Shown: positions 1 to 42,655 of the stretch, in pieces | How the letters are laid out: each line of letters begins with the position of its first letter | Position numbering within the stretch: position 1 is the stretch's first letter | DNA from: an uncultured Alphaproteobacteria bacterium | Lineage (GTDB): Bacteria > Pseudomonadota > Alphaproteobacteria > CBDVDY01 | Assembly: GCA_965372875.1 (NCBI GenBank) | Contig: CBDVDY010000001.1 | Span: 1 to 42,655 of the forward strand | Direction: 5' to 3' | DNA: 42,655 bases | Position numbers and translations under genes: made by a program | The notes under the pieces: model-generated | The model's database searches: none | Told to the model about the DNA's origin: nothing | What the model saw: the letters and a program-made list of their open reading frames with translations, nothing else

Positions 1-97
1 ACTCGGCGCCGTCGATCGGCGAATGGACGGCCAGATCGCCGTCCTTCAGCGTCCTGGAATCCAGTCCCAGATCGCGGCATAGGGTCTCGAATTTCAT
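1..97 (-). CDS. 5' end of a CDS leaving the window (32 codons visible); N-terminus resembles aldehyde dehydrogenase-family proteins
   Basis: ATG at 95-97 (complement) preceded by GAGGAA. Translation MKFETLCRDLGLDSRTLKDGDLAVHSPIDGAE; the SPIDG motif near the N-terminus recalls ALDH7-like dehydrogenases. Too short for a firm call. Confidence 0.35.
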   Translation of the reverse strand, partial: MKFETLCRDLGLDSRTLKDGDLAVHSPIDGAE

Positions 98-129
98 GAC
101 TTCCTCTACCCAAACCATTCGTCGAAAAA

Positions 130-2028
130 TTACGACTTGGCGTAACCAATGTCCTTGAGCGCGGCTTCGATTTCGTCGAGCGAGTCCGGATCGTCGATGG
201 TCGCCGGAATCTTGTAGGGCTCGCCGTCGGCGATCTTCTGCATGGTAGCGCGGATGATCTTGCCCGAGCGCGTCTTCGGCAGGCGCGCGACCACGGCGGC
301 GCTCTTGAAGGCGGCGACAGGGCCGATCTTCTCGCGCACCAGTGCTACGGCCTCGGCGACCACCTCGTCGGGCGCCCGTCCGGCCCCGGCGCTGAGCACC
401 AGGAATCCGAGCGGCACCTGGCCCTTGAGCTGGTCGGCCACGCCAATCACCGCGCATTCGGCGACATCGGGATGGGCGGCCAGCACCTCTTCCATCGCCC
501 CCGTCGAAAGCCGGTGTCCGGCGACGTTGATGACGTCGTCGGTGCGGCCCATGACGTAGACGTAGCCGTCGGAATCGATGAAACCGGCGTCGGCGGTCTT
601 GTAGTAGCCCGGGTATTCGCTGAAATAGGTCTCTTCGAAGCGCGCGTCCGCGTTCCACAGCGTCGTCAGGCTGCCCGGCGGCATCGGCGTGCCGAGGACG
701 ATGGCGCCGGTCTCTCCGGATTCCGCCTCGGCGCCGTTCTCGTCCAGCACGGCGACCCGCCAGCCCGGGATCGGCTTGGCCGGCGAGCCATGCTTGACCG
801 GCAGCAATCCCAAGCCAAGGCAGTTGGCGATCACCGGGCCGCCGGTCTCGGTCTGCCACCAGTGATCGATCACCGGCGTGCCGGTCCGCGCCTCGGCCCA
901 TTCCAGCGTATCGGGGTCCGACCGTTCGCCGGCCAGGAACAAGGCGCGGAAATGCGACATGTCATGGGGCTTCATCAGCGCGCCGTCCGGGTCCTCGCGC
1001 TTGATCGCGCGGAATACGGTGGGCGCGGTGAACAGCACGGGCACCTTGTAGTCGGCGATCACCCGCCAAAAGGTTCCGGCGTCGGGCGTGCCGACCGGCT
1101 TGCCCTCGAACAGGATGGAGGTGTTGCCGGCGAACAGCGGCGCGTAGACCGTGTAACAATGGCCGACCTGCCAACCGAGGTCCGAGGCCGCCCACCATGC
1201 CTCGCCCGGCTCGACGCCGTAGACGTTCTTCATGGTCCATTGCAGATAGACGATCGAGCCGCCGGTATCGCGTACCACGCCCTTGGGCTCGCCGGTGGTG
1301 CCCGAGGTATAGAGGATGTAGAGCGGGTGGTTGGCATCGACCGGCACGCAGGCGCGCGGCTCGGCGGCCGCCATCGCTTCGTCCCAGTCGAGATCGCGGC
1401 CGGGGACGAGCGCCGCCCGCTCCATCGGCCGCTGCAGCACGATCACGCGTTCCGGCTTGTGCGCGGCGATCTCGATGGCCGCGTCCAGGAGCGGTTTGTA
1501 GGCCACGATGCGTCCGGGCTCGATGCCGCAGGAGCCGCAGACCATGGCCTTGGGCTTGGCGTCGTCGATGCGCACGGCCAGCTCGTTCGAGGCGAAACCG
1601 CCGAACACCACCGAATGGATGGCGCCGATGCGGGCGCAGGCGAGCATGGCGATGGCGGCCTCGGGCACCATCGGCATGTAGATGACCACGCGGTCTCCCA
1701 GTCCCACGCCGGCGCCCGCCAGCACCCCGGCGAAGCGCGCCACCAGATCGCGCAGCTCGCGGAAGCTGAAGCTTTTGACCGTATCGGTGACGGGGCTGTC
1801 ATGGATCAGCGCCGGCTGTTCGGCGCGGCCGCCGTCGACGTGGCGGTCGAGGGCGTTCCAGCAGGCGTTGACCCGCGCGCCCGGGAACCAGCGGGTGAAG
1901 GGTGGGTTGGCGTCGTCTAGCACCTTTTCCCAAGGCGTGTCCCAATCGACGGATTCCGCCGCCTCGGCCCAAAAGGCCTCCGGGTCGGCCAGCGCGCGCG
2001 CGTAGGTATCTTCGTAGCGGCTGGTCAT
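130..2028 (-). CDS. prpE: Propionate--CoA ligase / acetyl-CoA synthetase family enzyme, paralog 1 (632 aa)
   Basis: True start is the internal ATG at 2026-2028(c) (MTSRYEDTYARAL...) of the 1038-aa track ORF. It aligns residue-for-residue with the upstream paralog. Motifs YTSGTTGEPKGV, WWQTETG, PKTRSGKI. TAA stop at 130-132(c). Confidence 0.8.
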   Translation of the reverse strand: MTSRYEDTYARALADPEAFWAEAAESVDWDTPWEKVLDDANPPFTRWFPGARVNACWNALDRHVDGGRAEQPALIHDSPVTDTVKSFSFRELRDLVARFAGVLAGAGVGLGDRVVIYMPMVPEAAIAMLACARIGAIHSVVFGGFASNELAVRIDDAKPKAMVCGSCGIEPGRIVAYKPLLDAAIEIAAHKPERVIVLQRPMERAALVPGRDLDWDEAMAAAEPRACVPVDANHPLYILYTSGTTGEPKGVVRDTGGSIVYLQWTMKNVYGVEPGEAWWAASDLGWQVGHCYTVYAPLFAGNTSILFEGKPVGTPDAGTFWRVIADYKVPVLFTAPTVFRAIKREDPDGALMKPHDMSHFRALFLAGERSDPDTLEWAEARTGTPVIDHWWQTETGGPVIANCLGLGLLPVKHGSPAKPIPGWRVAVLDENGAEAESGETGAIVLGTPMPPGSLTTLWNADARFEETYFSEYPGYYKTADAGFIDSDGYVYVMGRTDDVINVAGHRLSTGAMEEVLAAHPDVAECAVIGVADQLKGQVPLGFLVLSAGAGRAPDEVVAEAVALVREKIGPVAAFKSAAVVARLPKTRSGKIIRATMQKIADGEPYKIPATIDDPDSLDEIEAALKDIGYAKS

Positions 2029-3923
2029 TGCTTCGCGTAGCCGATGACCTTGAGCGCCGCTTCGATCTCGCCCAGGATCGCCGGGTCGTCGATCGTGGCC
2101 GGCGCCTTGTAGGGCCGGCTGTCGGCGATGCTCTTCATGGTGCCGCGCAGGATCTTGCCCGAACGCGTCTTGGGCAACCGCTGGACCACGGTAGCGGTCT
2201 TGAAGGCGGCGACCGGGCCGATTTTCTCGCGCACCATGCGCACCACTTCGCCGACGATATCGCCTTCGTCGCGCGCGACCCCGGCGTTGAGGACCAGGAA
2301 GCCGAGCGGCAGCTCGCCCTTCAATTCGTCCTCGACGCCGATCACGGCGCATTCGGCGACGTCGGGGTGGTGGGTAAGGACTTCTTCCATGGCACCCGTG
2401 GAGAGCCGGTGGCCGGCGACGTTGATCACGTCGTCGGTGCGGGTCATGACGTAGACGTAGCCGTCCTCGTCGATGAACCCCGCGTCGCCGGTCTGGTAAT
2501 AGCCGGGGAATTCCTTGAGGTAGGAATCCTTGAAGCGCTGGTCGGCGTTCCACAGCGTCGGGAAGGTTCCCGGCGGCAGCGGCAGCTTGGCCACCAGCGC
2601 GCCGATATCGCCGGCCCCGACCGGCTGTTGCCGCTCGTCGAGCACCGCCATGTCCCAGCCCGGCGTCGGTTTGGTCGGCGAGCCGTGCTTGACCGGCAGT
2701 TGGCCGAGACCCACGCAGTTGGCGCAGATCGCCCAGCCGGTCTCGGTCTGCCACCAATGGTCGATGACCGGCACGCCGAGATGTTTCTCGGCCCATTCGA
2801 GGGTGTCCGGGTCCGCCCGCTCGCCGGCCAGGAACAGCGTTCGGAATGCCGAAAGATCGTACTTCTTGATGAGCTCGCCGTTCGGGTCTTCGCGCTTGAT
2901 GGCGCGGAAGGCGGTGGGCGCGGTGAACATGGAAGCGACCTTGTGGTCGGCGATGACCCGCCAGAAGGCGCCGGCGTCGGGCGTGCCGACCGGCTTGCCC
3001 TCGTACATCACGGTCGTGTTGCCGTGAATCAGCGGCGCGTAGACGATATAGGAGTGGCCGACCACCCAGCCGACGTCCGAGGCCGCCCAATAGACCTCGC
3101 CCGGCTCGACGTCGTAGAGATTCTTCATGCTCCAGTTGAGCGCCACCAGATGGCCGCCATTGTCGCGCACCACGCCCTTGGGCTCGCCGGTGGTGCCCGA
3201 AGTATAGAGGATATAGAGCGGGTCGGTCGCCGCCACCTCGACGCAATCGTGCGGCTCGGCGGCGTCCATCGCCGCCTTCCAGTCGACGTCGCGGGGCGCG
3301 GTGAGGGTTGCCTCCTCCATCTCGCGCTGCAGGATGAAGCAGTGCTCGGGCTTGTGCGTGGCCAGCTCGATGGCCTCGTCCAGCAGCGGCTTGTAGGCCA
3401 CCACGCGGCCCGGCTCGATGCCGCAGGAGGCCGAGACAATGAGCTTCGGTTTGGCGTCGTCGATGCGCACCGCCAGCTCGTTGGCGGCGAAGCCACCGAA
3501 CACCACCGAATGCACCGCGCCGATGCGGGCGCAGGCGAGCATCGCGGCCACCGCCTGGGGCACCATCGGCATGTAGATGATGACCCGGTCGCCCTTGGCC
3601 ACGCCGTGGGCGGCCAGGGCGCCGGCGAGCAGCGCCACCTCGTCGCGGAACTCTCGGTAGGTGAAGGTCTTGACCGTATTCGTGACCGGGCTGTCGTAGA
3701 TCAGCGCCGCCTGATCGGCGCGGCCGCCCTCGACGTGCCGGTCGAGGGCGTTATAGCAGGTGTTGGTCACGCCGCCGGCGAACCAGCGATAGAAGGGCGG
3801 GTTGGAATCGTCGAGCACCTTGTCCCACTTTTTGTACCAGTGAATCCCTTCGGCGGCCTCGCCCCAGAATCCCTCGGGATCGTCGAGCGATCGTCTGTAC
3901 ACCTCGTCGTAACGGCTGCTCAT
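2025..3923 (-). CDS. prpE: Propionate--CoA ligase / acetyl-CoA synthetase family enzyme, paralog 2 (632 aa)
   Basis: ATG at 3921-3923(c) with GGAGGAGAGG upstream. Same ANL motifs as paralog 1. Its TGA stop overlaps the paralog 1 start (ATGA, 2025-2028). Confidence 0.85.
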   Translation of the reverse strand: MSSRYDEVYRRSLDDPEGFWGEAAEGIHWYKKWDKVLDDSNPPFYRWFAGGVTNTCYNALDRHVEGGRADQAALIYDSPVTNTVKTFTYREFRDEVALLAGALAAHGVAKGDRVIIYMPMVPQAVAAMLACARIGAVHSVVFGGFAANELAVRIDDAKPKLIVSASCGIEPGRVVAYKPLLDEAIELATHKPEHCFILQREMEEATLTAPRDVDWKAAMDAAEPHDCVEVAATDPLYILYTSGTTGEPKGVVRDNGGHLVALNWSMKNLYDVEPGEVYWAASDVGWVVGHSYIVYAPLIHGNTTVMYEGKPVGTPDAGAFWRVIADHKVASMFTAPTAFRAIKREDPNGELIKKYDLSAFRTLFLAGERADPDTLEWAEKHLGVPVIDHWWQTETGWAICANCVGLGQLPVKHGSPTKPTPGWDMAVLDERQQPVGAGDIGALVAKLPLPPGTFPTLWNADQRFKDSYLKEFPGYYQTGDAGFIDEDGYVYVMTRTDDVINVAGHRLSTGAMEEVLTHHPDVAECAVIGVEDELKGELPLGFLVLNAGVARDEGDIVGEVVRMVREKIGPVAAFKTATVVQRLPKTRSGKILRGTMKSIADSRPYKAPATIDDPAILGEIEAALKVIGYAKQ

Positions 3924-3984
3924 GGCTTTCCGCCTCTCCTCCGGTATATGCCCAGGCGAAGTTTGCGTTATCGCGGGCCAATTT

Positions 3985-3997
3985 TAAAGCCGCTTTA
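3985..3997. promoter_or_regulatory. Perfect palindrome TAAAGC-C-GCTTTA in a divergent intergenic region; candidate operator
   Basis: Read directly at 3985-3997, between the divergent starts at 3923(-) and 4117(+). Confidence 0.25.
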
Positions 3998-4023
3998 TGG
4001 AAGCGGGAGAGGCATGGCGAGGC

Positions 4024-4053
4024 GGGACAAGCCGCCGCCATTTCCCGTATAAT
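4024..4053 (+). promoter_or_regulatory. Sigma70-like promoter candidate for the + strand ligase genes
   Basis: Perfect -10 TATAAT at 4048-4053. GGGACA at 4024-4029 gives an 18-nt spacer. About 60 nt upstream of the ATG at 4117. Confidence 0.35.
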
Positions 4054-4116
4054 CCCGGACAATACAGAACAGGGCGAAAGGCCCCGAAGGTGCGTGGCCG
4101 GGAGACAGAGGAAATT

Positions 4117-5754
4117 ATGAGCAGCGGCAGGAACCAATACGAGACCCACCTCGACCAGAATGCGGCGAATTTCGCGCCGCTCACGCCCTTGACGCTGATC
4201 GAGCGCGCGGCGACCGTATTTCCCGGTCACACGGCCGTGATTCACGGCGACCGGCGCTACAGCTGGGCCGAAAGCTACGCCCGCTGCCGGCGGCTGGCCT
4301 CGGCCCTGGCGGGGCGCGGCGTTGGCGTGGGCGACACCGTGGCCATCATGGCGCCCAACGTGCCGGAGATTTTCGAGGCGCATTTCGGCGTGCCCATGCT
4401 GGGCGCGGTCCTGAACGCCATCAACACGCGGCTCGACGCCGCCACCGTGACCTACATCCTCAAGCACGGCGAGGCCAAGGTGCTGATCATCGACCGCGAG
4501 CTGGCGCCGGTGGCCAAGCAGGCGCTGGCCGAGCTCGAAAACCAGCCGCTGGTCATCGATATCGACGACGCGCTGGCCCGAGGCGGCGAACTTATCGGCG
4601 AAATGGATTACGAGGCATTCCTCGAGGAGGGCGACCCCGATTTCGCCTGGCGCATGCCCGAGGACGAATGGGAAGCGATTTCCCTGAATTACACGTCGGG
4701 CACCACGGGCAAGCCCAAGGGCGTGGTCTACCACCACCGCGGCGCCTTCCTCAACGCCGTAGGCAACCTGCTGGCGTGGTCCATGCCCGCCCATCCGATC
4801 TACCTCTGGACCCTGCCCATGTTCCACTGCAACGGCTGGACCTTTCCCTGGGCGATGGCGGCGGCTTCGGGCACCAACGTTTGCCTGCGCCGGGTCGAGG
4901 CGGGGCCGATCTACCGCGCCATCGCCGAGCACCGGGTGACGCATTTCTGCGGCGCGCCGGTGGTGCTCAATCTAATTGTCAACGCCTCGAACGAGGATCG
5001 CGCCACCTTCGACCACACGGTGGAAATCATGACCGCCGGGGCGCCGCCGCCGCCCGCCGTGTTGGAGGCGATCGAAGGCATCGGTTTCCACGTCACCCAC
5101 GTCTACGGGCTGACCGAAGTCTATGGCCCGGCGACCGTCTGCGCCTGGCACGACGAATGGAACGATCTGCCGGTGAGCGAGCAGGCCACGATCAAAGCGC
5201 GCCAGGGCGTGCGCTACCCGGTGATGGAAGGGCTGATGGTCGCCGATGCCAAGACCATGGAACCGGTGCCTTCCGACGGCAAGACCATGGGCGAGGTGAT
5301 GCTGCGCGGCAACATCGTCATGAAGGGCTACCTCAAGGACCGGGACGCCACCGACGAGGCGTTCGCCGGCGGCTGGTTCCACTCGGGCGACCTCGGCGTC
5401 AGGCACCCGAACGGCTATATCGAGCTCAAGGACCGGGCCAAGGACATCATCATCTCGGGCGGCGAGAACATCTCGACCATCGAGGTCGAGACCGTGCTTT
5501 TCCGCCATCCCGCGATCCTCGAAGCCGCGGTCGTGGCCCGCCCGGACGAGAAGTGGGGCGAGACGCCCTGCGCCTTCGTCACGCTTCGCCAGGGGGATAG
5601 CGCCACGGCGGAAGAGATCATCGCCTTCTGCCGCGACAATCTGGCCCACTTCAAGTGCCCCAAGACGGTGGTCTTCAGCGAACTGCCCAAGACCTCGACC
5701 GGCAAGGTGCAAAAATTCACCCTGCGCGACCAGGCCAAGGCGTTGCCGGGGTAG
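4117..5754 (+). CDS. AMP-forming acyl-CoA synthetase (short/medium-chain, plant AAE7/ACN1-like subfamily)
   Basis: Internal ATG at 4117 preceded by GAGG (track ORF starts at 3997). Motifs NYTSGTTGKPKGV, YGLTE, SGDLG, PKTSTGKVQK. Confidence 0.85.
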   Translation: MSSGRNQYETHLDQNAANFAPLTPLTLIERAATVFPGHTAVIHGDRRYSWAESYARCRRLASALAGRGVGVGDTVAIMAPNVPEIFEAHFGVPMLGAVLNAINTRLDAATVTYILKHGEAKVLIIDRELAPVAKQALAELENQPLVIDIDDALARGGELIGEMDYEAFLEEGDPDFAWRMPEDEWEAISLNYTSGTTGKPKGVVYHHRGAFLNAVGNLLAWSMPAHPIYLWTLPMFHCNGWTFPWAMAAASGTNVCLRRVEAGPIYRAIAEHRVTHFCGAPVVLNLIVNASNEDRATFDHTVEIMTAGAPPPPAVLEAIEGIGFHVTHVYGLTEVYGPATVCAWHDEWNDLPVSEQATIKARQGVRYPVMEGLMVADAKTMEPVPSDGKTMGEVMLRGNIVMKGYLKDRDATDEAFAGGWFHSGDLGVRHPNGYIELKDRAKDIIISGGENISTIEVETVLFRHPAILEAAVVARPDEKWGETPCAFVTLRQGDSATAEEIIAFCRDNLAHFKCPKTVVFSELPKTSTGKVQKFTLRDQAKALPG

Positions 5755-5773
5755 CGCTACCGGGGCGGACGGC

Positions 5774-7426
5774 ATGACGAGTGCCGATACACTGACTGGC
5801 CTTACCGCCGAACTCGCCGCGCGGGCCGGCGCGGCCCCCGCCATCCATGAGAGCGGCCGGGTTCTCACCTACGCCGAGCTCGACACACGCGCCCGGCGGG
5901 TGGCGCGGGGGCTGGCCGACCTCGGCATCGGCCCGGGCGACCGGGTGGCGGTTTGGTTGCCCAACGGTGCGGCTTGGCTCGAGCTGTTTTTCGCCTGCGC
6001 GCGGTTGGGCGCCATCGCCGTGGCCGTCAACACGCGCTTCCGGAGCGCTGAAATCGGGGATATCGTGGGCCGCTCGGGCGCCAGGGCGCTGGTTCTCTGG
6101 CCCGGCTTCAAGAATATCGATTTCCTTTCGATCCTGCGCGACGTGGACCCGGCGGCGCTCGACGCGCTCGAGACGCTGATCCTGTATGAAGAGGGTGGCG
6201 ATGCCGCGCCAGACGGGATGTTGCCAGGCAAAACGAATATCGCCTATGCGGACCTCGCCGGCCGGCCCGTACTGGACGAGGATCGTGCCGCGCCCGATTC
6301 CGGCTGCGTCATCTTCACCACTTCGGGCACCACCAGCGCGCCCAAATTCGTGCTGCACAATCAGCGCGCCATCGTCCGCCACGCGCGCGCGGTGGCGTCG
6401 TCCTTCGGCTACGACGCGGCCGATGCGGCGACGCTGCAGGCGCTGCCGCTTTGCGGTACCTTCGGCCTGGCCCAGGCGATGGCCGGTCTCGCCGCCGCGC
6501 GGCCCATGGTGACGATGCCGGCCTTCGACGCCGCCGAGGCGGTGGCCCTGATCGCGGCGCACCGCGTCACCCACATGAACGGCAGCGACGAAATGTACGC
6601 CCGCATGATCGACGCCGCGGAAAACCTAGGGCCGGCGCATTCGACGAACCGGGCTTCCCCCTTCGCCACCCTGCGCCATTGCGGTTTCGCCAATTTCGCC
6701 GGGGACCCCACGTCGCTGTTCGAGGCGGGCGGGCGGCACGGCCTGCCGCTGGCCGGTCTATATGGCATGAGCGAGGTGCAGGCGCTGTTCGCGGCGCGGC
6801 GGCCGGACGCGCCGCTGGCCGAACGCACGCGCGCCGGCGGCGCGCCAACCTCGCCCGAAGCGCGCGTGCGCGCCCGGAACCCGGAAAGCGGGGCGCTCCT
6901 GCCGCACGGCGAGAGCGGCGAGTTGGAGCTCACGGGGCCGAGCCAGATGGCGGCGTATTTCGGCAACGCGAAAGCGACCGCCAATGCGTTGACCGAGGAT
7001 GGTTTCGTGCGCACGGGCGACCTGGGCTACACCGAGGAAGGCGGCGGGTTTACCTTCCTGGCCCGCCTGGGCGACGCGTTGCGCCTGGGCGGCTTTCTCG
7101 TGAGCCCGGCCGAGATTTCCGGCCACGTCGAGCGCCACCCGGCGGTAGCGGCGTGTCAGGTGGTGGCCGTGGAAGGTGCGCGCGGGCCGGAAATCGTGGC
7201 GTTCGTCACGCCGGCCTCGGGTGCTGCTCCCGAAGAAGGCGCGTTGATCGCCCATTGCGTGGACGGCATGGCGAAATTCAAGGTGCCGAGGCGGATTCTC
7301 GCGCTTGACGCATTCCCGACGACCGAGAGCGCCAACGGGGTCAAAATTCAACTGGCCAAACTACGCACGCTGGCGGCCCGCCATCTGGCCACCGACAACC
7401 GCTCCGCGGACGGGTCCACGGACTGA
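5774..7426 (+). CDS. Class I adenylate-forming enzyme (acyl-CoA synthetase family), divergent motifs
   Basis: 550-aa ORF with ATG at 5774, 20 nt after the preceding stop. Motifs FTTSGTTSAPKFV, YGMSE, TGDLG; the C-terminal lysine motif is degenerate (NGVKIQ). Confidence 0.8.
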   Translation: MTSADTLTGLTAELAARAGAAPAIHESGRVLTYAELDTRARRVARGLADLGIGPGDRVAVWLPNGAAWLELFFACARLGAIAVAVNTRFRSAEIGDIVGRSGARALVLWPGFKNIDFLSILRDVDPAALDALETLILYEEGGDAAPDGMLPGKTNIAYADLAGRPVLDEDRAAPDSGCVIFTTSGTTSAPKFVLHNQRAIVRHARAVASSFGYDAADAATLQALPLCGTFGLAQAMAGLAAARPMVTMPAFDAAEAVALIAAHRVTHMNGSDEMYARMIDAAENLGPAHSTNRASPFATLRHCGFANFAGDPTSLFEAGGRHGLPLAGLYGMSEVQALFAARRPDAPLAERTRAGGAPTSPEARVRARNPESGALLPHGESGELELTGPSQMAAYFGNAKATANALTEDGFVRTGDLGYTEEGGGFTFLARLGDALRLGGFLVSPAEISGHVERHPAVAACQVVAVEGARGPEIVAFVTPASGAAPEEGALIAHCVDGMAKFKVPRRILALDAFPTTESANGVKIQLAKLRTLAARHLATDNRSADGSTD

Positions 7427-7440
7427 TCGTTCCCCTGGAA

Positions 7441-7470
7441 TCAAAAAACCCCGACGGGGGCCGGGGCGGT
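7441..7470 (-). terminator. Weak rho-independent terminator candidate for the DUF465 gene
   Basis: On the minus strand, a GC-only short stem (CCCC-CGTC-GGGG or CCCCG...CGGGG) is followed by TTTTTT (forward A-run 7443-7448). Confidence 0.4.
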
Positions 7471-7480
7471 CAAAAAATCG

Positions 7481-7654
7481 TTACGCGACGCTGCTCTGCA
7501 AAATCGCCATTTCGTCCTTGATCCTGAGCTTTTCCCGCTTCATCCGGGAAATCGCGACATCGTCGGGACGAGGGCGTTCGGCTTCCTCTTCGATGGCACC
7601 CTCAAGGCTTGCGTGCCGCGCCTTGAGAGCGGCTACTCGTTCTTCGCTGGTCAA
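7481..7654 (-). CDS. DUF465 (YdcH-like) small protein, 57 aa, TTG start; absent from the ORF track
   Basis: AAGGAGG sits 7 nt upstream of TTG (7652-7654 c). Translation MTSEERVAALKARHASLEGAIEEEAERPRPDDVAISRMKREKLRIKDEMAILQSSVA. Shares the RxKxxKLxxKDEI motif with the 9507-9713 protein. Confidence 0.7.
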   Translation of the reverse strand: MTSEERVAALKARHASLEGAIEEEAERPRPDDVAISRMKREKLRIKDEMAILQSSVA

Positions 7655-7745
7655 TCGCACCTCCTTGGCTGGGAGTTACCAACGCATCGTACCATAAATG
7701 TAATATCGGGGGCGGAAAAATCGAGTCGTTCGATGGGCGTCAAGG

Positions 7746-8321
7746 CTATTTTCCGAGGGCTCGGCAAAGCGCGCCGATTCGGGCCGTTTCCACATCCGGA
7801 AAGGCGGCGGCCAGGATAATCGCAAGTTCTTTTCGCTCTTCGTCCCGGTGTTCGATGCCGCGAACCGCGAAATAGCTGGCGATATTCGCGGCGGCATCGG
7901 CGGCGCCTGAATCCGGATCGCTCCCCTCGGGATCGGCCGATTCGGGGGTCAAATCGCCGAGCGCGGCGGCCAGGGTCAGCTGTTCGACGTGCTCGGCGTC
8001 GATCTCCAGGGCGGCGAGGCGATTGCGCAGCGCCAGCCGCAATTCGTCCGGCGCGCCGGCGAAGCCCTGTTTCAAGCGTTTCCGGACCGTCCGCAAGCCG
8101 CGCACCACCTCATGGTGCCATGGGGCCACGGAATCGTGCATGCGGGCGACGCGGCCGTCGCCCTGGGCGCCAAAACCCGCCCGCCCGAGCCAGCAGCAAA
8201 ACAGCAGAAAATTGACGTCGATTTCATGGCGCTCCTGCAGCGCCAGGCAGGCCGGGGCGACGCCATCCTTGCGGTACACCTCGATCGAAAAATCCCAAAA
8301 CGGGTGATCGGGAAAATCCAT
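7746..8321 (-). CDS. TIGR02444/DUF2390 family conserved hypothetical protein
   Basis: FWDFSIEVYRKDGVAPACLALQERHEIDVNFLLFCCWLG matches the family N-terminal signature. I prefer the ATG at 8319-8321(c). The TTG at 8342 would overlap the pfk stop by 11 nt. Confidence 0.7.
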   Translation of the reverse strand: MDFPDHPFWDFSIEVYRKDGVAPACLALQERHEIDVNFLLFCCWLGRAGFGAQGDGRVARMHDSVAPWHHEVVRGLRTVRKRLKQGFAGAPDELRLALRNRLAALEIDAEHVEQLTLAAALGDLTPESADPEGSDPDSGAADAAANIASYFAVRGIEHRDEERKELAIILAAAFPDVETARIGALCRALGK

Positions 8322-8331
8322 TCCTCGCCGC

Positions 8332-9411
8332 TCAGTCGCCAAAACAAATGTCGAGGCCCCGCGCCGTGCGCACCAGCGCCCCGTCTACGTCGACCGCCTG
8401 ATTGTGGGCCACGGCCTCGGCCAGCGGCACGTCGATGACGGCGCGCCGCTGCCAGGCCACCATGCGGTCGAACCGGTTTTGCGCGATCAAATCCACCGCG
8501 TGCACCCCGAAGGCCGAGGCGATCAACCGGTCCCTCGGGCTCGGCATGCCGCCGCGTTGGACGTGGCCCAGGACGGTAACCCGCGTCTCCGCCCCGGTCC
8601 GCTCGGAGATGCGTTGACCCAGGTAATGTCCGATTCCACCATAGCGCGTCTGTTCGCCGGTGCCACTCTGTACCACCGCGTCGCCGTCCTCGGTCGGGAC
8701 CGATTCGGCGACCACGACGAGCGCGAAATTGCGGCCCCGTGTCTTGAGGTCGTCGATCTTGGCGGCGATCGAATCCATATTGTAGGAGATTTCCGGAATC
8801 AGCACGACGTCGGCGCCGCCCGCGATACCGGCGGCAAGCGCGATGTGTCCGGCGTCGCGCCCCATGACCTCGAGGACCATCACCCGGCTGTGGCTGGCCG
8901 CGGTCGGTTGCAGATGGTCGAGCGCCTCGGTCGCCACGCGGACGGCGGTGTCGTAGCCGACCGAAACCTCGGTCAGGCCGAGATCGTTGTCGATGGTCTT
9001 GGGGATGCCGACAAGATTGAACCCGCCCTTCTCGGCGAGGCGGCGCAGAATGTCGAGGCTGCCGTCGCCGCCGACGCCAATGAGCGCGTCGAGCTCGAGC
9101 GCGCGGTATCCCGCGATCACCTCGTCCGAGCGGTCCTCGACGCCGCCGTCGGGCATCGGAAAGGCAAAGGGGTTCCCCTTGTTGGTGGTGCCGAGGATGG
9201 TGCCTGCCAGGCGCAGGATGTTGCCGTTAAACACGTCGAGCGTCAGCACGTCGTAACGCGGCGGCTGGCTCATCAGGCCCCTGATACCCTCGTGAATACC
9301 GATAACCTTCCAACCGTGGCCGCTGATGGCGCGGTGAGAGGCGGCGCGGATGACCGCATTCAGTCCGGCGCAGTCGCCGCCGCTGGTCAGAATGCCGATG
9401 CGCTTGCTCAT
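8332..9411 (-). CDS. pfk: 6-phosphofructokinase (PfkA family)
   Basis: 359 aa. GILTSGGDCAGLNAV, GGDGS, PKTIDND, MGR motifs. ATG at 9409-9411(c). Confidence 0.9.
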   Translation of the reverse strand: MSKRIGILTSGGDCAGLNAVIRAASHRAISGHGWKVIGIHEGIRGLMSQPPRYDVLTLDVFNGNILRLAGTILGTTNKGNPFAFPMPDGGVEDRSDEVIAGYRALELDALIGVGGDGSLDILRRLAEKGGFNLVGIPKTIDNDLGLTEVSVGYDTAVRVATEALDHLQPTAASHSRVMVLEVMGRDAGHIALAAGIAGGADVVLIPEISYNMDSIAAKIDDLKTRGRNFALVVVAESVPTEDGDAVVQSGTGEQTRYGGIGHYLGQRISERTGAETRVTVLGHVQRGGMPSPRDRLIASAFGVHAVDLIAQNRFDRMVAWQRRAVIDVPLAEAVAHNQAVDVDGALVRTARGLDICFGD

Positions 9412-9506
9412 TGAATACCGTCCTCGGCGATACCGCCGCCGCGTGGATGCGTTTTGCTGGAGAATCTGCTAAACTTTAACGCGCGAGTTGGCAACGGTAG
9501 AAAAAT

Positions 9507-9713
9507 ATGGCGGAGAAGGACCACGAAGCCCTTCGCAAGGAATTGGCGGAACTTCGAGGCGAGCACCGCGATCTCGACGACGTCATCGCCCGCTTGTCTG
9601 GACAGGGGTCGTACGATCAGATTCAGATGCAGCGGCTGAAAAAACGCAAGCTGTCGCTCAAGGACGAGATCGCCAAGCTGGAAAGCAAATTGTTGCCCGA
9701 CATCATCGCCTAG
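9507..9713 (+). CDS. DUF465 (YdcH-like) small protein, 68 aa
   Basis: MQRLKKRKLSLKDEIAKLE motif with a coiled-coil-like N-terminal half. Confidence 0.8.
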   Translation: MAEKDHEALRKELAELRGEHRDLDDVIARLSGQGSYDQIQMQRLKKRKLSLKDEIAKLESKLLPDIIA

Positions 9714-9754
9714 TGGCGCGGCCAATGGCGTGCCGGCCTCTGCGGTCGTCGCGG

Positions 9755-10480
9755 TCAGGCTCCGACGTTGCGCCGCTTTTGCTCGTACATGGCGCGATCG
9801 GCGGCATGTAGTGCCGCGCTGGCGTCTTCGCCGCCGGTCATGGTGTAGGCGCCGTAGGCCACGGAGAGGCGCATTTTGTGTCCTTCCCATTCAAACGGCT
9901 TGGCGCGAATGGCGTCGGCCAGGAACACCGCCTTGTCGTCGGCTAGTTTCTTGTCGGCCTGGGCCAGGATGACGCCGAACTCGTCGCCGCCCAGGCGGCC
10001 GACGATGTCGGATTCGCGGACGCTCTCGAGCAGGACGTTGGCGGCGTGCTTGAGCGCGGCGTCGCCGGCGGCGTGACCGTAAGTGTCGTTGATCGCCTTC
10101 AGCCCGTCGATATCGAGGAACAGGACGCTGTGCGGCGAACCGTAGCGCTCCACGTACGACATCATGCGCGAGAGCTCGCGAACGAAGGCCCGGCGGTTAA
10201 TCACCGGCACCAGGGTGTCCTCGTCCGCCAGGCTCTCGAAATAGACCACCCTTTTGCGGGTATCGTCGAGTTCGCCGCGCAGGCGCTCGACCTCGCCCAT
10301 CAGCCGGCTAATCGCGGCCTGAACCTTTTCGGTCAGTTCCTCTTCCGGAATGCCCAGGATCGACATCACGTCGACCGGCCGGCCGGACGCATCCACCGGA
10401 GCGCCGGTGCCCCTGCCGTACGCCGAGCGGGCGGTTACCGACCTCGCCGGAGCAATGGATCTGGTCTCGTTAATCTTCAT
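9755..10480 (-). CDS. Diguanylate cyclase (GGDEF domain) with coiled-coil N-terminus and no recognisable sensor domain
   Basis: GGDEF is intact (RLGGDEFGV). RESD I-site lies 5 residues upstream. Start uncertain: ATG at 10478-10480(c) is preferred, and the maximal ORF begins with TTG at 10573. Neither has a good SD. Confidence 0.8.
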   Translation of the reverse strand: MKINETRSIAPARSVTARSAYGRGTGAPVDASGRPVDVMSILGIPEEELTEKVQAAISRLMGEVERLRGELDDTRKRVVYFESLADEDTLVPVINRRAFVRELSRMMSYVERYGSPHSVLFLDIDGLKAINDTYGHAAGDAALKHAANVLLESVRESDIVGRLGGDEFGVILAQADKKLADDKAVFLADAIRAKPFEWEGHKMRLSVAYGAYTMTGGEDASAALHAADRAMYEQKRRNVGA

Positions 10481-10625
10481 CTGGCCGCCGAACGGTCGTT
10501 TACGGGCGCTTTCGTCGGGCGTTTCGATCGGAACGCGCCCACCGGCGCGCGCTTCGTGCCTATCTACCCCCAACAGTGCTTAACAAGCGGTTAACGAATA
10601 TTAATGCAGGGTCGCGCCGGCACCC

Positions 10626-10653
10626 TTGAGAAGCGCCGCCGCCTCTCTATAAT
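10626..10653 (+). promoter_or_regulatory. Sigma70-like promoter candidate for purE
   Basis: TTGAGA (10626-10631), 16-nt spacer, perfect TATAAT (10648-10653). About 45 nt upstream of the purE ATG. Confidence 0.4.
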
Positions 10654-10697
10654 CGCCGCCGCCGGGCCCGCAACGCCTGTCATCAGGAGATTCCGCC

Positions 10698-11201
10698 ATG
10701 CCCGAGACCGCCGCCGGCCCCGCAGGCCCCATTGTCGGTGTCGTCATGGGGAGCCAGTCCGATTGGGACGTCATGCGCCACGCGGCCGAGACTCTCGACA
10801 AGCTCGGCATCCCGCACGAGGTGCGGATCATGTCCGCCCACCGCTCGCCCGCGCGGGTCGAGGAATATTGCTCCGGCGCCAGGGAGCGGGGGCTCAAGGT
10901 GCTGATCGCCGGCGCTGGCATGGCGGCGGCGCTGCCCGGCGCCATGGCGGCGCTGACGCCGTTGCCAATCCTCGGCGTGCCGATGGAAGGCAAGGTGATG
11001 GGCGGGCTCGACGCGCTCCTGTCGATGGCCCAGATGCCAGGCGGCATCCCGGTGGGCACGCTGGCGGTGGGGAGGGCCGGTGCTGTCAACGCCGCGCTCC
11101 TGGCCGCCGCCATCCTGGCGCTCGCGGACGGCTCCATCGCCGCCGCCCTCGACGATTACCGCGCGACGCAGACGGCGGCGGTGCCGGAAACCCCGGATTA
11201 A
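10698..11201 (+). CDS. purE: N5-carboxyaminoimidazole ribonucleotide mutase (class I PurE)
   Basis: [26 protein letters not shown] motifs. AGGAG 8 nt upstream of the ATG. No purK follows. Confidence 0.9.
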
Positions 11202-11325
11202 GGGCGGTACTGGAGGCGCCTTCAGGCACATAATATTGCAGCGGCTGGCCGCCAGGTCCCGTTCAGGCTGGGTTCAGGTGGCGGCCCGTACACTGGCGCG
11301 CATCCATTATAAAAGGATATGCGCC

Positions 11326-11520
11326 ATGAAACCGTCAATATTTCGCTCCAAGACCAAGGTCATTTTAATGCTCGCGGCCGTGTCACTGCTGATGGCCGGG
11401 TGCTACCGCCATTACCCCGCCTATGGCCACGGTTACGGCTATGGTAAGGGCAAAGCCTATGCCGGCAGTTACAAGCACGGCGGCAAGCACGGCGGGTACG
11501 GCTACCACGGAAAACACTAG
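11326..11520 (+). CDS. Small putative lipoprotein (64 aa) with a Gly/Tyr/His/Lys-rich mature peptide
   Basis: Internal ATG at 11326 of the track ORF 11080..11520, with AAGGA 8 nt upstream. Signal peptide ends in the lipobox-like LMAG-C. Mature part is CYRHYPAYGHGYGYGKGKAYAGSYKHGGKHGGYGYHGKH. Confidence 0.5.
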   Translation: MKPSIFRSKTKVILMLAAVSLLMAGCYRHYPAYGHGYGYGKGKAYAGSYKHGGKHGGYGYHGKH

Positions 11521-12167
11521 GTCTCGCGCCGGGCCCGATGGCGGAATATTCCCGCCAGGCCGGGCAGTGGCGGCAAGCACTCGCGGAGGCGGGCGACGCC
11601 TTGCGGCACCCGCATGGCGTCGGCGATGCGCCGATCGAGGAAATTCCAGGTCCGGGCGCGGCTCGCTGAATCGTCGCCCAGCCAATACAGCAAAGTGGCC
11701 GCGTAGACGCCCGCGAGCAGGCCCCGCTTGGTGTAATAGTTGTAGTCGGTCGCGGTGTCGCCGGCGGCCCGCCAGATGGCGTCGACCGTGCGATGCAGGC
11801 ATTTCAGCGCCAGCGGCGCGTTCCGGGGCAGGGCGAGACAAGCGAGGCCGCGGCGGATCGCTTCGCGATGGGCATCGTTCTGTTCGAGCCGCAGGCGGAC
11901 ACCCAGCGCCACCCGCTCGCGCACGCGCATGGCGTCCAGATCGCGCGCCTCGAGCTCGGCCAGCATGGCGGCGTCGGCGCGAATGTTGAACAGCTCGATG
12001 AGCTCGACCGGCCCGCCGGGGAGGAGGCGCGCCAGATCGCCCGGCCCGTAACCGGCGTCGGCGGCGCCGGCGCGGAGCGCCGTTTCGGTCCAGCCGTCGA
12101 ACGGCACGTGGGCCAGGGTCGCCTCGAGGATTTTCTCGCGCGCGGTGTCGAAATCCTCGGCCATCAC
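11517..12167 (-). CDS. COQ9-family protein (the alphaproteobacterial 'rpsU-divergently transcribed protein' family)
   Basis: About 216 aa, helical, with the family-like core DTATDYNYYTKRGLLAGVYAATLLYW. Located near rpsU. Start is GTG at 12167 or ATG at 12164, either one coupled to the def stop (GTGATG). Confidence 0.7.
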   Translation of the reverse strand: MMAEDFDTAREKILEATLAHVPFDGWTETALRAGAADAGYGPGDLARLLPGGPVELIELFNIRADAAMLAELEARDLDAMRVRERVALGVRLRLEQNDAHREAIRRGLACLALPRNAPLALKCLHRTVDAIWRAAGDTATDYNYYTKRGLLAGVYAATLLYWLGDDSASRARTWNFLDRRIADAMRVPQGVARLRECLPPLPGLAGIFRHRARRET

Positions 12168-12769
12168 GCTTCCGCCGCCTCGGCGGATTCGGGCGCGCCC
12201 TCGTCCGCGCTTTCATCGTCGCTTTCATCGTCGCTTTCATCTTCCGCGGCGAGGCGGCGCATCTCTTCGACGAAGCCGAAGCGCGACAAATCGTCCATGC
12301 GCATGGGGTAGAGAATGCCGTCCAGATGGTCGCATTCGTGCTGCACCACGCGGGCGTGGTATCCGCTGGCCTCGCGCTCGACCGGGGCGCCGTCGATTCC
12401 CAGGCCCCGGTATCGGATTTGGACGTGGCGCGGCACCTCGCCCAGCATGCCGGGGAGCGACAGGCAGCCCTCCCAGCCCAGCGCCGTCTCGTCCGACAGC
12501 GGCTCGATTTCGGGATTGATCAGGATCGTGAGCGGCACCTCGTCTTCGTCCGGCCCGCATTCCTCCCGCTCGCGCGGGATGCGGAACATCACCAGCCGCA
12601 GCGGCACGTGAACCTGCGGCGCCGCCAGGCCGGCCCCGTCGGCGTCGGCCAGGGTCTCGGCCATGTCCGCCACCAGGCGCATTATCTCGGGCGCGGTGGG
12701 GTCCGCCACCGGCTCGGCCGGCCGGCCCAGCACCGGGTGTCCCATACGGGCGATCTTCAGGATAGCCAT
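12164..12769 (-). CDS. def: Peptide deformylase with an acidic C-terminal tail
   Basis: Motifs GLAAPQ, EGCLS, HECDH. Start is the internal ATG at 12767-12769(c) (MAILKIARMGHPVL). Confidence 0.9.
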   Translation of the reverse strand: MAILKIARMGHPVLGRPAEPVADPTAPEIMRLVADMAETLADADGAGLAAPQVHVPLRLVMFRIPREREECGPDEDEVPLTILINPEIEPLSDETALGWEGCLSLPGMLGEVPRHVQIRYRGLGIDGAPVEREASGYHARVVQHECDHLDGILYPMRMDDLSRFGFVEEMRRLAAEDESDDESDDESADEGAPESAEAAEA

Positions 12770-12914
12770 GCGAGTAATATGGCCCCGCAAGCGGCCCGGG
12801 TAAAGGCGCCGGCCCGGCTCGCCGCCGGAATATCCCATAATTTCAATGTGGATAGCGGAAAATCGTCGCTTCCATTCCGGGGCCGTTTATGGTACAAGAT
12901 AGCGCCTGCGCGGC

Positions 12915-13190
12915 ATGATCGGCGCGCGGGAGGGTGTTTGTTGTTCTCAATCCAAGTTGGATTTACCTCGGGAGGATCGAACCATCGTCGAAGTCGTCGT
13001 CCGCGACAACAATGTCGACCAGGCCCTGCGCGCGCTCAAGAAGAAGATGCAGCGCGAGGGGATCTTCCGTGAGATGAAGCTGCGCCGCGCTTACGAAAAG
13101 CCGTCCGAGAAGAGGGCCCGCGAAAAGGCCGAGGCCGTCCGCCGCGCCCGCAAGCTGGCGCGCAAGCGGGCCGAACGCGAAGGCACCTAG
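12915..13190 (+). CDS. rpsU: 30S ribosomal protein S21
   Basis: [59 protein letters not shown] is near-consensus S21. Coordinates give the maximal ORF. The real start is probably downstream (TTG 12957 or ATC 12984; see findings). Confidence 0.9.
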
Positions 13191-13247
13191 AGCCTTTTTC
13201 GTGCCGGCCCAGCGCCGGCGGCATGTCCGCGAATAAAGTCGTTCCAG

Positions 13248-13276
13248 GCGCCCCGGGGAGACCCCCCCGCGGGCGC
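13248..13276. terminator. GC-rich imperfect hairpin between convergent genes
   Basis: GCGCCCCGGGG-loop-CCCCG(C)GGGCGC, about 11 bp with one bulge. Only a weak T tract follows. Confidence 0.3.
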
Positions 13277-13280
13277 TTCG

Positions 13281-14183
13281 CTATTTCCGTGAATGGCGCT
13301 CCGCCGCGGCGACCGCGCGCAGGTAATCGTCGATCTCCGGATCCTTCCGAACCTCGTAGTGCGACGCCAGATCGAGCGCCGCGGCCAGGTCGAGCCGCGC
13401 CGCGATGGCGCGGGCCATGATCGGCTCGACGCCCAAATCCTCCACCGTCTCGGCCGAGGCGTGCATTTCCGCCGCTTGACGCTTTGCATGCACCGCGGAA
13501 CGGCCAAGGTAGTGGGCGATCACCGCCCGCCAATCGAGACCCGGGAAGGTGATCGCGAGCGAATCGACGATGCGGCGTTCGAGGCCGAGCTTGCCGGCGG
13601 CGAGCATCGATTCGGCGAACAGCGCGGCGAAGCCCTTGATCAGCACGCTGCGCAGCATCTTGGCGGAGCTGGCCTGCCCGAGCGTCGGCCCGGCGCAGTC
13701 CACGTTGAGCCCGGCGGCCTCGAGCTCGCCGGCCAGCGCGTCGGCGCCGGGGCCGGCGATCAGCAGCGGCACCCGGGCGCCGAAGTTGGGCACCGTGTCC
13801 ATGGCGACGCCTTCGATGAAGGAAGCGCCGACCGCCTCGATCGCCCGCGCCGCCTCGCGCTTGACGCGCGGCGAGGTGGAGTTGAGATCGAGATAAATCT
13901 GCCCCGGCGCCATCGAAGCGGCGGCGCGTTTGGCCGCCGCCACGGTCTGATCGGCGGTCACCGTGGAAAGCACGAGCGCGGCCTCGGCGACGGCCTGCTC
14001 GGAGGTCTCGGCGGGCTCGATCCCGAGCGCCTCGGTTTTGGCCCGCTGCGCGGCTTCCGTCGCCGGATCGTCGATCAGGATGTCGTAGGCGCTGACCCGC
14101 GCGACCCCGGCGTCGAGAAACGCCTTGGCGAAAATCGGACCCGCCTCGCCGAAACCGATTACCGCGACCTTGTCGAAGCGCAT
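13281..14183 (-). CDS. NAD(P)-dependent oxidoreductase (6PGDH-like NAD-binding domain plus DUF1932-like C-terminus)
   Basis: Internal ATG at 14181-14183(c). Rossmann motif VAVIGFGEAG at the N-terminus. 300 aa. Confidence 0.75.
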   Translation of the reverse strand: MRFDKVAVIGFGEAGPIFAKAFLDAGVARVSAYDILIDDPATEAAQRAKTEALGIEPAETSEQAVAEAALVLSTVTADQTVAAAKRAAASMAPGQIYLDLNSTSPRVKREAARAIEAVGASFIEGVAMDTVPNFGARVPLLIAGPGADALAGELEAAGLNVDCAGPTLGQASSAKMLRSVLIKGFAALFAESMLAAGKLGLERRIVDSLAITFPGLDWRAVIAHYLGRSAVHAKRQAAEMHASAETVEDLGVEPIMARAIAARLDLAAALDLASHYEVRKDPEIDDYLRAVAAAERHSRK

Positions 14184-14223
14184 CAGCCGTAATTCCTTTG
14201 CTGTCGAAGGCGAGGTCGGCGGA

Positions 14224-14829
14224 TCAGTCCTTGCGCAGCGACGGATCCTTGAGCGTGGTATCCTGGCCGCGCGGCGCATTGTCGAGTGCGTCCTCGAGCG
14301 AGAACACCTCGCGCCACTCCTCCGGCGGCCGCACGCGCCCGTCGGGGCCGACCTGGTCGAGCCCCCAATAGATCTCCAGCCGATGGCCGTCGGGGTCGCT
14401 GAACTCGATGGCGATTTGAGCACCGGCCCGCCGCCTTCCCTCGAAATCGATCGGCACGTCGTGCTTTTTGAGGTGCTCCCGGGCCAGCAGCACTTCGTCG
14501 AGGCTTGAGACCTCGAACGCAAGATGATGCAGCTCGCCGTGCCCGGACGGCCCCTTGCCGCCGCCGACCAGGGCGATGCCGTGGTGATCGGCGGCGCAGC
14601 GCATGAACACCATCTTGCCCGGCATCATGCTGTCCGGATAGACGTCCGAGACGCGAAAACCCATGACTTTTGTATAGAAGGCGAGCGAGCGCTGGAGGTC
14701 TTCGACCATCAGCACGACGTGGCCGATCTTGGTGATGTTGAACGGCAGATCGGCGGGCGTCTCGACCGATCCGAGCGCCACCACCTCGTCGCTCTTCAGC
14801 CCATCGTAATCGACGATGCCACGTGCCAT
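14224..14829 (-). CDS. VOC (glyoxalase/bleomycin-resistance/extradiol dioxygenase) family protein
   Basis: IGHVVLMVEDLQRSLAFYTKVMGF and HHLAFEV motifs. ATG at 14827-14829(c) with GGGGGAGG 6 nt upstream. Confidence 0.75.
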   Translation of the reverse strand: MARGIVDYDGLKSDEVVALGSVETPADLPFNITKIGHVVLMVEDLQRSLAFYTKVMGFRVSDVYPDSMMPGKMVFMRCAADHHGIALVGGGKGPSGHGELHHLAFEVSSLDEVLLAREHLKKHDVPIDFEGRRRAGAQIAIEFSDPDGHRLEIYWGLDQVGPDGRVRPPEEWREVFSLEDALDNAPRGQDTTLKDPSLRKD

Positions 14830-14958
14830 CCTCGGCCTCCCCCTAGTTCCGGGCGCTTCCGTCATTCCAGGTAGACAGGTTAGCGATCAGCGTGGCCGGC
14901 AATCAAGTGATTCCGAGGGCTTGGCGATAACGGTCGAACGCGGGCTCCGGTCCGACGC

Positions 14959-16353
14959 CTAATCCAGCGCCTTGACGATGTTCTCGCACATTTGCTTGGC
15001 GTCGGAGAACAGCATCATGGTGTTGTCGCGGTAGAACAGCTCGTTGTCGACGCCGGCATAGCCGGGCGACAGCGAGCGCTTGATGAACAAAACCGTCTGC
15101 GCGTTCTCCACATCCAGGATCGGCATGCCGTAGATCGGGCTCTGGGGGTCGGTCTTGGCCACCGGGTTGGTGACGTCGTTGGCGCCGATCACCAGGGCCA
15201 CGTCGGTGGCGCCGAAATCGCGGTTGATGTCCTCGAGCTCGAGCACCTCGTCGTAGGGCACGTTGGCCTCGGCCAGGAGCACGTTCATGTGCCCCGGCAT
15301 GCGTCCGGCCACCGGGTGGATGGCGTAGCGCACCTTGATTCCCTCGGCCTTGAGGAGGTCCGCCATCTCGCGCAGCGCGTGCTGGGCCTGCGCCACCGCC
15401 ATGCCGTAGCCCGGCACGATGATGACCGACTGCGCGTTCTTCATCAGGAAAGCGGCGTCGTCGGCGCTGCCGGACTTGACCGGCTTGTCGCCGGCCGCCG
15501 CCGCCGGGCCGGCGCCCGCGCTCTCGCCGCCGAAGCCGCCCAACAGCACGTTGAAGATCGAGCGGTTCATCCCCTTGCACATGATGTAGCTGAGGATCGC
15601 GCCCGAGGAGCCGACCAGCGCGCCGACAACGATCAACACGTTGTTTTGCAGGGTAAAACCGATGCCGGCCGCGGCCCAGCCGGAATAGGAGTTGAGCATC
15701 GAGATCACCACCGGCATGTCGGCGCCGCCGATGGGAAGGATCAGCAGGAATCCGAGGGCTAGTGCTATCGCGGTCAGCAGCCAAAACGCGGTCTCGTCGC
15801 CGCTGATCGCCAGCCACGCGCCCGAGGCCACGAGCCCCAGCCCGAGCAGCGCGTTGAGCGGATGCTGGCCCGGGAAGACCAGCGGGTTGCCGGAAATCAG
15901 CCCCTGCAACTTGCCGAAGGCGATCACCGAGCCGGTAAAGGTGATGGCGCCGATGGCGGCGCCCAGGCTCATCTCGATCAGGCTGGTGAGCTTGATATCG
16001 CCCGGCACGCCGATGCCGTACGCCGCCGGCGACGACAGCGCCGCCGCCGCGACCAGGACGGCGGCGAGGCCGACGAGGCTGTGAAATGCGGCTATCAGTT
16101 GCGGCAACGCGGTCATCTGGATGCGCACGGCGATAAAGCCGCCGATGGCGCCGCCGATCACGATGCCGGCGACGATCGTCTGCAGTTCCAGCACCTCGGG
16201 GCCCAGGATCGTGGTCACGATGGCGATGATCATGCCGGCGATGCCGTAGGCGTTGCCGCGGCGCGCGGTCTCGGGCGACGACAGGCCGCGCAGCGCCATG
16301 ATGAAGCAGACCGAGGCGGCCAGATAGAGGAGGGCGGACAGGTTCGGGGTCAT
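14959..16353 (-). CDS. pntB: NAD(P) transhydrogenase subunit beta
   Basis: 464 aa, multi-TM N-terminal part plus a dIII NADP(H)-binding domain (PGYGMAVAQAQH). Confidence 0.95.
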   Translation of the reverse strand: MTPNLSALLYLAASVCFIMALRGLSSPETARRGNAYGIAGMIIAIVTTILGPEVLELQTIVAGIVIGGAIGGFIAVRIQMTALPQLIAAFHSLVGLAAVLVAAAALSSPAAYGIGVPGDIKLTSLIEMSLGAAIGAITFTGSVIAFGKLQGLISGNPLVFPGQHPLNALLGLGLVASGAWLAISGDETAFWLLTAIALALGFLLILPIGGADMPVVISMLNSYSGWAAAGIGFTLQNNVLIVVGALVGSSGAILSYIMCKGMNRSIFNVLLGGFGGESAGAGPAAAAGDKPVKSGSADDAAFLMKNAQSVIIVPGYGMAVAQAQHALREMADLLKAEGIKVRYAIHPVAGRMPGHMNVLLAEANVPYDEVLELEDINRDFGATDVALVIGANDVTNPVAKTDPQSPIYGMPILDVENAQTVLFIKRSLSPGYAGVDNELFYRDNTMMLFSDAKQMCENIVKALD

Positions 16354-16368
16354 TCGGCCGGCCCCCGC

Positions 16369-16800
16369 CTATTTCTTCTTCTTGAACATGGCCAGCATGC
16401 GCTGGGTGACGATGAAGCCGCCGAAGATATTGACCGAAGCCAGCACCACCGCGACGAAGCCGATGATTTTGGAAAAGTCCATCTCGGCCGGTCCGGCGGC
16501 GATCAGCGCGCCGACGATGATCACCGACGAAATCGCGTTGGTCACCGACATCAAGGGCGAGTGCAGCGCCGGCGTCACCTTCCAGACCACGTAGTAGCCG
16601 ACGAAACAGGCCAACACGAAGACGGTCAGGCCGAAAACCAGGGGATCGAGGCCCGCGGCCTTCTGGCTTTCCACCGCGAGCGCGCCGACGGCGTCGCCGA
16701 GGCGGCCCGCCTCTTCGGCCAGGCGCCCGGCTTCCTCGGCCAGATGCTGGGCGCCGCCGGCGAGCTTGTCGGCCTGCGACGTGACAGTCTCGGTGGTCAT
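16369..16800 (-). CDS. pntAB: NAD(P) transhydrogenase subunit alpha part 2 (membrane dII fragment)
   Basis: Internal ATG at 16798-16800(c), ATGA-coupled to the pntAA stop. 143 aa with TM helices and KKKK at the C-terminus. Confidence 0.9.
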
Positions 16801-17963
16801 GAGCCCTCGCCTTCTCCGGTTATCGCCGGGTGCACTTCCCTGCCGTCGCGGGTCAGCGCCGTGGCGGTGATGATCTCGTCCTGCCAGTCGATGGCAAGCG
16901 CGCCCGATTCCTTGTCGACCAGCGGCGTGACGAAGTTCAAGAGGTTGCGGGCATAGAGCGCGCTGGCGTTGTCGGCGACGCGGCTCGGCACGTTCAAATG
17001 GCCGACGATGGCGACGCCGCCCTTGCGCACCACCTTGCCCGGCTCGCTGAGCTCGCAATTGCCGCCCTGCTCGACGGCCAGATCGACGATCACCGAGCCC
17101 GGCTTCATGTCGCCCACCATCGCCTTGGTGATGATAACCGGCGCCTTCTTGCCGGGGATCAGCGCGGTACAGATGGCGATGTCGGTGCTCTTCAGCGTAT
17201 CGTGCACCAACTGCGCCTGCTGCTTGCGGTAGTCGTCGCTCATTTCCTTGGCGTAGCCGGCCGCCGTCTCGGCATCCTCCGTCTCCTCGGATTCGACCTC
17301 GATGAAGGCGGCGCCCAGGCTCTCGACCTGCTCCTTGGCGACGGGGCGCACGTCGAAGGCGGAGACCACGGCCCCGAGGCGCTTGGCGGTGGCGATCGCC
17401 TGCAACCCGGCGACGCCGGCGCCGAGCACCAGAACCCGCGCCGGCGGCACCGTGCCGGCCGCCGTCATCATCAGCGGAAAGGCGCGGCGAAACTCGGCGG
17501 CGGCGTCGATCACCGCCCGGTAGCCGGCCAGGTTGGATTGCGAGGACAAGACGTCCATGCTCTGCGCCCGGGTGATGCGCGGCAAAAGCTCCATGGCGAA
17601 GGCGGTGACGCCGCGTTTGGCACAGGCCTTGGCGATGTCCGGGTCGTCGTGCGGCGCCATCAGGCAGGCGAGCAGCGCGCCTTTTTTCATCAGCGCGACT
17701 TCGTCCGTGCCGCCCTCCTTCTTTTCGACGATCGGGCGCTGCACCTTGAAGACCACGTCGGCGTCCGCGAGCGCCGCCTTCGCCGTGGCCGCGATGGCGG
17801 CACCCGCCTCCTTGAAGACGGCGTCCGGCATCGACGAGCCCTCGCCGGCGCCCTTTTCGATGGTCACCTCGAAGCCCAGATCGATGAGCTTCTTCACCGT
17901 ATCGGGCGAGGCCGCGACGCGGGCTTCGCCGGGCCGGCGCTCCTTGGGGATGGCGATTTTCAT
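16797..17963 (-). CDS. pntAA: NAD(P) transhydrogenase subunit alpha part 1 (soluble dI)
   Basis: 388 aa. [17 protein letters not shown], alanine-dehydrogenase-like fold, [14 protein letters not shown]. Confidence 0.95.
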
Positions 17964-18182
17964 CTCGGCTTGGGTTCCTCTCGACCACGACGCACGGGCC
18001 GCGCGCGCGGGCGGCGCTTGAGCCCGGCAAATCTACCTCGGTTATGGTAAATTAGTCTTAAGGTTGGTTAATTGGATCGTTGGCAGGGCCGGACTATGGC
18101 GCGTCCGCCGCCGTTTGCCAAGAGGCGGAATGTCACGGATCGGCGATCAAAACAGGCAACAACAAGCGCCGGCCGAAATCGC

Positions 18183-18605
18183 TCATCCGCTTTCCGGATA
18201 GCCGTGCTCCCAGTGCGAGCCTTCGAGCCGCGGCAGGCCGTCGTCGAACTTGAGCCAGGACAGCATCGAGCCGACGAAAATATGGTCCTGGGGCGCGACC
18301 CGTTCGGGATCGTCGAGGCTGGCGGCGGCGATGTCGATTTCCTCCTTGTGGCCCTCGCCGCAATAGCTGAGGGACGTGCCGCAGGCGCCGCAGAAGCCGC
18401 GAAGCGCCTCGGCCGACGAGCGGTATTCCGCCGGCGCCCCCTCGGTCCAGGCGAAGCCGTCCGAAGCGACCGTGATCCAGGTGATGAACGGCGCGCCGGC
18501 CGCCCGCCGGCAAAAAGTGCAGTGGCAATGGGTGACGACGAGCGGCTCGGTCGTGATCCGATAGCGCACCGCGCCGCACAAGCAGCCGCCGGTCAGTTCG
18601 GTCAT
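18183..18605 (-). CDS. GFA/CENP-V family protein (glutathione-dependent formaldehyde-activating enzyme-like)
   Basis: Cys pattern GGCLCGAVRY...HCHCTFCRR...CGACGT. ATG at 18603-18605(c) with GAGGAGGGGGA upstream. Confidence 0.8.
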   Translation of the reverse strand: MTELTGGCLCGAVRYRITTEPLVVTHCHCTFCRRAAGAPFITWITVASDGFAWTEGAPAEYRSSAEALRGFCGACGTSLSYCGEGHKEEIDIAAASLDDPERVAPQDHIFVGSMLSWLKFDDGLPRLEGSHWEHGYPESG

Positions 18606-18618
18606 GGGATCCCCCTCC

Positions 18619-19965
18619 TCAATCGCCCAGCCCCGCCTTCTTGAGCGCCGCATTCTGGCGCCGGGCCAGGGCGTTCACGTCGAAATCCTGGATCAGCTCG
18701 TGGAACAGCGCGTACCAGTTGATCTCGGCCTTGAGGCGCAGGAACACCGAGCCCAGGCCGATGGCGGCGCGGTCCATCAGCACGAACTCGCGCGGCGGCT
18801 CGACCCCGCCCAGGCGCCGCAACTCCAGGTGCACCTTCTCGGCCACGCGGGCGCCGTAGACGACGCCCTGGTCCCCATCCTGGATGCGTCGGTGACGGTC
18901 GTCCATCAGCGGCGCGTAGACGAACTCGGCCCACATATTCAGAACGTCGATCAACTCGCGCGACAGGCCGGTGAAACCCCAGGTCTCGTAGGCGCTCACC
19001 GCCAGCGCCTCGTCGTCGTTCAGCAGCGCGTGGTAAAGGTCGATTACCGCCCGCACGAAGCTCGGCGGAAATACCCGGATGCAACCGAAATCGAGCAGGT
19101 TGATGCCGTGGTCCGGGCGCGCGGTGTAATTGCCCAGATGCGGGTCGCCGTGGATTACGCCGTATTGGTAAAACGGCACGTACCAGGCGCGGAACATATT
19201 ATGGGCGATGGCGTTGCGCTGGTCCTGATGGGCATCGACGAGGGCGATCAGGGGTTCGCCCTCGAGCCAGGTCATGGTCAGGAGCCGCCCGGTGGACAGC
19301 TCGGGCACCGTTTCGGGGATGTGCACGCCGTTTTCCCGGCGCAGCATGGCGGTATAGAGGCCCATGTGCCGTGCCTCGCGCGCATAGTCGAGCTCCTCGC
19401 GCAGGCGTTCGGCGATCTCGGCATGGATGTGCTTGGTCGAGATCGCGCGGTCGTAACGTTCGTAAACCGCAAAGACGAGCCTGAGCTGGCGCAAATCGGC
19501 CGCCACCACCGAGCCCATGTCCGGGTACTGCAGCTTGCAGGCCAGCGCCCGCCCGTCGTGGCCGGTTGCCCGATGGACCTGACCGAGCGAGGCGGCGGCC
19601 GAGGCCACGTGACTGAACTCGGCGAATTTCGCCTGCCAGTCGGGGCCGAGCTCGGTTGCCATGCGCCGGCGCACGAAGGGCCAACCCATCGCCGGCGCGT
19701 TGGCTTGCAGCTCGGCCAGCTCGGCGGTGTATTCCGCCGGCAGCACGTCCGGGATCGTAGACATGATTTGCGCCACTTTCATGAGCGGCCCCTTGAGACC
19801 GCCCAGCGCTTCCTTCAGCTCGCGCGCGCTGCGAGCCCGGTTGACGGAAAGGCCGAGGTAACGCTCGCCGGCCACGCGCGCCGCCAGCCCGCCGACCGCG
19901 CGGCCGACGCGGGCGTAGCGCCGCACCCGTCCCGAAAGTGTGCTGTCGTCGGATCGTCCGGCCAT
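18619..19965 (-). CDS. ABC1/UbiB (AarF/ADCK) atypical kinase family protein
   Basis: KVAQIMSTIPDVLPAEY, AASLGQVH, HGDPHLGN, LDFG motifs. ATG at 19963-19965(c); an alternative TTG lies at 20001. Confidence 0.85.
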   Translation of the reverse strand: MAGRSDDSTLSGRVRRYARVGRAVGGLAARVAGERYLGLSVNRARSARELKEALGGLKGPLMKVAQIMSTIPDVLPAEYTAELAELQANAPAMGWPFVRRRMATELGPDWQAKFAEFSHVASAAASLGQVHRATGHDGRALACKLQYPDMGSVVAADLRQLRLVFAVYERYDRAISTKHIHAEIAERLREELDYAREARHMGLYTAMLRRENGVHIPETVPELSTGRLLTMTWLEGEPLIALVDAHQDQRNAIAHNMFRAWYVPFYQYGVIHGDPHLGNYTARPDHGINLLDFGCIRVFPPSFVRAVIDLYHALLNDDEALAVSAYETWGFTGLSRELIDVLNMWAEFVYAPLMDDRHRRIQDGDQGVVYGARVAEKVHLELRRLGGVEPPREFVLMDRAAIGLGSVFLRLKAEINWYALFHELIQDFDVNALARRQNAALKKAGLGD

Positions 19966-20045
19966 GACTGGCACAATCCATTGTGCGAGGGCCGATGGCA
20001 AGGGGTGGGCTGCGGTCGCGGCCGGTCAGCCGGAGGAAAGGATAA

Positions 20046-20212
20046 CCACAGAGGCACAGAGACACAGAGGGGGTCGCATCAACTCCGTTCCTCTGTTGAG
20101 CTAGTCGAAGCATGAACTTGTCAGTGCTAAAAACTCGCTCCCTCGCCCTTTGACGAGTTCAGAGAGAGCGCTTGGTAGGTACGGGAATCTCTGTGTCTCT
20201 GCGACTCTGTGG
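20046..20212. repeat. 167-bp element bounded by 24-bp near-perfect inverted repeats, each built from three 8-nt CACAGAGN units (MITE-like or structured RNA)
   Basis: Left arm ccacagaggcacagagacacagag (20046-20069). Right arm ctctgtgtctctgcgactctgtgg (20189-20212). 22 of 24 positions are complementary. The 119-bp core holds an AACTCG-N16-CGAGTT hairpin. Confidence 0.6.
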
Positions 20213-20263
20213 TGAAATTATTGTACGGGACAGTCCCGAGACATCGGCCTGGATGGGCCGTCG

Positions 20264-22066
20264 TCAGTCCATCGCCTCAAGCTCATCGATGAAGCCGGCG
20301 ACGATTCCCAGCCCCTTGGCCCAGAAGTCCGCGCTCGAGGCGTCGAGCCCGAACGGCGCCAGCAGCTCCTTGTGGCGCAACGTGCCGCCGGCCTTCAGCA
20401 GCGCGAGGTATTTGTCGGCGAAAGCGGCCTCGGAATCCTGATAGACGGCGTAGAGCGAGTTCACCAGGCAGTCGCCGAAGGCGTAGGCGTAGACGTAGAA
20501 CGGCGAATGAATGAAATGCGGGATGTAGGCCCAGTAATGCTTGTAGCTGTCCTCGAACCGGATTGCCGGGCCCAGGCTTTCGCCCTGGATATCGAGCCAG
20601 ATCTCGCCCAACCGCTCCGGCAGCAACTCGCCGCCGCGCCGTTCGTCGTGGATTCTGTGCTCGAATTCGTAGAACGCGACTTGGCGCACCACCGTATTGA
20701 TCATGTCCTCGATCTTGCCGGCGAGCATGGTGCGCCGCCGCGCCGCGTCGCGTTCGCCGTCGAGCATGGCGCGGAAGGTCAGCATCTCGCCGAACACCGA
20801 GGCGGTCTCGGCCAGCGTCAGCGGCGTGTCGGCCATCAGGTGCCCCTGATCCGCGGCCAGCACCTGATGCACGCCGTGCCCCAGTTCGTGCGCCAGCGTC
20901 ATCACGTCGCGCACCTTGCCCTGGTAGTTGAGCAGGATATACGGGTGCGCGCTGGGCACCGTCGAATGCGAAAACGCGCCCGGCGCCTTGCCGGGCCGCA
21001 CGGGGGCGTCGATCCAGCTTTCGTCGAAGAACCGCTTTCCGACCTCCGCCATGTCCGGCGAAAAGGCGGCGTAGGCGTCGAGTACGGTAGCTTGCGCCTC
21101 GTGCCATGGAATGACGCGGTTTTCGTCCTCGGGAAGCGGCGCGTTCCGGTCCCAGTACTCCAGCTTGTCGAGGCCGAGCCAGCCGGCCTTGAGCGCGTAG
21201 TAGCGGTGCGAGAGGGAGGGGTAGGAATCCTTGACCGCGGCCACCAGCGCGTCGACCACCTCGTCCTCGATCAAATTGGCGAGGTTGCGCGCCGACACGG
21301 GGCGCGGATAGTCGCGCCACTTGTCCTCGATCTCCTTGTCCTTGGCCAGGGTGTTGGTGATCAGCGCGAAGGTGCGGACGTTTTCGCTGAATACCCGGCC
21401 GAGCGACTTCGCCGCTTCTTCGCGCGTCGCCCGGTCCGGTTCCGAGAGAAGATGCAGCGCTTCGGCGCTGGTCAGATCCTTGCCGCCCACGGGGAAGCGC
21501 AGATCGGCCATGGTCTCGTCGAACAGCCGGATCCAGGCCGCGCGGCCGGCGACGCTCTTATCGTGCAAGAGCCGCTCGGCCTCGTCGCTCAACTGGTGCG
21601 GCCGGAAGACGCGGACATCGCGCAGCCAGGGACGGTAGCGGGCCAGCTCGGACGCCGCGAGCTTGTCCTCGAGCGCCTTGTCCTCGATGCGGTTGATCTC
21701 GAGCGTGAAAAACAAAAGGTGGGCGGAGATATCGGTCACCCGCTCCCGCATGCCCTGAAAGAATTGGCCGATCTCGGGGTCGGCCATGTCGCCGGCATAG
21801 ACGAGATGGGCGTAGCTCATCACCCGCGAGAGCGTCTCGTCGATGCGCTCGTATTCCGCCACCGCCGTGCCCAGCGCCGCGCCATCGAGTTCGGCCAGGC
21901 GGCCTTTATAGGAATCCGCGAACGCTTTTGCGCCGGCCTCGGATTTGCCGAGCGCGTCCGCGAGTTCCGGCGAGTCGGGTGCTGGATAAAGGTCGTTCAG
22001 GTCCCACGCCGGCAACTCGCCAAGGCTTTCGTGGTGGGATATCGTCCGGCGCGCGGCGTCGGTCAT
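20264..22066 (-). CDS. pepF: Oligoendopeptidase F family (M3B) metallopeptidase
   Basis: 600 aa, HELGHGVH zinc motif. ATG at 22064-22066(c) with GAGGAG 6 nt upstream. Confidence 0.9.
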   Translation of the reverse strand: MTDAARRTISHHESLGELPAWDLNDLYPAPDSPELADALGKSEAGAKAFADSYKGRLAELDGAALGTAVAEYERIDETLSRVMSYAHLVYAGDMADPEIGQFFQGMRERVTDISAHLLFFTLEINRIEDKALEDKLAASELARYRPWLRDVRVFRPHQLSDEAERLLHDKSVAGRAAWIRLFDETMADLRFPVGGKDLTSAEALHLLSEPDRATREEAAKSLGRVFSENVRTFALITNTLAKDKEIEDKWRDYPRPVSARNLANLIEDEVVDALVAAVKDSYPSLSHRYYALKAGWLGLDKLEYWDRNAPLPEDENRVIPWHEAQATVLDAYAAFSPDMAEVGKRFFDESWIDAPVRPGKAPGAFSHSTVPSAHPYILLNYQGKVRDVMTLAHELGHGVHQVLAADQGHLMADTPLTLAETASVFGEMLTFRAMLDGERDAARRRTMLAGKIEDMINTVVRQVAFYEFEHRIHDERRGGELLPERLGEIWLDIQGESLGPAIRFEDSYKHYWAYIPHFIHSPFYVYAYAFGDCLVNSLYAVYQDSEAAFADKYLALLKAGGTLRHKELLAPFGLDASSADFWAKGLGIVAGFIDELEAMD

Positions 22067-22231
22067 ATTTTGCTCCTCGAATTCATCAGCGATATAGTCA
22101 TATCCTGACGCTGCGCCAAGCGGTGCTCGTGGCTCCGGCCGACAATGTTCCCGGAGCGGGATATTCCGGGGCCGCGCGACCTGTCGTGCCCGCCAATTGG
22201 GATATCATCGGCGGGCCAACGAAGGGGGGGG

Positions 22232-24037
22232 ATGATGACGGGCGAAATGAAATTCGATACCTGGCGTTCGCTGTGCGAGATGTTCTTCGACCGCGCCGCC
22301 GAACTCGCGGACCAGCCGTTCCTTTGGGGTAAACGAGACGGCAAGTACGAGCCGCTTACCTGGGGCGAGGTAGCCAGCCAAATCAGCCTTTTGTCGCGCG
22401 GCCTGCGCGCCCATGGCGTCGAACCCGGGGACCGGGTGGCGCTGGTCTCGGAGAATCGGCCGGAATGGCCGATCGCCGAGCTTGCCATCATGTCGGCTCG
22501 CGCCATCGCGGTGCCGGCCTATGTCACCAACACCGTCGAAGACCATGTGCATGTTCTCAACAATGCCGGTGTCTCGACGGCGATCGTCTCGACCAGGAAG
22601 CTCGCCGAGAATTTCCTGCCGGCGGTGTACAAATCGAACCATTGCGAACTCGTGATCTCGATGGAGCCGCTCGATATCAGCCAGCAGATCGGTGGCGTAA
22701 CGGTGCACGACTGGAAAGACGTCGTGGCGCGTGGCGCCGACATGCCGGACGACATCGCCGAGGAGGTGGCCAAGGTCGAGCGCACCGACACCTGCACCAT
22801 CATCCATACATCGGGTACCGGCGGCGCTCCAAAGGGCGTGATGTTGAGCCACGGCGCCATCATTTCGAATTGCATGGGCGCGCAGGACCTGCTCAGGGCG
22901 GAAACCAGCTTCGGCAAGGAGGTGTTTCTCTCGTTCCTGCCGCTTTCGCATTCCTACGAGCACATGGCCGGCCTCTTTGTGCCGATCGCGATCGGCGCGC
23001 AAATCTATTTTGCCGAGAGCGTCGAGACCCTGGTCACCAACATGTCGGAGGCCAAGCCCACGATCATGACGGCGGTGCCGAGGCTCTACGAGACCATGCA
23101 TGGGCGCATAACGCGCGGCCTGGGTCAGATGAAGGGGATCAAGAAAAAGCTGTTCCTGACGGCGCTCGCGCTCGGGAAAAAGAAGTACGAATCGCCCGGC
23201 AGCCTGAGCCTCGGCGAGCGGATCATGGATCGCATCGTCGACAAGCTGGTGCGCAAGAAGGTGGCCCAGCGGTTCGGCGGGCGGCTCAAGTTCTTCATCT
23301 CGGGCGGGGCGCCGCTCAACTACGACATCGGATTGTTCTTTACGGCGCTGGGCGTCAGGCTGCTGCAGGGCTACGGCCAGACCGAGACGGCGCCCCTGGT
23401 CAGTTGCAACCCGACGAAGGGGTACAAGCTTCACACGGTCGGCCCGCCGGTCATAGGAGTCGATGTGCGGATCGCCGAGGACGGCGAGATCTGCGTCCGC
23501 GGCGAGCTCGTCATGCAGGGCTATTACGGCGACGAGCAGGCAACCAACGAAGTCATCCGCGACGGCTGGATGCATACCGGCGATATCGGCTTCCGCGACG
23601 AGGACGGATATATTCAGATCACCGACCGCAAACGCGACATCATCGTCAATTCGGGCGGCGACAACGTGTCGCCGCAGCGGGTCGAAGGCTTTCTGACCCT
23701 GCAGCCCGAGATCAGCCAGGCGATGGTGTACGGCGACAAGCGGCCGCATCTGGTCGCGCTTGTCGTACCCGAGGAGGAGTTTCTCAAGGATTGGGCCGGG
23801 CGCGCCGGGAAGCCGGTAGACCTGGCGGAGGTTGCCGGCGACGACGGCTTGCACGGCGAGATCGCCGCGGCGATCGATCGGGTCAACGAGGAGCTCGCGG
23901 CGATCGAGCGGGTGCGCCGTTTCATGGTCGCCAACGAGACCTTCGCGATCGAAAACGGGCTGATGACGCCGTCGATGAAAATCCGCCGGCACATGATCAA
24001 GAATATCTACGGCGAGGCGCTCGACGCTTTGTATTAG
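22232..24037 (+). CDS. Long-chain-fatty-acid--CoA ligase (ACSL/FAA1-like ANL enzyme)
   Basis: IHTSGTGGAPKGV, GYGQTE, TGDIG, TPSMKIRR motifs. Start taken as the tandem ATGs at 22232/22235 after a G-run; the track ORF starts at 22145. Confidence 0.85.
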   Translation: MMTGEMKFDTWRSLCEMFFDRAAELADQPFLWGKRDGKYEPLTWGEVASQISLLSRGLRAHGVEPGDRVALVSENRPEWPIAELAIMSARAIAVPAYVTNTVEDHVHVLNNAGVSTAIVSTRKLAENFLPAVYKSNHCELVISMEPLDISQQIGGVTVHDWKDVVARGADMPDDIAEEVAKVERTDTCTIIHTSGTGGAPKGVMLSHGAIISNCMGAQDLLRAETSFGKEVFLSFLPLSHSYEHMAGLFVPIAIGAQIYFAESVETLVTNMSEAKPTIMTAVPRLYETMHGRITRGLGQMKGIKKKLFLTALALGKKKYESPGSLSLGERIMDRIVDKLVRKKVAQRFGGRLKFFISGGAPLNYDIGLFFTALGVRLLQGYGQTETAPLVSCNPTKGYKLHTVGPPVIGVDVRIAEDGEICVRGELVMQGYYGDEQATNEVIRDGWMHTGDIGFRDEDGYIQITDRKRDIIVNSGGDNVSPQRVEGFLTLQPEISQAMVYGDKRPHLVALVVPEEEFLKDWAGRAGKPVDLAEVAGDDGLHGEIAAAIDRVNEELAAIERVRRFMVANETFAIENGLMTPSMKIRRHMIKNIYGEALDALY

Positions 24038-24059
24038 GCGCGTCCGCGCCTGGAGACGT

Positions 24060-24644
24060 TCAGAGCGCGGCCAAGGACAACGCCTTGGCGCCGGCCGGGC
24101 AGAAGTAGACGCAGCTGCCGCAGCCGGTGCAGTGACTGGCGTGGAATTCGGGCCCGGCGCCGCGGCGATAGGTGACCGCCGTGCCGCCGAGCGGGCAGCG
24201 GTCGAAACAATAATCGCAGTCCGGGTCTATTCCGGCGCGCGCGAAGCAGGCATCGGGCCCGAAGACCAGCCTGGCGATCCGCATTGTCGATGGCGTTACC
24301 GGCCCGAGCGCGCCGGTCGGGCAGGAAGCGGCGCACACCAGCCCGTCGCACATGACGCACGGCGAGTCCGCGGCCACGATTTGCGGCGTGTGGGTCGCCG
24401 CCGCCGTTCCCGCCGCGTCCATCTTGATCGCGTCCGCCGGGCAGGCCTCGGCGCAGTCGCCGCAACCGTCGCACAAGCTCTCGAAACGGTCGGGCGCGGC
24501 CGATCCGGGCGGACGAATAACCGGCGGACCGCCGTCCACCCCTGGCCCCGCCGCCCAGCGGCCGCGCAGAAGATCCCGGCGGGCCACGGTGCGGTCAAGC
24601 GTCGACACGGGATTCTCCGGGCCGCGATCCTGGCATGCCGGCAC
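24060..24644 (-). CDS. NapF-like cytoplasmic poly-ferredoxin (four Cys clusters)
   Basis: RRDLLRGRW...IRPPG N-terminus as in NapF. Clusters CDGCGDCAEACP, CVMCDGLVCAASCP, CDYCFDRCP, CTGCGSCVYFCP. The real start is probably GTG at 24608 or 24587. Confidence 0.7.
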   Translation of the reverse strand: MPACQDRGPENPVSTLDRTVARRDLLRGRWAAGPGVDGGPPVIRPPGSAAPDRFESLCDGCGDCAEACPADAIKMDAAGTAAATHTPQIVAADSPCVMCDGLVCAASCPTGALGPVTPSTMRIARLVFGPDACFARAGIDPDCDYCFDRCPLGGTAVTYRRGAGPEFHASHCTGCGSCVYFCPAGAKALSLAAL

Positions 24645-26133
24645 GCCGGCGCCGTCTCCGGCGCAGCATGGGAATGATGAAGGCGGCGACCGCCGCGAAG
24701 GCCACCGCGAGGCTGGCCAGCAGCCAGAGATTGCCGCCGCCGCGGAGCGTCAACACTGTCCTGGCGGTGACGCCGCCGGCGCCGCCGATACGGATTTCGA
24801 CGTTGTAGGCGGACGCCGGCAGCGAGGCCCGCATCCGATACACGCTCTCCTCGAGCGGTTCGTCGAAGGCGCGCAGCACGGGCGCGCCGCCATCCGTCGG
24901 GCGCAGAGCCACCTCGACCCGGCCCCTGTGCGCCTTGCCGGTCCGCGTGTCGGTGACGGAGACGTAGATCATCGCGTCGCTCGGTATCCCCGACTGGCTG
25001 CGGTTGATGCCGTCCAACGTGTAGGCGACCAGCGTGACCTCGTAGGGTGGCGCGCTGACCTGCACCTCGCGGGTCGGCACTTGCGGGTAGTTTTCGACGT
25101 AGCCGTAGTGGGGCAGGCCCTTGATGTGGTGGGCCAGCGCGTTCGACGGCGGCACCAGCACCGCCAGCAGCGCCAGCAGCGCGGCGAGCCCGGCCGTCGC
25201 GCGCGCGCCACCGGTCCGGGACCGGCGCCCCAGGCCGATTTCCAGGACCTGCGTCGGACAGAGATCGACGCAGGTATTGCACAGCATGCAGCGTTCGACG
25301 TCGATCTCGTCGCGCGGGATGACGGCGACCGGGCAGGCGGCGACACAGGCGTTGCAGCCGGAAAGGCACTCGCCCGATTCCGTGCGCCGTACGCCCCATA
25401 TCCGCCGCCGGCCAACCAGTTCCAGCAGCAGTCCCGTGGGGCACAGGCTTCGGCACCAGATCCGCGGCGCCGCCAGGAGCTCCGAGGCGGCGATGACGGC
25501 CATGAACAGGACGCCGAAACCGACCGCGCCGCCATACACCGCCAGATGCAAGTCGCGGGCCAGACCGGCATAGGGAAGGATGAAGGCAAAAGCGTTGAAC
25601 CCGGCCACGGCGGAAATCAGGAGGCCCGCCGTCAGTACGAGGTAGCGCAGTCCCGGCGGCGCGGCGGCGCCGGGCAGGCGCAACCGGCCACTCCGGCGCT
25701 CAAGCCACGCTCGCAGCGCGGCGTTCATTTCGAGCAACGTATTGACCGGGCAAACCCAGCCACAGAACAGACGCCCGGCCAATGCGGCGACCAGCAGCGG
25801 CACCGCGGCGCCGGCGACGAGCGGCCAATGCACCGAGGCGCTGGCGACCGCGTGCCCGAGCGCGGCCAACGGGTCGTTGATGGTAAATCCAAACAAGGTG
25901 ATCGACCAATATCCGCCGTGAAACAAATCGACCGCCGCGACCGGGCTGTCCAAGCCGCCGAACAGGCGCGCGAACGCGGTGTAAAGGAAACCCGCCCAGT
26001 CGCCGGCCAACGCGCCCACATGCCGCGCGCCCTTGCCGTACGCCTCGTACAGCGCGCTGCCACGCGAAAGCATCGGTAGCGCCAGCAATAGTGCGATGGA
26101 ACTCCACTGGATCGTGCGGCGCAAGGCGTTCAA
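24595..26133 (-). CDS. NapH-like membrane quinol dehydrogenase subunit with a C-terminal extension of about 210 aa
   Basis: FCGWVCPV and WCRSLCPTG membrane CxxxCP motifs. Two ferredoxin motifs: CLSGCNACVAACP and CMLCNTCVDLCP. These are followed by TM / about 140 aa / TM / RRRRRRR. TTG start lies 3 nt after the napG-like stop. Confidence 0.75.
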   Translation of the reverse strand: MNALRRTIQWSSIALLLALPMLSRGSALYEAYGKGARHVGALAGDWAGFLYTAFARLFGGLDSPVAAVDLFHGGYWSITLFGFTINDPLAALGHAVASASVHWPLVAGAAVPLLVAALAGRLFCGWVCPVNTLLEMNAALRAWLERRSGRLRLPGAAAPPGLRYLVLTAGLLISAVAGFNAFAFILPYAGLARDLHLAVYGGAVGFGVLFMAVIAASELLAAPRIWCRSLCPTGLLLELVGRRRIWGVRRTESGECLSGCNACVAACPVAVIPRDEIDVERCMLCNTCVDLCPTQVLEIGLGRRSRTGGARATAGLAALLALLAVLVPPSNALAHHIKGLPHYGYVENYPQVPTREVQVSAPPYEVTLVAYTLDGINRSQSGIPSDAMIYVSVTDTRTGKAHRGRVEVALRPTDGGAPVLRAFDEPLEESVYRMRASLPASAYNVEIRIGGAGGVTARTVLTLRGGGNLWLLASLAVAFAAVAAFIIPMLRRRRRRRAGMPGSRPGESRVDA

Positions 26134-26136
26134 GAT

Positions 26137-26709
26137 TCAAACCCGTCTTGGCGTGATACGGATCGCCTGCGGCAAGTGGATACAGGCGCGTTCGCAACTG
26201 CCGCAACCGACGCACTGTTCGGCGTCCACAACGGGGCGGGCGCCGGCCTTGAGTTTCAGCGCCTTGTCGGGAAACGGGCAGGCGTAATAGCACACGCCGC
26301 ATGTGCGGTTCGCATAGGAGTAGCACAAATCCTCGTTGACGATCGCGGTCCCCATGTGGACCGATTCCAAGATCGATTCGGCATTGTTGGCGATTGGGGT
26401 CAGCGCATCGGTGGGGCAGGCATCGGCGCAGCGCATGCACAGGATGCAGGCCTGCTCGCGCGGCCGGATCAAGGGTACGTAGGCCCGGGCGGGTCCCGCT
26501 TCCGGCGCCTCGAACTGGATGCACTGGTTCGGGCAGACGCTGCCGCACTGGAAACAGCGGATGCAGGCCGCCAGGAAGTCCTCTTCGGGCAAGGCGCCGG
26601 GCGGTCGAAGCGGCGCGGCCTCCGCCGGCCGCGCGCCGCGCAGGAACCAACCCGTGGCGACCGAGCCCACGGCGGTAAGCGCCAGAGCCAGCGCCCGCCG
26701 CCGATTCAT
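26137..26709 (-). CDS. NapG-like periplasmic (Tat-exported) poly-ferredoxin
   Basis: MNRRRALAL twin-arginine signal. LRPPGALPEEDFLAACIRCFQCGSVCP as in NapG. Four Cys clusters. ATG at 26707-26709(c); the maximal ORF reaches 26739. Confidence 0.8.
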   Translation of the reverse strand: MNRRRALALALTAVGSVATGWFLRGARPAEAAPLRPPGALPEEDFLAACIRCFQCGSVCPNQCIQFEAPEAGPARAYVPLIRPREQACILCMRCADACPTDALTPIANNAESILESVHMGTAIVNEDLCYSYANRTCGVCYYACPFPDKALKLKAGARPVVDAEQCVGCGSCERACIHLPQAIRITPRRV

Positions 26710-26752
26710 GCCGCCGCCGTCTCCGGTTGCGTCGCCCACGTTGGCCCCCGTC

Positions 26753-29482
26753 CTACGCGATTTTCTCGATCCGCGCCTTCAGGTGCTTGAAATCCGCTTG
26801 CCCGGAGACGGGATCGAACAGGCGGCTGGACACCTCGTTGACCAGCCAGCGGTTCTTTTTCGGGTCGGCGCTGTCCGCCACCGAAAGATTCCACGGGGAG
26901 AATATCTGTCCGGACATGACCAGATTGCGCGCCGGCCGCACCTTGGAGTTGGTGCCGATCGAGGTCCGCGCCTCGTAGAAGCAGTTCTTTCCGGTTTCGG
27001 GGTCGATGCGCGGCGTCACGATCCGCACCCATTCTCCGTCCTCGATGTCCCAGCGTTGGGCGTCTTCGGCGTTGACCTCCACGTACATCTCCGGGACCAG
27101 CCGCCTGGTCGTCGGCGAGCGAATGGTCTTGGCGGTGTGGAAGTGCTCGAACACGACGCCGAGGTTCAGCCACAACGGAAATTTGCCGCCTTTCGCCTGT
27201 TCCTTGAGCGGCATTTCGAACGCGTCGAAGTCGGGGAGTTCCGGCGGCAGCCCATTGTCGCGGATCTCCTTCAAAACATCCAGATGATCGGTGACCAACG
27301 CGTCCGGGCTGGTGCCGATCTTCTCGACCTTGGCCAGGATTTCCTTGGCCCGGGAATAATCCTGCTCGCACAGCTTGAACCGCGCGCGGCCGTCCGCGTG
27401 CGGGAAATAGCCGTAGGGCCGGTCTTCCCATCCGGTTTCCTGATTGCCGTATTTCCGTTTCAGCCCGCCGGCCTTGGCCACCGCGTAGTTGGGTGCCGGA
27501 TAGAACAGGCCCTTGGTCTCGCGCAGCGATTCATAGGGGCTTGTTTTTTCACGTTCCTCGAGTTCGGCGAGGCCCGAGATATCGGTCTTGGTGCCCTTCG
27601 AAGCCTTGAGGATGTTCCGGAACACGTCCTCCGGATCGTAGAATCCCTCGTGCACCCCCTCGGTCGCCTTCTTGTAGGGGAACACCTTGTCGGGATCGAG
27701 GCCCAGCCGCTTCGCCACCTCGCGGCCCTCGCCGATGATGATGTCGAGGTCCGGCCTGGTATTGGGCGGGCAGGGCACCGCCTTGTCGGTGACGTAGATA
27801 CGCCGTTCCGAGTTTTGGTAGGTACCGCCCTTTTCACCGAAGGTGGCCGCCGGCAGCACCAGATCGGCGTACAGCAGGTTGGGCGCGTGGCGGTAGCTTT
27901 CGGTCGCCACCACGAACATATTCCGTAACGCCGGCCGCAACAGCGACTTGACCTCGGGCATGTCGATGTGCGTGGCGTAGGAATATTTGAGCATCTTCAA
28001 ATCGCCCTTCAGGGCCCGTTCCATCATGCCCACGGCGAAGCCCACGTTCTTTTGCTTGGCGGTCTTCGCCAAACGGCTCGGCGAGACGCCCCAAGCCTTG
28101 GCGATGTAGTCGCGATGCGCCTTGTTGTTCATGCCTTCGTTAAACGGCAGACGGCCGGTAAGCCCACCCATCAGCCGTTCCGACATGGCGTTTGGCTGGC
28201 CGGTCATCGAGAACGGGCCGGCGCCGGGCCGGGCGATGTCGCCGGTCAGCAGGTGCAGATTGATCAGCGAGAGCACATTGTGCTGGCCGTGGATCGACTG
28301 GTTCCAGCCGCCGATGCCCCAGAACGAGAGCACGCCACCCTTGCCGCGGGCCCGGCCTTTCATCGACGCCTCGGCCCAGGTTTTGGCCAGCTGGCGCACC
28401 AGCGCCGGCGCCAGCCCGGTTCGATCGATCACCTGATCCGGGCTGTAGCGGGCCATAACGCCCTCACGATATTTTTCGAATCCCTTGGTGTGCGAGGTAA
28501 CGAACTTGCTGTCGATGGCGTCCGGGAAATCCTTGAGCAACACATGGGCAATGGCGTTGACCAGCGAGATGTCGCCGTTCGGCTTGATGGTGATATTGAG
28601 CGAATTGGTGGGATTGATCTGGTGCAAACCGTCCATCGTGCCGGTGTAACGCGGATCCACGACCATCGTGGGTATTCCGCGTTTTTCCTTTTCGGCGATC
28701 ACCCGCCAATACAGCACGGAGTGCGAACCGCGGGCGTTGTGGCCGAAGAAATTGATCATGTCGGCGGTTTCGATGTCCTCGTAGCAGCCCGGCGGGTGGT
28801 CGCTGCCGAGCGCGGCGAAATAGCCGGCGACCGCGGAGGTCATGCACATGCGGGCGTTGGCCTCGATGGAGTTCGACTGCAGCACCGCCTTGACGAACTG
28901 GTTCTCCAGCCATTGTTCTTCCATGGTCAGCTGGCCGGAGCCGTATGTGCCGATGGCATTGCCGCCGAACTTCTTGACGATACCGACGGTCATATCGACC
29001 AGGAGGTGCGACGCCTCTTCCCAGGTGACCTCGCGCCACACGTCGTCGTCAAAGCTGCCCTTCGTTTTCGACAGGTGTCCGGTCAGCGGGTTGGTCATGT
29101 CCTTGCGGACGAGTACCTTGTTCAGCCGGTCGACGTCGATGGCCTCGGCCGCGGTCAACCCCTTGATGCATTGCATGCCCAGGTTGACGGTGCTGTCCTT
29201 GTCGGGCACCGAGGCGACGATGCGTCCGTTCCGTACGACCAGGTAGCTGTGGCAGCCGACACCGCAATAGGGGCACTGGGTCGGCACCAAAGTCTGCTCG
29301 TCGCCGGACTCGGCGGCCGCCGCCGAGGCACCCTTGAAGTCGAACACCCAATTATCGCGCACCATGCCAAAGGTGCCGATGCCGGCGCCGATAGCGGCGG
29401 CGCCGCCGCGCATAAATCCTCGCCGGTTGACCTTCGCTTCGTCCAGTCCCAACCATTCACCCGACTTTGAATCTTTCGTCAT
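26753..29482 (-). CDS. Periplasmic molybdopterin (bis-MGD) oxidoreductase, NapA/NasA/Fdh clade, substrate unknown (909 aa)
   Basis: Tat motif NRRGFMRGG. [4Fe-4S] motif CPYCGVGC...GMQCIKG. NapA-like Mo-ligand context ANARMCMTSAVAGY, plus TGQPNAMSER and LPAATFGEKGGTYQNSERR. AAGGAG 6 nt before the ATG at 29480-29482(c). Confidence 0.85.
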   Translation of the reverse strand: MTKDSKSGEWLGLDEAKVNRRGFMRGGAAAIGAGIGTFGMVRDNWVFDFKGASAAAAESGDEQTLVPTQCPYCGVGCHSYLVVRNGRIVASVPDKDSTVNLGMQCIKGLTAAEAIDVDRLNKVLVRKDMTNPLTGHLSKTKGSFDDDVWREVTWEEASHLLVDMTVGIVKKFGGNAIGTYGSGQLTMEEQWLENQFVKAVLQSNSIEANARMCMTSAVAGYFAALGSDHPPGCYEDIETADMINFFGHNARGSHSVLYWRVIAEKEKRGIPTMVVDPRYTGTMDGLHQINPTNSLNITIKPNGDISLVNAIAHVLLKDFPDAIDSKFVTSHTKGFEKYREGVMARYSPDQVIDRTGLAPALVRQLAKTWAEASMKGRARGKGGVLSFWGIGGWNQSIHGQHNVLSLINLHLLTGDIARPGAGPFSMTGQPNAMSERLMGGLTGRLPFNEGMNNKAHRDYIAKAWGVSPSRLAKTAKQKNVGFAVGMMERALKGDLKMLKYSYATHIDMPEVKSLLRPALRNMFVVATESYRHAPNLLYADLVLPAATFGEKGGTYQNSERRIYVTDKAVPCPPNTRPDLDIIIGEGREVAKRLGLDPDKVFPYKKATEGVHEGFYDPEDVFRNILKASKGTKTDISGLAELEEREKTSPYESLRETKGLFYPAPNYAVAKAGGLKRKYGNQETGWEDRPYGYFPHADGRARFKLCEQDYSRAKEILAKVEKIGTSPDALVTDHLDVLKEIRDNGLPPELPDFDAFEMPLKEQAKGGKFPLWLNLGVVFEHFHTAKTIRSPTTRRLVPEMYVEVNAEDAQRWDIEDGEWVRIVTPRIDPETGKNCFYEARTSIGTNSKVRPARNLVMSGQIFSPWNLSVADSADPKKNRWLVNEVSSRLFDPVSGQADFKHLKARIEKIA

Positions 29483-29485
29483 GAT

Positions 29486-30214
29486 CTACTCCTTGGGAGC
29501 GAGGCTTCTGAGATAGGCGACGATGTCGTCGATCTCGTATTCGCGTAGTTCGACGAATCCTTGGCGGCCTTTGAGATACGCTCCCATCGGCGTGCCGACC
29601 CGGCCATACATAAGTGTCGCTTTGATGTATCCGTCGGTGGCTGATTTCAGGAACCCCGGGTCGGCCAACGCCGGCCCGCCGATGCCCGAGACAGCGCCGA
29701 TGACGTGGCCACCGCCGGCGTTCGGGCCGCCTTGCCCTTCCAGCCCGTGGCAGCCCGCGCACAACCCCTTGAACAGGGCGTGGCCTTCGCCGGCGTCGCC
29801 GTCAATGGTTCCATTCGCGATCTCGACGCTGGGCTGGTACTGCCAGCTCTTGATGTACAGGGCGACCGCGCGCATATCGTTCTCGCTCATTTCCTCGGCG
29901 AACGACGGCATGCCGCGCACCGGGCGGCCGTGTCGCATGCTGCGCATCAGATAGCCGAAATCGGCGATTACCAGGAACGACTGAAGATTGAGCGGCAGCC
30001 CCATTCCGCCGCGGCCGTGTTCACCGTGGCAGGCGGCGCAGTTCTCTTCAAACAACATTTGCCCGCGCGAGTAATATTGGTTCCAGCCGCTGTCGCGGGT
30101 GAACACTTGTGGGGCCGTGCCGGCGCCGCTTTGAGCGCTGGCGGCGGTTGCGGCAATTGTAAATACAGCCGCGGCGACGGCCAACGCCGCGCGGCGAACG
30201 CTGCTACGATTCAT
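29486..30214 (-). CDS. Diheme class I c-type cytochrome, Sec-exported (242 aa)
   Basis: Internal ATG at 30212-30214(c). Signal peptide MNRSSVRRAALAVAAAVFTIAATAASA. Two CxxCH motifs (CAACH, CAGCH), each with a downstream Met region (RGMPSF, GTPMGAY). TAG stop lies 3 nt before the molybdoenzyme ATG. Confidence 0.85.
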   Translation of the reverse strand: MNRSSVRRAALAVAAAVFTIAATAASAQSGAGTAPQVFTRDSGWNQYYSRGQMLFEENCAACHGEHGRGGMGLPLNLQSFLVIADFGYLMRSMRHGRPVRGMPSFAEEMSENDMRAVALYIKSWQYQPSVEIANGTIDGDAGEGHALFKGLCAGCHGLEGQGGPNAGGGHVIGAVSGIGGPALADPGFLKSATDGYIKATLMYGRVGTPMGAYLKGRQGFVELREYEIDDIVAYLRSLAPKE

Positions 30215-30415
30215 GATTGTTCCCCCAGTGGATCCATGGGTCGTGACGCAATACCTGTGACCCGTTGTCCACCCCTGATCGTCCCTGTCTCGATGATCTG
30301 GCAGGGTATAGTGGGGTACATGAGTCAAGCAGGCGCGAATGTCAAGAAAACCGGTCATGGAAAACCGGGAACCCCGACGGCGCGGCGGGCCGCCGCTTTG
30401 CCCCGTCCGGCGGCC

Positions 30416-31396
30416 TCAGACCTTGTGGTAGTCGCGGTACCAGGCGACGAAGCGCGGTATTCCCTCGTCGATAGGCGTTTTGGGCGCAAAGCCGAGTTCG
30501 CGCCGGCTGGCCTCGATATCGGCATAGGTCGCCTTGACGTCGCCCGGCTGCATGGGTTGCAGGTCGATCTTGGCTTTCTTGCCGACCGCCTTCTCGATCA
30601 GCTCGATGAAACGCATCAAGGGCTCGCTTTTATTGTTGCCAAGATTGTAAAGCCGGTGCGGCGGCGATTTGCCATCGTCGGCCGGCGGACGGTCGAGCGC
30701 GGCGAGCACGCCGCCGACGATATCCTCGATATAACTGAAATCCCGCGTCATGTCGCCGCGATTGAAGACCTGGATGGGCCGGCCCTCGATGATGGCCTTG
30801 GTGAAAATGTAGGCCGACATGTCCGGCCGACCCCACGGGCCGTAGACCGTGAAAAAACGCAAGCCGGTTTGCGGCAGCCGGTGCAAGTGGCTGTAGCTGT
30901 GGCTGAGCAGTTCGCCGGCCCGCTTGGTCGCGGCGTAGAGCGAAACCGGTTGATCGACGCGGTCGTCGACGGAAAACGGCAAGTCCGTGTTGCCGCCATA
31001 GACCGAGGACGAGCTGGCGTAGACGAGGTGCGCGAGTTGTTCGAGCCGGCGACAGGCTTCGAGCACGTTGAAATGGCCGACCAGGTTCGTCCGGATGTAC
31101 GCGCCCGGGTTTTCCAGCGCGTAGCGCACGCCAGCCTGGGCCGCCAGATGGATGACCCGATCGACGCCGCCGGTGCCGGTCATAGCCTCCTCGATCGCCC
31201 TGCCGTCGGCGATATCGACGCGCCGGAATGTAAACGCCTGGTGTTTCTCCAAGTTGGCGAGGCGCGCCTCCTTGAGCCGCACGTCGTAGTAATCGTTCAA
31301 ATTGTCGACGCCAATCACCGTATCGCCGCGCTCGATCAGCGCGGCGCAGACGTGATAGCCAATGAAACCGGCGGCGCCGGTAACGAGAACACTCAT
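30416..31396 (-). CDS. NAD-dependent nucleotide-sugar epimerase (UDP-glucuronate 4-epimerase-like SDR)
   Basis: VLVTGAAGFIGYHV Rossmann motif, YAATKRAGE catalytic YxxxK, 326 aa. Confidence 0.85.
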   Translation of the reverse strand: MSVLVTGAAGFIGYHVCAALIERGDTVIGVDNLNDYYDVRLKEARLANLEKHQAFTFRRVDIADGRAIEEAMTGTGGVDRVIHLAAQAGVRYALENPGAYIRTNLVGHFNVLEACRRLEQLAHLVYASSSSVYGGNTDLPFSVDDRVDQPVSLYAATKRAGELLSHSYSHLHRLPQTGLRFFTVYGPWGRPDMSAYIFTKAIIEGRPIQVFNRGDMTRDFSYIEDIVGGVLAALDRPPADDGKSPPHRLYNLGNNKSEPLMRFIELIEKAVGKKAKIDLQPMQPGDVKATYADIEASRRELGFAPKTPIDEGIPRFVAWYRDYHKV

Positions 31397-31462
31397 ACTG
31401 TTGGCCTGTTGGCCCCGAAAGCGGTTGGATCGGCGGTGACCTCATATAACCGGGTTTGATAA

Positions 31463-31603
31463 ATAAATCATCTCCCGGCGGTCCGCGAGAAGGTCAAGCG
31501 AGAGATCGCCGGTCTCTATCGCAAGCTCCTGGGCCTGGCCCGGAACAGCCTCAGCCAACAGCTGACTTCGATGGCCCGGATCCTCATAGCCATATCAGCC
31601 TGA
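31463..31603 (+). pseudogene. Possible 3' remnant of a gene (about 46 codons, no start codon)
   Basis: Open frame with genome-typical GC3-rich codons: ...LPAVREKVKREIAGLYRKLLGLARNSLSQQLTSMARILIAISA*. It begins abruptly at an AT-rich junction (aaataaatcat). No family recognised. Confidence 0.2.
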
Positions 31604-31878
31604 AAGAGGGCGGAGCGTGATCTACCCATCCGGTTTAGGGCCGGATTCGTGCTGGTACGCCCGTTGTGCAGCTATCGTCGGTAACCGGACCAAATTATTC
31701 AGGGAATTTGTAGTTAAATTGTATTATTGGACATATTTATTGCTAAGGTTACAAGATCATCCGTAAGTATATTTAAAAGTAGAATTTTCAATACTTGCGT
31801 AATCAAATGAAATGTCCCGCATGCGCACTGGATTGCTGACGATGCGCCCCGAACAGGCGTAAAGCCACCGAACCAAGG

Positions 31879-32364
31879 ATGCGAATTGTGACATTGGACG
31901 ACAAGTTGCCGCAACTGATCCACCGCAACGAGAACCAGATGTCCGCCCGGTTCAACCGGCTGGCCAAGAGATACGGCGTCAACGCCCAGGCTTGGCGCGT
32001 GCTTGGGGCGCTGCTCGATACCGACGATCAGCGGGTCGGTGATTTGGCGAAACACACGGGCATCGAGCTGTCGACGCTCTCTCATATGCTGACAAGGATG
32101 GGCCAGTCCGGCCTGGTCAAGCGCCGGCGCGTGTCCGAGGACCAGCGCACGATGTTGGTCTGGCTCGCCCCAGCAGGGCGGGCCCTAGCGGAAAAGATCA
32201 TTCCCTTGGCCGAGGCGAACGAACAGACGGCACTCGACGGATTCAGCAAGGATGAGGCCAAGTTGCTCAAGGCGCTGCTCAGGCGCGTTGCCAAGAATAT
32301 GGAGGACCAGGAGAAACTGGCCCATCAGGACAACCTTCGCGCCCGGAAAATTAAACGATTATGA
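31879..32364 (+). CDS. MarR family transcriptional regulator
   Basis: Winged-HTH core QAWRVLGALLDTDDQRVGDLAKHTGIELSTLSHMLTRMGQSGLVKRRR. The GTG at 31888 has better SD spacing (AAGGA plus 8 nt) than the ATG at 31879. Confidence 0.85.
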   Translation: MRIVTLDDKLPQLIHRNENQMSARFNRLAKRYGVNAQAWRVLGALLDTDDQRVGDLAKHTGIELSTLSHMLTRMGQSGLVKRRRVSEDQRTMLVWLAPAGRALAEKIIPLAEANEQTALDGFSKDEAKLLKALLRRVAKNMEDQEKLAHQDNLRARKIKRL

Positions 32365-32729
32365 GATTGCGGGAATGTCTGAATTAGGTCAAAAAGTGGA
32401 CATCACATTGGGTGCGAGAGCCTAAAACGGGCGGTTCTGTAATCGGCGGCGGCCAATGTTGTCATCCGCCCCCCGTCGCGGCAAAGCAATAATTGATAAT
32501 GCAACTATTGGTGTTTCAATTAGTCTCCCTGGCCGAGGCGAGGGCCGGGTCGGAATTGGCGTCCGGCGCGCCGCCTAGGGATTCGCAACGGTCCGCGGCG
32601 TTGCATGCGGGGCACACATCGCGGCAATCGACGGCCCAGGGGGCGGGACCGTCAGATATATCTTAAAGCCAATGAACTTCGGAAGTTTTGCTGTATTCCG
32701 TGGTGGCATGCTCGGTCGGTCGCGTGACA

Positions 32730-32747
32730 TGTGTTATTTTTAACACA
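32730..32747. promoter_or_regulatory. Palindrome TGTGTTA-TTTT-TAACACA upstream of the porin promoter; candidate operator
   Basis: Perfect 7-bp arms read directly. Lies about 37 bp upstream of the putative -35. Confidence 0.3.
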
Positions 32748-32783
32748 CCAAAATACGAATATATTTAAGTCCGGCGAATTGCC

Positions 32784-32812
32784 TTGACGATTCCAGGGCT
32801 TGGCTCGATAAC
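32784..32812 (+). promoter_or_regulatory. Sigma70-like promoter candidate for the porin gene
   Basis: TTGACG (32784-32789), 17-nt spacer, GATAAC (32807-32812). Confidence 0.4.
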
Positions 32813-32817
32813 TCGAA

Positions 32818-32845
32818 ATCTCGGAATTCCTACTTATTCCGAGAT
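32818..32845 (+). promoter_or_regulatory. Perfect 10-bp inverted repeat (ATCTCGGAAT-N8-ATTCCGAGAT) at the predicted 5' end of the porin transcript
   Basis: Read directly. Starts about 6 nt after the putative -10. Could be a 5' stabilising stem-loop or a repressor operator. Confidence 0.4.
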
Positions 32846-32912
32846 ATTCGCGATTGCGCTTGAATACAACGCATTGGCGAAACTACAAAAACGGAGAGGA
32901 GGTTCCACTCAT

Positions 32913-34274
32913 ATGACTACACCTCGTTTACGAACGGCCCTGCTGGGGTCCGGCGCCGCGATCGCTTTGCTCGCGGCATCCGGTCCCGTGGCGGCTGACG
33001 AGATCGACGACCTGCGGGCGCAGATCAACGCGCTTCAGGACCAGGTCTCGCAGATTCAGGCCGATGAAACCGCCACGCCGCGCGTTGCGCCGGCCGCCGC
33101 GGTCAATGCCGGCAGCAAGCCCAAGTCGTGGCAGCTTCCGGGCACCAACACGTCGATGTCGATCGGCGGTTACGCCAAGCTGGACGCGATCTACGATCTC
33201 AACGCCGATCAGGGTCCGAACCTGAGCGACGGCGCGGCCGAAGGCTCGCAGGCAGCCAACAAGCAGGGGCATATGCGCCTGCACGCCAGGCAGTCGCGCC
33301 TGTTCGTCAAGACCTGGACGCCCACGGACTGGGGCGAACTCGCCACCCACATCGAATTCGACTTCTTCGGCGCCGGCGGCAACGAGGTCGTGACCAACTC
33401 GGACACCTTCCGTAAGCGCCACGCCTATGGCCGTCTGGGTCCGGTGTTGGCCGGCCAGACCTGGTCGACGAGCCTCGACCTCCGGGCCTATCCCGAAGTC
33501 CTCGATTTCGCCGGTCCGGCGGGCGAACGCTTCATCCGCCAGGGGGTGATCCGCTACACCCACAATCTGGGCGACGGCGCGAATCTCCAGCTCGCGGTCG
33601 AGAACCCGCAACAGACGTTCAGAACCGACGCGGCGAACGCCGGCCTTGGTGCTACGGCGGTCGACCATGCGCCGGACTTCGTTGTCAAGGTGACCAAGAG
33701 GTTCTCGGGTGGCCACATCTCCGGCATGTTCATGGGCCGGGTGCTCTCGGCCGACACCGGTGGTGCCCCAGCCATGGCCTTCGAGGATACGGAGTTCGGC
33801 TGGAGCGGCGCGATTTCGGGCAGCTACAACATCACCCCGAACGACACGTGGAAGTTCGCGTTCTCCTATGGCGACGGCGCGGGACGCTACCAGTTGAACG
33901 GCGTTGGCCAAGCGTTCGTCATTGCCACGCCGTTTGGCTCGGCCACGCCCGAGCTGAGGACGGTCAAGATGTTCGGCGGGCACACCAGCATCCGCCACAA
34001 GTGGAATGCCACCACGCGTTCGAACGTGGTGTTCGGCTCCTCCAAAGCCGATGTCGCGGACGAGATCGACGCCGTGGCCGGCGGCGCCACCGCCAAGGGT
34101 AATATTCCGGCGGGTATTCCGGATCGCAGAAATTCGATCCACGCGAACCTGATCTGGAGCCCGGTGCCGCAGGTCAATATCGGCCTCGAGTACATCTGGC
34201 AGCAGACCTCGTACCACAACAGCAACAACGGCCGTACCAGCCGTATCCATCTGGGTATGCAGTACAAGTTCTAA
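32913..34274 (+). CDS. Outer-membrane porin, DcaP-like (N-terminal coiled coil plus beta-barrel)
   Basis: Internal ATG at 32913 with GGAGAGGAGG upstream. Signal peptide ...GPVAA/DE. Coiled coil IDDLRAQINALQDQVSQIQ. C-terminal beta-signal GMQYKF. Confidence 0.8.
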   Translation: MTTPRLRTALLGSGAAIALLAASGPVAADEIDDLRAQINALQDQVSQIQADETATPRVAPAAAVNAGSKPKSWQLPGTNTSMSIGGYAKLDAIYDLNADQGPNLSDGAAEGSQAANKQGHMRLHARQSRLFVKTWTPTDWGELATHIEFDFFGAGGNEVVTNSDTFRKRHAYGRLGPVLAGQTWSTSLDLRAYPEVLDFAGPAGERFIRQGVIRYTHNLGDGANLQLAVENPQQTFRTDAANAGLGATAVDHAPDFVVKVTKRFSGGHISGMFMGRVLSADTGGAPAMAFEDTEFGWSGAISGSYNITPNDTWKFAFSYGDGAGRYQLNGVGQAFVIATPFGSATPELRTVKMFGGHTSIRHKWNATTRSNVVFGSSKADVADEIDAVAGGATAKGNIPAGIPDRRNSIHANLIWSPVPQVNIGLEYIWQQTSYHNSNNGRTSRIHLGMQYKF

Positions 34275-34310
34275 TCGATCCGCGTTAGCGGAATTCGATT
34301 CGACTGATCT

Positions 34311-34344
34311 GGCCGGTCCCCGAGCGGGGGCCGGCCATTTTTTT
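34311..34344 (+). terminator. Rho-independent terminator of the porin gene
   Basis: GGCCGG(T)CCCC-GAGC-GGGGCCGGCC followed by ATTTTTTT. Confidence 0.8.
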
Positions 34345-34389
34345 GCCGCTTGATCTCTCGCTTTATCACTGATCCTTGGTATTGGCGCG

Positions 34390-36477
34390 TCAGCGTCCCT
34401 CGCGCCTCCAGGCGAGCAGGAGAGCGGCCAGCGCAAGCACCAGCACCAACACGCCGGGCAGGACCGGCACCTGGCGGATGCCGGTCACGATATAATCGCC
34501 GTTGGCGCGCAAACCGATCCAGCCCTGTTTGCCCAAACGGTTCCTGCCCGCGACCTCGCGTCCCGGGCGGACTCGGCGGATCTCGGGAAACGATTCCTCC
34601 GCCAGCCAAATCACGCCGCCGCCGCTCGCCGCGATCACTGGCGCGAGCCGCTCGTCGGTCGCGCGCATGTCGGCCACTTCGCGTGGGTTGAGCGTGCCCG
34701 CCGCGACCATCGTCGCCCGGCTATGATCGCGAACTCGGTAAAGGCCGGGCGAATCCACGGCGACGCTGCCGGTGGCCCGCCCGCGGCCGATCTCCTCCAA
34801 CTCCAGCGTCCGCACTTCTCCGGACGGCGCGGTGATTTCGACCGGGCCGTTGTCCGGCAGGAGACTTCGTCTCGTGACCTCCAAGCGGCCGCCGCGAACC
34901 TCGGCGCGCAGATCGTTCTCTTCGAGTTCAGGCTCCTTCATCAGCCAGTGCGCCAGCCGCCGCAACAGCTCCGCCTGCGGCCCGCCGCCTTCGAACCCGC
35001 GGCCCCAAAGCCAGATCTGATCGCTCATGAACTGCGCGACCCGGCCCTCGCCGACCCGGTCGAGAATGAGCAGCGGCCGGCCCTCGGCCCCGGTCATCAA
35101 CGTGTCGCCGCGATCGACGGTGGCGTCGATCAGGCGGAACCAGCGGCCCCACCGACGCTCCTTTCCCGTCACCCCCGGAAGCTCGGCGGTCACCGGGTGG
35201 CGCAAACCCTTGGCCGCGACCTCGGCCCGGAACCCGCCGACGCGCACGTCGCCGGTCGGCCGGCCGGGCAGGATAGGTTGCAGCGGCGTGCGGTAGAGTG
35301 AGAGCGGCGTGGCGAACGCGGGGCCCACCGCGACCAGAAGCGCGCCGCCGCGCTCCACATACTGGGCGACGTTGCCGATATAACGCGACAGGATGACGCC
35401 GCGCCGCCGGTAGCGGTCGAAAATGATGAGATCGAATTCCTCCAGCCGCGCCTCGAACAGCTCGCGGGTCGGGAAGCTGATCAGCGACAACTCGTCCACC
35501 GGCGTTCGGTCCTGTTTTTCCGGCGGCCGGAGAATGGTGAAATGGACCAGATCGACCGCCGGATCGGATTTCAGCAGGTTCCGCCAGCTGCGTTCGCCCG
35601 GGTGCGGCTCGCCCGATATGAGCAGGACCCGCAAACGATCGCGAACGCCGTTGACGGCGACGACGGCGGTATTGTTGGCGCTGGACAATTCGCCAGGTAC
35701 GGCTTCGACTTCGAGCTCGAAATAGGTCGTACCGGCGTGGTCGAGCTGGATTTCGACCTTGCGCTCTTGCCCGACCGGAACTCTCAACGCGCGCCACGTC
35801 TTGCCGTCGCGCCGGAGGTTGATGCGCGCCAACTCGCCATTGCCGCCGGGCAGATCGTCGACCCGCACGGTCATTTCGAGCGGCTTGCCGACGAGGCCGT
35901 AGTTGGGCGCCTGGACCACGACCAGCCGGCGATCGCCCCTGTTCGGGTCGCCGCTGATCAAGGCATGGAACGGACTGTAGCGGGCGCGATCAGCCTGCTC
36001 GTCGGGCACGTCGTGAACCTGCCCGTCGGTAATCATGACGATGCCGGCGAGGCGCCGCTCCGGCAGCTCGGAAAGCGCCCGCGCGAGATCGCCGAACAGT
36101 TGGGTGCCGTCGCTGCCGCCCGACCCTTTTCCCGCGCGCACGACCCGTAGCTCGAGATCGGGGAAGCGATCGACGGCCGCGCGGAGCCGGGCCAGCGCCG
36201 CTTCGCTTTGCCGCCGTCTCTGGCCGATGTCCTGGCTTGGCGACTCGTCGACGACAGCGATCGCTATGTCGGGGAGCGCTTCGCGCTGTTCCAGAACGAG
36301 CGAAGGGTTGGCCAACGTCAACAGCAAAACCGCCGCGGCCAGCAGCCTCCAGCCCAGCCCGGACGCGCGCACGTAAAACGTATAGCCGAGAACCAGGGCC
36401 GTCGCGGCCGCGAGGGCGGCCAGCGCCGTCCATGGCAAAAGAGGCGCGAAGGCGGCGCTGGCTTCCATGCCGCTCAT
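34390..36477 (-). CDS. Membrane protein with a VWA-like domain and a GATase1-like domain (fourth gene of the MoxR block)
   Basis: Two N-terminal TM helices. MIDAS-like VVDESPS ... ITDG. A final C-terminal TM. ATGA overlap with the upstream gene (36474-36477). Confidence 0.8.
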   Translation of the reverse strand: MSGMEASAAFAPLLPWTALAALAAATALVLGYTFYVRASGLGWRLLAAAVLLLTLANPSLVLEQREALPDIAIAVVDESPSQDIGQRRRQSEAALARLRAAVDRFPDLELRVVRAGKGSGGSDGTQLFGDLARALSELPERRLAGIVMITDGQVHDVPDEQADRARYSPFHALISGDPNRGDRRLVVVQAPNYGLVGKPLEMTVRVDDLPGGNGELARINLRRDGKTWRALRVPVGQERKVEIQLDHAGTTYFELEVEAVPGELSSANNTAVVAVNGVRDRLRVLLISGEPHPGERSWRNLLKSDPAVDLVHFTILRPPEKQDRTPVDELSLISFPTRELFEARLEEFDLIIFDRYRRRGVILSRYIGNVAQYVERGGALLVAVGPAFATPLSLYRTPLQPILPGRPTGDVRVGGFRAEVAAKGLRHPVTAELPGVTGKERRWGRWFRLIDATVDRGDTLMTGAEGRPLLILDRVGEGRVAQFMSDQIWLWGRGFEGGGPQAELLRRLAHWLMKEPELEENDLRAEVRGGRLEVTRRSLLPDNGPVEITAPSGEVRTLELEEIGRGRATGSVAVDSPGLYRVRDHSRATMVAAGTLNPREVADMRATDERLAPVIAASGGGVIWLAEESFPEIRRVRPGREVAGRNRLGKQGWIGLRANGDYIVTGIRQVPVLPGVLVLVLALAALLLAWRREGR

Positions 36478-39200
36478 TGCCCGAGCCGTTCCAGGATCGC
36501 CGGCACGTGCACCTGGTCGGACTTGTAATTGCCGGTCAGCGCGTACATCACCAGATTGATGCCGCTCCTGAAGGCGTATTCGCGCTGGTCCTCGCCGCCC
36601 GGGACGACCGCGAACAGCGGACGGTCGTCGTCGCCGGTGGCCCAGGCGCCGCCCCAGTCGTTCGTGCTGACCACGACCGAAGAGACACCGTCATTGACGT
36701 CTCGCCTGGCGCGTTCGACCCATACCGTGCCGCCCGCCCAGCGGCCCGGAAACTGGCGCAGCAGGTAAAATGTCTTGGTCAGCACGTGGCCATCGGGAAT
36801 CGGCGTCAGCTGCGGGATGTGCAGTCCGCGCGTAAGACGCCGGAGCTCGCGCGTGCCCGGCTGGCCCAGCCCGCCCGAGCGGTCGCGCACGTCGAGCACC
36901 AGGATACCGCCGCTGGAAATGAACCGGTTGAGCCGTTCCGCGGCGGCCGGAGACGGCGGTGTCTGGCCGGACGTGATTGGCCAATAGACGAGGGGAAAGA
37001 AGATCAGTTCGTCGAATTCCGGGTCGACCGCCATGGGCGCGCCCGGTTCGACCGAGGTGCGCGTCCGCAGCATCCAGCGCAGGCCCCTGAGCGCGGCCTC
37101 GGAAATCCTGTCGATTTCGGCATCGCCGGTGAGCAGATAGGCGAGATGGGTCTCGCCGGTAGCCGCGAGCGCGAACGCGTCGCCGTCGCGATCGCCCGGT
37201 TCCTCGGCGTCCGCGGGCGCGGCCGGAAGCAGGACCAGCGCCGCGACAATGGCTGACGTGGCCGCCACGGCGCCGGCCGATCCCGAGCGCAATCCTCGAA
37301 ATGCCAATGAAATCACCAGATCCGCAAGCATCAGCAGCAGCGCCGCGGCCATCAGCCAGGGCATCAGATCGAATTCGCGTTCAAGGCCGTAGAAGCCGCG
37401 CGCGACGCCCGAGGGCAAATCACCGAGCGGCCCGATATCGGTCAACCCGGCGGAGAGGTTGAGGCTGCGTCGGACGGCCTCGGTGCCATAAAATCCCGGC
37501 GGGTGGCGCGGGCGGGCGAAGGTCTTTTCGAAGGAAGCGGCCGGGATCGCGGCCGCCGTCGCGGGCGCCCGTTGCAGGCGCCCGAACCCGTCCAGGGTTT
37601 CCACCGGCGGCAGGCTGCCCTCGGCGTCGCCCGCGGCCACGCCTTGGCTCAGTCCAACGAGCCGCCGCAGCATGTCGACGAACAGGCCCGAGAGCGTGAG
37701 GTTGGACCAGCCGGTGTTGGCGGTGGTGTGCAGCAGGACCAGCCAGCCCCGACCACGCCGCTCGGCGGTCACCAGCGGCGTGCCATCGGTCAGCCGGGCC
37801 CAGGTCTTCTTTCCGAGATCGGCCGCCGGTTCCGCCAGCACTTGCCGCCGGATCACCACATCCTCGGGAATGGCGAGGCCGGCGAACGGGCTGGACGGCT
37901 CGAACCGCGCAAGCCGCATCGGCTGGGTCCACGACATGCTTCCGCCGAACGTGCGGTCGCCGCGGCGCAGGCGCACCGGAACCAGTTCGTCGTCGGCCTC
38001 GGCGAGGCGCGGTCCGGCAAACCGGACGACCACGCCGCCCGATTGCAACCAGTCGGTGATGCGCGACCGCGCGGATCCGGTGATCGGTCCGGGATCGGCC
38101 AGGATCAGCACCGAAAGCGGCCGCGCGAGAAGCTCGGCGGCGTTGCCGCGGCGCACTTCGCCGTAAGGACCCAGCGCGCGCTCCAGGTAGTAGGCCTCGC
38201 TCAGCAGCGGATGGCCGGTAAGCGCCGACCCTGTCACCAAGCCGATCGGGCGGCGGCGCCAGCGCTCGTCCAGCAGCACCAGCGACGCGGCCGTGCGCTG
38301 GCCCTCCACCTCCAGCCGCGCGACCCGGTTGCGCAGTTCCGACGGCAGTTCCAGCGCGGCGTCGGCGCTTGACGACCCCGGCGCGAAGCGAACCTCGCGG
38401 CGGGCCAGCACCCGACCGTTGTCGGCCATCGCCCGCACCCATACAAGCGCCGGGCCATCGGACCCGACGCGCAGAAGCCGCGCGCCGAGTTGTGTGCCTT
38501 CGATCACCGGCGGCAGCATCACCACCGGCCGGTCTTCCGGCGCGTCGACAATGACGCGCAGCGAGCCAAGACGTTGCAGCCGCTCGGCGAGATTCGCCGC
38601 CGCCTCATCGTCGATACCGTCGCTCAGCCAGACGGCATTGGCGGAGCCGGGTATTTCGAGCCGCTCCAGCGCGGCGGCGGCGGCGGCGCGGTCGGTCGGC
38701 CATGGCAGCGGGACAAGCGCCCGCGCCAAGGTCCGCGCGTCGGTGGCGCGCAAGAGCTTGCTGGCTTCCAACGGCGCCTCTTCGCTGCTCCGCGCGGTGG
38801 CCAGCAGAATAACCGGCCGTTGCGCCCGTTCGGCCTGTGCCAGAAGCTCGCCGATCTCCTGCTCGCGGGCGGGCCAATCGGCCGCCGCGGCCCAACCATT
38901 GTCGACCACCAGAACCAGCGGGCCGCTGCCCGTGAACTCGGCGCCCGGGTTCAGGATCGGCCGGGCCAGGCCGACTATGATCAGCGCCGCCAGCACCGTT
39001 CGCAGGATCAGCAGCCACAGCGGCGTGTGCGCCGGGGTCTCTTCCTTCTGTCGCAACCCGAACAGGAGTCGGACGGCGGGAAACCGGATCAGCCGGGGCG
39101 TCGGCGGCGTCACCCGCAACAGCCACCACAACACCGGCAGGACCGCGAGCGCGAGCAGAATCCACGGGCTGGCAAAGGCCAATGGTCCGAGGCTCAGCAT
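36474..39200 (-). CDS. BatA_N (aerotolerance-regulator N-terminal double-TM) / DUF4159 family membrane protein, 908 aa
   Basis: MLSLGPLAFASPWILLALAVLPVLWWLLRVTPP N-terminus. C-terminal DUF4159-like REYAFRSGINLVMYALTGNYKSDQVH. Confidence 0.8.
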   Translation of the reverse strand: MLSLGPLAFASPWILLALAVLPVLWWLLRVTPPTPRLIRFPAVRLLFGLRQKEETPAHTPLWLLILRTVLAALIIVGLARPILNPGAEFTGSGPLVLVVDNGWAAAADWPAREQEIGELLAQAERAQRPVILLATARSSEEAPLEASKLLRATDARTLARALVPLPWPTDRAAAAAALERLEIPGSANAVWLSDGIDDEAAANLAERLQRLGSLRVIVDAPEDRPVVMLPPVIEGTQLGARLLRVGSDGPALVWVRAMADNGRVLARREVRFAPGSSSADAALELPSELRNRVARLEVEGQRTAASLVLLDERWRRRPIGLVTGSALTGHPLLSEAYYLERALGPYGEVRRGNAAELLARPLSVLILADPGPITGSARSRITDWLQSGGVVVRFAGPRLAEADDELVPVRLRRGDRTFGGSMSWTQPMRLARFEPSSPFAGLAIPEDVVIRRQVLAEPAADLGKKTWARLTDGTPLVTAERRGRGWLVLLHTTANTGWSNLTLSGLFVDMLRRLVGLSQGVAAGDAEGSLPPVETLDGFGRLQRAPATAAAIPAASFEKTFARPRHPPGFYGTEAVRRSLNLSAGLTDIGPLGDLPSGVARGFYGLEREFDLMPWLMAAALLLMLADLVISLAFRGLRSGSAGAVAATSAIVAALVLLPAAPADAEEPGDRDGDAFALAATGETHLAYLLTGDAEIDRISEAALRGLRWMLRTRTSVEPGAPMAVDPEFDELIFFPLVYWPITSGQTPPSPAAAERLNRFISSGGILVLDVRDRSGGLGQPGTRELRRLTRGLHIPQLTPIPDGHVLTKTFYLLRQFPGRWAGGTVWVERARRDVNDGVSSVVVSTNDWGGAWATGDDDRPLFAVVPGGEDQREYAFRSGINLVMYALTGNYKSDQVHVPAILERLGQ

Positions 39201-39216
39201 GGCAACCCGTCGTCCG

Positions 39217-40122
39217 TCATCGCAGCAGCGCGCCCGACATGATCATGTACAGGGCGAGCAAGGCCGTCTCCGGCGGCTGGTGGCTGTGGTGCCGGGTGAA
39301 CGACCAGCCGACGTGCCGGCAGATCGATTCCAGCCCGTCGACATGGGCGCCGAGCCGCGCGCGATATTCCGCGCGGGCGCTTTCCACCCGGCGCACCAGC
39401 ACGTCGCCTTCTCCCTCCAATCCTTCGAACCGGGTCCGCCCGCGGAAGGGCAGGTCCTCCTCCGCCGGATCCAGAACTTGCAGCAGATGTCCATTGACGC
39501 CGCGTCCGGCGAAGCGGCGCACGAGGTCGTTGGTCTCCTCGATCGGCGCCAGGAAATCTCCGATCAGCACGAGGTGAGCGTGCCGCGGCAAGGGCTCGAA
39601 TCCGGGCAGATCCCCGCCGCCACCCTCGGCGGCCTTGAATCGTCGTTCGTCGAGCACGGAGTGGGCGAGGCGTTCGAGGGTTGCGCGGCCGCTCGACGGC
39701 ACCGATCCGTCGCCCAGGAGTGCGATGTGCTCGCCGGCGCGCACCAGGAGCGACGCCAGCGCCAGCAGCAGCAAATCCGCGCGCTCGCGTTTCTCCGGCA
39801 GATCGTCGGCGGAGGCGTAGCGCATCGACGCCGAAACATCGCACCACAACCAGATGCTCTGCGCGGCCTCCCACTCGGTTTCCCGCACGAACAGGTGGCG
39901 GGTCTTGGCCGACTGACGCCAGTCGATCATCTGCGCCGAATCGGTCGATTCGTAGCGGCGGAACTGCCAGAACGTCTCGCCCTGGCCGACGCGGCGCCTG
40001 CCGTGCACGCCTTGCGCGATGGTCGAGGCGACGCGCTCGGCGGCGACCAGGAGCGGCGGCAGCCCGGCGGCGATTTCCTCGGCGCGGTGCCGCGAGAGTT
40101 GCAGATTCGCGCTCGTCGCCAT
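39217..40122 (-). CDS. DUF58 domain protein (VWA-related partner of MoxR ATPases)
   Basis: GVHGRRRVGQGETFWQFRRYESTDSAQMIDWRQSAK and WLWCDVSASM motifs. Confidence 0.85.
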   Translation of the reverse strand: MATSANLQLSRHRAEEIAAGLPPLLVAAERVASTIAQGVHGRRRVGQGETFWQFRRYESTDSAQMIDWRQSAKTRHLFVRETEWEAAQSIWLWCDVSASMRYASADDLPEKRERADLLLLALASLLVRAGEHIALLGDGSVPSSGRATLERLAHSVLDERRFKAAEGGGGDLPGFEPLPRHAHLVLIGDFLAPIEETNDLVRRFAGRGVNGHLLQVLDPAEEDLPFRGRTRFEGLEGEGDVLVRRVESARAEYRARLGAHVDGLESICRHVGWSFTRHHSHQPPETALLALYMIMSGALLR

Positions 40123-40144
40123 GACCCGCGTCCTCGGCCGGCGG

Positions 40145-41161
40145 TCAGCCGACGGCCGCGCGCAACCGGTCGATCACCTGATCCACGGTGACACCGTCGG
40201 CGCGGGCCGAGAAGTTCAGCGCCATGCGGTGGCGCAGCACGGGAGGGGCCAGCGCCAACACGTCCTCGACGGACGGCGCGAGCCTGCCCTGGAGAACCGC
40301 GCGGGCGCGAACCGCCAGCATCAGCGCCTGGCTCGCGCGCGGACCCGGCGCCCAGGCCACGTGGTCACGGATCTCCGGGATGGCGCTGGTTTCGGGGCGC
40401 CCCTCGCGCACCAGCGTGAGGATCGCCTCGACCACGCTTTCGCCGACCGGCACGCCGCGGATCGTCTCCTGCGCCCGGGCCAGCTCCTTGGCCGTCAGAA
40501 CCTTTTCGGGCTTGTCCTCGACCAGCCCCGTGGTGGCGATCATCATGCGCCGTTCGGATTCGGCGTCGGGATAGCCGACGTCGATTTGCAACAGGAAACG
40601 ATCGAGCTGCGCTTCCGGCAGCGGATAAATGCCTTCCTGCTCGAGCGGATTTTGTGTCGCCAGCACGTGAAACGGCGAGGGCAGGGGATGGTAATGCCCG
40701 GCGACCGTCACGCGGTGCTCCTGCATTGCCTGCAACAGCGCCGACTGGGTACGCGGGCTGGCGCGGTTGATTTCGTCCGCCATCAATAGCTGGCAGAACA
40801 CCGGCCCCTTGATAAAGCGGAACGAGCGCTTGCCGGTGTCGGATTCCTCCAGCACCTCCGAGCCCAATATGTCCGCCGGCATCAGGTCCGGCGTGCACTG
40901 CACCCGCTTGTCGTCGAGCCCCAGGGTCAGCCCGAGCGTCTCGACCAGCCGCGTCTTCGCCAGTCCCGGAACGCCGATCAACAGGGCGTGACCGCCGGCA
41001 AGCAGCGTGATAAGAGTTTCGTCGACGACCTCGTCCTGACCGAAGATGACCCGCGCGATGCTGGTCCTGACTTCGGCCATGCGCTGGCCGAGCGATTCAA
41101 CTTCGGCGATCAACTTGTCCGGGGAATCGGCGTCGGCCAGGCCGGATTCGGGTGCGCTCAA
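40145..41161 (-). CDS. MoxR-family AAA+ ATPase
   Basis: Walker A GVPGLAKT, Walker B LLMADEINRA. TTG start at 41159-41161(c) with GGAGGTG 6 nt upstream. Confidence 0.9.
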   Translation of the reverse strand: MSAPESGLADADSPDKLIAEVESLGQRMAEVRTSIARVIFGQDEVVDETLITLLAGGHALLIGVPGLAKTRLVETLGLTLGLDDKRVQCTPDLMPADILGSEVLEESDTGKRSFRFIKGPVFCQLLMADEINRASPRTQSALLQAMQEHRVTVAGHYHPLPSPFHVLATQNPLEQEGIYPLPEAQLDRFLLQIDVGYPDAESERRMMIATTGLVEDKPEKVLTAKELARAQETIRGVPVGESVVEAILTLVREGRPETSAIPEIRDHVAWAPGPRASQALMLAVRARAVLQGRLAPSVEDVLALAPPVLRHRMALNFSARADGVTVDQVIDRLRAAVG

Positions 41162-41200
41162 AATACACCTCCGTCTTGGGGGAACATATAGTGTGGATCG

Positions 41201-41776
41201 ATGAGCAAAGCATCACCGAATATTGCCCGCCTTGCAAAACAAATTGGCGCGAGCGCGGGCGCCGCCGACGGTGACGCGCCACTCGACGATACCTGCGGCG
41301 ACTTCGGCATTCGCATCGCCCGCGACGGAACCTGGTACTATCAGAATTCTCCCATCGGTCGCAAATCGCTGGCCAAGTTGTTTTCGACGGTTTTGCGGCG
41401 GGACGAGGACGGCGATTACTGGCTCGTCACGCCGGTCGAACGGGGGCGCATCGAAGTCGAGGACGCGCCCTTCGTCGCGGTGCGGCTCGCCGTCGCCGGA
41501 ACTGGCCGCGACCAGGTGCTGACCATGGAGACCAATCTTGACGACAGTGTGACAATCGACGCGGAGCACCCGATTCGCGTTGCCCACGATCCCGAAACCC
41601 GGGAGCCGACGCCCTACGTGCTGGTGCGCGGCCGGCTCGAGGCGCGCATCGGCCGCGCGGTGTATTACGAGCTGGTCGAACTGGGCGTGGAACGCGAGGG
41701 CGGAAGTGGCCATATCTACGGTGTATGGAGCAGCGGTGAATTCTTCCCGCTGGGTCAGTTGACGGAGACGGCGTGA
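41201..41776 (+). CDS. DUF1285 family protein
   Basis: IRIARDGTWYYQNSPIGRKSLAKLFSTVLRRDEDGDYWLVTPVERG matches the family core. GTGA-coupled to the next gene. Confidence 0.8.
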   Translation: MSKASPNIARLAKQIGASAGAADGDAPLDDTCGDFGIRIARDGTWYYQNSPIGRKSLAKLFSTVLRRDEDGDYWLVTPVERGRIEVEDAPFVAVRLAVAGTGRDQVLTMETNLDDSVTIDAEHPIRVAHDPETREPTPYVLVRGRLEARIGRAVYYELVELGVEREGGSGHIYGVWSSGEFFPLGQLTETA

Positions 41777-42429
41777 ACCGGGAACTCGTGCAAAGCCGCA
41801 TGGCCCGCCTGGGCGCCGCCGGCGGAGAAAGTGGACCGGAGGCCAGCGCCGGCCCGCGTTCCAGCGCCAATGGCGCCGCCGGTATCGGCCAGCGCGGCGA
41901 CCATGATCTCAACCCCGATCTCGTGCCCGAAGGCGAGCTGATCGACGCCGCCGTGCTGATTCCGATCGTTGACCGGGCCGACGGCATGACCGTGCTGCTT
42001 ACCCAGCGCACCGAGCACCTGAACGACCACGCCGGCCAGGTCAGTTTCCCCGGCGGCCGGGTCGAGGCGGGGGATGCCGACCCGGTGGCCACCGCGCTGA
42101 GGGAGACCGAGGAGGAGATCGGCCTCGCCGCCAGCCACGTCGAAGTCATCGGCCGGCTCGACGATTACCTGACCCGCACCGGGTTTCTCGTGACCCCGGT
42201 GGTGGGGCTGGTGGCGCCGCCCTTCACGCTCGAGCTCGACAGTTTCGAGGTCGCCGAGGCGTTCGAGGTGCCGCTCGCCTTCGTGCTCGATGCGGCGAAC
42301 CACGAGCGGCACAGCCGTGTCTGGAACGGCGCCGAACGGTACTTCTACGTGCTGCCCTTCGAGGACCGGTACATCTGGGGCGCCACCGCCGGCATACTGG
42401 TCAACCTTTTCGAGGTTTTGCGCGACTGA
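41773..42429 (+). CDS. NUDIX hydrolase, CoA pyrophosphatase subfamily
   Basis: Nudix box GGRVEAGDADPVATALRETEEEIGL, preceded by the CoAse motif LLTQRTEHLNDHAGQVSFPGG. Confidence 0.8.
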   Translation: MNRELVQSRMARLGAAGGESGPEASAGPRSSANGAAGIGQRGDHDLNPDLVPEGELIDAAVLIPIVDRADGMTVLLTQRTEHLNDHAGQVSFPGGRVEAGDADPVATALRETEEEIGLAASHVEVIGRLDDYLTRTGFLVTPVVGLVAPPFTLELDSFEVAEAFEVPLAFVLDAANHERHSRVWNGAERYFYVLPFEDRYIWGATAGILVNLFEVLRD

Positions 42430-42655
42430 TGGTGCGAATCATTATCCAGCATCTGCTCCTGTTCCTGCTGCCGACGGTGATGTACGGAATCTACCTGAGT
42501 TGGGCGCGCCGCCGCGCCCAGGCCGCCGGCCAAATGGCGCCGGCGTGGCAAGAGGGTTCCTGGTTCTGGTTGATCGTATCCGGCGGGCTCTTGGTAATAT
42601 TTTCGCTGGCCGCATTGGCGACCTTCGGCGGCGCCGGGCCGGAGGCGGTGTACGA
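42429..42655 (+). CDS. Small membrane protein, 3'-truncated by the window end
   Basis: ATG shares one nucleotide with the preceding TGA (TGATG). MVRIIIQHLLLFLLPTVMYGIYLSW... predicts two hydrophobic helices. Confidence 0.5.
   Translation, partial: MVRIIIQHLLLFLLPTVMYGIYLSWARRRAQAAGQMAPAWQEGSWFWLIVSGGLLVIFSLAALATFGGAGPEAVY

What the first reader, a model, noticed from the sequence alone, without database searches (positions are those of the whole stretch)
20046..20212. 167-bp intergenic element with 24-bp inverted termini made of triple CACAGAGN repeats
The element lies between the pepF stop and the ABC1-kinase start. The left arm is c-CACAGAGg-CACAGAGa-CACAGAGg. The right arm is its reverse complement at 22 of 24 positions (CTCTGTGt-CTCTGCGa-CTCTGTGg). 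The arms enclose a 119-bp non-coding core with its own AACTCG-N16-CGAGTT hairpin. The 8-nt periodic heptamers in inverted orientation look like iterated protein-binding sites or MITE/REP-type termini. If transcribed on either strand, they would form a 24-bp stem. I saw no clear target-site duplication and no second copy in this window.
Basis: seen in the sequence. Interest (0 to 1): 0.6.

Follow-up and report, generated by a model that had tools for sequence, protein, structure and literature searches.

The report
Orphan hairpin repeat of GxxExxY cassettes
The 167-bp palindrome between pepF and the ABC1-kinase gene is a real, gene-less copy of a hairpin repeat family found in many bacterial phyla, and in other genomes its arms bracket a small uncharacterised nuclease gene, so it looks like a relic of an undescribed nuclease-plus-repeat element rather than a chance palindrome.

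Summary
Window 20045-20069 and 20189-20213 are 25-nt inverted arms (23/25 complementary), each made of three CACAGAG units spaced 8 nt apart. Shuffled sequence gives none.

The element is not unique. This 79%-complete alphaproteobacterial assembly holds at least 18 such loci, all intergenic. Their arms are about 80-90% identical, but their loops are as unlike as shuffled sequence.

The same arms occur in over 120 stretches from many phyla, one archaeon and 74 viral contigs. Copy number reaches about 1,600 arms per Gemmatimonadetes genome.

In a minority of copies the loop is a ~130-aa GxxExxY / PDDEXK_3 nuclease gene. A same-class genome with 129 arms has one such gene, flanked by perfect CACAGAG arms. 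This genome has none in its assembled part.

Three relatives have pepF and ABC1 overlapping by 8 nt or 7-34 nt apart; here the gap is 298 nt.

Best reading: an orphan foldback copy of a GxxExxY-cassette repeat, analogous to REP/RAYT and NTS/Ssn. That the nuclease reads or cuts the arms is inferred, not shown. Arm mismatches show no RNA-wobble bias, and no Rfam family or paper matched.

The parts
20045..20069 (.). Left arm: AC + CACAGAGg CACAGAGa CACAGAG (three heptamers, period 8)
   Evidence: The identical 23-mer is found in this genome and in many phyla.
20189..20213 (.). Right arm: CTCTGTGt CTCTGCGa CTCTGTG + GT. It is the reverse complement of the left arm at 23 of 25 positions, so this is a slightly decayed copy.
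20070..20188 (.). 119-nt loop/core. It has no relative among the loops of the other copies in this genome (best 50% identity, the same as shuffled sequence). GC is 52-54% against 65.6% for the genome.
20090..20117 (+). Degenerate copy (CCTCTGTTGAGCTAGTCGAAGCATGAAC) of a second, unrelated palindromic repeat of this genome (CCTCATGCTGAGCCTGTCGAAGCATGAGG), nested in the loop
   Evidence: The intact repeats flank a small GIY-YIG gene on contig C130.
20132..20159 (.). It is part of the extended imperfect stem in the predicted fold.
   Evidence: (I8)
19966..20263 (-). The whole 298-nt pepF-ABC1 spacer. Three relatives have -8 to 34 nt here, so essentially all of it is lineage-specific inserted DNA. 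A weak outer inverted repeat lies at 19990-20004 / 20235-20249.
   Evidence: I4
20264..22066 (-). pepF-type M3 oligoendopeptidase gene (upstream neighbour). Its stop codon is 50 nt from the start of the arm (20213).
18619..19965 (-). ABC1 atypical kinase-like gene (downstream neighbour). The start ATG at 19965 was chosen by alignment with orthologues.

Best explanation
The element is a gene-less ('orphan') foldback copy of a dispersed hairpin repeat family. Its conserved part is a pair of inverted arms, each built of three CACRGAG heptamers at 8-nt spacing. In full-length members the loop is a ~130-aa GxxExxY (TIGR04256 / PF13366, PD-(D/E)XK fold) nuclease gene. The block was inserted into the normally tight pepF-ABC1 junction in this lineage. 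By analogy with REP/RAYT and NTS/Ssn, I infer that the phased heptamers are recognition units for the cognate nuclease, probably on single-stranded or hairpin DNA, and that this interaction created or maintains the family. In this genome no such gene is assembled, so the copy is most likely an inert relic that is co-transcribed with pepF and ABC1 and folds into a long hairpin. My odds for each step: membership of the family and insertion at this site, shown, about 0.9. Arms are read by the nuclease, inferred, about 0.4. The nuclease drives spread of the hairpins, inferred, about 0.2.
For: The genome holds 25 exact arms at 18 or more loci, with none for the reversed control pattern. The same arms flank GxxExxY ORFs in L077, L117 and L141 (150 bits to TIGR04256) and in a dozen loci from other genomes (L152, L153, L157, L158, L161-163, L173, L185, L197). 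25 of 30 GxxExxY loci have inverted tandem-repeat arms of some class, with period 8, 9 or 10. Arm class clusters on a tree of the nuclease domain alone: 6 changes against 12.8 when shuffled, 0 of 500 shuffles as low. G189, a complete same-class genome with 129 arms, has a single GxxExxY gene, and it sits between perfect CACAGAG arms. Three Gemmatimonadetes genomes with about 1,470-1,640 arms each have one gene, also CACAGAG-armed. Arms are conserved (91% and 79% pairwise identity) while loops are at the shuffled level (50% against 47%). The orthologous pepF-ABC1 junction is 7 nt, 34 nt or an 8-nt overlap in three relatives, against 298 nt here. The closest relative (81% pepF identity) also has a CACAGAG arm right after pepF. 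100 of 114 hairpins lie outside called genes, a median of 15 nt after a stop codon, and they are rare between divergent genes (2 of 61).
Against: No GxxExxY gene was found in this genome (tblastn; HMM), nor in G302 (46 arms), G109 (14 arms), the archaeon G056 (91 arms) or the 66 hairpins on viral contigs. Hairpins therefore persist without the gene. Presence or absence of arms and of the gene across 300 genomes of the phylum is associated (8/14 against 45/286), but the association largely disappears within the one family that supplies most cases. There is no target-site duplication and no clean empty-versus-filled pair. In three genomes at 88-91% nucleotide identity, almost all hairpins are at the same sites, so movement is slow or absent. 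No cutting or binding has been shown for any GxxExxY protein. The structure model is shallow and has no significant solved neighbour. Only about 3% of CACRGAG-armed elements carry the gene.
Confidence: 0.55

Rival explanations
1. The hairpins are the primary, self-standing entity, kept or spread by some host process or an unknown factor. GxxExxY genes are secondary lodgers that home into hairpin loops, so the window's element never had a nuclease and does not depend on one.
For: About 97% of CACRGAG hairpins have no ORF. Several genomes with tens of hairpins, and the viral contigs, lack the gene. Loops are landing pads for other elements: nested arm classes in L040, L045, L136 and own contig C374, a second repeat inside this very element, and an NTS-like repeat in the L032 loop. 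The arm-class and protein-clade correlation is equally expected if the nuclease homes to one hairpin class.
Against: This leaves unexplained why an exact 23-nt sequence is kept from Acidobacteriota to Pseudomonadota and an archaeon. Where a genome has one GxxExxY gene and hundreds of hairpins, the gene carries exactly that arm class.
Confidence: 0.2
2. It is a host-serving RNA element. Transcribed with pepF and ABC1, the 25-bp stem acts as a 3'-end stabiliser, an RNase III processing site or a factor-dependent attenuator that uncouples the two genes.
For: Both strands fold strongly. Family members sit a median of 15 nt after stop codons, mostly between co-directional or convergent genes and rarely between divergent ones. 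The arms read the same on either strand, so the effect would not depend on orientation.
Against: No Rfam family matches, only sub-threshold miRNA-like hairpin look-alikes. There is no U-tract terminator. Arm mismatches are not biased to G.U on the sense strand (38 against 43, p = 0.66). Structure alone does not need an invariant heptamer sequence across phyla. Such an effect may still exist as a by-product.
Confidence: 0.15
3. The arms are double-stranded DNA binding arrays (iteron-like) for a host regulator, partition protein or nucleoid protein.
For: Three direct heptamers per arm in two-fold symmetry look like iterated binding sites.
Against: Repeat period differs between arm classes (8, 9 or 10 nt), so there is no fixed helical phasing. 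Complementarity extends beyond the conserved arms into locus-specific flanks in 30% of copies, against 8% in the control, which points to hairpin formation rather than duplex binding. There is no link to particular neighbouring genes, and the elements are rare in promoter-bearing divergent spacers.
Confidence: 0.05
4. It is a fortuitous palindrome with no biological meaning.
For: None beyond its single occurrence in the window.
Against: 0.00 matches are expected by chance. There are 25 exact arms in the genome and none for the reversed control. Hundreds of identical arms occur in other phyla.
Confidence: 0.01

Closest known systems
REP / REPIN repeats with their RAYT (Y1 HUH) transposase
   Same: Short palindromic intergenic repeats in tens to hundreds of copies. 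They lie just downstream of genes. One gene for a small nuclease-type enzyme is itself flanked by the repeats. Copies form hairpin doublets.
   Different: Here each arm is a tandem array of heptamers, not a self-palindromic REP with a GTAG head. The associated enzyme has the PD-(D/E)XK fold, not HUH. The genome has no RAYT. The same arm sequence crosses phyla, whereas REPs are lineage-specific (that last point is from my own knowledge).
NTS/SRM hairpin repeats with Ssn GIY-YIG single-strand nucleases (PMC11893778, 2025)
   Same: A small nuclease gene is flanked on both sides by hairpin repeats that also occur in hundreds of orphan copies. The distribution crosses phyla. Nuclease and repeat variants go together.
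   Different: The nuclease fold differs (PD-(D/E)XK against GIY-YIG). The repeat design differs (phased heptamer arrays against a ~30-nt single hairpin). No biochemistry exists for GxxExxY. An Ssn-like GIY-YIG gene with its own, different hairpin repeats coexists in this genome.
MITEs (miniature inverted-repeat transposable elements)
   Same: Small, non-coding, terminal inverted repeats, multi-copy, with rarer ORF-bearing relatives.
   Different: There is no target-site duplication. Internal sequences of copies are unrelated. The ORF of the long form is a 130-aa nuclease, not a DDE transposase.
Foldback (FB) elements of eukaryotes (from my own knowledge)
   Same: Long inverted arms composed of short tandem repeats, a variable middle segment, and only some copies carrying genes.
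   Different: FB elements are eukaryotic, kilobase-sized and associated with a different transposase. The resemblance is architectural only.
23S rRNA intervening sequences with their small ORFs (from my own knowledge)
   Same: A small ORF in the loop of a long stem formed by inverted repeats, with ORF-less versions also existing.
   Different: IVSs lie inside rRNA genes and are removed by RNase III. These elements lie between protein-coding genes, and no processing is known.

Membership tests
GxxExxY-cassette phased-repeat hairpins (no published name) | Two inverted arms, each of 2 or more tandem heptamer units with period 8-10 | tested here: met
   Three units per arm, period 8, 23/25 complementary
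GxxExxY-cassette phased-repeat hairpins (no published name) | The same arm sequence brackets a GxxExxY / PF13366 gene somewhere | tested here: met
   L077, L117, L141, L152, L153, L157, L158, L161-163, L173, L185, L197
GxxExxY-cassette phased-repeat hairpins (no published name) | Cognate GxxExxY gene present in the same genome | tested here: not met
   No tblastn or HMM hit. The assembly is 79% complete and breaks at these repeats, so absence is not proven.
GxxExxY-cassette phased-repeat hairpins (no published name) | The nuclease binds or cuts the arms | not testable with these tools
   Needs biochemistry. Only co-inheritance of arm class and protein clade was shown.
REP/REPIN-RAYT | RAYT (PF01797) gene in the genome, flanked by the repeats | tested here: not met
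   No PF01797 match in the genome, while 6 control genomes match
REP/REPIN-RAYT | Each repeat unit is itself an imperfect palindrome | tested here: not met
   The arm CACAGAGGCACAGAGACACAGAG has no self-complementarity. Only the two arms pair with each other.
MITE | Direct target-site duplication flanking the inverted repeats | tested here: not met
   Flanks ...GGATAAC / GTGAAATT... are not direct repeats. Across the family the flanks tend to be inverted, not direct.
MITE | Internal sequence shared among copies and derived from an autonomous IS | tested here: not met
   Loops are 50% identical against 47% for shuffled sequence
Ssn / SRM system | Repeat matches the NTS/SRM motif and is associated with a cd10448 GIY-YIG gene | tested here: not met
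   The published SRM pattern has no match in window 20001-20260. The arms are associated with PD-(D/E)XK genes, not GIY-YIG genes.
Intrinsic terminator | GC-rich stem followed by a U-tract | tested here: not met
   No terminator-like site on either strand in 19800-20500
Any Rfam RNA family | Covariance-model match at or near the gathering score | tested here: not met
   Nothing for the window element at E up to 10 beyond noise. Short copies give only sub-threshold miRNA-precursor look-alikes.

The most novel reading that the evidence does not exclude
GxxExxY (PDDEXK_3) nucleases and phased-heptamer foldback hairpins would form a third, undescribed nuclease-repeat partnership, alongside RAYT-REP and Ssn-NTS. 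It would span bacteria, archaea and viral contigs. A single ~130-aa PD-(D/E)XK enzyme would read arrays of 8-10-nt units on single-stranded or hairpin DNA, with class-specific recognition, and would service up to about 800 hairpins per genome. The window's element would be one orphan site of that system.
Probability: 0.2. Interest if true: 0.8.

Novelty: new variant of a known kind. Interest (0 to 1): 0.5.

Why it matters
PF13366/TIGR04256 is a very large family whose function is listed as unknown in the only survey I found (PMC3424549). If its members read phased-heptamer hairpins, a whole class of intergenic repeats would gain an explanation. These repeats reach about 1,600 arms in some genomes and break short-read assemblies such as this one. 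The family could also yield sequence-specific nucleases with programmable-looking modular sites, as happened for Ssn. For this locus the practical point is smaller. A 298-nt hairpin-forming insert separates two genes that are adjacent or overlapping in relatives, and this may alter their co-expression.

Tried and rejected
- Rfam, at permissive thresholds on the window and on short copies, gave nothing real.
- A literature search for the arm sequence gave 0 papers. Searches for GxxExxY, PF13366 and TIGR04256 gave only incidental mentions.
- Promoter and terminator consensus scans found none.
- I looked for a GxxExxY remnant in the core and anywhere in the genome and found none.
- RAYT search found none.
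- The RNA-wobble test on arm mismatches against transcription direction showed no bias.
- The presence/absence association of arms and gene in 300 genomes of the phylum was positive overall but confounded by one over-sampled family.
- An empty-site search among three related Gemmatimonadetes genomes found one site that differs, but the sequence there is replaced rather than cleanly empty.
- The AlphaFold model came from only 3 sequences (pLDDT 79, and only one of five models was confident). The Foldseek search against PDB gave only weak PD-(D/E)XK-type hits (E of 0.1 or more), so nothing can be said about the nearest enzyme type. A PDB sequence search gave no hit.
- The published SRM pattern does not match the second repeat family of this genome.

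Full report
**Observation.** Window 20045-20069 reads ACCACAGAGGCACAGAGACACAGAG, and 20189-20213 reads CTCTGTGTCTCTGCGACTCTGTGGT. These are 25-nt arms, 92% complementary, 119 nt apart. The inner AACTCG-N16-CGAGTT hairpin is at 20132-20159. The triple-heptamer pattern with up to three mismatches occurs twice in the window, against 0.00 in 100 shuffles. Either strand folds into one long hairpin of about -78 kcal/mol, z about -6. The neighbours are an M3 oligoendopeptidase (pepF type, 20264-22066) and an ABC1 kinase-like gene (18619-19965), both on the minus strand. GC falls to 52-54% in the element, against 65.6% for the genome.

**It is a repeat family.** The window's own assembly has 3.0 Mb, 391 contigs and 79% completeness. 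It holds 25 exact arms and 32 with up to three mismatches, and none for the reversed control pattern. They make 15 complete inverted pairs plus three arms with no partner in the assembly, two of them cut off at a contig start. Several contigs begin or end at the repeat. All loci are intergenic and occur in tandem, convergent and one divergent context. Period-8 triple repeats in this genome are almost exclusively this class. The arms are 91% (left) and 79% (right) identical between copies. The loops are 50% identical, which is the shuffled level (47%). Only C153/C310 (77%) and the two C139 copies (66%) share a loop. The window's loop has no relative.

**The family crosses phyla.** They came from Acidobacteriota, Planctomycetota, Alpha- and Betaproteobacteria, Gemmatimonadota, Verrucomicrobiota, Spirochaetota, Chloroflexota, Nitrospinota and a Methanotrichaceae archaeon, and included cultured strains.

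- The arms almost always come as convergent pairs. Loops are 10-202 nt in 100 of 105 pairs.
- Copy number ranges from a single pair to about 1,470-1,640 arms in three Gemmatimonadetes genomes. Pelomonas has 181 and the archaeon 91.
- In 300 genomes of the window's phylum, 14 have the arms. One of these is a complete same-class genome (G189) with 129. Forty same-class relatives had none.
- 74 stretches of IMG/VR viral contigs hold 66 such hairpins.
- Hairpins lie outside called genes in 100 of 114 cases, a median of 15 nt after the upstream stop. The context counts are tandem 47, convergent 12, divergent 2.
- In 30% of copies, complementarity runs 5 or more bp beyond the conserved arms into locus-specific flanks, against 8% in a partner-shuffled control.

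**Link to a nuclease gene.** Three arm pairs in the sample are 385-419 nt apart. In each, the loop is one ORF of about 130 aa that matches TIGR04256 'GxxExxY' (150 bits) and Pfam PDDEXK_3. In these three, the left arm is read in frame at the ORF's N-terminus (MNHRGTETQR in L117).

- Fourteen of 16 arm-bearing genomes have at least one GxxExxY gene.
- 25 of 30 such loci are bracketed by inverted arrays of tandem units. The unit differs by subfamily (CACAGAG, CGCAGAG, CGCAGAT, CACGGAT, CGCCAAG, CGCAAAG and others) and the period is 8, 9 or 10.
- On a tree of the nuclease domain alone, with arm-encoded residues removed, the CACRGAG label needs 6 changes against 12.8 when shuffled (0 of 500 as low). 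A cross-phylum clade of nine proteins is almost purely CACRGAG. The class is not monophyletic and the tree is poorly resolved.
- G189's only GxxExxY gene lies between perfect CACAGAG arms. The single gene of each Gemmatimonadetes genome does too.
- This one-gene, many-hairpins pattern is the pattern of REP/RAYT and of the recently published NTS/Ssn system.

**What speaks against a simple 'own nuclease' model.** This genome has no GxxExxY gene in its assembled part. Neither do G302 (46 arms), G109, the archaeon or the viral contigs. Across the phylum sample the gene is present in 8 of 14 arm-bearing genomes against 45 of 286 others, but most cases come from one over-sampled family in which the gene is common anyway. 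There is no target-site duplication. Among three genomes at 88-91% nucleotide identity, nearly all hairpins in an 8-kb region are at the same sites. One site differs, but it is not a clean empty site. No GxxExxY protein has a solved relative by sequence. A shallow AlphaFold model gave only weak, generic PD-(D/E)XK neighbours.

**This locus.** The organism is an alphaproteobacterium; the best named pepF relatives are Stellaceae, Azospirillaceae and Skermanella. In three relatives with 74-77% pepF identity, pepF and ABC1 are 7 nt apart, 34 nt apart or overlap by 8 nt. Here they are 298 nt apart. The closest relative (81%) has a CACAGAG arm 16 nt after the pepF stop, on a contig that ends inside it. 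The spacer is therefore inserted DNA. Inside the loop, 20090-20117 is a decayed copy of a second palindromic repeat of this genome. Intact copies of that repeat flank a small GIY-YIG gene on contig C130, an Ssn-like arrangement. Nesting of one hairpin class in the loop of another recurs elsewhere: L040, L045, L136 and own contig C374.

**RNA or DNA?** No Rfam family matches and there is no terminator or promoter consensus. Every transition mismatch in the arms is a G.U wobble on one strand and an A.C clash on the other. Among hairpins between co-directional genes, the sense strand carries 38 G.U and 43 A.C (p = 0.66). Pairing in the sense transcript therefore shows no sign of selection. Sequence-level conservation, together with the varying period between classes, fits recognition of each unit by a protein, without fixed helical phasing.

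**Earlier notes of this scan.** After reaching the reading above, I found that other agents had described the same kind of cassette in other genomes. Later checks had confirmed the framing of PF13366 genes by inverted repeats, but priced the 'selfish element cut by its own nuclease' claim at 8-20%. I treat these as leads. My own tests agree on the architecture, and they agree on the lack of evidence for movement or cutting.

**Verdict.** The element is an orphan member of a cross-phylum foldback repeat family tied to GxxExxY nuclease cassettes. I found no publication of this tie. The closest published analogues are REP/RAYT and NTS/Ssn. The mechanism is inferred, not shown.

Noticed in passing
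own genome contig C130:6950-7560 (L292) and C201:4300-5200 (L293): Small single-domain GIY-YIG genes (about 100 aa) are flanked on both sides by arrays of two ~29-nt hairpin repeats, CCTCATCCTTCGTCAAGCTCAGGATGAGG and CCTCATGCTGAGCCTGACGAAGCATGAG, with about 17-23 matches each in the genome. The architecture is like the published Ssn/NTS system, but the published SRM search pattern does not match these repeats.
   Followed up: partly
own genome contig C374:52-192: A CACAGAG-armed element contains a second, inner inverted pair built of CACCAAG units (90-112 / 136-158). This is a hairpin of another arm class nested in the loop.
   Followed up: no
L032:4199-4370: The loop of a CACAGAG hairpin in an alphaproteobacterial MAG contains CGTCATTCCCGCGAAAGCGGGAATC and its inverted copy. 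This matches the Neisseria NTS core published for Ssn, so two nuclease-associated repeat types are nested.
   Followed up: no
G045, G046, G054 (Gemmatimonadetes; loci L100, L072, L135, L161-L163): Each genome has about 1,470-1,640 exact arms, with short (~10-nt) conserved loops, and a single GxxExxY gene at an orthologous site in all three genomes.
   Followed up: partly
G056 (Methanotrichaceae archaeon MAG; L037): 91 exact arms in regular inverted pairs but no GxxExxY gene. This is either cross-domain presence of the hairpin or a binning problem.
   Followed up: no
L205-L278 (IMG/VR viral contigs): 66 CACRGAG hairpins on contigs classed as viral, none with a GxxExxY gene. They may be prophage or host fragments, or phages may carry the repeat.
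   Followed up: partly
family-wide; e.g. L031, L053, L066, L084, L129: The bases just outside the left arm are very often TAAC, TGAAC or TCAC, mirrored on the right by GTTA, GTTCA or GTGA. The element end therefore often carries a stop codon, and hairpins sit a median of 15 nt after the upstream gene's stop.
   Followed up: partly
own genome contigs C8, C188, C374, C375: Contigs start or end within or right beside the repeat, so this family is one cause of the assembly's fragmentation. Copy number, and absence of the nuclease gene, are therefore lower bounds.
   Followed up: no
own genome contig C58:8330-8632: A 303-nt CACRGAG-armed element lies between divergent genes. Its loop holds further GC-rich palindromic repeats (ccctctcccc...ggggagagg type).
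   Followed up: no

What the first reader, a model, noticed from the sequence alone, without database searches (positions are those of the whole stretch)
24060..30214. Nap-like five-gene operon with a non-canonical electron-transfer module (cyt c - A - G - H - F; no NapB, NapC or NapD)
The five minus-strand genes are packed with 3-44 nt gaps or overlaps. They encode a Sec-exported diheme cytochrome c, a Tat-exported NapA-family bis-MGD enzyme, a NapG-like Tat ferredoxin, a NapH-like membrane subunit and a NapF-like poly-ferredoxin. Described Nap systems pair NapA with the bis-His diheme NapB and the chaperone NapD, and draw electrons from NapC and/or NapGH. None of NapB, NapC or NapD is encoded here or in the flanking genes. 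A class I cytochrome in the NapB position suggests either a new route to a nitrate-type reductase or a different, possibly oxidative, substrate chemistry that couples to both the quinone pool (GH) and soluble cytochrome c. The flanking genes (a fatty-acyl-CoA ligase and a sugar epimerase) give no substrate hint.
Basis: partly seen in the sequence, partly recalled or inferred. Interest (0 to 1): 0.8.

Follow-up and report, generated by a model that had tools for sequence, protein, structure and literature searches.

The report
Uncharacterised Nap-like molybdoenzyme operon
This is a real five-gene operon for a periplasmic molybdenum enzyme related to, but clearly outside, the known periplasmic nitrate reductases; it is most likely a respiratory nitrate reductase, it belongs to a widespread gene cluster for which I found no published study, and its substrate is untested.

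Summary
The five minus-strand genes are there as described: a diheme class I cytochrome c, a Tat-exported Mo-bisPGD enzyme "A" of 909 aa, a NapG-like and a NapH-like protein, and a NapF-like ferredoxin. No NapB, NapC or NapD is found in the window.

A is not a bona fide NapA. It scores 304 bits against a curated cut-off of 904. In a bootstrapped NJ tree the NapA clade excludes it in 100 of 100 replicates. 236 relatives share their own signature: CPYCGVGC, RMCMTSA, WGIGxNQ, GQPNAMxER, EHFHT.

The order cyt c-A-G-H is conserved across many bacterial phyla, one MAG labelled archaeal and three cultured genera (Photobacterium, Shewanella, Thiohalobacter). Other members add NapC/NirT, Rieske/cytochrome b with 6-10-heme cytochromes, Moco-biosynthesis genes, a NarXL-like pair and FNR-like boxes. 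This context points to an anaerobic, quinol-fed terminal reductase.

A keeps the Cys-Met and Arg residues of nitrate reductases and lacks the His and Arg of formate dehydrogenases. Nitrate is therefore the best guess (about 0.55), but it is unproven.

I found no paper describing this family. The verdict is a new variant of a known kind, of moderate interest.

The parts
29486..30214 (-). Sec-exported diheme class I cytochrome c (242 aa), the proposed periplasmic redox partner of A
   Evidence: It has two CxxCH motifs and a signal peptide. Pfam hits are Cytochrom_C and Cytochrome_CBB3 only, and there is no NapB similarity. A cytochrome c gene lies directly upstream of A in 17 of 21 loci in the clustering (one more, L002, shown), with heme counts from a single domain up to 10.
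26753..29482 (-). Tat-exported Mo-bisPGD/[4Fe-4S] catalytic subunit A (909 aa), from a distinct family related to Nap and Nas nitrate reductases
   Evidence: Pfam domains are. It falls below every NCBIfam cut-off: NapA 304 vs 904, Fdh-alpha 327 vs 666. The best solved-structure match by sequence and by fold is D. desulfuricans NapA at 27% identity, TM-score 0.90 normalised to the target. The AlphaFold2 model has pLDDT 87.8. It forms its own clade with its own invariant motifs.
26137..26739 (-). NapG-like Tat-exported ferredoxin (200 aa), read as four [4Fe-4S] clusters
   Evidence: It scores 121.7 bits against NapG (cut-off 269) and 110.7 against MauM/NapG (cut-off 178.85). It has Tat motif NRRRALAL and 17 Cys in three full CxxCxxCxxxC motifs plus one Cx3CP. 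It lies directly after A in nearly all related loci.
25234..26133 (-). NapH-like membrane quinol-dehydrogenase core (H residues 1 to about 300)
   Evidence: It scores 126.5 bits against NapH/MauN (cut-off 213). It has two Cx3CP motifs between hydrophobic segments and two further Cys motifs.
24595..25233 (-). X module fused to H. It consists of a helix ending in AxA, the motif HHxxGxPxY, a beta-rich periplasmic domain of about 120 aa, a C-terminal TM helix and an Arg-rich tail. Function is unknown.
   Evidence: It has no Pfam hit. It is homologous to stand-alone ORFs of about 200 aa, each starting with a hydrophobic signal-like segment, in L005, L007, L010, L011, L013, L017, L019 and L020, and it is fused to H in L001, L006, L009, L089 and L090. 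A single-sequence model predicts a beta-sandwich at pLDDT 64, with only weak generic fold matches.
24060..24644 (-). NapF-like cytoplasmic poly-ferredoxin (194 aa, or 182 aa from the GTG at 24608)
   Evidence: It scores 68.1 bits against NapF (cut-off 102.2) and 79.9 against MauM/NapG. It has 17 Cys, the N-terminal motif RRDLLRGRW like E. coli NapF, and no hydrophobic region. In one close relative's contig H is 690 aa with no separate F gene after it, which I read as an H-X-F fusion; the sequence could not be checked.
30215..30415 (-). Upstream intergenic region holding the presumed operon promoter, preceded by a terminator-like hairpin at 30351-30368 that ends the epimerase gene
   Evidence: The sequence is and the hairpin followed by a T-run. 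No FNR or NarL consensus was found here.

Best explanation
The operon encodes a periplasmic, membrane-associated respiratory reductase built around a Mo-bisPGD/[4Fe-4S] subunit. This subunit belongs to a distinct, uncharacterised sister family of the Nap and Nas nitrate reductases. Nitrate reduction to nitrite is the most likely reaction.

Inferred mechanism:
1. A is loaded with cofactors in the cytoplasm, possibly helped by the NapF-like ferredoxin, and is exported by Tat.
2. Electrons leave the quinol pool through the NapH-like membrane protein and pass to the Tat-exported NapG-like ferredoxin.
3. They then reach the [4Fe-4S] cluster of A and the molybdenum centre, either directly or through the diheme class I cytochrome c.
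4. The cytochrome c also offers a second entry point from cytochrome bc-type or NapC/NirT quinol dehydrogenases. These are encoded next to the cluster in other members but not in this window.

Shown: the gene content, export signals, cofactor motifs, separate family status and conserved synteny. Inferred: the direction of electron flow, the order of carriers and the substrate.
For: Anatomy and motifs.

A is NapA-like in fold and active site. D. desulfuricans NapA is the best match by sequence and by structure. A keeps the Mo-ligand Cys followed by Met, the Lys between the FeS cluster and the pterin, and the Arg equivalent to DdNapA Arg354. These are near-invariant in 236 relatives (Cys-Met 229 of 236). 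A lacks the His after Cys and the Arg333 of FdhF.

A is a separate family. It falls below all curated cut-offs. Scores in the 1.84-billion-protein library drop from 889/805 bits to 481. The NapA clade excludes the family in 100 of 100 bootstraps, and the family core is monophyletic in 85 of 100.

The order cyt c-A-G-H is conserved in 20-odd loci from many phyla.

A reductive, anaerobic setting in other members:
- NapC/NirT in 5 loci of the clustering, plus an abundant marine population.
- Rieske/cytochrome b with 8-10-heme cytochromes in 5 loci.
- MoaA, MoaC, MoeA and MobA-like genes.
- Crp/Fnr-family regulators.
- A divergent NarX/NarL-like pair in L017, where NarL scores 292 bits against a cut-off of 250.
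- A perfect FNR box in L011.

Precedent: Nap systems without NapB or NapC that do carry out nitrate respiration.
Against: - No activity or expression data exist for any member.
- No nitrite reductase, nitrate transporter or other nitrogen-cycle gene is recurrently linked in the roughly 10-kb flanks, and none is in this window.
- The family differs from all NapA and Nas sequences at conserved positions. DdNapA Met308 is Ile. The acidic residue after the catalytic Arg is Leu or Phe. The pterin-patch Arg-Val-x-x-His-Trp-His of EcNapA reads Val-Val-x-x-His-Phe-His.
- Two conserved accessory proteins with no Nap counterpart (X, and the roughly 510-aa NapH-like Y in other loci) and a recurrent DUF255 thioredoxin-like neighbour are unexplained.
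- One cultured host is a Shewanella, a genus in which two canonical Nap systems have been described for another species. A third enzyme could therefore serve another substrate.
- The NarXL link is one locus, and the FNR boxes are few and absent from this window.
Confidence: 0.55

Rival explanations
1. The architecture and reductive direction are the same, but the physiological substrate is another high-potential oxyanion, such as chlorate or perchlorate, selenate, iodate, tellurate or arsenate. The family would then be a new reductase specificity that evolved from a nitrate-reductase ancestor.
For: The family-specific substitutions lie at or near positions that are conserved in NapA and Nas, including Met308, the residue after Arg354, and the pterin patch. 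The family is a discrete clade with a large score gap. Extra conserved accessory genes (X, Y) and a periplasmic thioredoxin-like DUF255 protein occur in 6 loci; the latter could deal with a reactive product. NapA itself is promiscuous towards chlorate and perchlorate. No nitrite-handling genes are linked.
Against: No chlorite dismutase, arsenic, selenium or iodine genes recur among gene families shared by at least 3 loci. The catalytic Cys-Met and Arg of nitrate reductases are retained. A NarXL-type nitrate/nitrite sensor pair flanks one locus. Nitrate is by far the most available of these acceptors in the marine and sediment habitats where the family is common.
Confidence: 0.2
2. It is simply a divergent NapA operon. 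NapD and NapB, or other canonical partners, are encoded elsewhere in the genome, so nothing is mechanistically different from known Nap.
For: Only 42.7 kb of this genome is visible. NapD is small and hard to detect by BLAST. The fold and key residues are NapA-like. JGI annotation calls some members NapA.
Against: A scores about one third of the NapA cut-off, and even small monomeric NapA-like proteins score about 750 bits. The NapA clade excludes the family in 100 of 100 bootstraps. A class I cytochrome c gene sits directly upstream of A in 17-18 of the 21 loci first compared (and in L089-L094 seen afterwards), which argues that it, not NapB, is the partner. No NapB or NapD hit appears in 22 related loci. 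Close relatives keep the same five genes in unrelated flanks.
Confidence: 0.1
3. It is an oxidative enzyme, for example a nitrite, arsenite or sulfur-compound oxidase. It would pass electrons to the class I cytochrome c and, through G and H, to quinone.
For: Class I His/Met cytochromes c are typical acceptors of periplasmic oxidising molybdoenzymes (my general knowledge). The substrate is unknown.
Against: NapGH, NapC/NirT and Rieske/cytochrome b modules are described as quinol-oxidising electron donors in Nap and Nos systems. The family lacks the formate dehydrogenase His and Arg, and the Rieske genes in related loci belong to Rieske/cytochrome b complexes, unlike the Rieske partner of arsenite oxidase (my recollection). 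Crp/Fnr regulators, FNR boxes and a NarXL-like pair point to anaerobic induction. No terminal oxidase genes are linked.
Confidence: 0.07

Closest known systems
Epsilonproteobacterial NapAGHBFLD system (Wolinella succinogenes, Campylobacter jejuni)
   Same: The gene order A-G-H...F is shared. NapGH acts as the quinol dehydrogenase, there is no NapC, the catalytic subunit is large (about 925 aa in C. jejuni), and a diheme cytochrome is the proximal donor. In C. jejuni nitrate respiration is coupled to the menaquinol:cytochrome c reductase.
   Different: Here the cytochrome is a class I (CcoP-like) protein encoded upstream of A, not NapB. No NapD or NapL was detected. A fails the NapA model and lies outside the NapA clade. 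An X module is fused to H.
Desulfovibrio desulfuricans-type monomeric Nap (napCMADGH) and the Caldithrix abyssi nap cluster
   Same: NapB is absent and an alternative c-type cytochrome (NapM) is encoded next to napA. NapG is proposed to feed NapA directly. In C. abyssi NapC is also absent and Rieske/cytochrome b genes sit inside the cluster, as in 5 loci of this family. DdNapA is the best structural match.
   Different: NapM is a tetraheme cytochrome, not a class I cytochrome. The D. desulfuricans-type operon includes napD. Small NapA-like proteins score about 750 bits on the NapA model and group with the NapA clade, whereas this protein scores 304 bits and does not.
NosGH plus NosC1/C2 electron-supply module of Wolinella-type nos clusters
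   Same: A NapG/NapH-like quinol dehydrogenase is paired with c-type cytochromes to feed a periplasmic terminal reductase. That NosC1/C2 are small class I cytochromes is my recollection.
   Different: The terminal enzyme there is the copper enzyme NosZ, not a molybdoenzyme. Homology of the cytochromes to the one here was not tested.
Assimilatory nitrate reductases NasA/NarB
   Same: They share the CPYCGVGC FeS motif, the Cys-Met Mo-ligand motif and the GQPNAM(G) loop, at about 30% identity. They are the best tblastn hits on plasmids.
   Different: Nas enzymes are cytoplasmic (stated). This protein has a Tat motif and periplasmic partners. It scores 243-244 bits against cut-offs of 1000-1100 and forms a separate clade.

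Membership tests
NapA (periplasmic nitrate reductase catalytic subunit) | Scores above the curated NCBIfam equivalog cut-offs (NF010055, TIGR01706) | tested here: not met
   304.1 bits against 904 and 283.2 against 930.55. Family representatives score 286-400 bits.
NapA (periplasmic nitrate reductase catalytic subunit) | Groups within the NapA clade in a phylogeny | tested here: not met
   In an NJ tree of 80 sequences and 697 columns, the NapA clade is monophyletic without the family in 100 of 100 bootstraps. The family core is monophyletic in 85 of 100. The sister group is unresolved. The tree is distance-based only, not maximum likelihood.
NapA (periplasmic nitrate reductase catalytic subunit) | Tat signal, N-terminal [4Fe-4S] motif, Mo-ligand Cys followed by Met, and the Arg equivalent to DdNapA Arg354 | tested here: met
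   The motifs are NRRGFMRG, CPYCGVGC, RMCMTSAV and GQPNAMSE-R. They are near-invariant in 236 relatives (RMCMTSA 229 of 236, Tat motif 217 of 236).
NapA (periplasmic nitrate reductase catalytic subunit) | Conserved pterin-binding patch Arg-Val-x-x-His-Trp-His (EcNapA 720-726) and DdNapA Met308 | tested here: not met
   The family has G-V-V-Y-E-H-F-H-T, so Arg becomes Val and Trp becomes Phe. It has WGIG where NapA and Nas have W(T/S/C)MG.
NapA (periplasmic nitrate reductase catalytic subunit) | Nitrate reductase activity | not testable with these tools
   No biochemical or genetic data were found for any member.
Canonical Nap operon | Co-encoded NapD chaperone and NapB diheme (bis-His) cytochrome | tested here: not met
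   tblastn with E. coli NapD and NapB finds nothing in the window or in 22 related loci. The cytochrome has no NapB Pfam hit. Sensitivity for NapD is low, and the rest of the genome was not visible.
NapG / NapH / NapF | Scores above the curated NCBIfam cut-offs | tested here: not met
   G scores 121.7 against 269, H scores 122.5 against 234 (subfamily model 126.5 against 213), and F scores 68.1 against 102.2. Architecture and motifs nevertheless match: a Tat-exported multi-cluster ferredoxin; a membrane protein with two Cx3CP motifs and two further Cys motifs; and a cytoplasmic poly-ferredoxin with RRxLLxGRW.
Formate dehydrogenase (FdhF/Fdh-alpha) | (Seleno)cysteine followed by His, and the catalytic Arg333 (E. 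coli FdhF) | tested here: not met
   The Cys is followed by Met, and FdhF Arg333 aligns with Thr. The score is 327 bits against a cut-off of 666.
Assimilatory nitrate reductase (NasA/NasC/NarB) | Cytoplasmic enzyme without a Tat signal; scores above the curated cut-offs | tested here: not met
   A Tat motif is present (217 of 236 relatives) and the partners are periplasmic. Scores are 243-244 bits against cut-offs of 1000-1100.

The most novel reading that the evidence does not exclude
The family is not a nitrate reductase. It would be a widespread, environmentally abundant periplasmic molybdoenzyme with a new substrate specificity, either another oxyanion or an oxidative reaction. It would be served by a dedicated module (class I cytochrome c, G/H, the HHxxGxPxY protein X and the NapH-like protein Y) that has no described counterpart.
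Probability: 0.25. Interest if true: 0.8.

Novelty: new variant of a known kind. Interest (0 to 1): 0.5.

Why it matters
The family has well over a thousand 90%-identity clusters. It is found in bacteria assigned to Alpha- and Gammaproteobacteria, Myxococcota, Planctomycetota, Gemmatimonadota, Calditrichota, Kiritimatiellia, Hydrogenedentota and Sericytochromatia, and in one MAG labelled archaeal. One marine population carries an identical protein on more than 100 contigs.

Sources name it inconsistently: "molybdopterin-dependent oxidoreductase", "ferredoxin-nitrate reductase", "NapA", "assimilatory nitrate reductase" or "selenocysteine-containing dehydrogenase".

- If it reduces nitrate, surveys based on napA or narG miss or miscount a common route into denitrification and DNRA.
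- If it does something else, it is a new respiratory enzyme.

Three cultured hosts make the question directly testable.

Tried and rejected
- Looking up the window's own contig for its precomputed gene calls failed, because the protein is not on record.
- tblastn of A against plasmids found no family member, only Nas/Nap-type hits at or below about 30% identity.
Only 15 of the 80 loci were family members, and the window's own species was not retrieved.
- The word-index search with the X module found a single near-identical protein. X was therefore modelled without an alignment, at pLDDT 64. Its fold matches are weak and generic, such as ApaG, FN3, CrdA and FetP. I draw no conclusion from them.
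- FNR and NarL consensus scans upstream of the cytochrome gene were negative for the window and positive in only a few loci.
- The sigma-70 promoter scan gave nothing convincing upstream of the operon.
- Six literature searches and ten papers read or searched yielded no description of this family.
- The formate dehydrogenase reading was rejected on active-site residues. The arsenite oxidase reading was rejected because the Cys ligand is present (notes that AioA has no amino-acid ligand) and because the Rieske genes in related loci belong to Rieske/cytochrome b complexes.
- The Nas reading was rejected because of the Tat signal and the periplasmic partners.


Full report

Yes. Five ORFs lie head to tail on the minus strand between 24060 and 30214. 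The spacings are 3, 13 and 3 nt, and the last two genes overlap by 50 nt, or by 14 nt if F starts at the GTG at 24608. A terminator-like hairpin at 30351-30368 closes the upstream epimerase gene. The first gene starts at the ATG at 30214, 6 nt after GGGGGA. The downstream acyl-CoA ligase gene is convergent. The five genes therefore form a unit of their own.

The products are as follows:
- A Sec-exported cytochrome with two CxxCH motifs. It matches only the class I Pfam families (Cytochrom_C, Cytochrome_CBB3).
- A 909-aa protein, here called A, with a Tat motif (NRRGFMRG) and the three Pfam domains of Mo-bisPGD enzymes.
- A Tat-exported ferredoxin, G, with 17 Cys that I read as four clusters.
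- A membrane protein, H, with two Cx3CP motifs between hydrophobic segments and two further Cys motifs.
- A 17-Cys ferredoxin, F, without an export signal. Its N-terminus (RRDLLRGRW) resembles that of E. coli NapF (RRGILTGRW).

tblastn with the E. coli Nap proteins recovers A, G, H and F, but nothing for NapB, NapC or NapD anywhere in the 42.7-kb window. The rest of the window encodes housekeeping functions: acetyl-CoA synthetase, phosphofructokinase, PntAB, an ABC1 kinase, a porin and BatA/DUF58 proteins. It holds no nitrogen-cycle genes.

**2. What is the catalytic subunit?**

It is a relative of the nitrate reductases, but not a NapA.
- Against NCBIfam it scores 304 bits on the NapA equivalog (cut-off 904), 327 on Fdh-alpha (cut-off 666) and about 244 on Nas models (cut-offs 1000-1100).
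- The best solved relative is D. desulfuricans NapA, by sequence (E = 4e-70) and by fold. An AlphaFold2 model with pLDDT 87.8 superposes on 2NAP with a target-normalised TM-score of 0.90 at 27% identity.
- In a library of 1.84 billion cluster representatives, scores fall from 889 and 805 bits for the two full-length family representatives to 481, 388 and then about 300 or less. The nearest outsiders themselves pass no curated cut-off. Small NapA-like ones score about 750 bits on the NapA model.
- In an NJ tree rooted on E. coli FdhF, the family forms its own clade, apart from NapA and from Nas/NarB. In 100 bootstraps the NapA clade is monophyletic without the family every time, and the family core is monophyletic 85 times. 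Its sister group is unresolved. This is a distance tree, and a maximum-likelihood analysis is still needed.

**3. Active-site reading**

Aligned to DdNapA and EcNapA, the family keeps several features of nitrate reductases:
- the Lys between the FeS cluster and the pterin (CIKG);
- the Mo-ligand Cys followed by Met (RMCMTSAV);
- the Arg equivalent to DdNapA Arg354.

It lacks the His after the (seleno)cysteine and the Arg333 of FdhF. Formate dehydrogenase chemistry is therefore unlikely.

It also differs from every NapA and Nas sequence in the alignment:
- WGIG replaces W(T/S/C)MG, so DdNapA Met308 becomes Ile.
- The loop reads GE-R-L/F instead of GG-R-E or TA-R-E.
- The pterin patch that the 2026 Nap review lists as conserved (Arg720, Val721, His724, Trp725, His726 in EcNapA) reads G-V-V-Y-E-H-F-H-T.
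- There is an extra C-terminal insert (LSVADSADPKKNKW).

These signatures are invariant or nearly so in 236 full-length relatives. They define a family under its own constraint. They do not look like a decaying NapA.

**4. Is the gene order conserved?**

Strongly. The order cytochrome c - A - G - H is found in all of the following:
- close Rhodospirillales-like relatives at 79-82% identity, where the same five genes sit in unrelated flanks;
- a MAG labelled Hydrothermarchaeales, with a cytochrome of a single c-type domain;
- MAGs of Sericytochromatia, Phycisphaerae, Planctomycetaceae, Gemmatimonadales, Calditrichaceae, Gallionellaceae and Hyphomicrobiaceae;
- the cultured Photobacterium frigidiphilum, Shewanella eurypsychrophilus and Thiohalobacter sp. 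IOR34;
- a marine gammaproteobacterial population whose identical protein is recorded on more than 100 contigs.

An all-against-all comparison of the ORFs of 21 loci gives these counts:
- The cytochrome family occurs in 18 loci and lies directly upstream of A in 17 of them (one search shows the same for L002). Heme counts are 2 in most loci, 6 in L005 and 8-10 in five others.
- G/F-type ferredoxins occur in 19 loci and H in 18.
- A second, NapH-like protein Y of about 510 aa occurs in 12.
- NapC/NirT occurs in 5, confirmed by Pfam and NCBIfam.
- Rieske and cytochrome b genes plus an FeS-flavoprotein occur in 5, always with the long multiheme cytochrome.
- A DUF255 thioredoxin-like protein occurs in 6.
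- Moco-biosynthesis genes occur in about 4.

No nitrite reductase, nitrate transporter, chlorite dismutase or arsenic or selenium gene recurs.

**5. Which way do electrons flow?**

NapGH, NapC/NirT and Rieske/cytochrome b complexes are described as quinol dehydrogenases that feed periplasmic reductases. Their repeated presence next to A points to an anaerobic terminal reductase rather than an oxidising enzyme. Further signs point the same way:
- Crp/Fnr-family regulators;
- a perfect FNR box upstream of the cytochrome gene in L011, and near-perfect ones in L017 and L090;
- Moco genes.

In L017 a two-component pair is divergently transcribed from the cluster. Its regulator passes the NarL equivalog cut-off (292 vs 250 bits). 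Its kinase aligns along the full length of NarX (379 bits) and also matches NarQ (389 bits), both below cut-off. This is a single locus, but it is the only substrate-specific hint found, and it points to nitrate or nitrite. In the window itself no such site or regulator was found.

**6. Proposed mechanism**

Shown: the parts, their export signals and cofactor motifs, and their conserved linkage.

Inferred:
1. H oxidises quinol and passes electrons to the periplasmic ferredoxin G.
2. G reduces the FeS cluster of A, either directly (as proposed for D. desulfuricans and C. abyssi NapG) or through the class I cytochrome.
3. The cytochrome also accepts electrons from bc-type or NapC/NirT complexes where these are present.
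4. F stays in the cytoplasm, like NapF. In one close relative's contig H is 690 aa with no separate F gene after it, which I read as an H-X-F fusion. That would place F at the cytoplasmic face of H.
5. The substrate is most likely nitrate.

**7. An unexplained part**

The last roughly 200 residues of H (window 24595-25233) are not part of NapH. They are homologous to a stand-alone ORF of about 200 aa in at least eight other loci. That protein starts with a hydrophobic signal-like segment ending in AxA, followed at once by an invariant H-H-x-x-G-x-P-x-Y motif. A domain of about 120 aa predicted to be a beta-sandwich comes next, then a C-terminal TM helix with a basic tail. It has no Pfam match. 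Its fold matches are weak and generic. Its role is unknown.

**8. Comparison with what is known**

The 2026 review lists four nap operon types: napEDABC, napDAGHB, napCMADGH and napAGHBFLD. None matches this one.

The closest analogues are:
- the epsilonproteobacterial napAGHBFLD system (same A-G-H...F order, no NapC);
- the NapB-less D. desulfuricans system, and the NapB- and NapC-less C. abyssi system, the latter with Rieske/cytochrome b genes in the cluster.

The pairing of c-type cytochromes with a G/H module is described for Wolinella nos genes. So the wiring logic is familiar. What is new:
- the catalytic family;
- the constant class I cytochrome partner;
- the absence of any detectable NapD or NapB;
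- the accessory proteins X and Y.

Six full-text searches, and ten papers read or searched, turned up no description of this family. The papers included two superfamily-wide phylogenies and a 2025 NapA phylogeny.

**9. Verdict**

This is a non-canonical Nap-like system, and A is outside bona fide NapA. The oxidative idea has no support, and the absence of NapB and NapC has precedent.
- Best explanation: a respiratory periplasmic reductase of a distinct Nap/Nas-related family, probably for nitrate (confidence about 0.55).
- Novelty: a new variant of a known kind.
- Interest: moderate (0.5). It would be higher if the substrate proves not to be nitrate.

Noticed in passing
window 24595-25233 (minus strand); L020 15208-15795; L011 15285-15923; L017 15129-15737: A conserved, unannotated membrane-anchored periplasmic module has an invariant HHxxGxPxY motif right after a signal-peptidase-like AxA site. 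It is fused to the NapH-like protein in the window and is a separate gene of about 200 aa in many other loci. It has no Pfam match.
   Followed up: partly
window 24595-24644: H and F overlap by 50 nt as called. A GTG at 24608 would give a 182-aa F, matching the 178-185 aa of relatives L089 and L090, which have a 4-nt overlap. In the contig of P0014 (82% identical A) H is 690 aa with no separate F gene, apparently an H-X-F fusion. One of these versions may carry a frameshift.
   Followed up: partly
L020 15792-18712; L091 15679-17801; L092 14904-17025: Most non-alphaproteobacterial members carry a second module that is absent from the window. It consists of a NapH-like membrane FeS protein of about 510 aa (44.7 bits against NapH/MauN) followed by another ferredoxin, and in some loci NapC/NirT.
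   Followed up: partly
L002 324-2138; L020 6565-8919; L011 6368-8791; L013 4748-6877; L008 14609-16099: A DUF255 (Thioredox_DsbH) thioredoxin-like protein neighbours the cluster in 6 of 21 loci from distant taxa. In Photobacterium it also has a DsbD_N domain. The reason for the link is unknown.
   Followed up: no
L017 6361-8940: A NarX/NarL-like two-component pair is divergently transcribed from the cluster in one gammaproteobacterial MAG. NarL scores 292 bits against a cut-off of 250. The kinase has the PilJ-HAMP-HisKA_3 architecture.
   Followed up: yes
L092/L093/L094 (protein P0382): An identical 894-aa family member is recorded on more than 100 contigs and in 216 index blocks of marine metagenomes. 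Its operon is NapC/NirT - cyt c - A - G - H - X - Y - ferredoxin, from an abundant and unnamed gammaproteobacterial population.
   Followed up: partly
L002 13120-16518 and L003 4873-8271: In the MAG labelled Hydrothermarchaeales, the cluster is followed by a 1132-aa protein that combines a cytochrome c assembly domain (Cytochrom_C_asm) with FrhB/FdhB N- and C-terminal domains. This is an unusual fusion.
   Followed up: no
window 34390-40122 (minus strand): A BatA/DUF4159 protein (908 aa), a 695-aa protein with no Pfam hit and a DUF58 protein form a tight gene run resembling Bat/MoxR-type aerotolerance operons. It is unrelated to the finding.
   Followed up: no
L010, L011, L013, L015, L020 (A proteins): A proteins assigned to Gallionellaceae, Hyphomicrobiaceae, Motiliproteus, Photobacterium and unnamed Gammaproteobacteria sit on very short branches together. 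The Hyphomicrobiaceae and Motiliproteus proteins are about 83% identical to the Photobacterium one. This suggests recent horizontal transfer of the cluster among marine bacteria, or mis-binning.
   Followed up: no

What the first reader, a model, noticed from the sequence alone, without database searches (positions are those of the whole stretch)
26753..29482. Catalytic subunit keeps the NapA-type Cys Mo ligand but is longer than typical NapA and has an extended Tat n-region
The protein has the N-terminal CxxCxxxC...C [4Fe-4S] motif. The segment SNSIEANARMCMTSAVAGY closely parallels the NapA Mo-ligand Cys segment. There is no in-frame TGA, so the ligand is Cys, not selenocysteine. At 909 aa it is well above the roughly 830 aa of classical NapA. 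The extra length seems to lie mostly in the C-terminal third, between LPAATFGEKGG and LWLNLGVVFEHFHT, though this is judged by eye only. Eighteen residues precede the twin-arginine motif.
Basis: partly seen in the sequence, partly recalled or inferred. Interest (0 to 1): 0.6.

Follow-up and report, generated by a model that had tools for sequence, protein, structure and literature searches.

The report
Unstudied cousin of periplasmic nitrate reductase
The gene encodes an intact, exported molybdenum enzyme from a widespread but untested family that branches beside the known nitrate reductases; it probably reduces nitrate, and gene surveys may count it as ordinary napA.

Summary
These are the Tat motif after an 18-residue n-region, the CxxCxxxC...C cluster, the Cys213-Met214 Mo-ligand segment, no in-frame TGA, and 909 aa.

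The protein is not a NapA in the strict sense:
- It scores about a third of the NapA HMM cut-offs.
- It lies outside the NapA crown in trees.
- It has no NapD, NapB or NapC.

It belongs to a compact family that is at least 50% identical across about ten phyla and one archaeon. The family drops to about 30% identity with NarB/NasA and about 26% with NapA. The gene always sits in a module of cytochrome c, enzyme, NapG-like and NapH-like genes.

The extra length comes from family-wide, conserved, confidently folded insertions. The largest is the acidic 49-residue segment 709-757. No solved NapA shows a sequence match to that region, including the 924-aa Campylobacter enzyme.

The catalytic core (Cys-Met, Arg436, Lys107) is invariant. 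Several second-shell residues that are fixed in both Nap and Nas are replaced.

The most likely function is periplasmic nitrate reduction fed by cytochrome c and NapGH. This is untested.

Length alone is not unusual, because known NapAs span 750-975 aa.

The parts
26753..29482 (-). Catalytic subunit (P0001, 909 aa): Tat-exported Mo-bisPGD/[4Fe-4S] enzyme of an uncharacterised family related to NapA and NarB/NasA
   Evidence: Pfam finds Molybdop_Fe4S4, Molybdopterin and Molydop_binding. It scores below all NCBIfam cut-offs. The best PDB sequence and fold match is D. desulfuricans NapA. In trees the family is monophyletic at 100/100.
29408..29428 (-). Twin-arginine motif N19-R-R-G-F-M-R25, preceded by an 18-residue n-region (29429-29482)
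   Evidence: Translation. RR and F23 are at least 90% conserved in the family. The Shine-Dalgarno before the ATG supports the start. Residues 20-59 have pLDDT below 50, as expected for a leader.
29168..29275 (-). [4Fe-4S] ligands C70, C73, C77 and C105, with the conserved Lys107-Gly108 just after; Leu109 replaces the Tyr seen in NapB-dependent NapAs
   Evidence: These positions are invariant in all 83 aligned Nap, Nas and family sequences. Column 109 is Leu in 100% of the family and Tyr in 100% of canonical NapAs.
28820..28876 (-). Mo-ligand segment S203-Y221, with Cys213 (TGC, 28844-28846) and Met214
   Evidence: It aligns with DdNapA Cys140-Met141. C213 and M214 are invariant across the three clades. 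Codon identity.
28175..28177 (-). Arg436, equivalent to DdNapA Arg354 (proposed nitrate-binding residue). It is flanked by family-specific Glu435 and Leu437, whereas Nap and Nas have Gly/Ala-Arg-Glu
   Evidence: The role of Arg354 is taken from PMC13223375.
28337..28360 (-). Basic family-specific insertion 375-382 (KGRARGKG), just upstream of the strand that carries Ile390 (DdNapA Met308)
   Evidence: Absent from NapA, NarB/NasA and the sister lineage P0123. Net charge is +4 in P0001, which is also the family median.
27212..27358 (-). Largest family-specific insertion, residues 709-757 (49 aa, acidic, two helices)
   Evidence: Absent from NapA and NarB/NasA and mostly absent from P0123. Conserved in the family. 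pLDDT 93-97, with helices at 712-719 and 730-742. No PDB chain, including 9pxt, matches residues 653-756. Net charge is -5, family median -4.
27128..27160 (-). Pterin-binding patch G775-V-V-F-E-H-F-H-T-A-K785: Val776 replaces the Arg, and Phe781 the Trp, that are invariant in Nap and Nas
   Evidence: Column profiles. EcNapA Arg720 and Trp725 are described as conserved pterin contacts in PMC13223375.
29486..30214 (-). Class-I dihaem cytochrome c (242 aa; CAACH and CAGCH), 3 nt upstream of the enzyme gene; the presumed direct redox partner
   Evidence: Pfam Cytochrom_C and Cytochrome_CBB3. Haem motifs. A cytochrome c gene lies immediately upstream in 15 of 20 family loci.
26137..26739 (-). NapG-like poly-ferredoxin with its own RRR Tat motif (probable start at the internal Met11)
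   Evidence: It scores 121.7 bits against the NapG HMM, below the 269 cut-off. N-terminal sequence. Conserved directly downstream of the enzyme gene in relatives.
24595..26133 (-). NapH-like membrane quinol-dehydrogenase subunit fused to an extra module of about 200 aa (512 aa in total)
   Evidence: It scores 122.5-126.5 bits against the NapH/MauN HMMs over residues 4-300. Pfam Fer4_5. The module of about 200 aa is a separate gene in other loci.
24060..24644 (-). NapF/NapG-like ferredoxin (194 aa), last gene of the operon
   Evidence: NCBIfam NapG 74.9-79.9 bits and NapF 68.1 bits, all below cut-off.

Best explanation
The ORF encodes the catalytic subunit of a distinct, uncharacterised lineage of Mo-bisPGD/[4Fe-4S] enzymes. 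That lineage groups with periplasmic (NapA) and assimilatory (NarB/NasA) nitrate reductases.

**Inferred working model**
1. The apoprotein receives its [4Fe-4S] cluster (Cys70/73/77/105) and Mo-bis(pyranopterin guanine dinucleotide) in the cytoplasm, possibly helped by the NapF-like ferredoxin.
2. It is exported folded by the Tat pathway through the N-R-R-G-F-M-R leader.
3. In the periplasm, electrons from quinol reach it through the NapH-like and NapG-like pair and/or through the co-translated class-I dihaem cytochrome c.
4. The electrons pass from the Fe-S cluster via Lys107 to Mo, which is ligated by Cys213.
5. Mo reduces an oxyanion held by Arg436. The most likely reaction is nitrate to nitrite.

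**Insertions.** The roughly 100 extra residues are conserved, folded, family-specific insertions. The acidic 709-757 and basic 375-382 segments stand out. They probably adapt the NapA fold to new partners (cytochrome c instead of NapB) and/or reshape the substrate funnel.

**Shown:** fold, cofactor ligands, export signal, family membership, gene context and the positions of the insertions.
**Inferred:** substrate, direction of electron flow, role of the insertions and signal cleavage.
For: **Fold and cofactor sites**
- The AF2 model has pLDDT 89.2 and pTM 0.88.
- Foldseek's best hits are DdNapA 2jio/2nap (target-normalised TM-score 0.90), then C. necator, E. coli and R. sphaeroides NapA (0.82-0.84), ahead of formate dehydrogenases.
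- C70/C73/C77/C105, K107, C213-M214, the TGQP motif and R436 are invariant across 58 family, 19 NarB/NasA and 6 NapA sequences.

**A discrete family**
- Members are at least 50% identical to P0001. The next-best matches are NarB/NasA at about 30% and canonical NapA at about 26%.
- In a library of 1.84 billion 50%-identity representatives, only about two full-length representatives stand for the family.
- The family is monophyletic at 100/100 on a stem of 1.37 substitutions per site. It lies inside the Nap+Nas group (95/93) and outside the NapA crown (100/99).

**Conserved gene context**
- The module cytochrome c, enzyme, NapG-like, NapH-like recurs in these organisms:
  - Rhodospirillales
  - Myxococcales
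  - Kiritimatiellia
  - Planctomycetota
  - Gemmatimonadota
  - Calditrichota
  - Sericytochromatia
  - Gallionellaceae
  - Photobacterium frigidiphilum
  - a Hydrothermarchaeales archaeon

**Support for nitrate as substrate**
- Within this tree, the only groups inside that Nap+Nas group whose function I know are nitrate reductases.
- G001 and G003 carry NirS and NirK, and G015 carries NrfA. None of the three has a NapA or NarG other than this family member.
- Chlorite dismutase is present in only 1 of 17 family genomes, which argues againstchlorate respiration.

**Insertions are structured and selected**
- They are conserved across phyla.
- Residues 709-757 have pLDDT 93-97.
- They are absent from the nearest sister lineage, P0123.
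Against: - No member has been assayed, and I found no paper describing the family.
- Nine of 17 genomes with the family also have a NapA-clade gene with NapD next to it. P. frigidiphilum has two canonical copies. The window's own genome has a NarG that is cut off by a contig end. The enzyme is therefore often redundant if it only reduces nitrate.
- Four genomes (G002, G004, G005, G016) show none of the Nap, Nar, Nir or Nrf genes searched for. These may be incomplete MAGs.
- Residues fixed in both Nap and Nas are replaced throughout the family:
  - Glu/Asp next to the catalytic Arg becomes Leu/Phe (position 437).
  - DdNapA Met308 becomes Ile390.
  - EcNapA Arg720 becomes Val776.
  - EcNapA Trp725 becomes Phe781.
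- The long stem branch is compatible with a change of substrate or redox tuning.
- The sister relation to NapA is only moderately supported (93/87). It collapses to a three-way split once P0123 is added.
Confidence: 0.6

Rival explanations
1. It is simply an ordinary long NapA, a lineage-specific length variant of the known periplasmic nitrate reductase family like the 925-975-aa NapAs of Campylobacterota.
For: NapA lengths range from 750 to 975 aa and insertions arose several times (PMC13223375 and PMC12769810). NapA is the best structural match. The Cys-Met ligand pair and the catalytic Arg are kept. Some sources already label members as NapA or nitrate reductase.
Against: - It scores 304 bits against a 904 cut-off (NF010055) and 283 against 930.55 (TIGR01706).
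- It lies outside the 100/99-supported NapA crown. That crown includes the small, presumably monomeric-type NapAs that have NapD beside them.
- NapD is present next to every NapA-clade gene that has one in these genomes, never next to a family gene. It is absent from 8 of 17 family genomes.
- There is no NapB or NapC in the operon, and the Tyr used by NapB-dependent NapAs is Leu here.
- The region holding the 49-aa insertion finds no match in the 924-aa CjNapA.
Confidence: 0.08
2. It is a periplasmic reductase for a different high-potential oxyanion (selenate, iodate, chlorate/perchlorate, bromate or similar), not nitrate.
For: - Second-shell residues fixed in both Nap and Nas are systematically replaced, and the stem branch is long.
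- The gene often coexists with canonical NapA and/or NarG.
- Electron entry through class-I cytochromes c, and in five loci through Rieske/cytochrome b complexes, resembles cytochrome-c-fed selenate, chlorate and iodate reductases (the comparison is from my own knowledge).
- NapA itself turns over chlorate and perchlorate (PMC12769810).
Against: - Chlorite dismutase is in only 1 of 17 genomes.
- First-shell residues are identical to those of nitrate reductases.
- Known selenate, chlorate, perchlorate and iodate reductases belong to other branches of the DMSO reductase family (my own knowledge).
- Nitrate is by far the most available of these acceptors in the marine, sediment and groundwater settings I take these organisms to come from (my own knowledge; habitats were not checked).
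Confidence: 0.2
3. It runs in the oxidative direction. As a periplasmic dehydrogenase (for example of nitrite or another reduced anion) it would pass electrons to the high-potential cytochrome c and on to a cbb3 oxidase. The NapGH-like proteins would serve quinone reduction or reverse electron flow.
For: - The partner is a class-I cytochrome c related to CcoP and c4-type cytochromes. I expect His/Met haem ligation; the Met ligands were proposed by another first-reader note, not checked here.
- Named members include Gallionellaceae, Mariprofundus, Magnetococcales and Thiohalobacter, which I know as microaerophilic iron and sulfur oxidisers.
- The review's reference list includes a 2025 paper reporting reversible nitrate/nitrite interconversion by CjNapA.
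Against: - NapG/NapH pairs are known only as quinol dehydrogenases that feed reductases (my own knowledge).
- The family also occurs in lineages I regard as heterotrophs, such as Photobacterium, Myxococcota and Kiritimatiellia.
- No characterised member of the Nap/Nas group is physiologically an oxidase.
- No carbon-fixation or nitrifier context was seen.
Confidence: 0.07
4. It is a periplasmic formate dehydrogenase. The best-scoring NCBIfam model is Fdh-alpha.
For: TIGR01591 Fdh-alpha gives the top NCBIfam score, 327 bits. Formate dehydrogenases are the next structural neighbours.
Against: - The score is half the 666 cut-off.
- The ligand is followed by Met, not the His of the (Se)Cys-His pair that I recall from formate dehydrogenases.
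- The tree places the family inside the Nap/Nas group, separated from the FdsA-like and FdnG-like clades by starred branches.
Confidence: 0.02

Closest known systems
Monomeric periplasmic nitrate reductase NapA of Desulfovibrio desulfuricans ATCC 27774 (PDB 2NAP/2JIO; napCMADGH operon)
   Same: - It is the best sequence match (E 4e-70) and the best fold match (target-normalised TM-score 0.90).
- It shares the Tat export signal, the N-terminal [4Fe-4S] cluster, Cys140-Met141 (here C213-M214), Arg354 (R436) and Asp155 (D228).
- It works without NapB and has NapG/NapH and a c-type cytochrome encoded alongside (PMC13223375; PMC5317091).
   Different: - Identity is only 27%.
- P0001 is 186 aa longer than the 723-residue crystallised chain.
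- Family-specific insertions are 132-141, 287-293, 375-382, 473-477, 639-648, 709-757 and 843-849.
- Glu156 becomes His/Thr, Asp355 becomes Leu and Met308 becomes Ile.
- There is no NapD or NapC. The cytochrome partner is a class-I dihaem protein rather than the tetrahaem NapM.
Heterodimeric NapAB (E. coli 2NYA, C. necator 3ML1, R. sphaeroides 1OGY; TIGR01706/NF010055)
   Same: Same four-domain fold (target-normalised TM-score 0.82-0.84), same cofactor ligands and catalytic Arg, periplasmic location, and in E. coli a NapGH quinol dehydrogenase.
   Different: - About 26% identity, and HMM scores about a third of the cut-offs.
- It lacks the canonical NapA insertions after residues 333 and 597.
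- The Tyr after the Lys-Gly pair, which I take to be the Tyr58 described for NapB-dependent NapAs, is Leu.
- Arg720 becomes Val and Trp725 becomes Phe in the pterin patch.
- There is no napB, napC or napD.
Campylobacter jejuni NapA (924 aa, PDB 9PXT; napAGHBFLD)
   Same: Similar overall length, a NapA fold with several insertions, and a NapGH-dependent electron supply.
   Different: - The insertions differ. Residues 653-756 of P0001 find no match in 9pxt.
- CjNapA has positively charged inserts on the substrate channel, whereas the largest insert here is acidic.
- CjNapA lies within the NapA radiation. Its operon includes napB and napD.
Assimilatory nitrate reductases NarB/NasA/NasC
   Same: This is the closest non-family group by BLAST, at about 30% identity. 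It shares the CPYCGVGC-type cluster motif, the TGQPNAM motif and Glu188.
   Different: - The NarB/NasA sequences compared have a median of only 14 residues before the first cluster Cys, which leaves no room for a Tat leader; they are cytoplasmic (location from my own knowledge).
- They are about 735 aa and lack all the insertions.
- They use different redox partners.
- They form a separate clade at 99/97 support.
Nap cluster of Caldithrix abyssi (Cabys_2564-2557; PMC5317091)
   Same: It comes from a cultured nitrate respirer. Its Nap cluster lacks napB and napC. It combines a c-type cytochrome, NapA, NapG, NapH and a Rieske/cytochrome b complex. Five family loci have the same wiring.
   Different: I could not show that its NapA belongs to this family. 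The 780-aa NapA of related Calditrichaceae genomes, which is also next to Rieske/cytochrome b genes, falls inside the NapA crown. The resemblance is therefore in wiring, not in the catalytic subunit.

Membership tests
NapA (periplasmic nitrate reductase catalytic subunit; TIGR01706 / NF010055) | Score at or above the curated HMM cut-off | tested here: not met
   283.2 bits against a cut-off of 930.55, and 304.1 against 904. A whole-genome scan gives the same result.
NapA | Twin-arginine signal peptide (periplasmic location) | tested here: met
   N19-R-R-G-F-M-R followed by a Gly/Ala-rich h-region; conserved in the family. Export itself is not testable here.
NapA | N-terminal [4Fe-4S] motif and conserved Lys on the electron path | tested here: met
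   C70, C73, C77, C105 and K107 are invariant.
NapA | Cys Mo ligand followed by Met, plus the catalytic Arg | tested here: met
   C213-M214 and R436 align with DdNapA C140-M141 and R354.
NapA | Placement inside the NapA clade in a phylogeny | tested here: not met
   The family is a separate 100/100 clade outside the 100/99 NapA crown. With P0123 added, the three groups form an unresolved split.
NapA | NapD chaperone gene accompanying napA | tested here: not met
   All nine PF03927 (NapD) hits lie beside NapA-clade genes, one in each of eight genomes and two in G012. None lies beside a family gene, and there is none in G000-G005 or G014-G016.
NapA | NapB (bis-His dihaem) or NapC partner | tested here: not met
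   The operon encodes a class-I dihaem cytochrome c of the CcoP/c4 type instead. Tyr is replaced by Leu109.
NapA | Conserved pterin-contact residues (EcNapA Glu218, Arg720, Trp725) | tested here: not met
   Position 252 is Gly in P0001, with Gly 67% / Glu 31% across the family. Position 776 is Val/Ile against Arg 100% in Nap and Nas. Position 781 is Phe against Trp 100%. The residues are named in PMC13223375.
NapA | Nitrate reductase activity | not testable with these tools
Assimilatory nitrate reductase NarB/NasA/NasC | Cytoplasmic enzyme without a signal peptide, scoring above the HMM cut-off | tested here: not met
   A Tat leader is present. NasC scores 244 against a cut-off of 1100 and NasA 243 against 1000. 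NarB/NasA form a separate clade.
Formate dehydrogenase alpha (TIGR01591) | (Se)Cys-His active-site pair and a score above cut-off | tested here: not met
   The pair is Cys-Met. The score is 327 against a cut-off of 666. The family is separated from the Fds- and Fdn-like clades in trees.
Uncharacterised family of cytochrome-c-linked, NapA-like enzymes (this report) | At least 50% identity to members; insertions 375-382 and 709-757; an E-R-L/F motif at the catalytic Arg; G-V/I-V-Y/F-E-H-F-H; gene order cytochrome c, enzyme, NapG-like, NapH-like | tested here: met

The most novel reading that the evidence does not exclude
The family would be a functionally distinct third lineage beside Nap and Nas. 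I see two possibilities.

1. It is a nitrate reductase fed through cytochrome c and Rieske/cytochrome b complexes, so that periplasmic nitrate reduction becomes coupled to a proton-motive quinol-oxidising complex. Classical Nap systems are not coupled in this way.
2. It is an enzyme with another physiological substrate or direction, for example a different oxyanion, or nitrite oxidation.

In either case the conserved acidic 709-757 and basic 375-382 insertions would form the new partner-docking and substrate-funnel surfaces.
Probability: 0.2. Interest if true: 0.75.

Novelty: new variant of a known kind. Interest (0 to 1): 0.5.

Why it matters
Nitrate-reductase genes are used as markers in nitrogen-cycle surveys. 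This family is spread over about ten bacterial phyla and at least one archaeon. Named members include Gallionellaceae, Mariprofundus, Magnetococcales and Thiohalobacter, which I know as iron- and sulfur-oxidising microaerophiles. Automatic pipelines label its members variously as 'molybdopterin oxidoreductase', 'NapA', 'ferredoxin-nitrate reductase' or 'selenocysteine-containing dehydrogenase'.

If the enzyme reduces nitrate, surveys that apply strict NapA models miss it. If it does not, loose annotation overcounts napA.

For enzymologists the family is a natural experiment. The first coordination shell is the same as in NapA, but residues otherwise invariant in nitrate reductases are replaced, NapD and NapB are absent, and the cytochrome partner is different. 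Two cultured carriers, Photobacterium frigidiphilum JCM 12947 and Thiohalobacter sp. IOR34, make it directly testable.

Tried and rejected
- **Plus-strand reading.** At the given coordinates the plus strand gives no ORF. The gene is on the minus strand.
- **Formate dehydrogenase reading.** Rejected because the ligand pair is Cys-Met and the tree places the family elsewhere.
- **(Per)chlorate reductase reading.** Weakened, because chlorite dismutase is in only 1 of 17 family genomes.
- **FNR/Dnr-type box (TTGAT-N4-ATCAA).** No match in the window at up to 1 mismatch.
- **Promoter and terminator scan of the operon.** Nothing above chance.
- **Link to Caldithrix abyssi, a cultured nitrate respirer.**
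  - Its published Nap cluster has similar wiring.
  - I could not identify its genome among 21 genomes of the family that holds G012.
  - The 780-aa NapA of related genomes is a true NapA.
  - A second homologue search returned no C. abyssi protein.
- **Literature.** Five of six full-text searches were aimed at the family, and none found a description of it.
- **Same-order relatives.** The collection holds only the window's own genome in that order.
- **3-D mapping of insertions.** I could not place the insertions relative to the substrate funnel or the Fe-S face, because model coordinates cannot be read by the scripts.
- **Genome co-occurrence of Nap, Nar, Nir and Nrf.** The pattern is mixed, and 17 mostly MAG genomes are too few to be decisive.

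Full report
**1. The observation**

The ORF lies on the minus strand at 26753-29482 and encodes 909 aa ending in TAG. The plus strand has no ORF there. GC3 is 0.84, as in the other credible genes of this 66% GC window. The ATG at 29482 follows an AAGGAG Shine-Dalgarno by 6 nt. It lies 3 nt after the stop of an upstream cytochrome c gene.

All listed features are present:
- C70-x2-C73-x3-C77...C105.
- The segment S203-Y221, whose C213-M214 aligns with Cys140-Met141 of D. desulfuricans NapA.
- No in-frame TGA, and a TGC codon for Cys213.
- N19-R-R-G-F-M-R after 18 residues.

Pfam finds Molybdop_Fe4S4, Molybdopterin and Molydop_binding.

**2. It is not a NapA in the strict sense**

NCBIfam scores are far below every curated cut-off:

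| Model | Score (bits) | Cut-off |
|---|---|---|
| Fdh-alpha | 327 | 666 |
| NapA | 304 and 283 | 904 and 930.55 |
| NasC | 244 | 1100 |

A database search returns hundreds of proteins of 860-940 aa at 55-85% identity. They come from Rhodospirillales, Myxococcota, Hydrogenedentota, Kiritimatiellia, Mariprofundales, Magnetococcales, a Hydrothermarchaeales archaeon and others, and carry only generic or inconsistent names.

A scan of species-representative genomes adds Sericytochromatia, Phycisphaeraceae, Planctomycetaceae, Gemmatimonadales, Calditrichaceae, Gallionellaceae, Hyphomicrobiaceae, Motiliproteus and the isolate Photobacterium frigidiphilum JCM 12947. Thiohalobacter sp. IOR34 is another cultured carrier.

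Identity to P0001 drops sharply from at least 50% within the family to about 30% (NarB/NasA) and about 26% (canonical NapA). In a library of 50%-identity representatives, essentially two full-length sequences stand for the family. One more distant relative, P0123, is 835 aa and 35-40% identical.

**3. Phylogeny**

| Tree | Result for the family |
|---|---|
| Quick LG+G4, 74 sequences | One clade (100) on a stem of 1.0 substitutions per site. Unresolved against the NapA and NarB/NasA clades inside a Nap/Nas group (98). Fds- and Fdn-type formate dehydrogenases lie outside. |
| Careful LG+C20 PMSF, 45 sequences | 100/100, stem 1.37. Sister to the whole NapA clade at 93/87. The NapA crown itself is 100/99 and includes the small NapD-associated forms. 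Nap plus family is sister to NarB/NasA at 95/93. |
| With P0123 and other representatives added | The stem splits into 0.77 + 0.51, and the three groups become an unresolved three-way split. |

So the family sits beside Nap and Nas, and inside neither. Within the family the branching does not follow taxonomy. For example, Hyphomicrobiaceae, Rhodospirillaceae, Photobacterium and Motiliproteus members are intermingled. Only 4 of 401 genomes of the window's class carry a member. Both points suggest horizontal spread.

**4. Gene context**

In the window the operon, all on the minus strand, reads as follows:

| Coordinates | Product |
|---|---|
| 29486-30214 | Class-I dihaem cytochrome c |
| 26753-29482 | The enzyme |
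| 26137-26739 | NapG-like ferredoxin with its own RRR leader |
| 24595-26133 | NapH-like protein fused to an extra module of about 200 aa |
| 24060-24644 | NapF/G-like ferredoxin |

The order cytochrome c, enzyme, NapG-like, NapH-like recurs in every well-resolved family locus examined. It is often followed by a ferredoxin, a protein of about 200 aa, a second NapH-like protein of about 510 aa and a second NapG-like protein. In five loci a GltD-like flavoprotein, a Rieske protein, cytochrome b and a long multihaem cytochrome c come first.

NapD (PF03927) gives nine hits in the 17 genomes, and each hit lies beside a NapA-clade gene. It is never beside a family gene, and it is absent from 8 of the 17 genomes that carry the family, including the window's own.

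**5. Where the extra residues are**

I used an 83-sequence alignment of 58 family, 19 NarB/NasA and 6 canonical NapA sequences. Segments present in the family but absent from both other groups are 132-141, 287-293, 375-382, 473-477, 639-648, 709-757, 828-835 and 843-849, about 104 aa in all. In the 18-sequence alignment, 828-835 is confined to P0001's own subclade, although the divergent member P0121 has it too.

Canonical NapAs in turn have insertions after residues 333 and 597 that the family lacks.

Counts between anchor positions, relative to canonical NapA, are +22 in the leader, +36 in 550-782 and +25 in the C-terminal domain.

The 49-residue insertion 709-757 has these properties:
- It is conserved across phyla.
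- It is predicted with pLDDT 93-97 as two helices.
- It is acidic, with net charge -5 and a family median of -4.
- No sequence match to residues 653-756 is found in any PDB chain, including the 924-aa C. jejuni NapA.
- It is largely missing from the sister lineage P0123, which also lacks 132-141 and the basic 375-382 insertion.

These are therefore defining, selected features of the family rather than loose loops.

**6. Active site**

Invariant across all three clades are the four cluster cysteines, K107, S182-G-Q184, N209, R211, C213-M214, S216, N394-Q395, the TGQP motif, R436 and H782.

Family-specific replacements at positions that are fixed in both Nap and Nas:

| Position | Family | Nap and Nas |
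|---|---|---|
| 435 | Glu | Ala (Nap), Gly (Nas) |
| 437 | Leu/Phe | Glu/Asp (DdNapA Asp355) |
| 390 | Ile | Met (DdNapA Met308) |
| 776 | Val/Ile | Arg (EcNapA Arg720) |
| 781 | Phe | Trp (EcNapA Trp725) |

Further family-invariant residues are His248, Arg251, His398, Gln400, Phe447-Asn448 and Lys785. At these positions Nap and Nas have other residues, not always a single fixed one.

Leu109 replaces the Tyr that all six canonical NapAs have after the Lys-Gly pair. I take this to be the Tyr58 that PMC13223375 describes near NapB haem II. The mapping is my inference from the C-x-K-G-Y motif.

The pocket is thus NapA-like in its first shell and different in its second shell.

**7. Structure**

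AlphaFold2 with the 83-sequence alignment gives pLDDT 89.2 and pTM 0.88. Only residues 20-59, the leader and linker, fall below 50.

Foldseek ranks D. desulfuricans NapA first (target-normalised TM-score 0.90, 27% identity). C. necator, E. coli and R. sphaeroides NapA follow at 0.82-0.84, and then formate dehydrogenases.

I could not read the model coordinates. The position of the insertions relative to the funnel or the Fe-S face therefore remains open.

**8. The leader**

The n-region before RR ranges from 8 to 38 residues in the family. It contains an aromatic-x-Gly element: EWLGL in P0001, and YGSKELEVR...P.TG in Myxococcota-type members.

Many members have a lipobox-like Cys after the h-region, but P0001 does not. 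P0001 has candidate AxA cleavage sites at Ala52-Ala57, which is unusually far (more than 10 residues) beyond the h-region. Processing is therefore uncertain.

From memory (not tested), an n-region of 18-19 residues is within the range of known Tat substrates such as DmsA, HyaA and HybO.

**9. Function**

Within my tree, the only groups in the enclosing Nap+Nas group whose function I know are nitrate reductases. The first-shell residues are also retained. Nitrate reduction is therefore the most economical reading.

Genome content is only mildly informative:
- Nine of 17 family genomes also have a NapA-clade gene (G006-G014). Eight of these have NapD beside it.
- Three have a NarG. In the window's own genome it is cut off by a contig end.
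- G001 and G003 have NirS and NirK, and G015 has NrfA. None of these three has any other Nap or Nar.
- Four show none of the genes searched for.

Chlorite dismutase is in 1 of 17 genomes, which argues againstchlorate respiration.

The literature I could search does not describe the family. A Zetaproteobacteria study reports 'napAB' in some MAGs without distinguishing types. The Caldithrix abyssi paper describes a similarly wired Nap cluster, but I could not tie its NapA to this family.

Earlier notes of this scan on other genomes reached the same reading of an 'uncharacterised relative of Nap'. I treat them as leads, not as evidence.

**10. Verdict**

The protein is NapA-like and carries real, conserved extra segments. 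Its length alone is unremarkable, and it belongs to a separate, unstudied lineage rather than being a long NapA.
- I put the probability that it is a periplasmic nitrate reductase of this new lineage at about 0.6.
- Novelty: a new variant of a known kind.
- Interest: moderate.

Noticed in passing
L001, L013, L014, L017, L018, L019, L026 (next to the cytochrome c gene): A large DUF255/Thioredox_DsbH protein (about 500-810 aa) lies next to, and mostly divergent from, the cytochrome c gene in 7 of 20 family loci, including the archaeal locus and the Photobacterium locus. It is not present in the window.
   Followed up: partly
L012, L015, L020, L025, L027 (upstream of the enzyme gene): In five loci from Planctomycetota, Gemmatimonadota, Calditrichota and an unnamed metagenome contig, a GltD-like Fer4_20/Pyr_redox_2 flavoprotein and a 680-1450-aa multihaem cytochrome c precede the enzyme gene. 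In L012 a Rieske protein and cytochrome b lie between them. This suggests electron entry through a bc-type complex.
   Followed up: partly
window 24595-26133 (-) and 24060-24644 (-): The NapH-like protein is 512 aa because a module of about 200 aa, which is a separate gene in most relatives, is fused to it. The second NapH-like/NapG-like pair seen in many relatives is missing here. A 194-aa NapF/G-like ferredoxin ends the operon.
   Followed up: partly
G000:C251:2896-4587 (own genome, another contig): The window's genome carries a NarG that is cut off by the contig end (725 bits over model positions 23-579). The organism therefore probably also has a membrane-bound nitrate reductase.
   Followed up: no
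P0123 and P0124 (representatives): P0123 (835 aa, lipobox) is a sister lineage. It shares the G-I-V-Y-E-H-F-H patch but lacks insertions 132-141, 375-382 and most of 709-757. P0124 (680 aa) resembles the family but lacks the Cys-Met ligand motif, so it may be a degenerate or truncated relative.
   Followed up: partly
window 34390-41161 (-): An operon of MoxR AAA+ ATPase, DUF58, a 908-aa BatA_N/DUF4159 protein and a 695-aa protein lies upstream. It is unrelated to the finding; the matching length (908 vs 909 aa) is coincidental.
   Followed up: no
window 30215-30415: The intergenic region between the epimerase gene and the cytochrome c gene holds a GC-rich hairpin followed by a T-run, and then TTGACA/TTGACT-like hexamers. 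The operon therefore probably has its own promoter. No FNR-type box was found.
   Followed up: partly
L129 and L130 (Calditrichaceae genomes G422, G424): A 780-aa Tat-lipobox NapA that falls inside the NapA crown sits beside a 14-haem cytochrome, a Rieske protein, cytochrome b, an octahaem cytochrome and a tetrahaem cytochrome, with no NapG or NapH nearby. Rieske/cytochrome b wiring is therefore not exclusive to the new family.
   Followed up: partly

What the first reader, a model, noticed from the sequence alone, without database searches (positions are those of the whole stretch)
29486..30214. Class I (Met-ligated type) diheme cytochrome c occupies the NapB position, 3 nt upstream of the molybdoenzyme
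The protein has two CxxCH motifs (CAACH, CAGCH). Each is followed at class-I distance by Met-containing segments (RGMPSF, GTPMGAY), as in cytochrome c4/c55x domains. NapB is a smaller bis-His diheme protein. His/Met hemes usually have higher potentials, which would suit accepting electrons from a substrate-oxidising enzyme or linking to terminal oxidases. The TAG stop lies only 3 nt before the AAGGAG-led ATG of the large subunit, which argues for stoichiometric co-expression.
Basis: partly seen in the sequence, partly recalled or inferred. Interest (0 to 1): 0.6.

Follow-up and report, generated by a model that had tools for sequence, protein, structure and literature searches.

The report
Dedicated two-haem cytochrome of Nap-like enzyme
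The gene is a real class-I (His/Met) two-haem cytochrome c, unrelated to NapB, and it is the conserved, translationally coupled partner of an uncharacterised molybdenum enzyme family that sits beside the nitrate reductases Nap and Nas and is probably miscounted as ordinary napA in gene surveys.

Summary
On the minus strand, 30214..29486 encodes a 242-aa Sec-exported protein with CAACH and CAGCH. Each motif is followed by a Met (M102, M210). The gene ends in TAG 3 nt before the ATG of a 909-aa Tat-exported molybdoenzyme, and AAGGAG lies in its last two codons.

- **Not NapB.** It profiles as two class-I cytochrome c domains. There is no NapB hit even at E<=10, and its predicted fold matches dihaem class-I cytochromes.
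- **Ligands conserved.** Both haem motifs and both Mets are kept in 114-115 of 115 homologues.
- **Linkage conserved.** All 29 loci with a cytochrome at least 49% identical and enough downstream DNA carry the same cyt c - Mo enzyme - NapG-like - NapH-like order, usually with a 1-nt TGATG overlap. They come from Alphaproteobacteria, Nitrospinota, Nitrospirae, Methylomirabilales and Binatia.
- **Wider clade.** Six of six sampled more distant members, one archaeal, also have a class-I cytochrome gene directly upstream, with 1 to 9 haems. One of these is preceded by Rieske and cytochrome b genes.
- **The enzyme.** It forms its own clade beside NapA and Nas but keeps their Cys-Met, TGQPNA and Arg signature.

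Best reading: a dedicated electron donor to a nitrate-type periplasmic reductase. I rate it a new variant of a known kind, of moderate interest.

The parts
29486..30214 (-). Class-I dihaem cytochrome c gene (P0001, 242 aa)
   Evidence: Translation. Pfam Cytochrome_CBB3 and Cytochrom_C, two stretches each. AlphaFold2 model with pLDDT 85.6. Foldseek hits to dihaem class-I cytochromes.
30134..30214 (-). Sec-type signal peptide (residues 1-27, ...AASA|QS), with no lipobox
   Evidence: Sequence. One hydrophobic stretch at residues 8-28. Predicted helix at residues 3-27.
30026..30040 (-). Haem motif 1, CAACH (residues 59-63)
   Evidence: C59, C62 and H63 are kept in 115 of 115 homologues.
29909..29911 (-). 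Met102 in RGMPSF, the predicted sixth ligand of haem 1
   Evidence: Kept in 114 of 115 homologues. It aligns with the MP motif of CcoP domains.
29747..29761 (-). Haem motif 2, CAGCH (residues 152-156)
   Evidence: C152 and H156 are kept in 115 of 115 homologues, and C155 in 114 of 115.
29585..29587 (-). Met210 in GTPMGAY, the predicted sixth ligand of haem 2
   Evidence: Kept in 115 of 115 homologues. It is also invariant in alignment A1, which includes distant clade members.
29480..29494 (-). Coupling junction: AAGGAG (last two codons), TAG, 3 nt, then ATG of the molybdoenzyme
   Evidence: Sequence. In related loci the gap is most often a 1-nt overlap, TGATG (17 of 34 loci).
26753..29482 (-). 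Tat-exported bis-MGD molybdoenzyme (P0002, 909 aa), a sister clade of Nap and Nas
   Evidence: Pfam and NCBIfam scans: NapA models score 283-304 bits against cut-offs of 904-931. Tree. Signature residues.
26137..26739 (-). NapG-like periplasmic poly-ferredoxin with an RRR Tat signal
   Evidence: NCBIfam NapG 121.7 bits, below the cut-off of 269. Sequence.
24595..26133 (-). NapH-like membrane subunit (512 aa) with a C-terminal extension
   Evidence: NCBIfam NapH/MauN 126.5 bits, below the cut-off. Hydrophobic stretches include extra ones at residues 308-335 and 465-492.
24060..24644 (-). NapF/NapG-like cytoplasmic ferredoxin
   Evidence: NCBIfam NapF 68.1 bits and MauM/NapG 79.9 bits, both below cut-off.

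Best explanation
P0001 is a soluble periplasmic cytochrome c made of two class-I domains, each most likely His/Met ligated. It is the dedicated redox partner of the molybdoenzyme encoded 3 nt downstream.

That enzyme belongs to a sharply delimited, uncharacterised clade, here called clade X. Clade X is a sister of periplasmic (Nap) and assimilatory (Nas) nitrate reductases and keeps their active-site signature.

Proposed path of electrons: quinol, then either the NapH-like/NapG-like module or a bc-type complex and the c-type cytochrome pool, then the dihaem cytochrome, then the enzyme's [4Fe-4S] cluster, then the Mo centre, then nitrate or a similar oxyanion. The cytochrome therefore does NapB's job with an unrelated fold.

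- Shown: gene anatomy, class-I profile and predicted fold, ligand conservation, conserved gene coupling, separate clade, signature residues.
- Inferred: haem ligation and potentials, physical complex, substrate, direction of electron flow.
For: 1. Class-I identity. Pfam PF13442 and PF00034 each match twice. Nearest solved sequences are CcoP and QcrC. The AlphaFold2 model (pLDDT 85.6) matches QcrC, Kustc0457, TsdA and c4.

2. Not NapB. No NapB profile hit at E<=10, with E. coli NapB as positive control at 5.6e-44. hhalign probability is 4%.

3. Ligand residues are essentially invariant in 115 homologues.

4. Linkage.
- Every locus whose cytochrome is at least 49% identical has the clade X gene directly downstream (31 loci). 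All 29 with enough downstream DNA also carry NapG- and NapH-like genes.
- Of 34 loci analysed for the junction, 17 have a 1-nt overlap and 33 have a gap of 48 nt or less or an overlap. In two of the 33 no start codon could be assigned.
- Identities of cytochrome and enzyme to the window's copies rise together (Spearman 0.53, p 0.001).

5. Wider clade X members (55-59% identical). Six of six have a class-I cytochrome gene directly upstream: 107 aa with 1 haem (an archaeon), 194, 228 and 262 aa with 2 haems, 476 aa with 4 haems, and 736 aa with 9 haems. The 9-haem gene is preceded by Rieske and cytochrome b genes.

6. The enzyme.
- In the tree, clade X (14 sequences, support 100) is separate from NapA (10, support 98) and Nas (5, support 100).
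- It keeps RMCMTSAV, TGQPNA and the Arg, as Nap and Nas do. Fdh has RxCH and RGQNN instead.
- The closest solved structure is D. desulfuricans monomeric NapA at 240 bits.
- In a library of 50%-identity representatives, scores fall from 889 and 805 bits to 481, 388 and then about 300.

7. The window's own genome (79% complete) has no NapB, no NapD, no canonical NapA and no second copy of the cytochrome.

8. A NarX/NarQ-like kinase and a NarL-like regulator lie upstream of the module in a Methylomirabilales MAG. Both score below the curated cut-offs.
Against: - There is no biochemical evidence for any member. Substrate, haem potentials, axial ligands and complex formation are all inferred.
- Class-I dihaem cytochromes also serve as electron acceptors of oxidising enzymes such as TsdB, SoxD and SorB-type partners, so the fold does not fix the direction.
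- Many carriers are aerobic or micro-aerobic lineages (Nitrospinota, Nitrospirae), where an oxidative role is conceivable.
- His170, in a Gly-rich loop of low model confidence in domain 2, is kept in 105 of 115 homologues. It could compete with M210 as a ligand.
- The tree is small: 34 sequences, quick search, and D. desulfuricans NapA is only partial. The branching order of Nap, Nas and clade X is unresolved.
Confidence: 0.62

Rival explanations
1. Electron acceptor. The clade X enzyme oxidises a periplasmic substrate such as nitrite, arsenite or a sulfur compound, or formate. The high-potential His/Met cytochrome carries the electrons to a terminal oxidase or the c-type pool.
For: - Class-I dihaem cytochromes are typical acceptors of oxidising enzymes. 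TsdA and TsdBA are among the fold matches.
- Carriers include Nitrospinota, Nitrospirae and a MAG labelled ODZ_NOB7a.
- The own genome shows no NirK or NirS to deal with nitrite.
Against: - The active-site segment is Nap/Nas type, not Fdh type.
- The operon always carries a NapGH-type quinol dehydrogenase and a NapF-like protein.
- A NarXL-like pair sits next to the Methylomirabilales copy, and a Crp/Fnr-type regulator next to the copy in an unnamed 2.3-Mb metagenome contig (L006).
- His/Met potentials are still below the nitrate/nitrite couple of about +420 mV (PMC6195509).
Confidence: 0.17
2. A general respiratory cytochrome (CcoP-like or c4-like, serving cbb3 oxidase or bc1) that only happens to lie next to the molybdoenzyme. 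JGI's automatic name for relatives, 'cytochrome c oxidase cbb3-type subunit 3', suggests this.
For: Best sequence matches in the PDB are CcoP and QcrC. The best NCBIfam hit is ccoP.
Against: - The ccoP model scores 59.6 bits against a cut-off of 179.95.
- There are no ccoNOQ genes nearby.
- Adjacency to the clade X enzyme is conserved in all 34 loci from several phyla, mostly with overlapping stop and start codons.
- None of 60 same-class genomes has this cytochrome. It travels with the operon, not with the lineage.
Confidence: 0.04
3. A highly diverged NapB, with bis-His ligated haems.
For: Two CxxCH motifs, a similar role in the operon, and no NapB elsewhere in the genome.
Against: - No NapB profile hit at E<=10, with the positive control at 5.6e-44.
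- hhalign probability is 4%, covering 17 columns around one CxxCH only.
- The fold is class-I, and the Met ligands are invariant.
- It is 242 aa, against about 150 aa for NapB.
Confidence: 0.01

Closest known systems
NapB, the dihaem cytochrome c subunit of heterodimeric NapAB (E. coli, C. necator, C. sphaeroides)
   Same: A small Sec-exported two-haem cytochrome encoded in the operon of a Tat-exported Cys-ligated bis-MGD enzyme. It is presumed to feed the enzyme's [4Fe-4S] cluster.
   Different: The fold and family are unrelated: class-I tandem domains with Met ligands, against the NapB family with bis-His ligation. There is no profile match. It is 242 aa against about 150 aa. Its gene lies upstream of the catalytic gene rather than downstream.
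NapM of napCMADGH (Desulfovibrio desulfuricans type, with monomeric NapA)
   Same: A non-NapB c-type cytochrome gene directly upstream of a napA that lacks napB, in an operon with napG and napH. D. desulfuricans NapA is also the closest solved structure to P0002.
   Different: NapM is a tetrahaem cytochrome of another class. Those operons also have napC and napD (PMC5317091, PMC13223375). Here there are two class-I haem domains and no napC or napD.
Dihaem class-I cytochromes: cytochrome c4, CcoP, QcrC (cytochrome cc of actinobacterial bcc), Kustc0457
   Same: Two tandem class-I domains, each with an N-terminal CxxCH and a distal Met. These are the best sequence and fold matches. Like QcrC and Kustc0457, it is wired to a specific partner enzyme.
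   Different: Scores are below the curated cut-offs of all named families: ccoP 59.6 against 179.95, QcrC 48.5 against 200. Domain 2 has a Gly-rich insert of about 25 aa holding His170. The partner is a molybdoenzyme.
Nap coupled to menaquinol:cytochrome c reductase in Campylobacter jejuni (PMC6195509), and the Rieske/cytochrome b genes in the Caldithrix abyssi nap cluster (PMC5317091)
   Same: Electron supply to a periplasmic nitrate reductase through a bc-type complex and c-type cytochromes. One clade X operon (L091) has Rieske and cytochrome b genes immediately upstream of its cytochrome.
   Different: Those systems use canonical NapA with NapB or NapM. Here the class-I cytochrome is part of the operon itself, and the catalytic subunit belongs to a separate clade.

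Membership tests
NapB (Pfam PF03892) | Match to the NapB profile | tested here: not met
   No hit at E<=10 for P0001. E. coli NapB scores 5.6e-44 in the same call. hhalign probability is 4%.
NapB (Pfam PF03892) | Bis-His ligation of both haems | not testable with these tools
   The sequence argues against it. Mets at class-I distance are kept in 114 of 115 and 115 of 115 homologues. Spectroscopy is needed.
Class-I c-type cytochrome, tandem dihaem (c4-like architecture) | Two domains, each matching class-I cytochrome c profiles with an N-terminal CxxCH | tested here: met
   PF13442 scores 63.4 bits and PF00034 74.5 bits, two stretches each and both above cut-offs.
Class-I c-type cytochrome, tandem dihaem (c4-like architecture) | Conserved Met as sixth ligand, C-terminal to each CxxCH | tested here: met
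   M102 lies 39 residues after H63, and M210 lies 54 residues after H156. They are kept in 114 of 115 and 115 of 115 homologues. Actual coordination was not tested.
Class-I c-type cytochrome, tandem dihaem (c4-like architecture) | All-alpha class-I fold | tested here: met
   AlphaFold2 model with pLDDT 85.6. Foldseek probability 1.00 to QcrC, Kustc0457 and cd1 c-domains, and 0.99 to c4. Whole-chain TM-scores are modest (0.4-0.5) because the domain arrangement differs.
CcoP, cbb3 oxidase subunit III (TIGR00782) | Score above the curated cut-off, and ccoNOQ gene context | tested here: not met
   59.6 bits against a cut-off of 179.95. Its operon neighbours are Nap-like genes and the upstream neighbour is an epimerase.
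NapM (tetrahaem cytochrome of napCMADGH) | Four CxxCH motifs | tested here: not met
   There are only two CxxCH motifs.
NapA (TIGR01706 / NF010055), for the partner enzyme | Score above the curated equivalog cut-off | tested here: not met
   283 and 304 bits against cut-offs of 930.55 and 904. Canonical NapAs of the same class score 1506-1587 bits.
NapA (TIGR01706 / NF010055), for the partner enzyme | Branches inside the NapA clade | tested here: not met
   It forms a separate clade with support 100 and a stem of 0.98. NapA, including D. desulfuricans NapA, has support 98. Sampling is limited.
Nap/Nas-type nitrate reductase active site, for the partner enzyme | Cys Mo ligand followed by Met (RxCM[AS]S), TGQPxA and the conserved Arg | tested here: met
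   RMCMTSAV, TGQPNA and ERL align with the Nap and Nas motifs. Fdh has RxCH and RGQNN.

The most novel reading that the evidence does not exclude
The class-I cytochrome is the hallmark of a third, self-contained periplasmic oxyanion-reductase system. This system is a sister of Nap and Nas, occurs in bacteria and at least one archaeon, and has spread by gene transfer. It takes electrons from the high-potential bc-complex and cytochrome c branch as well as from its own NapGH-type module. Nitrate (or another oxyanion) respiration through it would then conserve energy and could run alongside aerobic respiration. As a rarer alternative, the system runs in reverse as an oxidase.
Probability: 0.35. 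Interest if true: 0.7.

Novelty: new variant of a known kind. Interest (0 to 1): 0.55.

Why it matters
Reviews up to 2026 list four nap operon types: napEDABC, napDAGHB, napCMADGH and napAGHBFLD (PMC13223375). None has a class-I cytochrome.

- **Annotation.** The clade occurs in Nitrospinota, Nitrospirae, Methylomirabilales, Binatia, Myxococcales, Kiritimatiellia, Alphaproteobacteria and an archaeon. Sources name it variously as 'NapA', 'ferredoxin-nitrate reductase', 'anaerobic selenocysteine-containing dehydrogenase' or just 'molybdopterin oxidoreductase'. Nitrogen-cycle gene surveys probably count it as ordinary napA or miss it.
- **Recognition.** The cytochrome is a simple genomic marker for recognising the clade.
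- **Bioenergetics.** A high-potential partner bears on whether periplasmic nitrate reduction can be coupled to bc-type complexes and so conserve energy, a question opened by work on Campylobacter (PMC6195509).
- **Evolution.** It is also a case of non-homologous replacement of a redox subunit (NapB) in a well-studied enzyme system.

Tried and rejected
- **Published description.** Seven full-text searches and reading of seven papers found none. Papers on Caldithrix, the cable bacterium, Sporomusa, Bacillus azotoformans, 'Ca. Siderophilus' and the two NapA papers all describe NapB, NapC or NapM systems. Subscription journals are not covered.
- **FNR box.** None was found in the 200-nt upstream region 30215-30415. 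The promoter scan gave only weak matches inside coding sequence.
- **CcoP identity.** Rejected on score and gene context.
- **Context of weaker relatives.** Relatives at 35-44% identity in Gammaproteobacteria are mostly cytochrome c-DUF302 fusions, lying between parE and parC in one locus and after a helicase gene in another. They are unrelated to Nap.
- **Nas references.** The NasC family search in same-class genomes first returned FdsA-type formate dehydrogenases. True Nas sequences had to be picked from lower hits.

Full report
**1. Observation**

The feature lies on the minus strand. Translating 30214..29486 gives a 242-aa protein, P0001.
- It starts with a Sec-type signal peptide (MNRSSVRRAALAVAAAVFTIAATAASA|QS).
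- CAACH is at residues 59-63 and CAGCH at 152-156.
- The junction reads CCC AAG GAG TAG ATC ATG. AAGGAG forms the last two codons. It is followed by TAG, 3 nt, then the ATG of a 909-aa open reading frame, P0002.
- A longer frame starting at 30358 exists, but an identical 242-aa gene call is in the public protein set (P0003) and homologues are 236-270 aa.
- A terminator-like hairpin at 30368-30351 separates the gene from the unrelated epimerase gene upstream.

**2. What the protein is**

Pfam finds two class-I cytochrome c domains: PF13442 at 63.4 bits and PF00034 at 74.5 bits, two stretches each.

NCBIfam finds only sub-threshold similarity to named families: CcoP 59.6 against a cut-off of 179.95, and QcrC 48.5 against 200. 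The nearest solved sequences are CcoP and the actinobacterial dihaem QcrC.

An AlphaFold2 model built on a 23-sequence alignment has mean pLDDT 85.6. Its best structural matches are QcrC, the dihaem Kustc0457, TsdA, cytochrome c4 and the c-domains of cd1 nitrite reductase. No NapB appears.

NapB was tested directly.
- The Pfam NapB model gives no hit to P0001 even at E<=10.
- E. coli NapB, fetched as a control, scores 5.6e-44 in the same call.
- Profile-to-sequence comparison of the family alignment with E. coli NapB gives probability 4%, over 17 columns around one CxxCH.

**3. Ligands**

Among 115 homologues of at least 190 aa:

| Residue(s) | Kept |
|---|---|
| C59, C62, H63, C152, H156, M210 | 115 of 115 |
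| M102, C155 | 114 of 115 |

The pattern also holds in more distant clade members. This is what His/Met ligation of both haems predicts, but coordination itself was not tested.

Domain 2 carries a Gly-rich insert at about residues 160-185. The model has low confidence there. The insert holds His170, which is kept in 105 of 115 homologues. Its role is open.

**4. Linkage to the molybdoenzyme**

Downstream on the same strand lie four genes.
- P0002, with a Tat signal, an Fe4S4 domain, a molybdopterin domain and a molybdopterin dinucleotide-binding domain.
- A NapG-like ferredoxin with an RRR Tat signal.
- A 512-aa NapH-like membrane protein.
- A NapF/NapG-like ferredoxin.

Homologues of the cytochrome are few: 142 hits at 39-91% identity. 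They come from MAGs labelled Rhodospirillales or Alphaproteobacteria, Nitrospinota, Nitrospirae, Tectomicrobia, Methylomirabilales, Binatia and 'Deltaproteobacteria'.
- Every locus whose cytochrome is at least 49% identical has the P0002 homologue directly downstream (31 loci).
- All 29 of those with enough downstream DNA also carry NapG- and NapH-like genes. The NapF-like gene follows where the sequence reaches that far.
- I analysed the junction in 34 loci, including wider-clade ones. In 17 the stop and start overlap by one base (TGATG). In 33 the gap is 48 nt or less or an overlap, though in two of these no start codon could be assigned. One locus has a 407-nt gap.
- Identities of cytochrome and enzyme to the window's copies rise together (Spearman 0.53, p 0.001).

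Cytochrome relatives at 35-44% identity in Gammaproteobacteria have no Nap-like gene nearby. The examples examined are fusions to DUF302.

**5. The wider enzyme clade**

P0002 has many homologues at 55-60% identity in Myxococcales, Kiritimatiellia, Hydrogenedentota and an archaeon. I looked at six of their contexts. All six have a class-I cytochrome c gene immediately upstream.

| Locus | Source | Cytochrome |
|---|---|---|
| L090 | Hydrothermarchaeales | 107 aa, 1 haem |
| L005 | Myxococcales MAG | 194 aa, 2 haems |
| L092 | metagenome contig, unnamed | 228 aa, 2 haems |
| L006 | metagenome contig, unnamed | 262 aa, 2 haems, lipoprotein |
| L007 | Kiritimatiellia | 476 aa, 4 haems |
| L091 | metagenome contig, unnamed | 736 aa, 9 haems |

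The L091 gene overlaps the enzyme gene by 4 nt and is preceded by Rieske and split cytochrome b genes. The class of the partner is constant while its haem number varies.

**6. What the enzyme is**

NapA equivalog models score 283-304 bits against cut-offs of 904-931. Canonical NapAs from genomes of the same class score 1506-1587 bits.

I built a tree of 34 sequences rooted on formate dehydrogenases.
- 14 clade members.
- E. coli NapA and 8 canonical NapAs.
- The part of D. desulfuricans NapA printed.
- 5 Nas sequences.
- 5 Fdh sequences.

It gives three clean groups: Nas (support 100), NapA including the D. desulfuricans enzyme (98), and the clade holding P0002 (100, stem 0.98). Their branching order is unresolved.

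In a library of 50%-identity representatives, scores fall from 889 and 805 bits to 481, 388 and then about 300 bits. The clade is therefore sharply delimited.

The clade nevertheless keeps the Fe-S cysteines, RMCMTSAV, TGQPNA and the Arg. Nap and Nas have RxCM[AS]S, TGQPxA and the same Arg. Fdh has RxCH and RGQNN. A nitrate-type oxyanion is thus the most likely substrate, but this is an inference.

An earlier AI note on another genome reached the same 'sister family' reading. The tree here is my own test of it.

**7. Genome context**

The window's genome is a 3.0-Mb, 391-contig, 79%-complete assembly with 65.6% G+C.
- It has no NapB, NapD, canonical NapA, NirK or NirS match.
- It has no second copy of the cytochrome.
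- None of 60 same-class genomes has the cytochrome. Together with its presence in several phyla at 50-60% identity, this fits lateral spread of the whole module.

**8. Mechanism**

The topology is coherent. NapH-like sits in the membrane. NapG-like, the cytochrome and the enzyme are in the periplasm. NapF-like is in the cytoplasm.

The best-supported reading is electron flow from quinol to the Mo centre, with the cytochrome as the last carrier. Input would come from the NapGH-like module, from a bc-type complex, or from both. The Rieske and cytochrome b genes in L091 point to the bc-type route. They parallel Qcr-dependent Nap respiration in Campylobacter (PMC6195509) and the Rieske/cytochrome b genes in the Caldithrix nap cluster (PMC5317091).

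The nitrate/nitrite couple is about +420 mV (PMC6195509). A His/Met cytochrome can therefore still be a donor, and high potential does not by itself argue for an oxidising enzyme. A NarX/NarQ-like kinase and a NarL-like regulator, both below cut-off, lie next to the Methylomirabilales copy.

The reverse direction cannot be excluded without biochemistry.

**9. Known or new**

Two recent NapA papers give only four nap operon types and NapA size classes that do not include this arrangement (PMC13223375, PMC12769810). Seven full-text searches found no description of a class-I cytochrome partner. The library lacks most subscription journals, so an earlier mention cannot be ruled out.

I rate it a new variant of a known kind. 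The job is familiar, a small c-type cytochrome feeding a periplasmic Cys-ligated molybdoenzyme. Here it is done by an unrelated fold, as a constant trait of an uncharacterised sister clade of Nap and Nas.

**10. Limits**

- No complex prediction was possible.
- The tree is small and was built with a quick search.
- All carriers seen are uncultured genomes.

Noticed in passing
window 24595-25212 (-), residues about 308-512 of the NapH-like protein: After a complete NapH-like core, the protein continues with a hydrophobic helix (308-335), about 130 aa of soluble sequence, a second helix (465-492) and a poly-Arg tail (RRRRRRR). NapH-like genes of about 500 aa recur in most related loci.
   Followed up: partly
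L091:1777-6004: One clade X operon is preceded by Rieske, cytochrome b (N- and C-terminal parts as separate genes) and a 736-aa, 9-haem cytochrome with FixO-like and SoxX-like parts. That cytochrome gene overlaps the molybdoenzyme gene by 4 nt. It looks like a bc-type complex wired directly to the enzyme.
   Followed up: partly
L042:5938-7439 and L052:5950-7430: In Gammaproteobacteria, including a Sedimenticola MAG, the nearest non-Nap relatives of the cytochrome are dihaem cytochrome c-DUF302 fusions of about 345 aa, followed by a stand-alone DUF302 gene. In L052 the pair sits between parE and parC.
   Followed up: partly
window 29665-29739 (-), residues about 160-185 of P0001: Domain 2 has a Gly-rich loop (GGPNAGGGHVIGAVSGIGGP) with low model confidence. 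It holds His170, kept in 105 of 115 homologues. The loop is absent from the cytochromes of the Myxococcales-type operons. It could be a docking loop or an alternative ligand.
   Followed up: partly
L005:1715-3984 and L006:1066-6000: The operons in a Myxococcales MAG (L005) and an unnamed metagenome contig (L006) have a second, divergently transcribed NapG-like/NapH-like pair. L006 also has a Cytochrome_C554/MtrC-like multihaem protein with DUF3570 and DUF4266 genes next to the clade X operon.
   Followed up: no
L002:2485-7427 and 15062-16738: In a Methylomirabilales MAG the module is flanked by a NarX/NarQ-like kinase, a NarL-like regulator, a second dihaem class-I cytochrome and, on the other side, an AioA-like (Rieske_3 plus molybdopterin) gene.
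   Followed up: partly
L003:13559-15225: The Nitrospinaceae copy has an extra NapH-like and an extra NapG-like gene inserted before the NapF-like gene. An Rrf2-family regulator and a further molybdopterin oxidoreductase lie downstream.
   Followed up: no
whole genome G000: In the set of 199,900 species genomes, the 60 nearest relatives offered are no closer than 'same class'. The window's organism therefore appears to be an isolated lineage.
   Followed up: no

What the first reader, a model, noticed from the sequence alone, without database searches (positions are those of the whole stretch)
34390..41161. Four-gene MoxR / DUF58 / BatA_N-DUF4159 / VWA-GATase-like membrane operon of unknown function
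The operon is translationally coupled, with gaps of 22 and 16 nt and one ATGA overlap. It encodes a MoxR AAA+ ATPase, a DUF58 protein, a 908-aa protein with a double-TM BatA_N terminus and a DUF4159 C-terminus, and a 695-aa membrane protein with a MIDAS-like DESPS...TDG motif. MoxR ATPases are known to work with VWA partners as chaperone or insertion systems (Bacteroides Bat operon, RavA-ViaA, CoxD/CoxE). To my knowledge the substrate and role of this large envelope-anchored alphaproteobacterial version are undefined. About 1600 aa of membrane-tethered, mostly uncharacterised protein makes it a candidate envelope-maintenance or metal-insertion machine.
Basis: partly seen in the sequence, partly recalled or inferred. 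Interest (0 to 1): 0.6.

Follow-up and report, generated by a model that had tools for sequence, protein, structure and literature searches.

The report
Known alphaproteobacterial cmdABCD envelope operon
This is an ordinary copy of a four-gene operon (a MoxR ATPase, a DUF58 adaptor and two large inner-membrane proteins) carried by most Alphaproteobacteria and already shown in Rhizobium leguminosarum to be needed for a sound cell envelope; only its biochemical mechanism is still open.

Summary
Four minus-strand genes (40145-41161, 39217-40122, 36474-39200, 34390-36477) are separated by 22 nt, 16 nt and an ATGA overlap. They encode a MoxR AAA+ ATPase, a DUF58 protein, a BatA_N+DUF4159 protein (908 aa) and a 695-aa membrane protein.

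The fourth protein has no Pfam hit above cut-off. Its DxSxS...T...D MIDAS residues are nevertheless invariant in 50 relatives. Its model contains a GATase1-like domain, and 38 of 50 relatives hit Pfam GATase1_like and 9 of 50 hit VWA_2.

The gene order is kept in 59 of 61 related loci with enough flank, and in Mesorhizobium. The fourth protein occurs once per genome in 163 of 301 sampled alphaproteobacterial genomes. It was found in none of about 150 genomes from other classes of the phylum.

This matches the published cmdA-cmdD (RL3499-RL3502) operon of R. leguminosarum. Mutants there have envelope, morphology and complex-medium growth defects.

Both membrane proteins lack cysteine entirely, so their amidotransferase-like domains are probably non-catalytic scaffolds. 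The mechanism (a cytoplasmic MoxR-DUF58 motor acting on periplasm-facing vWA/GATase1-like proteins) remains an inference.

Verdict: real, conserved, already known; low novelty.

The parts
40145..41161 (-). cmdA-like MoxR AAA+ ATPase (338 aa, MRP subfamily). Walker A is GVPGLAKT and Walker B is LLMADEINR.
   Evidence: Pfam AAA_3 E 4.7e-57 and AAA_lid_2. The closest solved structure is Cytophaga hutchinsonii MoxR 2R44, E 5.6e-64. A GGAGG sits 6 nt before the TTG start.
39217..40122 (-). cmdB-like DUF58 protein (301 aa). It is predicted cytoplasmic, with no convincing TM segment or signal peptide. It carries the MIDAS motif DVSAS at aa 95-99.
   Evidence: Pfam DUF58 E 4.7e-30. Motif and hydrophobicity scan. 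Single copy in the genome.
36474..39200 (-). cmdC-like 908-aa inner-membrane protein. Domain order: BatA_N two-TM hairpin, degenerate vWA, beta-sandwich, GATase1/ThuA-like domain, two TM segments, DUF4159. It contains no cysteine.
   Evidence: Pfam BatA + DUF4159. AF2 model pLDDT 77. Foldseek hits: 4I66 at TM 0.81, CMG2/ANTXR vWA domains, ThuA/GATase1-like proteins. TM scan and Cys count.
38946..39200 (-). cmdC BatA_N hairpin (aa 1-85): TM1, then an arginine-rich loop predicted cytoplasmic (LRVTPPTPRLIRFPAVRLLFGLRQKEETPAHTP), then TM2.
   Evidence: Pfam BatA and TIGR02226. The loop has +6/-2 charges, so topology follows the positive-inside rule (inference). It is one of the best conserved segments: 0.77-0.79 against 0.66 overall.
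38535..38945 (-). cmdC vWA-like domain (aa 86-222) with a degenerate MIDAS: D100-N-G-W-A replaces DxSxS, while T135 and S193-D194-G195 are kept.
   Evidence: Foldseek vWA hits 8FT6, 1SHT, 8ZMN at E 2e-4 to 8e-4. Invariant columns from alignment A2.
37641..38264 (-). cmdC GATase1/ThuA-like domain (aa 313-520), with no cysteine.
   Evidence: Foldseek hits 4PXY, 3RHT and GH42 trimerisation domains. Weak Pfam hits to DUF4350 and DUF7408. Conservation 0.73.
37221..37364 (-). cmdC TM3 (aa 616-634), short RGLRSGS loop, and TM4 (aa 642-660). TM4 is poorly conserved and looks like a retained signal-anchor in front of DUF4159.
   Evidence: Hydrophobicity scan. TM4 conservation is 0.40, the lowest in the protein. 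That it derives from a signal peptide is inference.
36531..37148 (-). cmdC DUF4159 domain (aa 685-890), predicted periplasmic.
   Evidence: Pfam E 9e-47. PDB 4I66 (Hoch_4089) by sequence at E 1e-17 and by fold at TM 0.81. Single copy in the genome.
34390..36477 (-). cmdD-like 695-aa membrane protein. Domain order: two-TM hairpin, vWA-like domain with intact MIDAS, CARDB-like beta-sandwich, GATase1-like domain, beta domains, C-terminal TM and WRREGR tail. It contains no cysteine.
   Evidence: AF2 model pLDDT 84. Foldseek hits: STM3548 2GK3 E 6e-10, STM1381 3SOZ, CARDB 2KL6. Family alignment A1.
35944..36291 (-). cmdD vWA-like domain (aa 63-178) with MIDAS residues D77-E-S79-P-S81, T125 and T150-D151-G152.
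   Evidence: D77, S81, T125, D151 and G152 are invariant; S79 and T150 are at least 90% conserved. The A1 profile hits the ArnB vWA domain 8S05 at E 0.0076. 9 of 50 relatives hit Pfam VWA_2, best E 3.6e-4. The protein's own segment gives no Pfam hit.
34930..35640 (-). cmdD GATase1-like domain (aa 280-516). It is the most conserved part of the protein, with 96 of 237 columns invariant.
   Evidence: Foldseek 2GK3 and 3SOZ. Profile hits 3RHT, 3SOZ, 2GK3. 38 of 50 relatives hit PF07090, best E 2.3e-7. Conservation 0.79.
34393..34473 (-). cmdD C-terminal TM (aa 670-688) and the near-invariant tail WRREGR, predicted cytoplasmic.
   Evidence: Hydrophobicity scan. Tail conservation 0.91, with 5 of 6 columns invariant.
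41162..41200 (.). 39-bp divergent intergenic region between the MoxR start and the DUF1285 start. It contains the MoxR Shine-Dalgarno sequence.
   Evidence: Sequence. No sigma-70-like match was found in the scan.
41201..41776 (+). Divergent DUF1285 gene, followed by a NUDIX gene at 41773-42429. It is a conserved neighbour and is not shown to be part of the system.
   Evidence: Pfam DUF1285_N and DUF1285_C, and NUDIX. The same pair lies next to MoxR in 48 of 51 related loci.
34310..34337 (.). 12-bp GC-rich hairpin between cmdD and the convergent porin gene (32784-34274). It is the likely end of both transcripts.
   Evidence: Terminator scan and sequence. The T-run is on the plus-strand side only.

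Best explanation
The locus is this organism's single copy of the alphaproteobacterial cmdABCD operon (RL3499-RL3502 type). The organism is an uncultured alphaproteobacterium whose nearest relatives are Rhodospirillales-like.

**Composition.**
- CmdA is a cytoplasmic MoxR (MRP-subfamily) AAA+ ATPase.
- CmdB is a cytoplasmic DUF58 protein, a vWA-type adaptor with an intact MIDAS motif.
- CmdC and CmdD are inner-membrane proteins. Each starts with a two-helix hairpin and places a large cysteine-free ectodomain in the periplasm. The ectodomain order is vWA-like domain, beta-sandwich, GATase1-like domain; CmdC carries an additional DUF4159 domain.

**Most likely mechanism.**
- The MoxR-DUF58 pair uses ATP to assemble or remodel the CmdC/CmdD membrane complex. 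It would act through their short, highly conserved cytoplasmic elements: the BatA_N loop of CmdC, and the hairpin loop and WRREGR tail of CmdD.
- The periplasmic part works as a non-catalytic, metal-dependent binding scaffold (the CmdD MIDAS) that is needed for normal cell-envelope integrity and shape.

**Shown:** gene content, domain folds, conservation, distribution.
**Taken from the literature on the Rhizobium operon:** the envelope phenotype.
**Inferred:** topology, the physical coupling of motor to membrane proteins, and the non-catalytic role.
For: **Anatomy.**
- Four coupled genes and their Pfam families.
- MoxR is closest to the MRP-type structure 2R44. MRP-type MoxR genes are defined by an adjacent DUF58 gene and a vWA membrane-protein gene (review text).
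- The MIDAS motif is intact in DUF58 (DVSAS) and in CmdD (DESPS/T125/D151, invariant) and degenerate in CmdC.
- Folds: GATase1-like and CARDB-like in CmdD; vWA, ThuA/GATase1-like and DUF4159 (4I66) in CmdC.
- There is no cysteine in 1603 aa of CmdC plus CmdD.
- The cytoplasmic loop and tail are among the most conserved segments.

**Conservation.**
- All four genes are colinear in 59 of 61 related loci that have enough upstream DNA.
- They are also colinear in two Mesorhizobium genomes, at 66/41/40/44% identity.
- CmdD is present, mostly as one copy, in 163 of 301 genomes sampled across the class. It is present in all 8 sampled genomes of the family that contains Mesorhizobium. It is absent from about 150 genomes of other classes of the phylum.
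- The CmdD family comprises 988 clusters (50% identity) at E <= 1e-30.
- BatA_N, DUF58 and DUF4159 each occur once in this genome, and all three occur in the Caulobacter vibrioides control.

**Function, from the literature.**
- RL3499 is important for membrane integrity and morphology (PMC3893208).
- The operon is named cmdA-cmdD, and mutants show envelope and morphology defects (PMC5700661; bioRxiv 10.1101/551135).
- RL3499, RL3500 and RL3501 show a growth defect on TY medium in Tn-seq (PMC5118466 and PMC4255674).
Against: - I could not read the primary paper (PMC3133104 is not held).
- I could not fetch the R. leguminosarum sequences. Orthology to RL3499-RL3502 therefore rests on three things: matching gene composition, single-copy conservation across the class, and the Mesorhizobium copy in the same GTDB family.
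- No interaction between MoxR/DUF58 and the membrane proteins has been shown anywhere.
- Topology comes only from hydrophobicity and charge.
- CmdD's vWA fold is not among the top 50 Foldseek hits of the whole-protein model, and this protein itself has no Pfam VWA hit.
- A profile-profile comparison did not detect the suspected CmdC/CmdD paralogy.
Confidence: 0.8

Rival explanations
1. The operon is a dedicated cofactor or metal-insertion chaperone for one specific unlinked membrane or periplasmic enzyme. This would follow the NorQ/NorD, CoxD/CoxE or RavA/ViaA model.
For: MoxR with a vWA/MIDAS partner is the architecture of known insertion or maturation systems (abstracts of PMC9976466 and PMC13036017). 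NCBIfam gives weak similarity to chelatase, CobS-type and RavA ATPases.
Against: No candidate client enzyme is in the conserved neighbourhood. The only conserved neighbours are DUF1285 and a NUDIX hydrolase on the other strand. The downstream porin is not conserved (2 of 51 loci). The operon occurs in more than half of sampled alphaproteobacterial genera regardless of lifestyle. The reported Rhizobium phenotypes are general envelope and shape defects. Two large periplasmic scaffold proteins are not a feature of NorQD- or CoxDE-type systems.
Confidence: 0.1
2. The operon is a Bat-type aerotolerance or oxidative-stress system, equivalent to the Bacteroides fragilis BatI operon.
For: It shares the MoxR-DUF58-BatA_N core. 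The literature groups the Rhizobium operon with the Bat regions of Bacteroides, Leptospira and Borrelia (PMC5700661). The BatA family is found in the Bacteroides thetaiotaomicron control.
Against: The TPR (BatC), BatD and SH3 (BatE) components are absent. The third and fourth genes are DUF4159 and GATase1-like fusions that are restricted to Alphaproteobacteria within the phylum sample. According to PMC5700661, a role in oxidative stress was not proven even for the Bacteroides and Leptospira Bat proteins.
Confidence: 0.05
3. The periplasmic GATase1-like and DUF4159 domains are active hydrolases, for example amidases or peptidases acting on peptidoglycan or lipoproteins, and the MoxR module activates them.
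For: These are the most conserved domains: 96 of 237 columns are invariant in CmdD. The class I GATase/DJ-1/PfpI superfamily contains hydrolases. The Rhizobium mutants are sensitive to glycine and peptide-rich media and interact genetically with ttpA (the glycine detail is from my memory of the 2011 abstract).
Against: Neither protein contains any cysteine, so the nucleophile of class I amidotransferases and DJ-1/PfpI enzymes is missing. The closest structures (STM3548, STM1381, 3RHT, Hoch_4089) are structural-genomics proteins with no function stated in their entries.
Confidence: 0.05

Closest known systems
cmdA-cmdD (RL3499-RL3502) operon of Rhizobium leguminosarum bv. viciae 3841 (Vanderlinde et al. 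2011, J Bacteriol 193:2684); predicted copy bab1_1573-1576 in Brucella abortus
   Same: The composition and order are the same: a MoxR-like AAA+ ATPase, a DUF58 protein and two large transmembrane proteins. It is described as broadly conserved in Alphaproteobacteria, which matches the distribution found here. A colinear copy in Mesorhizobium, in the same GTDB family, shows 40-66% identity.
   Different: Nothing structural was detected. This copy comes from an uncultured, Rhodospirillales-like genome and has no experimental data. Direct sequence comparison with RL3499-RL3502 could not be made with the tools available.
Bat (Bacteroides aerotolerance) operon of B. fragilis and the bat-like regions of Leptospira and Borrelia (BB0170-BB0176)
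   Same: It shares the MoxR ATPase, the DUF58 protein and membrane proteins that begin with the BatA_N double-TM hairpin followed by a vWA-type domain.
   Different: Bat operons carry BatA/BatB with canonical Pfam VWA domains plus TPR (BatC), BatD and SH3 (BatE) proteins. Here there are only two membrane proteins. They have GATase1-like and DUF4159 domains, and one of the two MIDAS motifs is degenerate. No TPR or SH3 gene is present.
MRP-subfamily MoxR systems, e.g. Cytophaga hutchinsonii MoxR (PDB 2R44) and the Mycobacterium tuberculosis moxR1-DUF58-vWA membrane-protein operon
   Same: The ATPase belongs here (E 5.6e-64 to 2R44), and the MoxR/DUF58/vWA-membrane-protein gene triad is the subfamily hallmark.
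   Different: The mycobacterial operon has one small vWA membrane protein and has been linked to RipA export. The alphaproteobacterial version has about 1600 aa of periplasm-facing multi-domain proteins.
RavA-ViaA (E. coli) and NorQ-NorD (Paracoccus)
   Same: They show the general logic of a MoxR-class AAA+ ring working with a MIDAS-containing vWA partner.
   Different: Those systems have one soluble vWA partner and defined respiratory-enzyme clients. Similarity of the ATPase is low (RavA E 4e-8), and no client enzyme is linked here.
Hoch_4089 (PDB 4I66, DUF4159) and STM3548/STM1381 (PDB 2GK3/3SOZ, GATase1_like)
   Same: They are the best structural matches for the C-terminal domain of CmdC (TM 0.81) and the central domain of CmdD (E 6e-10).
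   Different: Those are small single-domain proteins of unknown function. Here the domains are fused into membrane-anchored multi-domain proteins.

Membership tests
cmdABCD (RL3499-RL3502)-type operon | Four co-directional genes in the order MoxR ATPase, DUF58, transmembrane protein, transmembrane protein | tested here: met
   ORFs, spacing and Pfam hits. The same order is found in 59 of 61 related loci and in Mesorhizobium.
cmdABCD (RL3499-RL3502)-type operon | Broad, essentially single-copy conservation in Alphaproteobacteria | tested here: met
   Present in 163 of 301 class-sampled genomes (136 of 253 genera). Absent from about 150 genomes of other classes of the phylum. One copy in the window's own genome.
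cmdABCD (RL3499-RL3502)-type operon | Sequence orthology (reciprocal best hits) to RL3499-RL3502 themselves | not testable with these tools
   R. leguminosarum sequences could not be retrieved and the primary paper is not held. The nearest proxy is the colinear Mesorhizobium operon at 40-66% identity.
cmdABCD (RL3499-RL3502)-type operon | Loss causes envelope, morphology and complex-medium growth defects | not testable with these tools
   Known only from Rhizobium genetics and Tn-seq as reported in held papers.
MoxR AAA+ ATPase (MRP subfamily) | AAA_3 core with Walker A and Walker B, AAA lid, and an adjacent DUF58 gene | tested here: met
   AAA_3 at 191.9 bits (cut-off 27) and AAA_lid_2 at 53.5 bits. 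GVPGLAKT and LLMADEINR are in the sequence. The DUF58 gene lies 22 nt downstream. 2R44 matches at E 5.6e-64.
DUF58 (vWA-like MoxR partner) | Pfam DUF58 above cut-off, with a DxSxS MIDAS motif | tested here: met
   104.8 bits against a cut-off of 23.4. DVSAS at aa 95-99.
von Willebrand A domain with MIDAS (claim for the 695-aa protein) | Conserved DxSxS ... T ... D metal-site residues | tested here: met
   D77, S81, T125 and D151 are invariant and S79 is at least 90% conserved in 50 relatives.
von Willebrand A domain with MIDAS (claim for the 695-aa protein) | Significant match to a VWA profile or vWA fold | tested here: inconclusive
   - This protein has no Pfam VWA hit, whether whole or as aa 59-189.
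- 9 of 50 relatives hit VWA_2 below cut-off, best E 3.6e-4.
- The family profile hits the ArnB vWA domain 8S05 at E 0.0076 over the T...TDG segment.
- The AF2 model shows an alpha/beta domain at aa 58-175, with the motifs at strand ends.
- No vWA structure is in the top 50 Foldseek hits of the whole model.
Class I glutamine amidotransferase (GATase1) superfamily | GATase1-like alpha/beta fold | tested here: met
   - CmdD: 2GK3 at E 6e-10 and 3SOZ; 38 of 50 relatives hit PF07090.
- CmdC: 4PXY and 3RHT, plus DUF4159 = 4I66.
Class I glutamine amidotransferase (GATase1) superfamily | Catalytic cysteine nucleophile (Cys-His-Glu triad) | tested here: not met
   CmdC (908 aa) and CmdD (695 aa) contain no cysteine at all. 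They share the fold but are not amidotransferases of this type.
Bat (Bacteroides aerotolerance) operon | BatA_N double-TM hairpin protein next to MoxR and DUF58 | tested here: met
   Pfam BatA at 66 bits and TIGR02226 at 62 bits.
Bat (Bacteroides aerotolerance) operon | Accessory BatC (TPR), BatD and BatE (SH3) genes | tested here: not met
   The operon has only four genes. It is bounded by a divergent DUF1285 gene and a convergent porin gene.
Anti-phage defence MoxR-vWA systems | Match to a known defence-system protein model | tested here: not met
   PADLOC gives only a marginal AAA hit (E 9.7e-4) for MoxR and nothing for the other three proteins. The locus is core-genome and single-copy with conserved synteny.

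The most novel reading that the evidence does not exclude
The cmd module may be an 'inside-out' trans-membrane AAA+/vWA device.

- The cytoplasmic MoxR hexamer, through the MIDAS of DUF58, would grip a conserved acidic residue in one of two places. One is the BatA_N loop of CmdC (the KEETPA stretch). The other is the near-invariant WRREGR tail of CmdD.
- ATP-driven pulling on the hairpins would switch the periplasmic CmdD MIDAS domain between ligand-binding states, much as integrin I-domains are switched.
- This would tether or release an envelope component such as peptidoglycan-associated or outer-membrane proteins.
- CmdC would be a fusion of a BatA-like protein with a formerly secreted DUF4159 protein, and its poorly conserved TM4 would be the relic of that protein's signal peptide.

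None of this is excluded by the data, and none of it is shown.
Probability: 0.2. Interest if true: 0.55.

Novelty: already known. Interest (0 to 1): 0.2.

Why it matters
The cmd operon is one of the most widely conserved alphaproteobacterial gene sets whose biochemistry is still unknown. It affects envelope integrity in a plant symbiont and has a predicted, uncharacterised copy in Brucella. This window adds no new kind of system.

Its value is descriptive, through a consistent domain map:
- three vWA-type domains, of which two have an intact MIDAS and one is degenerate;
- three cysteine-free GATase1-like or DUF4159 domains;
- short, highly conserved cytoplasmic elements.

This map points to specific residues to mutate in laboratory strains.

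Tried and rejected
- **Primary paper.** Reading Vanderlinde 2011 (PMC3133104) failed because it is not held. I relied on held papers that cite it and on my memory of its abstract, marked as such.
- **R. leguminosarum sequences.** The genome-contig scan returned only the 80 closest relatives, mostly Rhodospirillales-like. I then took loci from an unnamed rhizobial-family genome and used the last protein search to name it. It turned out to be Mesorhizobium, not Rhizobium.
- **CmdC/CmdD paralogy.** Profile-profile comparison of the CmdD and CmdC families was negative, with probability 3.6%. The shared domain order is supported only at fold level.
- **Isolated sub-domains.** Pfam scans of the two vWA-like segments gave nothing. 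The GATase1-like segments gave only weak DUF7408, GATase1_like and DUF4350 hits.
- **PDB sequence searches.** CmdD alone gave no hit. DUF58 gave only a chance-level hit.
- **Defence-system reading.** Rejected.
- **Caulobacter or ChvI-regulon data.** Literature searches found nothing specific.
- **Two untested leads.** RSP_1024 is a 'putative MoxR family protein' and a CenR target in R. sphaeroides. BAB1_1573 changes in a Brucella bvrR mutant. I did not verify that RSP_1024 is the cmdA orthologue.

Full report
**1. Observation**

The ORF list shows four minus-strand ORFs at exactly the reported coordinates:
- 40145-41161 (338 aa)
- 39217-40122 (301 aa)
- 36474-39200 (908 aa)
- 34390-36477 (695 aa)

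The spacings are 22 nt, 16 nt and a 4-nt ATGA overlap. The first gene starts at a TTG that has GGAGG 6 nt upstream.

Pfam gives these hits:
- Gene 1: AAA_3 (E 4.7e-57) plus AAA_lid_2.
- Gene 2: DUF58 (E 4.7e-30).
- Gene 3: BatA (aa 8-81) plus DUF4159 (aa 685-888). NCBIfam adds the TIGR02226 double-TM domain.

The fourth protein has no family hit above cut-off.

The terminator-like matches inside the operon are no more frequent than chance (8 found against 5.1 +/- 2.6 expected). A 12-bp GC hairpin at 34310-34337 separates the operon from a convergent porin gene. Upstream, only 39 bp separate the MoxR start from a divergent DUF1285 gene, which is followed by a NUDIX gene.

**2. The two large proteins**

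*CmdD-like protein (695 aa).*
An alignment of 50 of them shows D77, S81, T125, D151 and G152 invariant, and S79 and T150 at least 90% conserved. This is a complete DxSxS...T...D MIDAS signature.
- The AlphaFold model (pLDDT 84) has this order. An N-terminal helical hairpin comes first. An alpha/beta domain (aa 58-175) follows, with the MIDAS residues at strand ends. Next are a beta-sandwich (about aa 180-278), a large alpha/beta domain (about aa 280-515) and further beta domains. A C-terminal TM helix closes the chain.
- Foldseek against the PDB matches the central domain to the GATase1-like proteins STM3548 (2GK3, E 6e-10) and STM1381 (3SOZ). It matches the sandwich to a CARDB domain (2KL6).
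- At sequence level the family profile reaches three GATase1-like structures (3RHT, 3SOZ, 2GK3). It also reaches the vWA protein ArnB (8S05, E 0.0076) over the T...TDG segment.
- Of the 50 relatives, 38 hit Pfam GATase1_like (best E 2.3e-7) and 9 hit VWA_2 (best E 3.6e-4).
- The 'VWA-GATase-like' label is therefore justified for the family. The vWA fold assignment for this protein remains formally inconclusive.

*CmdC-like protein (908 aa).*
- The model has pLDDT 77. Foldseek gives DUF4159 = Hoch_4089 (4I66, TM 0.81; also E 1e-17 by sequence).
- It also gives vWA domains of CMG2/ANTXR for the domain after the hairpin, and ThuA/GATase1-like proteins (4PXY, 3RHT) for the middle domain.
- Its MIDAS is degenerate: D100-N-G-W-A, with T135 and SDG193-195 kept.
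- Both proteins therefore share the order hairpin, vWA-like, beta-sandwich, GATase1-like, beta, TM. A profile-profile comparison could not confirm common ancestry.

*Cysteine content, topology and conservation.*
- Neither protein contains a single cysteine. This excludes the Cys nucleophile of class I amidotransferases and DJ-1/PfpI enzymes in all three GATase1-type domains.
- Hydrophobicity and charge (positive-inside rule, inference) place the short arginine-rich hairpin loops and the CmdD tail WRREGR in the cytoplasm. They place the large domains, including DUF4159, in the periplasm.
- Conservation by region was computed from the two alignments. The best conserved parts are:
  - the GATase1-like domains (0.79 and 0.73, against 0.70 and 0.66 overall);
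  - the BatA_N hairpin with its loop (0.77-0.79);
  - the CmdD tail (0.91);
  - the last 18 residues of CmdC (0.91).
- The TM segment in front of DUF4159 is the least conserved part (0.40), as expected for a retained signal-anchor.

**3. Conservation and distribution**

- In the 80 best loci, all four genes are present in the same order in 59. Nineteen of the remaining loci are cut by a contig end.
- Two loci have enough flank but deviate:
  - In Paramagnetospirillum kuznetsovii (L053) no MoxR gene lies directly upstream.
  - In Azospirillum isscasi (L015) a CmdD homologue is preceded by a stand-alone 336-aa DUF4159 protein and a histidyl-tRNA synthetase gene.
- CmdD is present in 163 of 301 genomes sampled evenly across the class (136 of 253 genera), usually once. 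The genomes without it that the tool listed are mostly small, most of them 2.5 Mb or less.
- In a phylum-wide sample all 38 other genomes with a match were of the same class. None of about 150 genomes of other classes had one.
- HMMER against 1.84 billion cluster representatives finds 988 clusters at E <= 1e-30.
- The window's genome (3.0 Mb, 391 contigs, 79% complete) has one copy each of DUF4159, BatA_N and DUF58. All three families also occur in the Caulobacter vibrioides control genome.
- I took loci from two genomes of an unnamed family whose sampled members all carry one copy. The last protein search showed that they are Mesorhizobium. They carry the colinear operon at 66, 41, 40 and 44% identity.
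- The divergent DUF1285-NUDIX pair accompanies the operon in 48 of 51 loci. The porin gene does not (2 of 51).

**4. What is known**

- The papers held in the library describe an operon RL3499-RL3502 of Rhizobium leguminosarum bv. viciae 3841 (Vanderlinde et al. 2011, J Bacteriol 193:2684). The title calls it 'broadly conserved'.
- RL3499 is an MRP-subfamily MoxR that is maximally expressed in stationary phase and is important for membrane integrity and cell morphology (PMC3893208).
- The operon is called cmdA-cmdD ('complex media growth deficient'). Its mutants show envelope dysfunction and morphology defects. It interacts genetically with ttpA. B. abortus has a predicted, uncharacterised cmd operon, bab1_1573-1576 (bioRxiv 10.1101/551135; PMC5700661).
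- In Tn-seq, RL3499, RL3500 and RL3501 are growth-defective on TY medium (PMC5118466, PMC4255674).
- From my own memory of the 2011 abstract (not verified here):
  - The operon is described as a moxR-like ATPase, a DUF58 protein and two hypothetical transmembrane proteins.
  - Mutants are sensitive to detergents, hydrophobic antibiotics and alkaline pH.
  - Mutants swell on glycine- or peptide-containing media.
  - Expression depends on ChvG.
- Composition, order, phylogenetic spread and single-copy status all match the locus studied here.
- Several earlier notes of this scan reached the same identification for other genomes. I treat them as agreement, not as independent evidence.

**5. How it most likely works**

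*Shown here.* A cytoplasmic MRP-type MoxR ATPase is closest to 2R44. It is encoded together with a cytoplasmic DUF58 protein with an intact MIDAS and two membrane proteins with large cysteine-free multi-domain ectodomains.

*Established for the class.* MoxR ATPases act with MIDAS-bearing vWA partners to remodel or mature specific protein complexes, as in RavA-ViaA and NorQ-NorD (abstracts). MRP-type operons carry DUF58 plus a vWA membrane protein.

*Inferred.*
- MoxR-DUF58 engages the conserved cytoplasmic loop or tail elements of CmdC and CmdD, and assembles or remodels their complex.
- The periplasmic part acts as a metal-dependent binding scaffold, not as an enzyme.
- The outcome is normal envelope integrity and shape.

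I give about 0.8 to the identification plus this general picture, and about 0.2 to the more specific 'inside-out switch' version.

*Rivals.*
- A metal-insertion chaperone for an unlinked enzyme (0.1): no conserved client gene, and the known phenotypes are general envelope defects.
- A Bat-type aerotolerance system (0.05): BatC, BatD and BatE are missing.
- Active periplasmic hydrolases (0.05): no cysteine.
- A defence role is not supported.

**6. Novelty and verdict**

Nothing about this copy (gene lengths, order, motifs, neighbours) departs from the family norm. The open question is the molecular mechanism and the periplasmic ligand. This window does not make that question more tractable than the model-organism copies do. 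Interest 0.2; novelty class 'already known'.

Noticed in passing
window 41162-42429: A divergent DUF1285 gene (41201-41776) and a NUDIX gene (41773-42429, 4-nt overlap) start only 39 bp from the MoxR start codon. The same divergent pair lies next to MoxR in 48 of 51 related loci. This hints at a shared, very compact control region or a functional link.
   Followed up: partly
window 34390-39200: The two membrane proteins (908 + 695 aa) contain no cysteine at all, although they carry three GATase1-type domains.
   Followed up: yes
window 37221-37280 (CmdC aa 642-660): The fourth TM segment of CmdC, just before DUF4159, is the least conserved part of the protein (0.40) and ends in an AxA-like 'PADA' motif. 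It looks like the relic signal peptide of a formerly separate, secreted DUF4159 protein.
   Followed up: partly
L015 6976-10082 (Azospirillum isscasi): A CmdD homologue (58% identity) is preceded by a stand-alone 336-aa DUF4159 protein. No MoxR, DUF58 or BatA_N gene is nearby, and a histidyl-tRNA synthetase gene lies upstream. This is a split or second-copy variant of the module.
   Followed up: partly
L053 2700-5200 (Paramagnetospirillum kuznetsovii): DUF58, CmdC and CmdD are colinear. The 330-aa ORF upstream has no MoxR similarity and no Pfam hit, so the ATPase gene seems to lie elsewhere in that genome.
   Followed up: partly
window 34310-34337: A 12-bp, GC-rich hairpin lies between the convergent porin gene and cmdD. 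The T-run is only on the porin side, so the cmd transcript may end at a hairpin without a U-tract.
   Followed up: no
window 24595-30358: A molybdopterin oxidoreductase (26753-29482, minus strand) is flanked by a di-haem cytochrome c gene (29486-30358) and a 4Fe-4S/Fer4_5 membrane protein gene (24595-26133). Together they form an uncharacterised respiratory-type cluster. PntAB transhydrogenase genes lie at 14959-18030.
   Followed up: no
literature (PMC9275681, PMC2858072): [quoted passage not shown] BAB1_1573, part of the predicted Brucella cmd operon, changes in a bvrR mutant. Both fit envelope-stress regulation, but the orthology of RSP_1024 was not checked.
   Followed up: no
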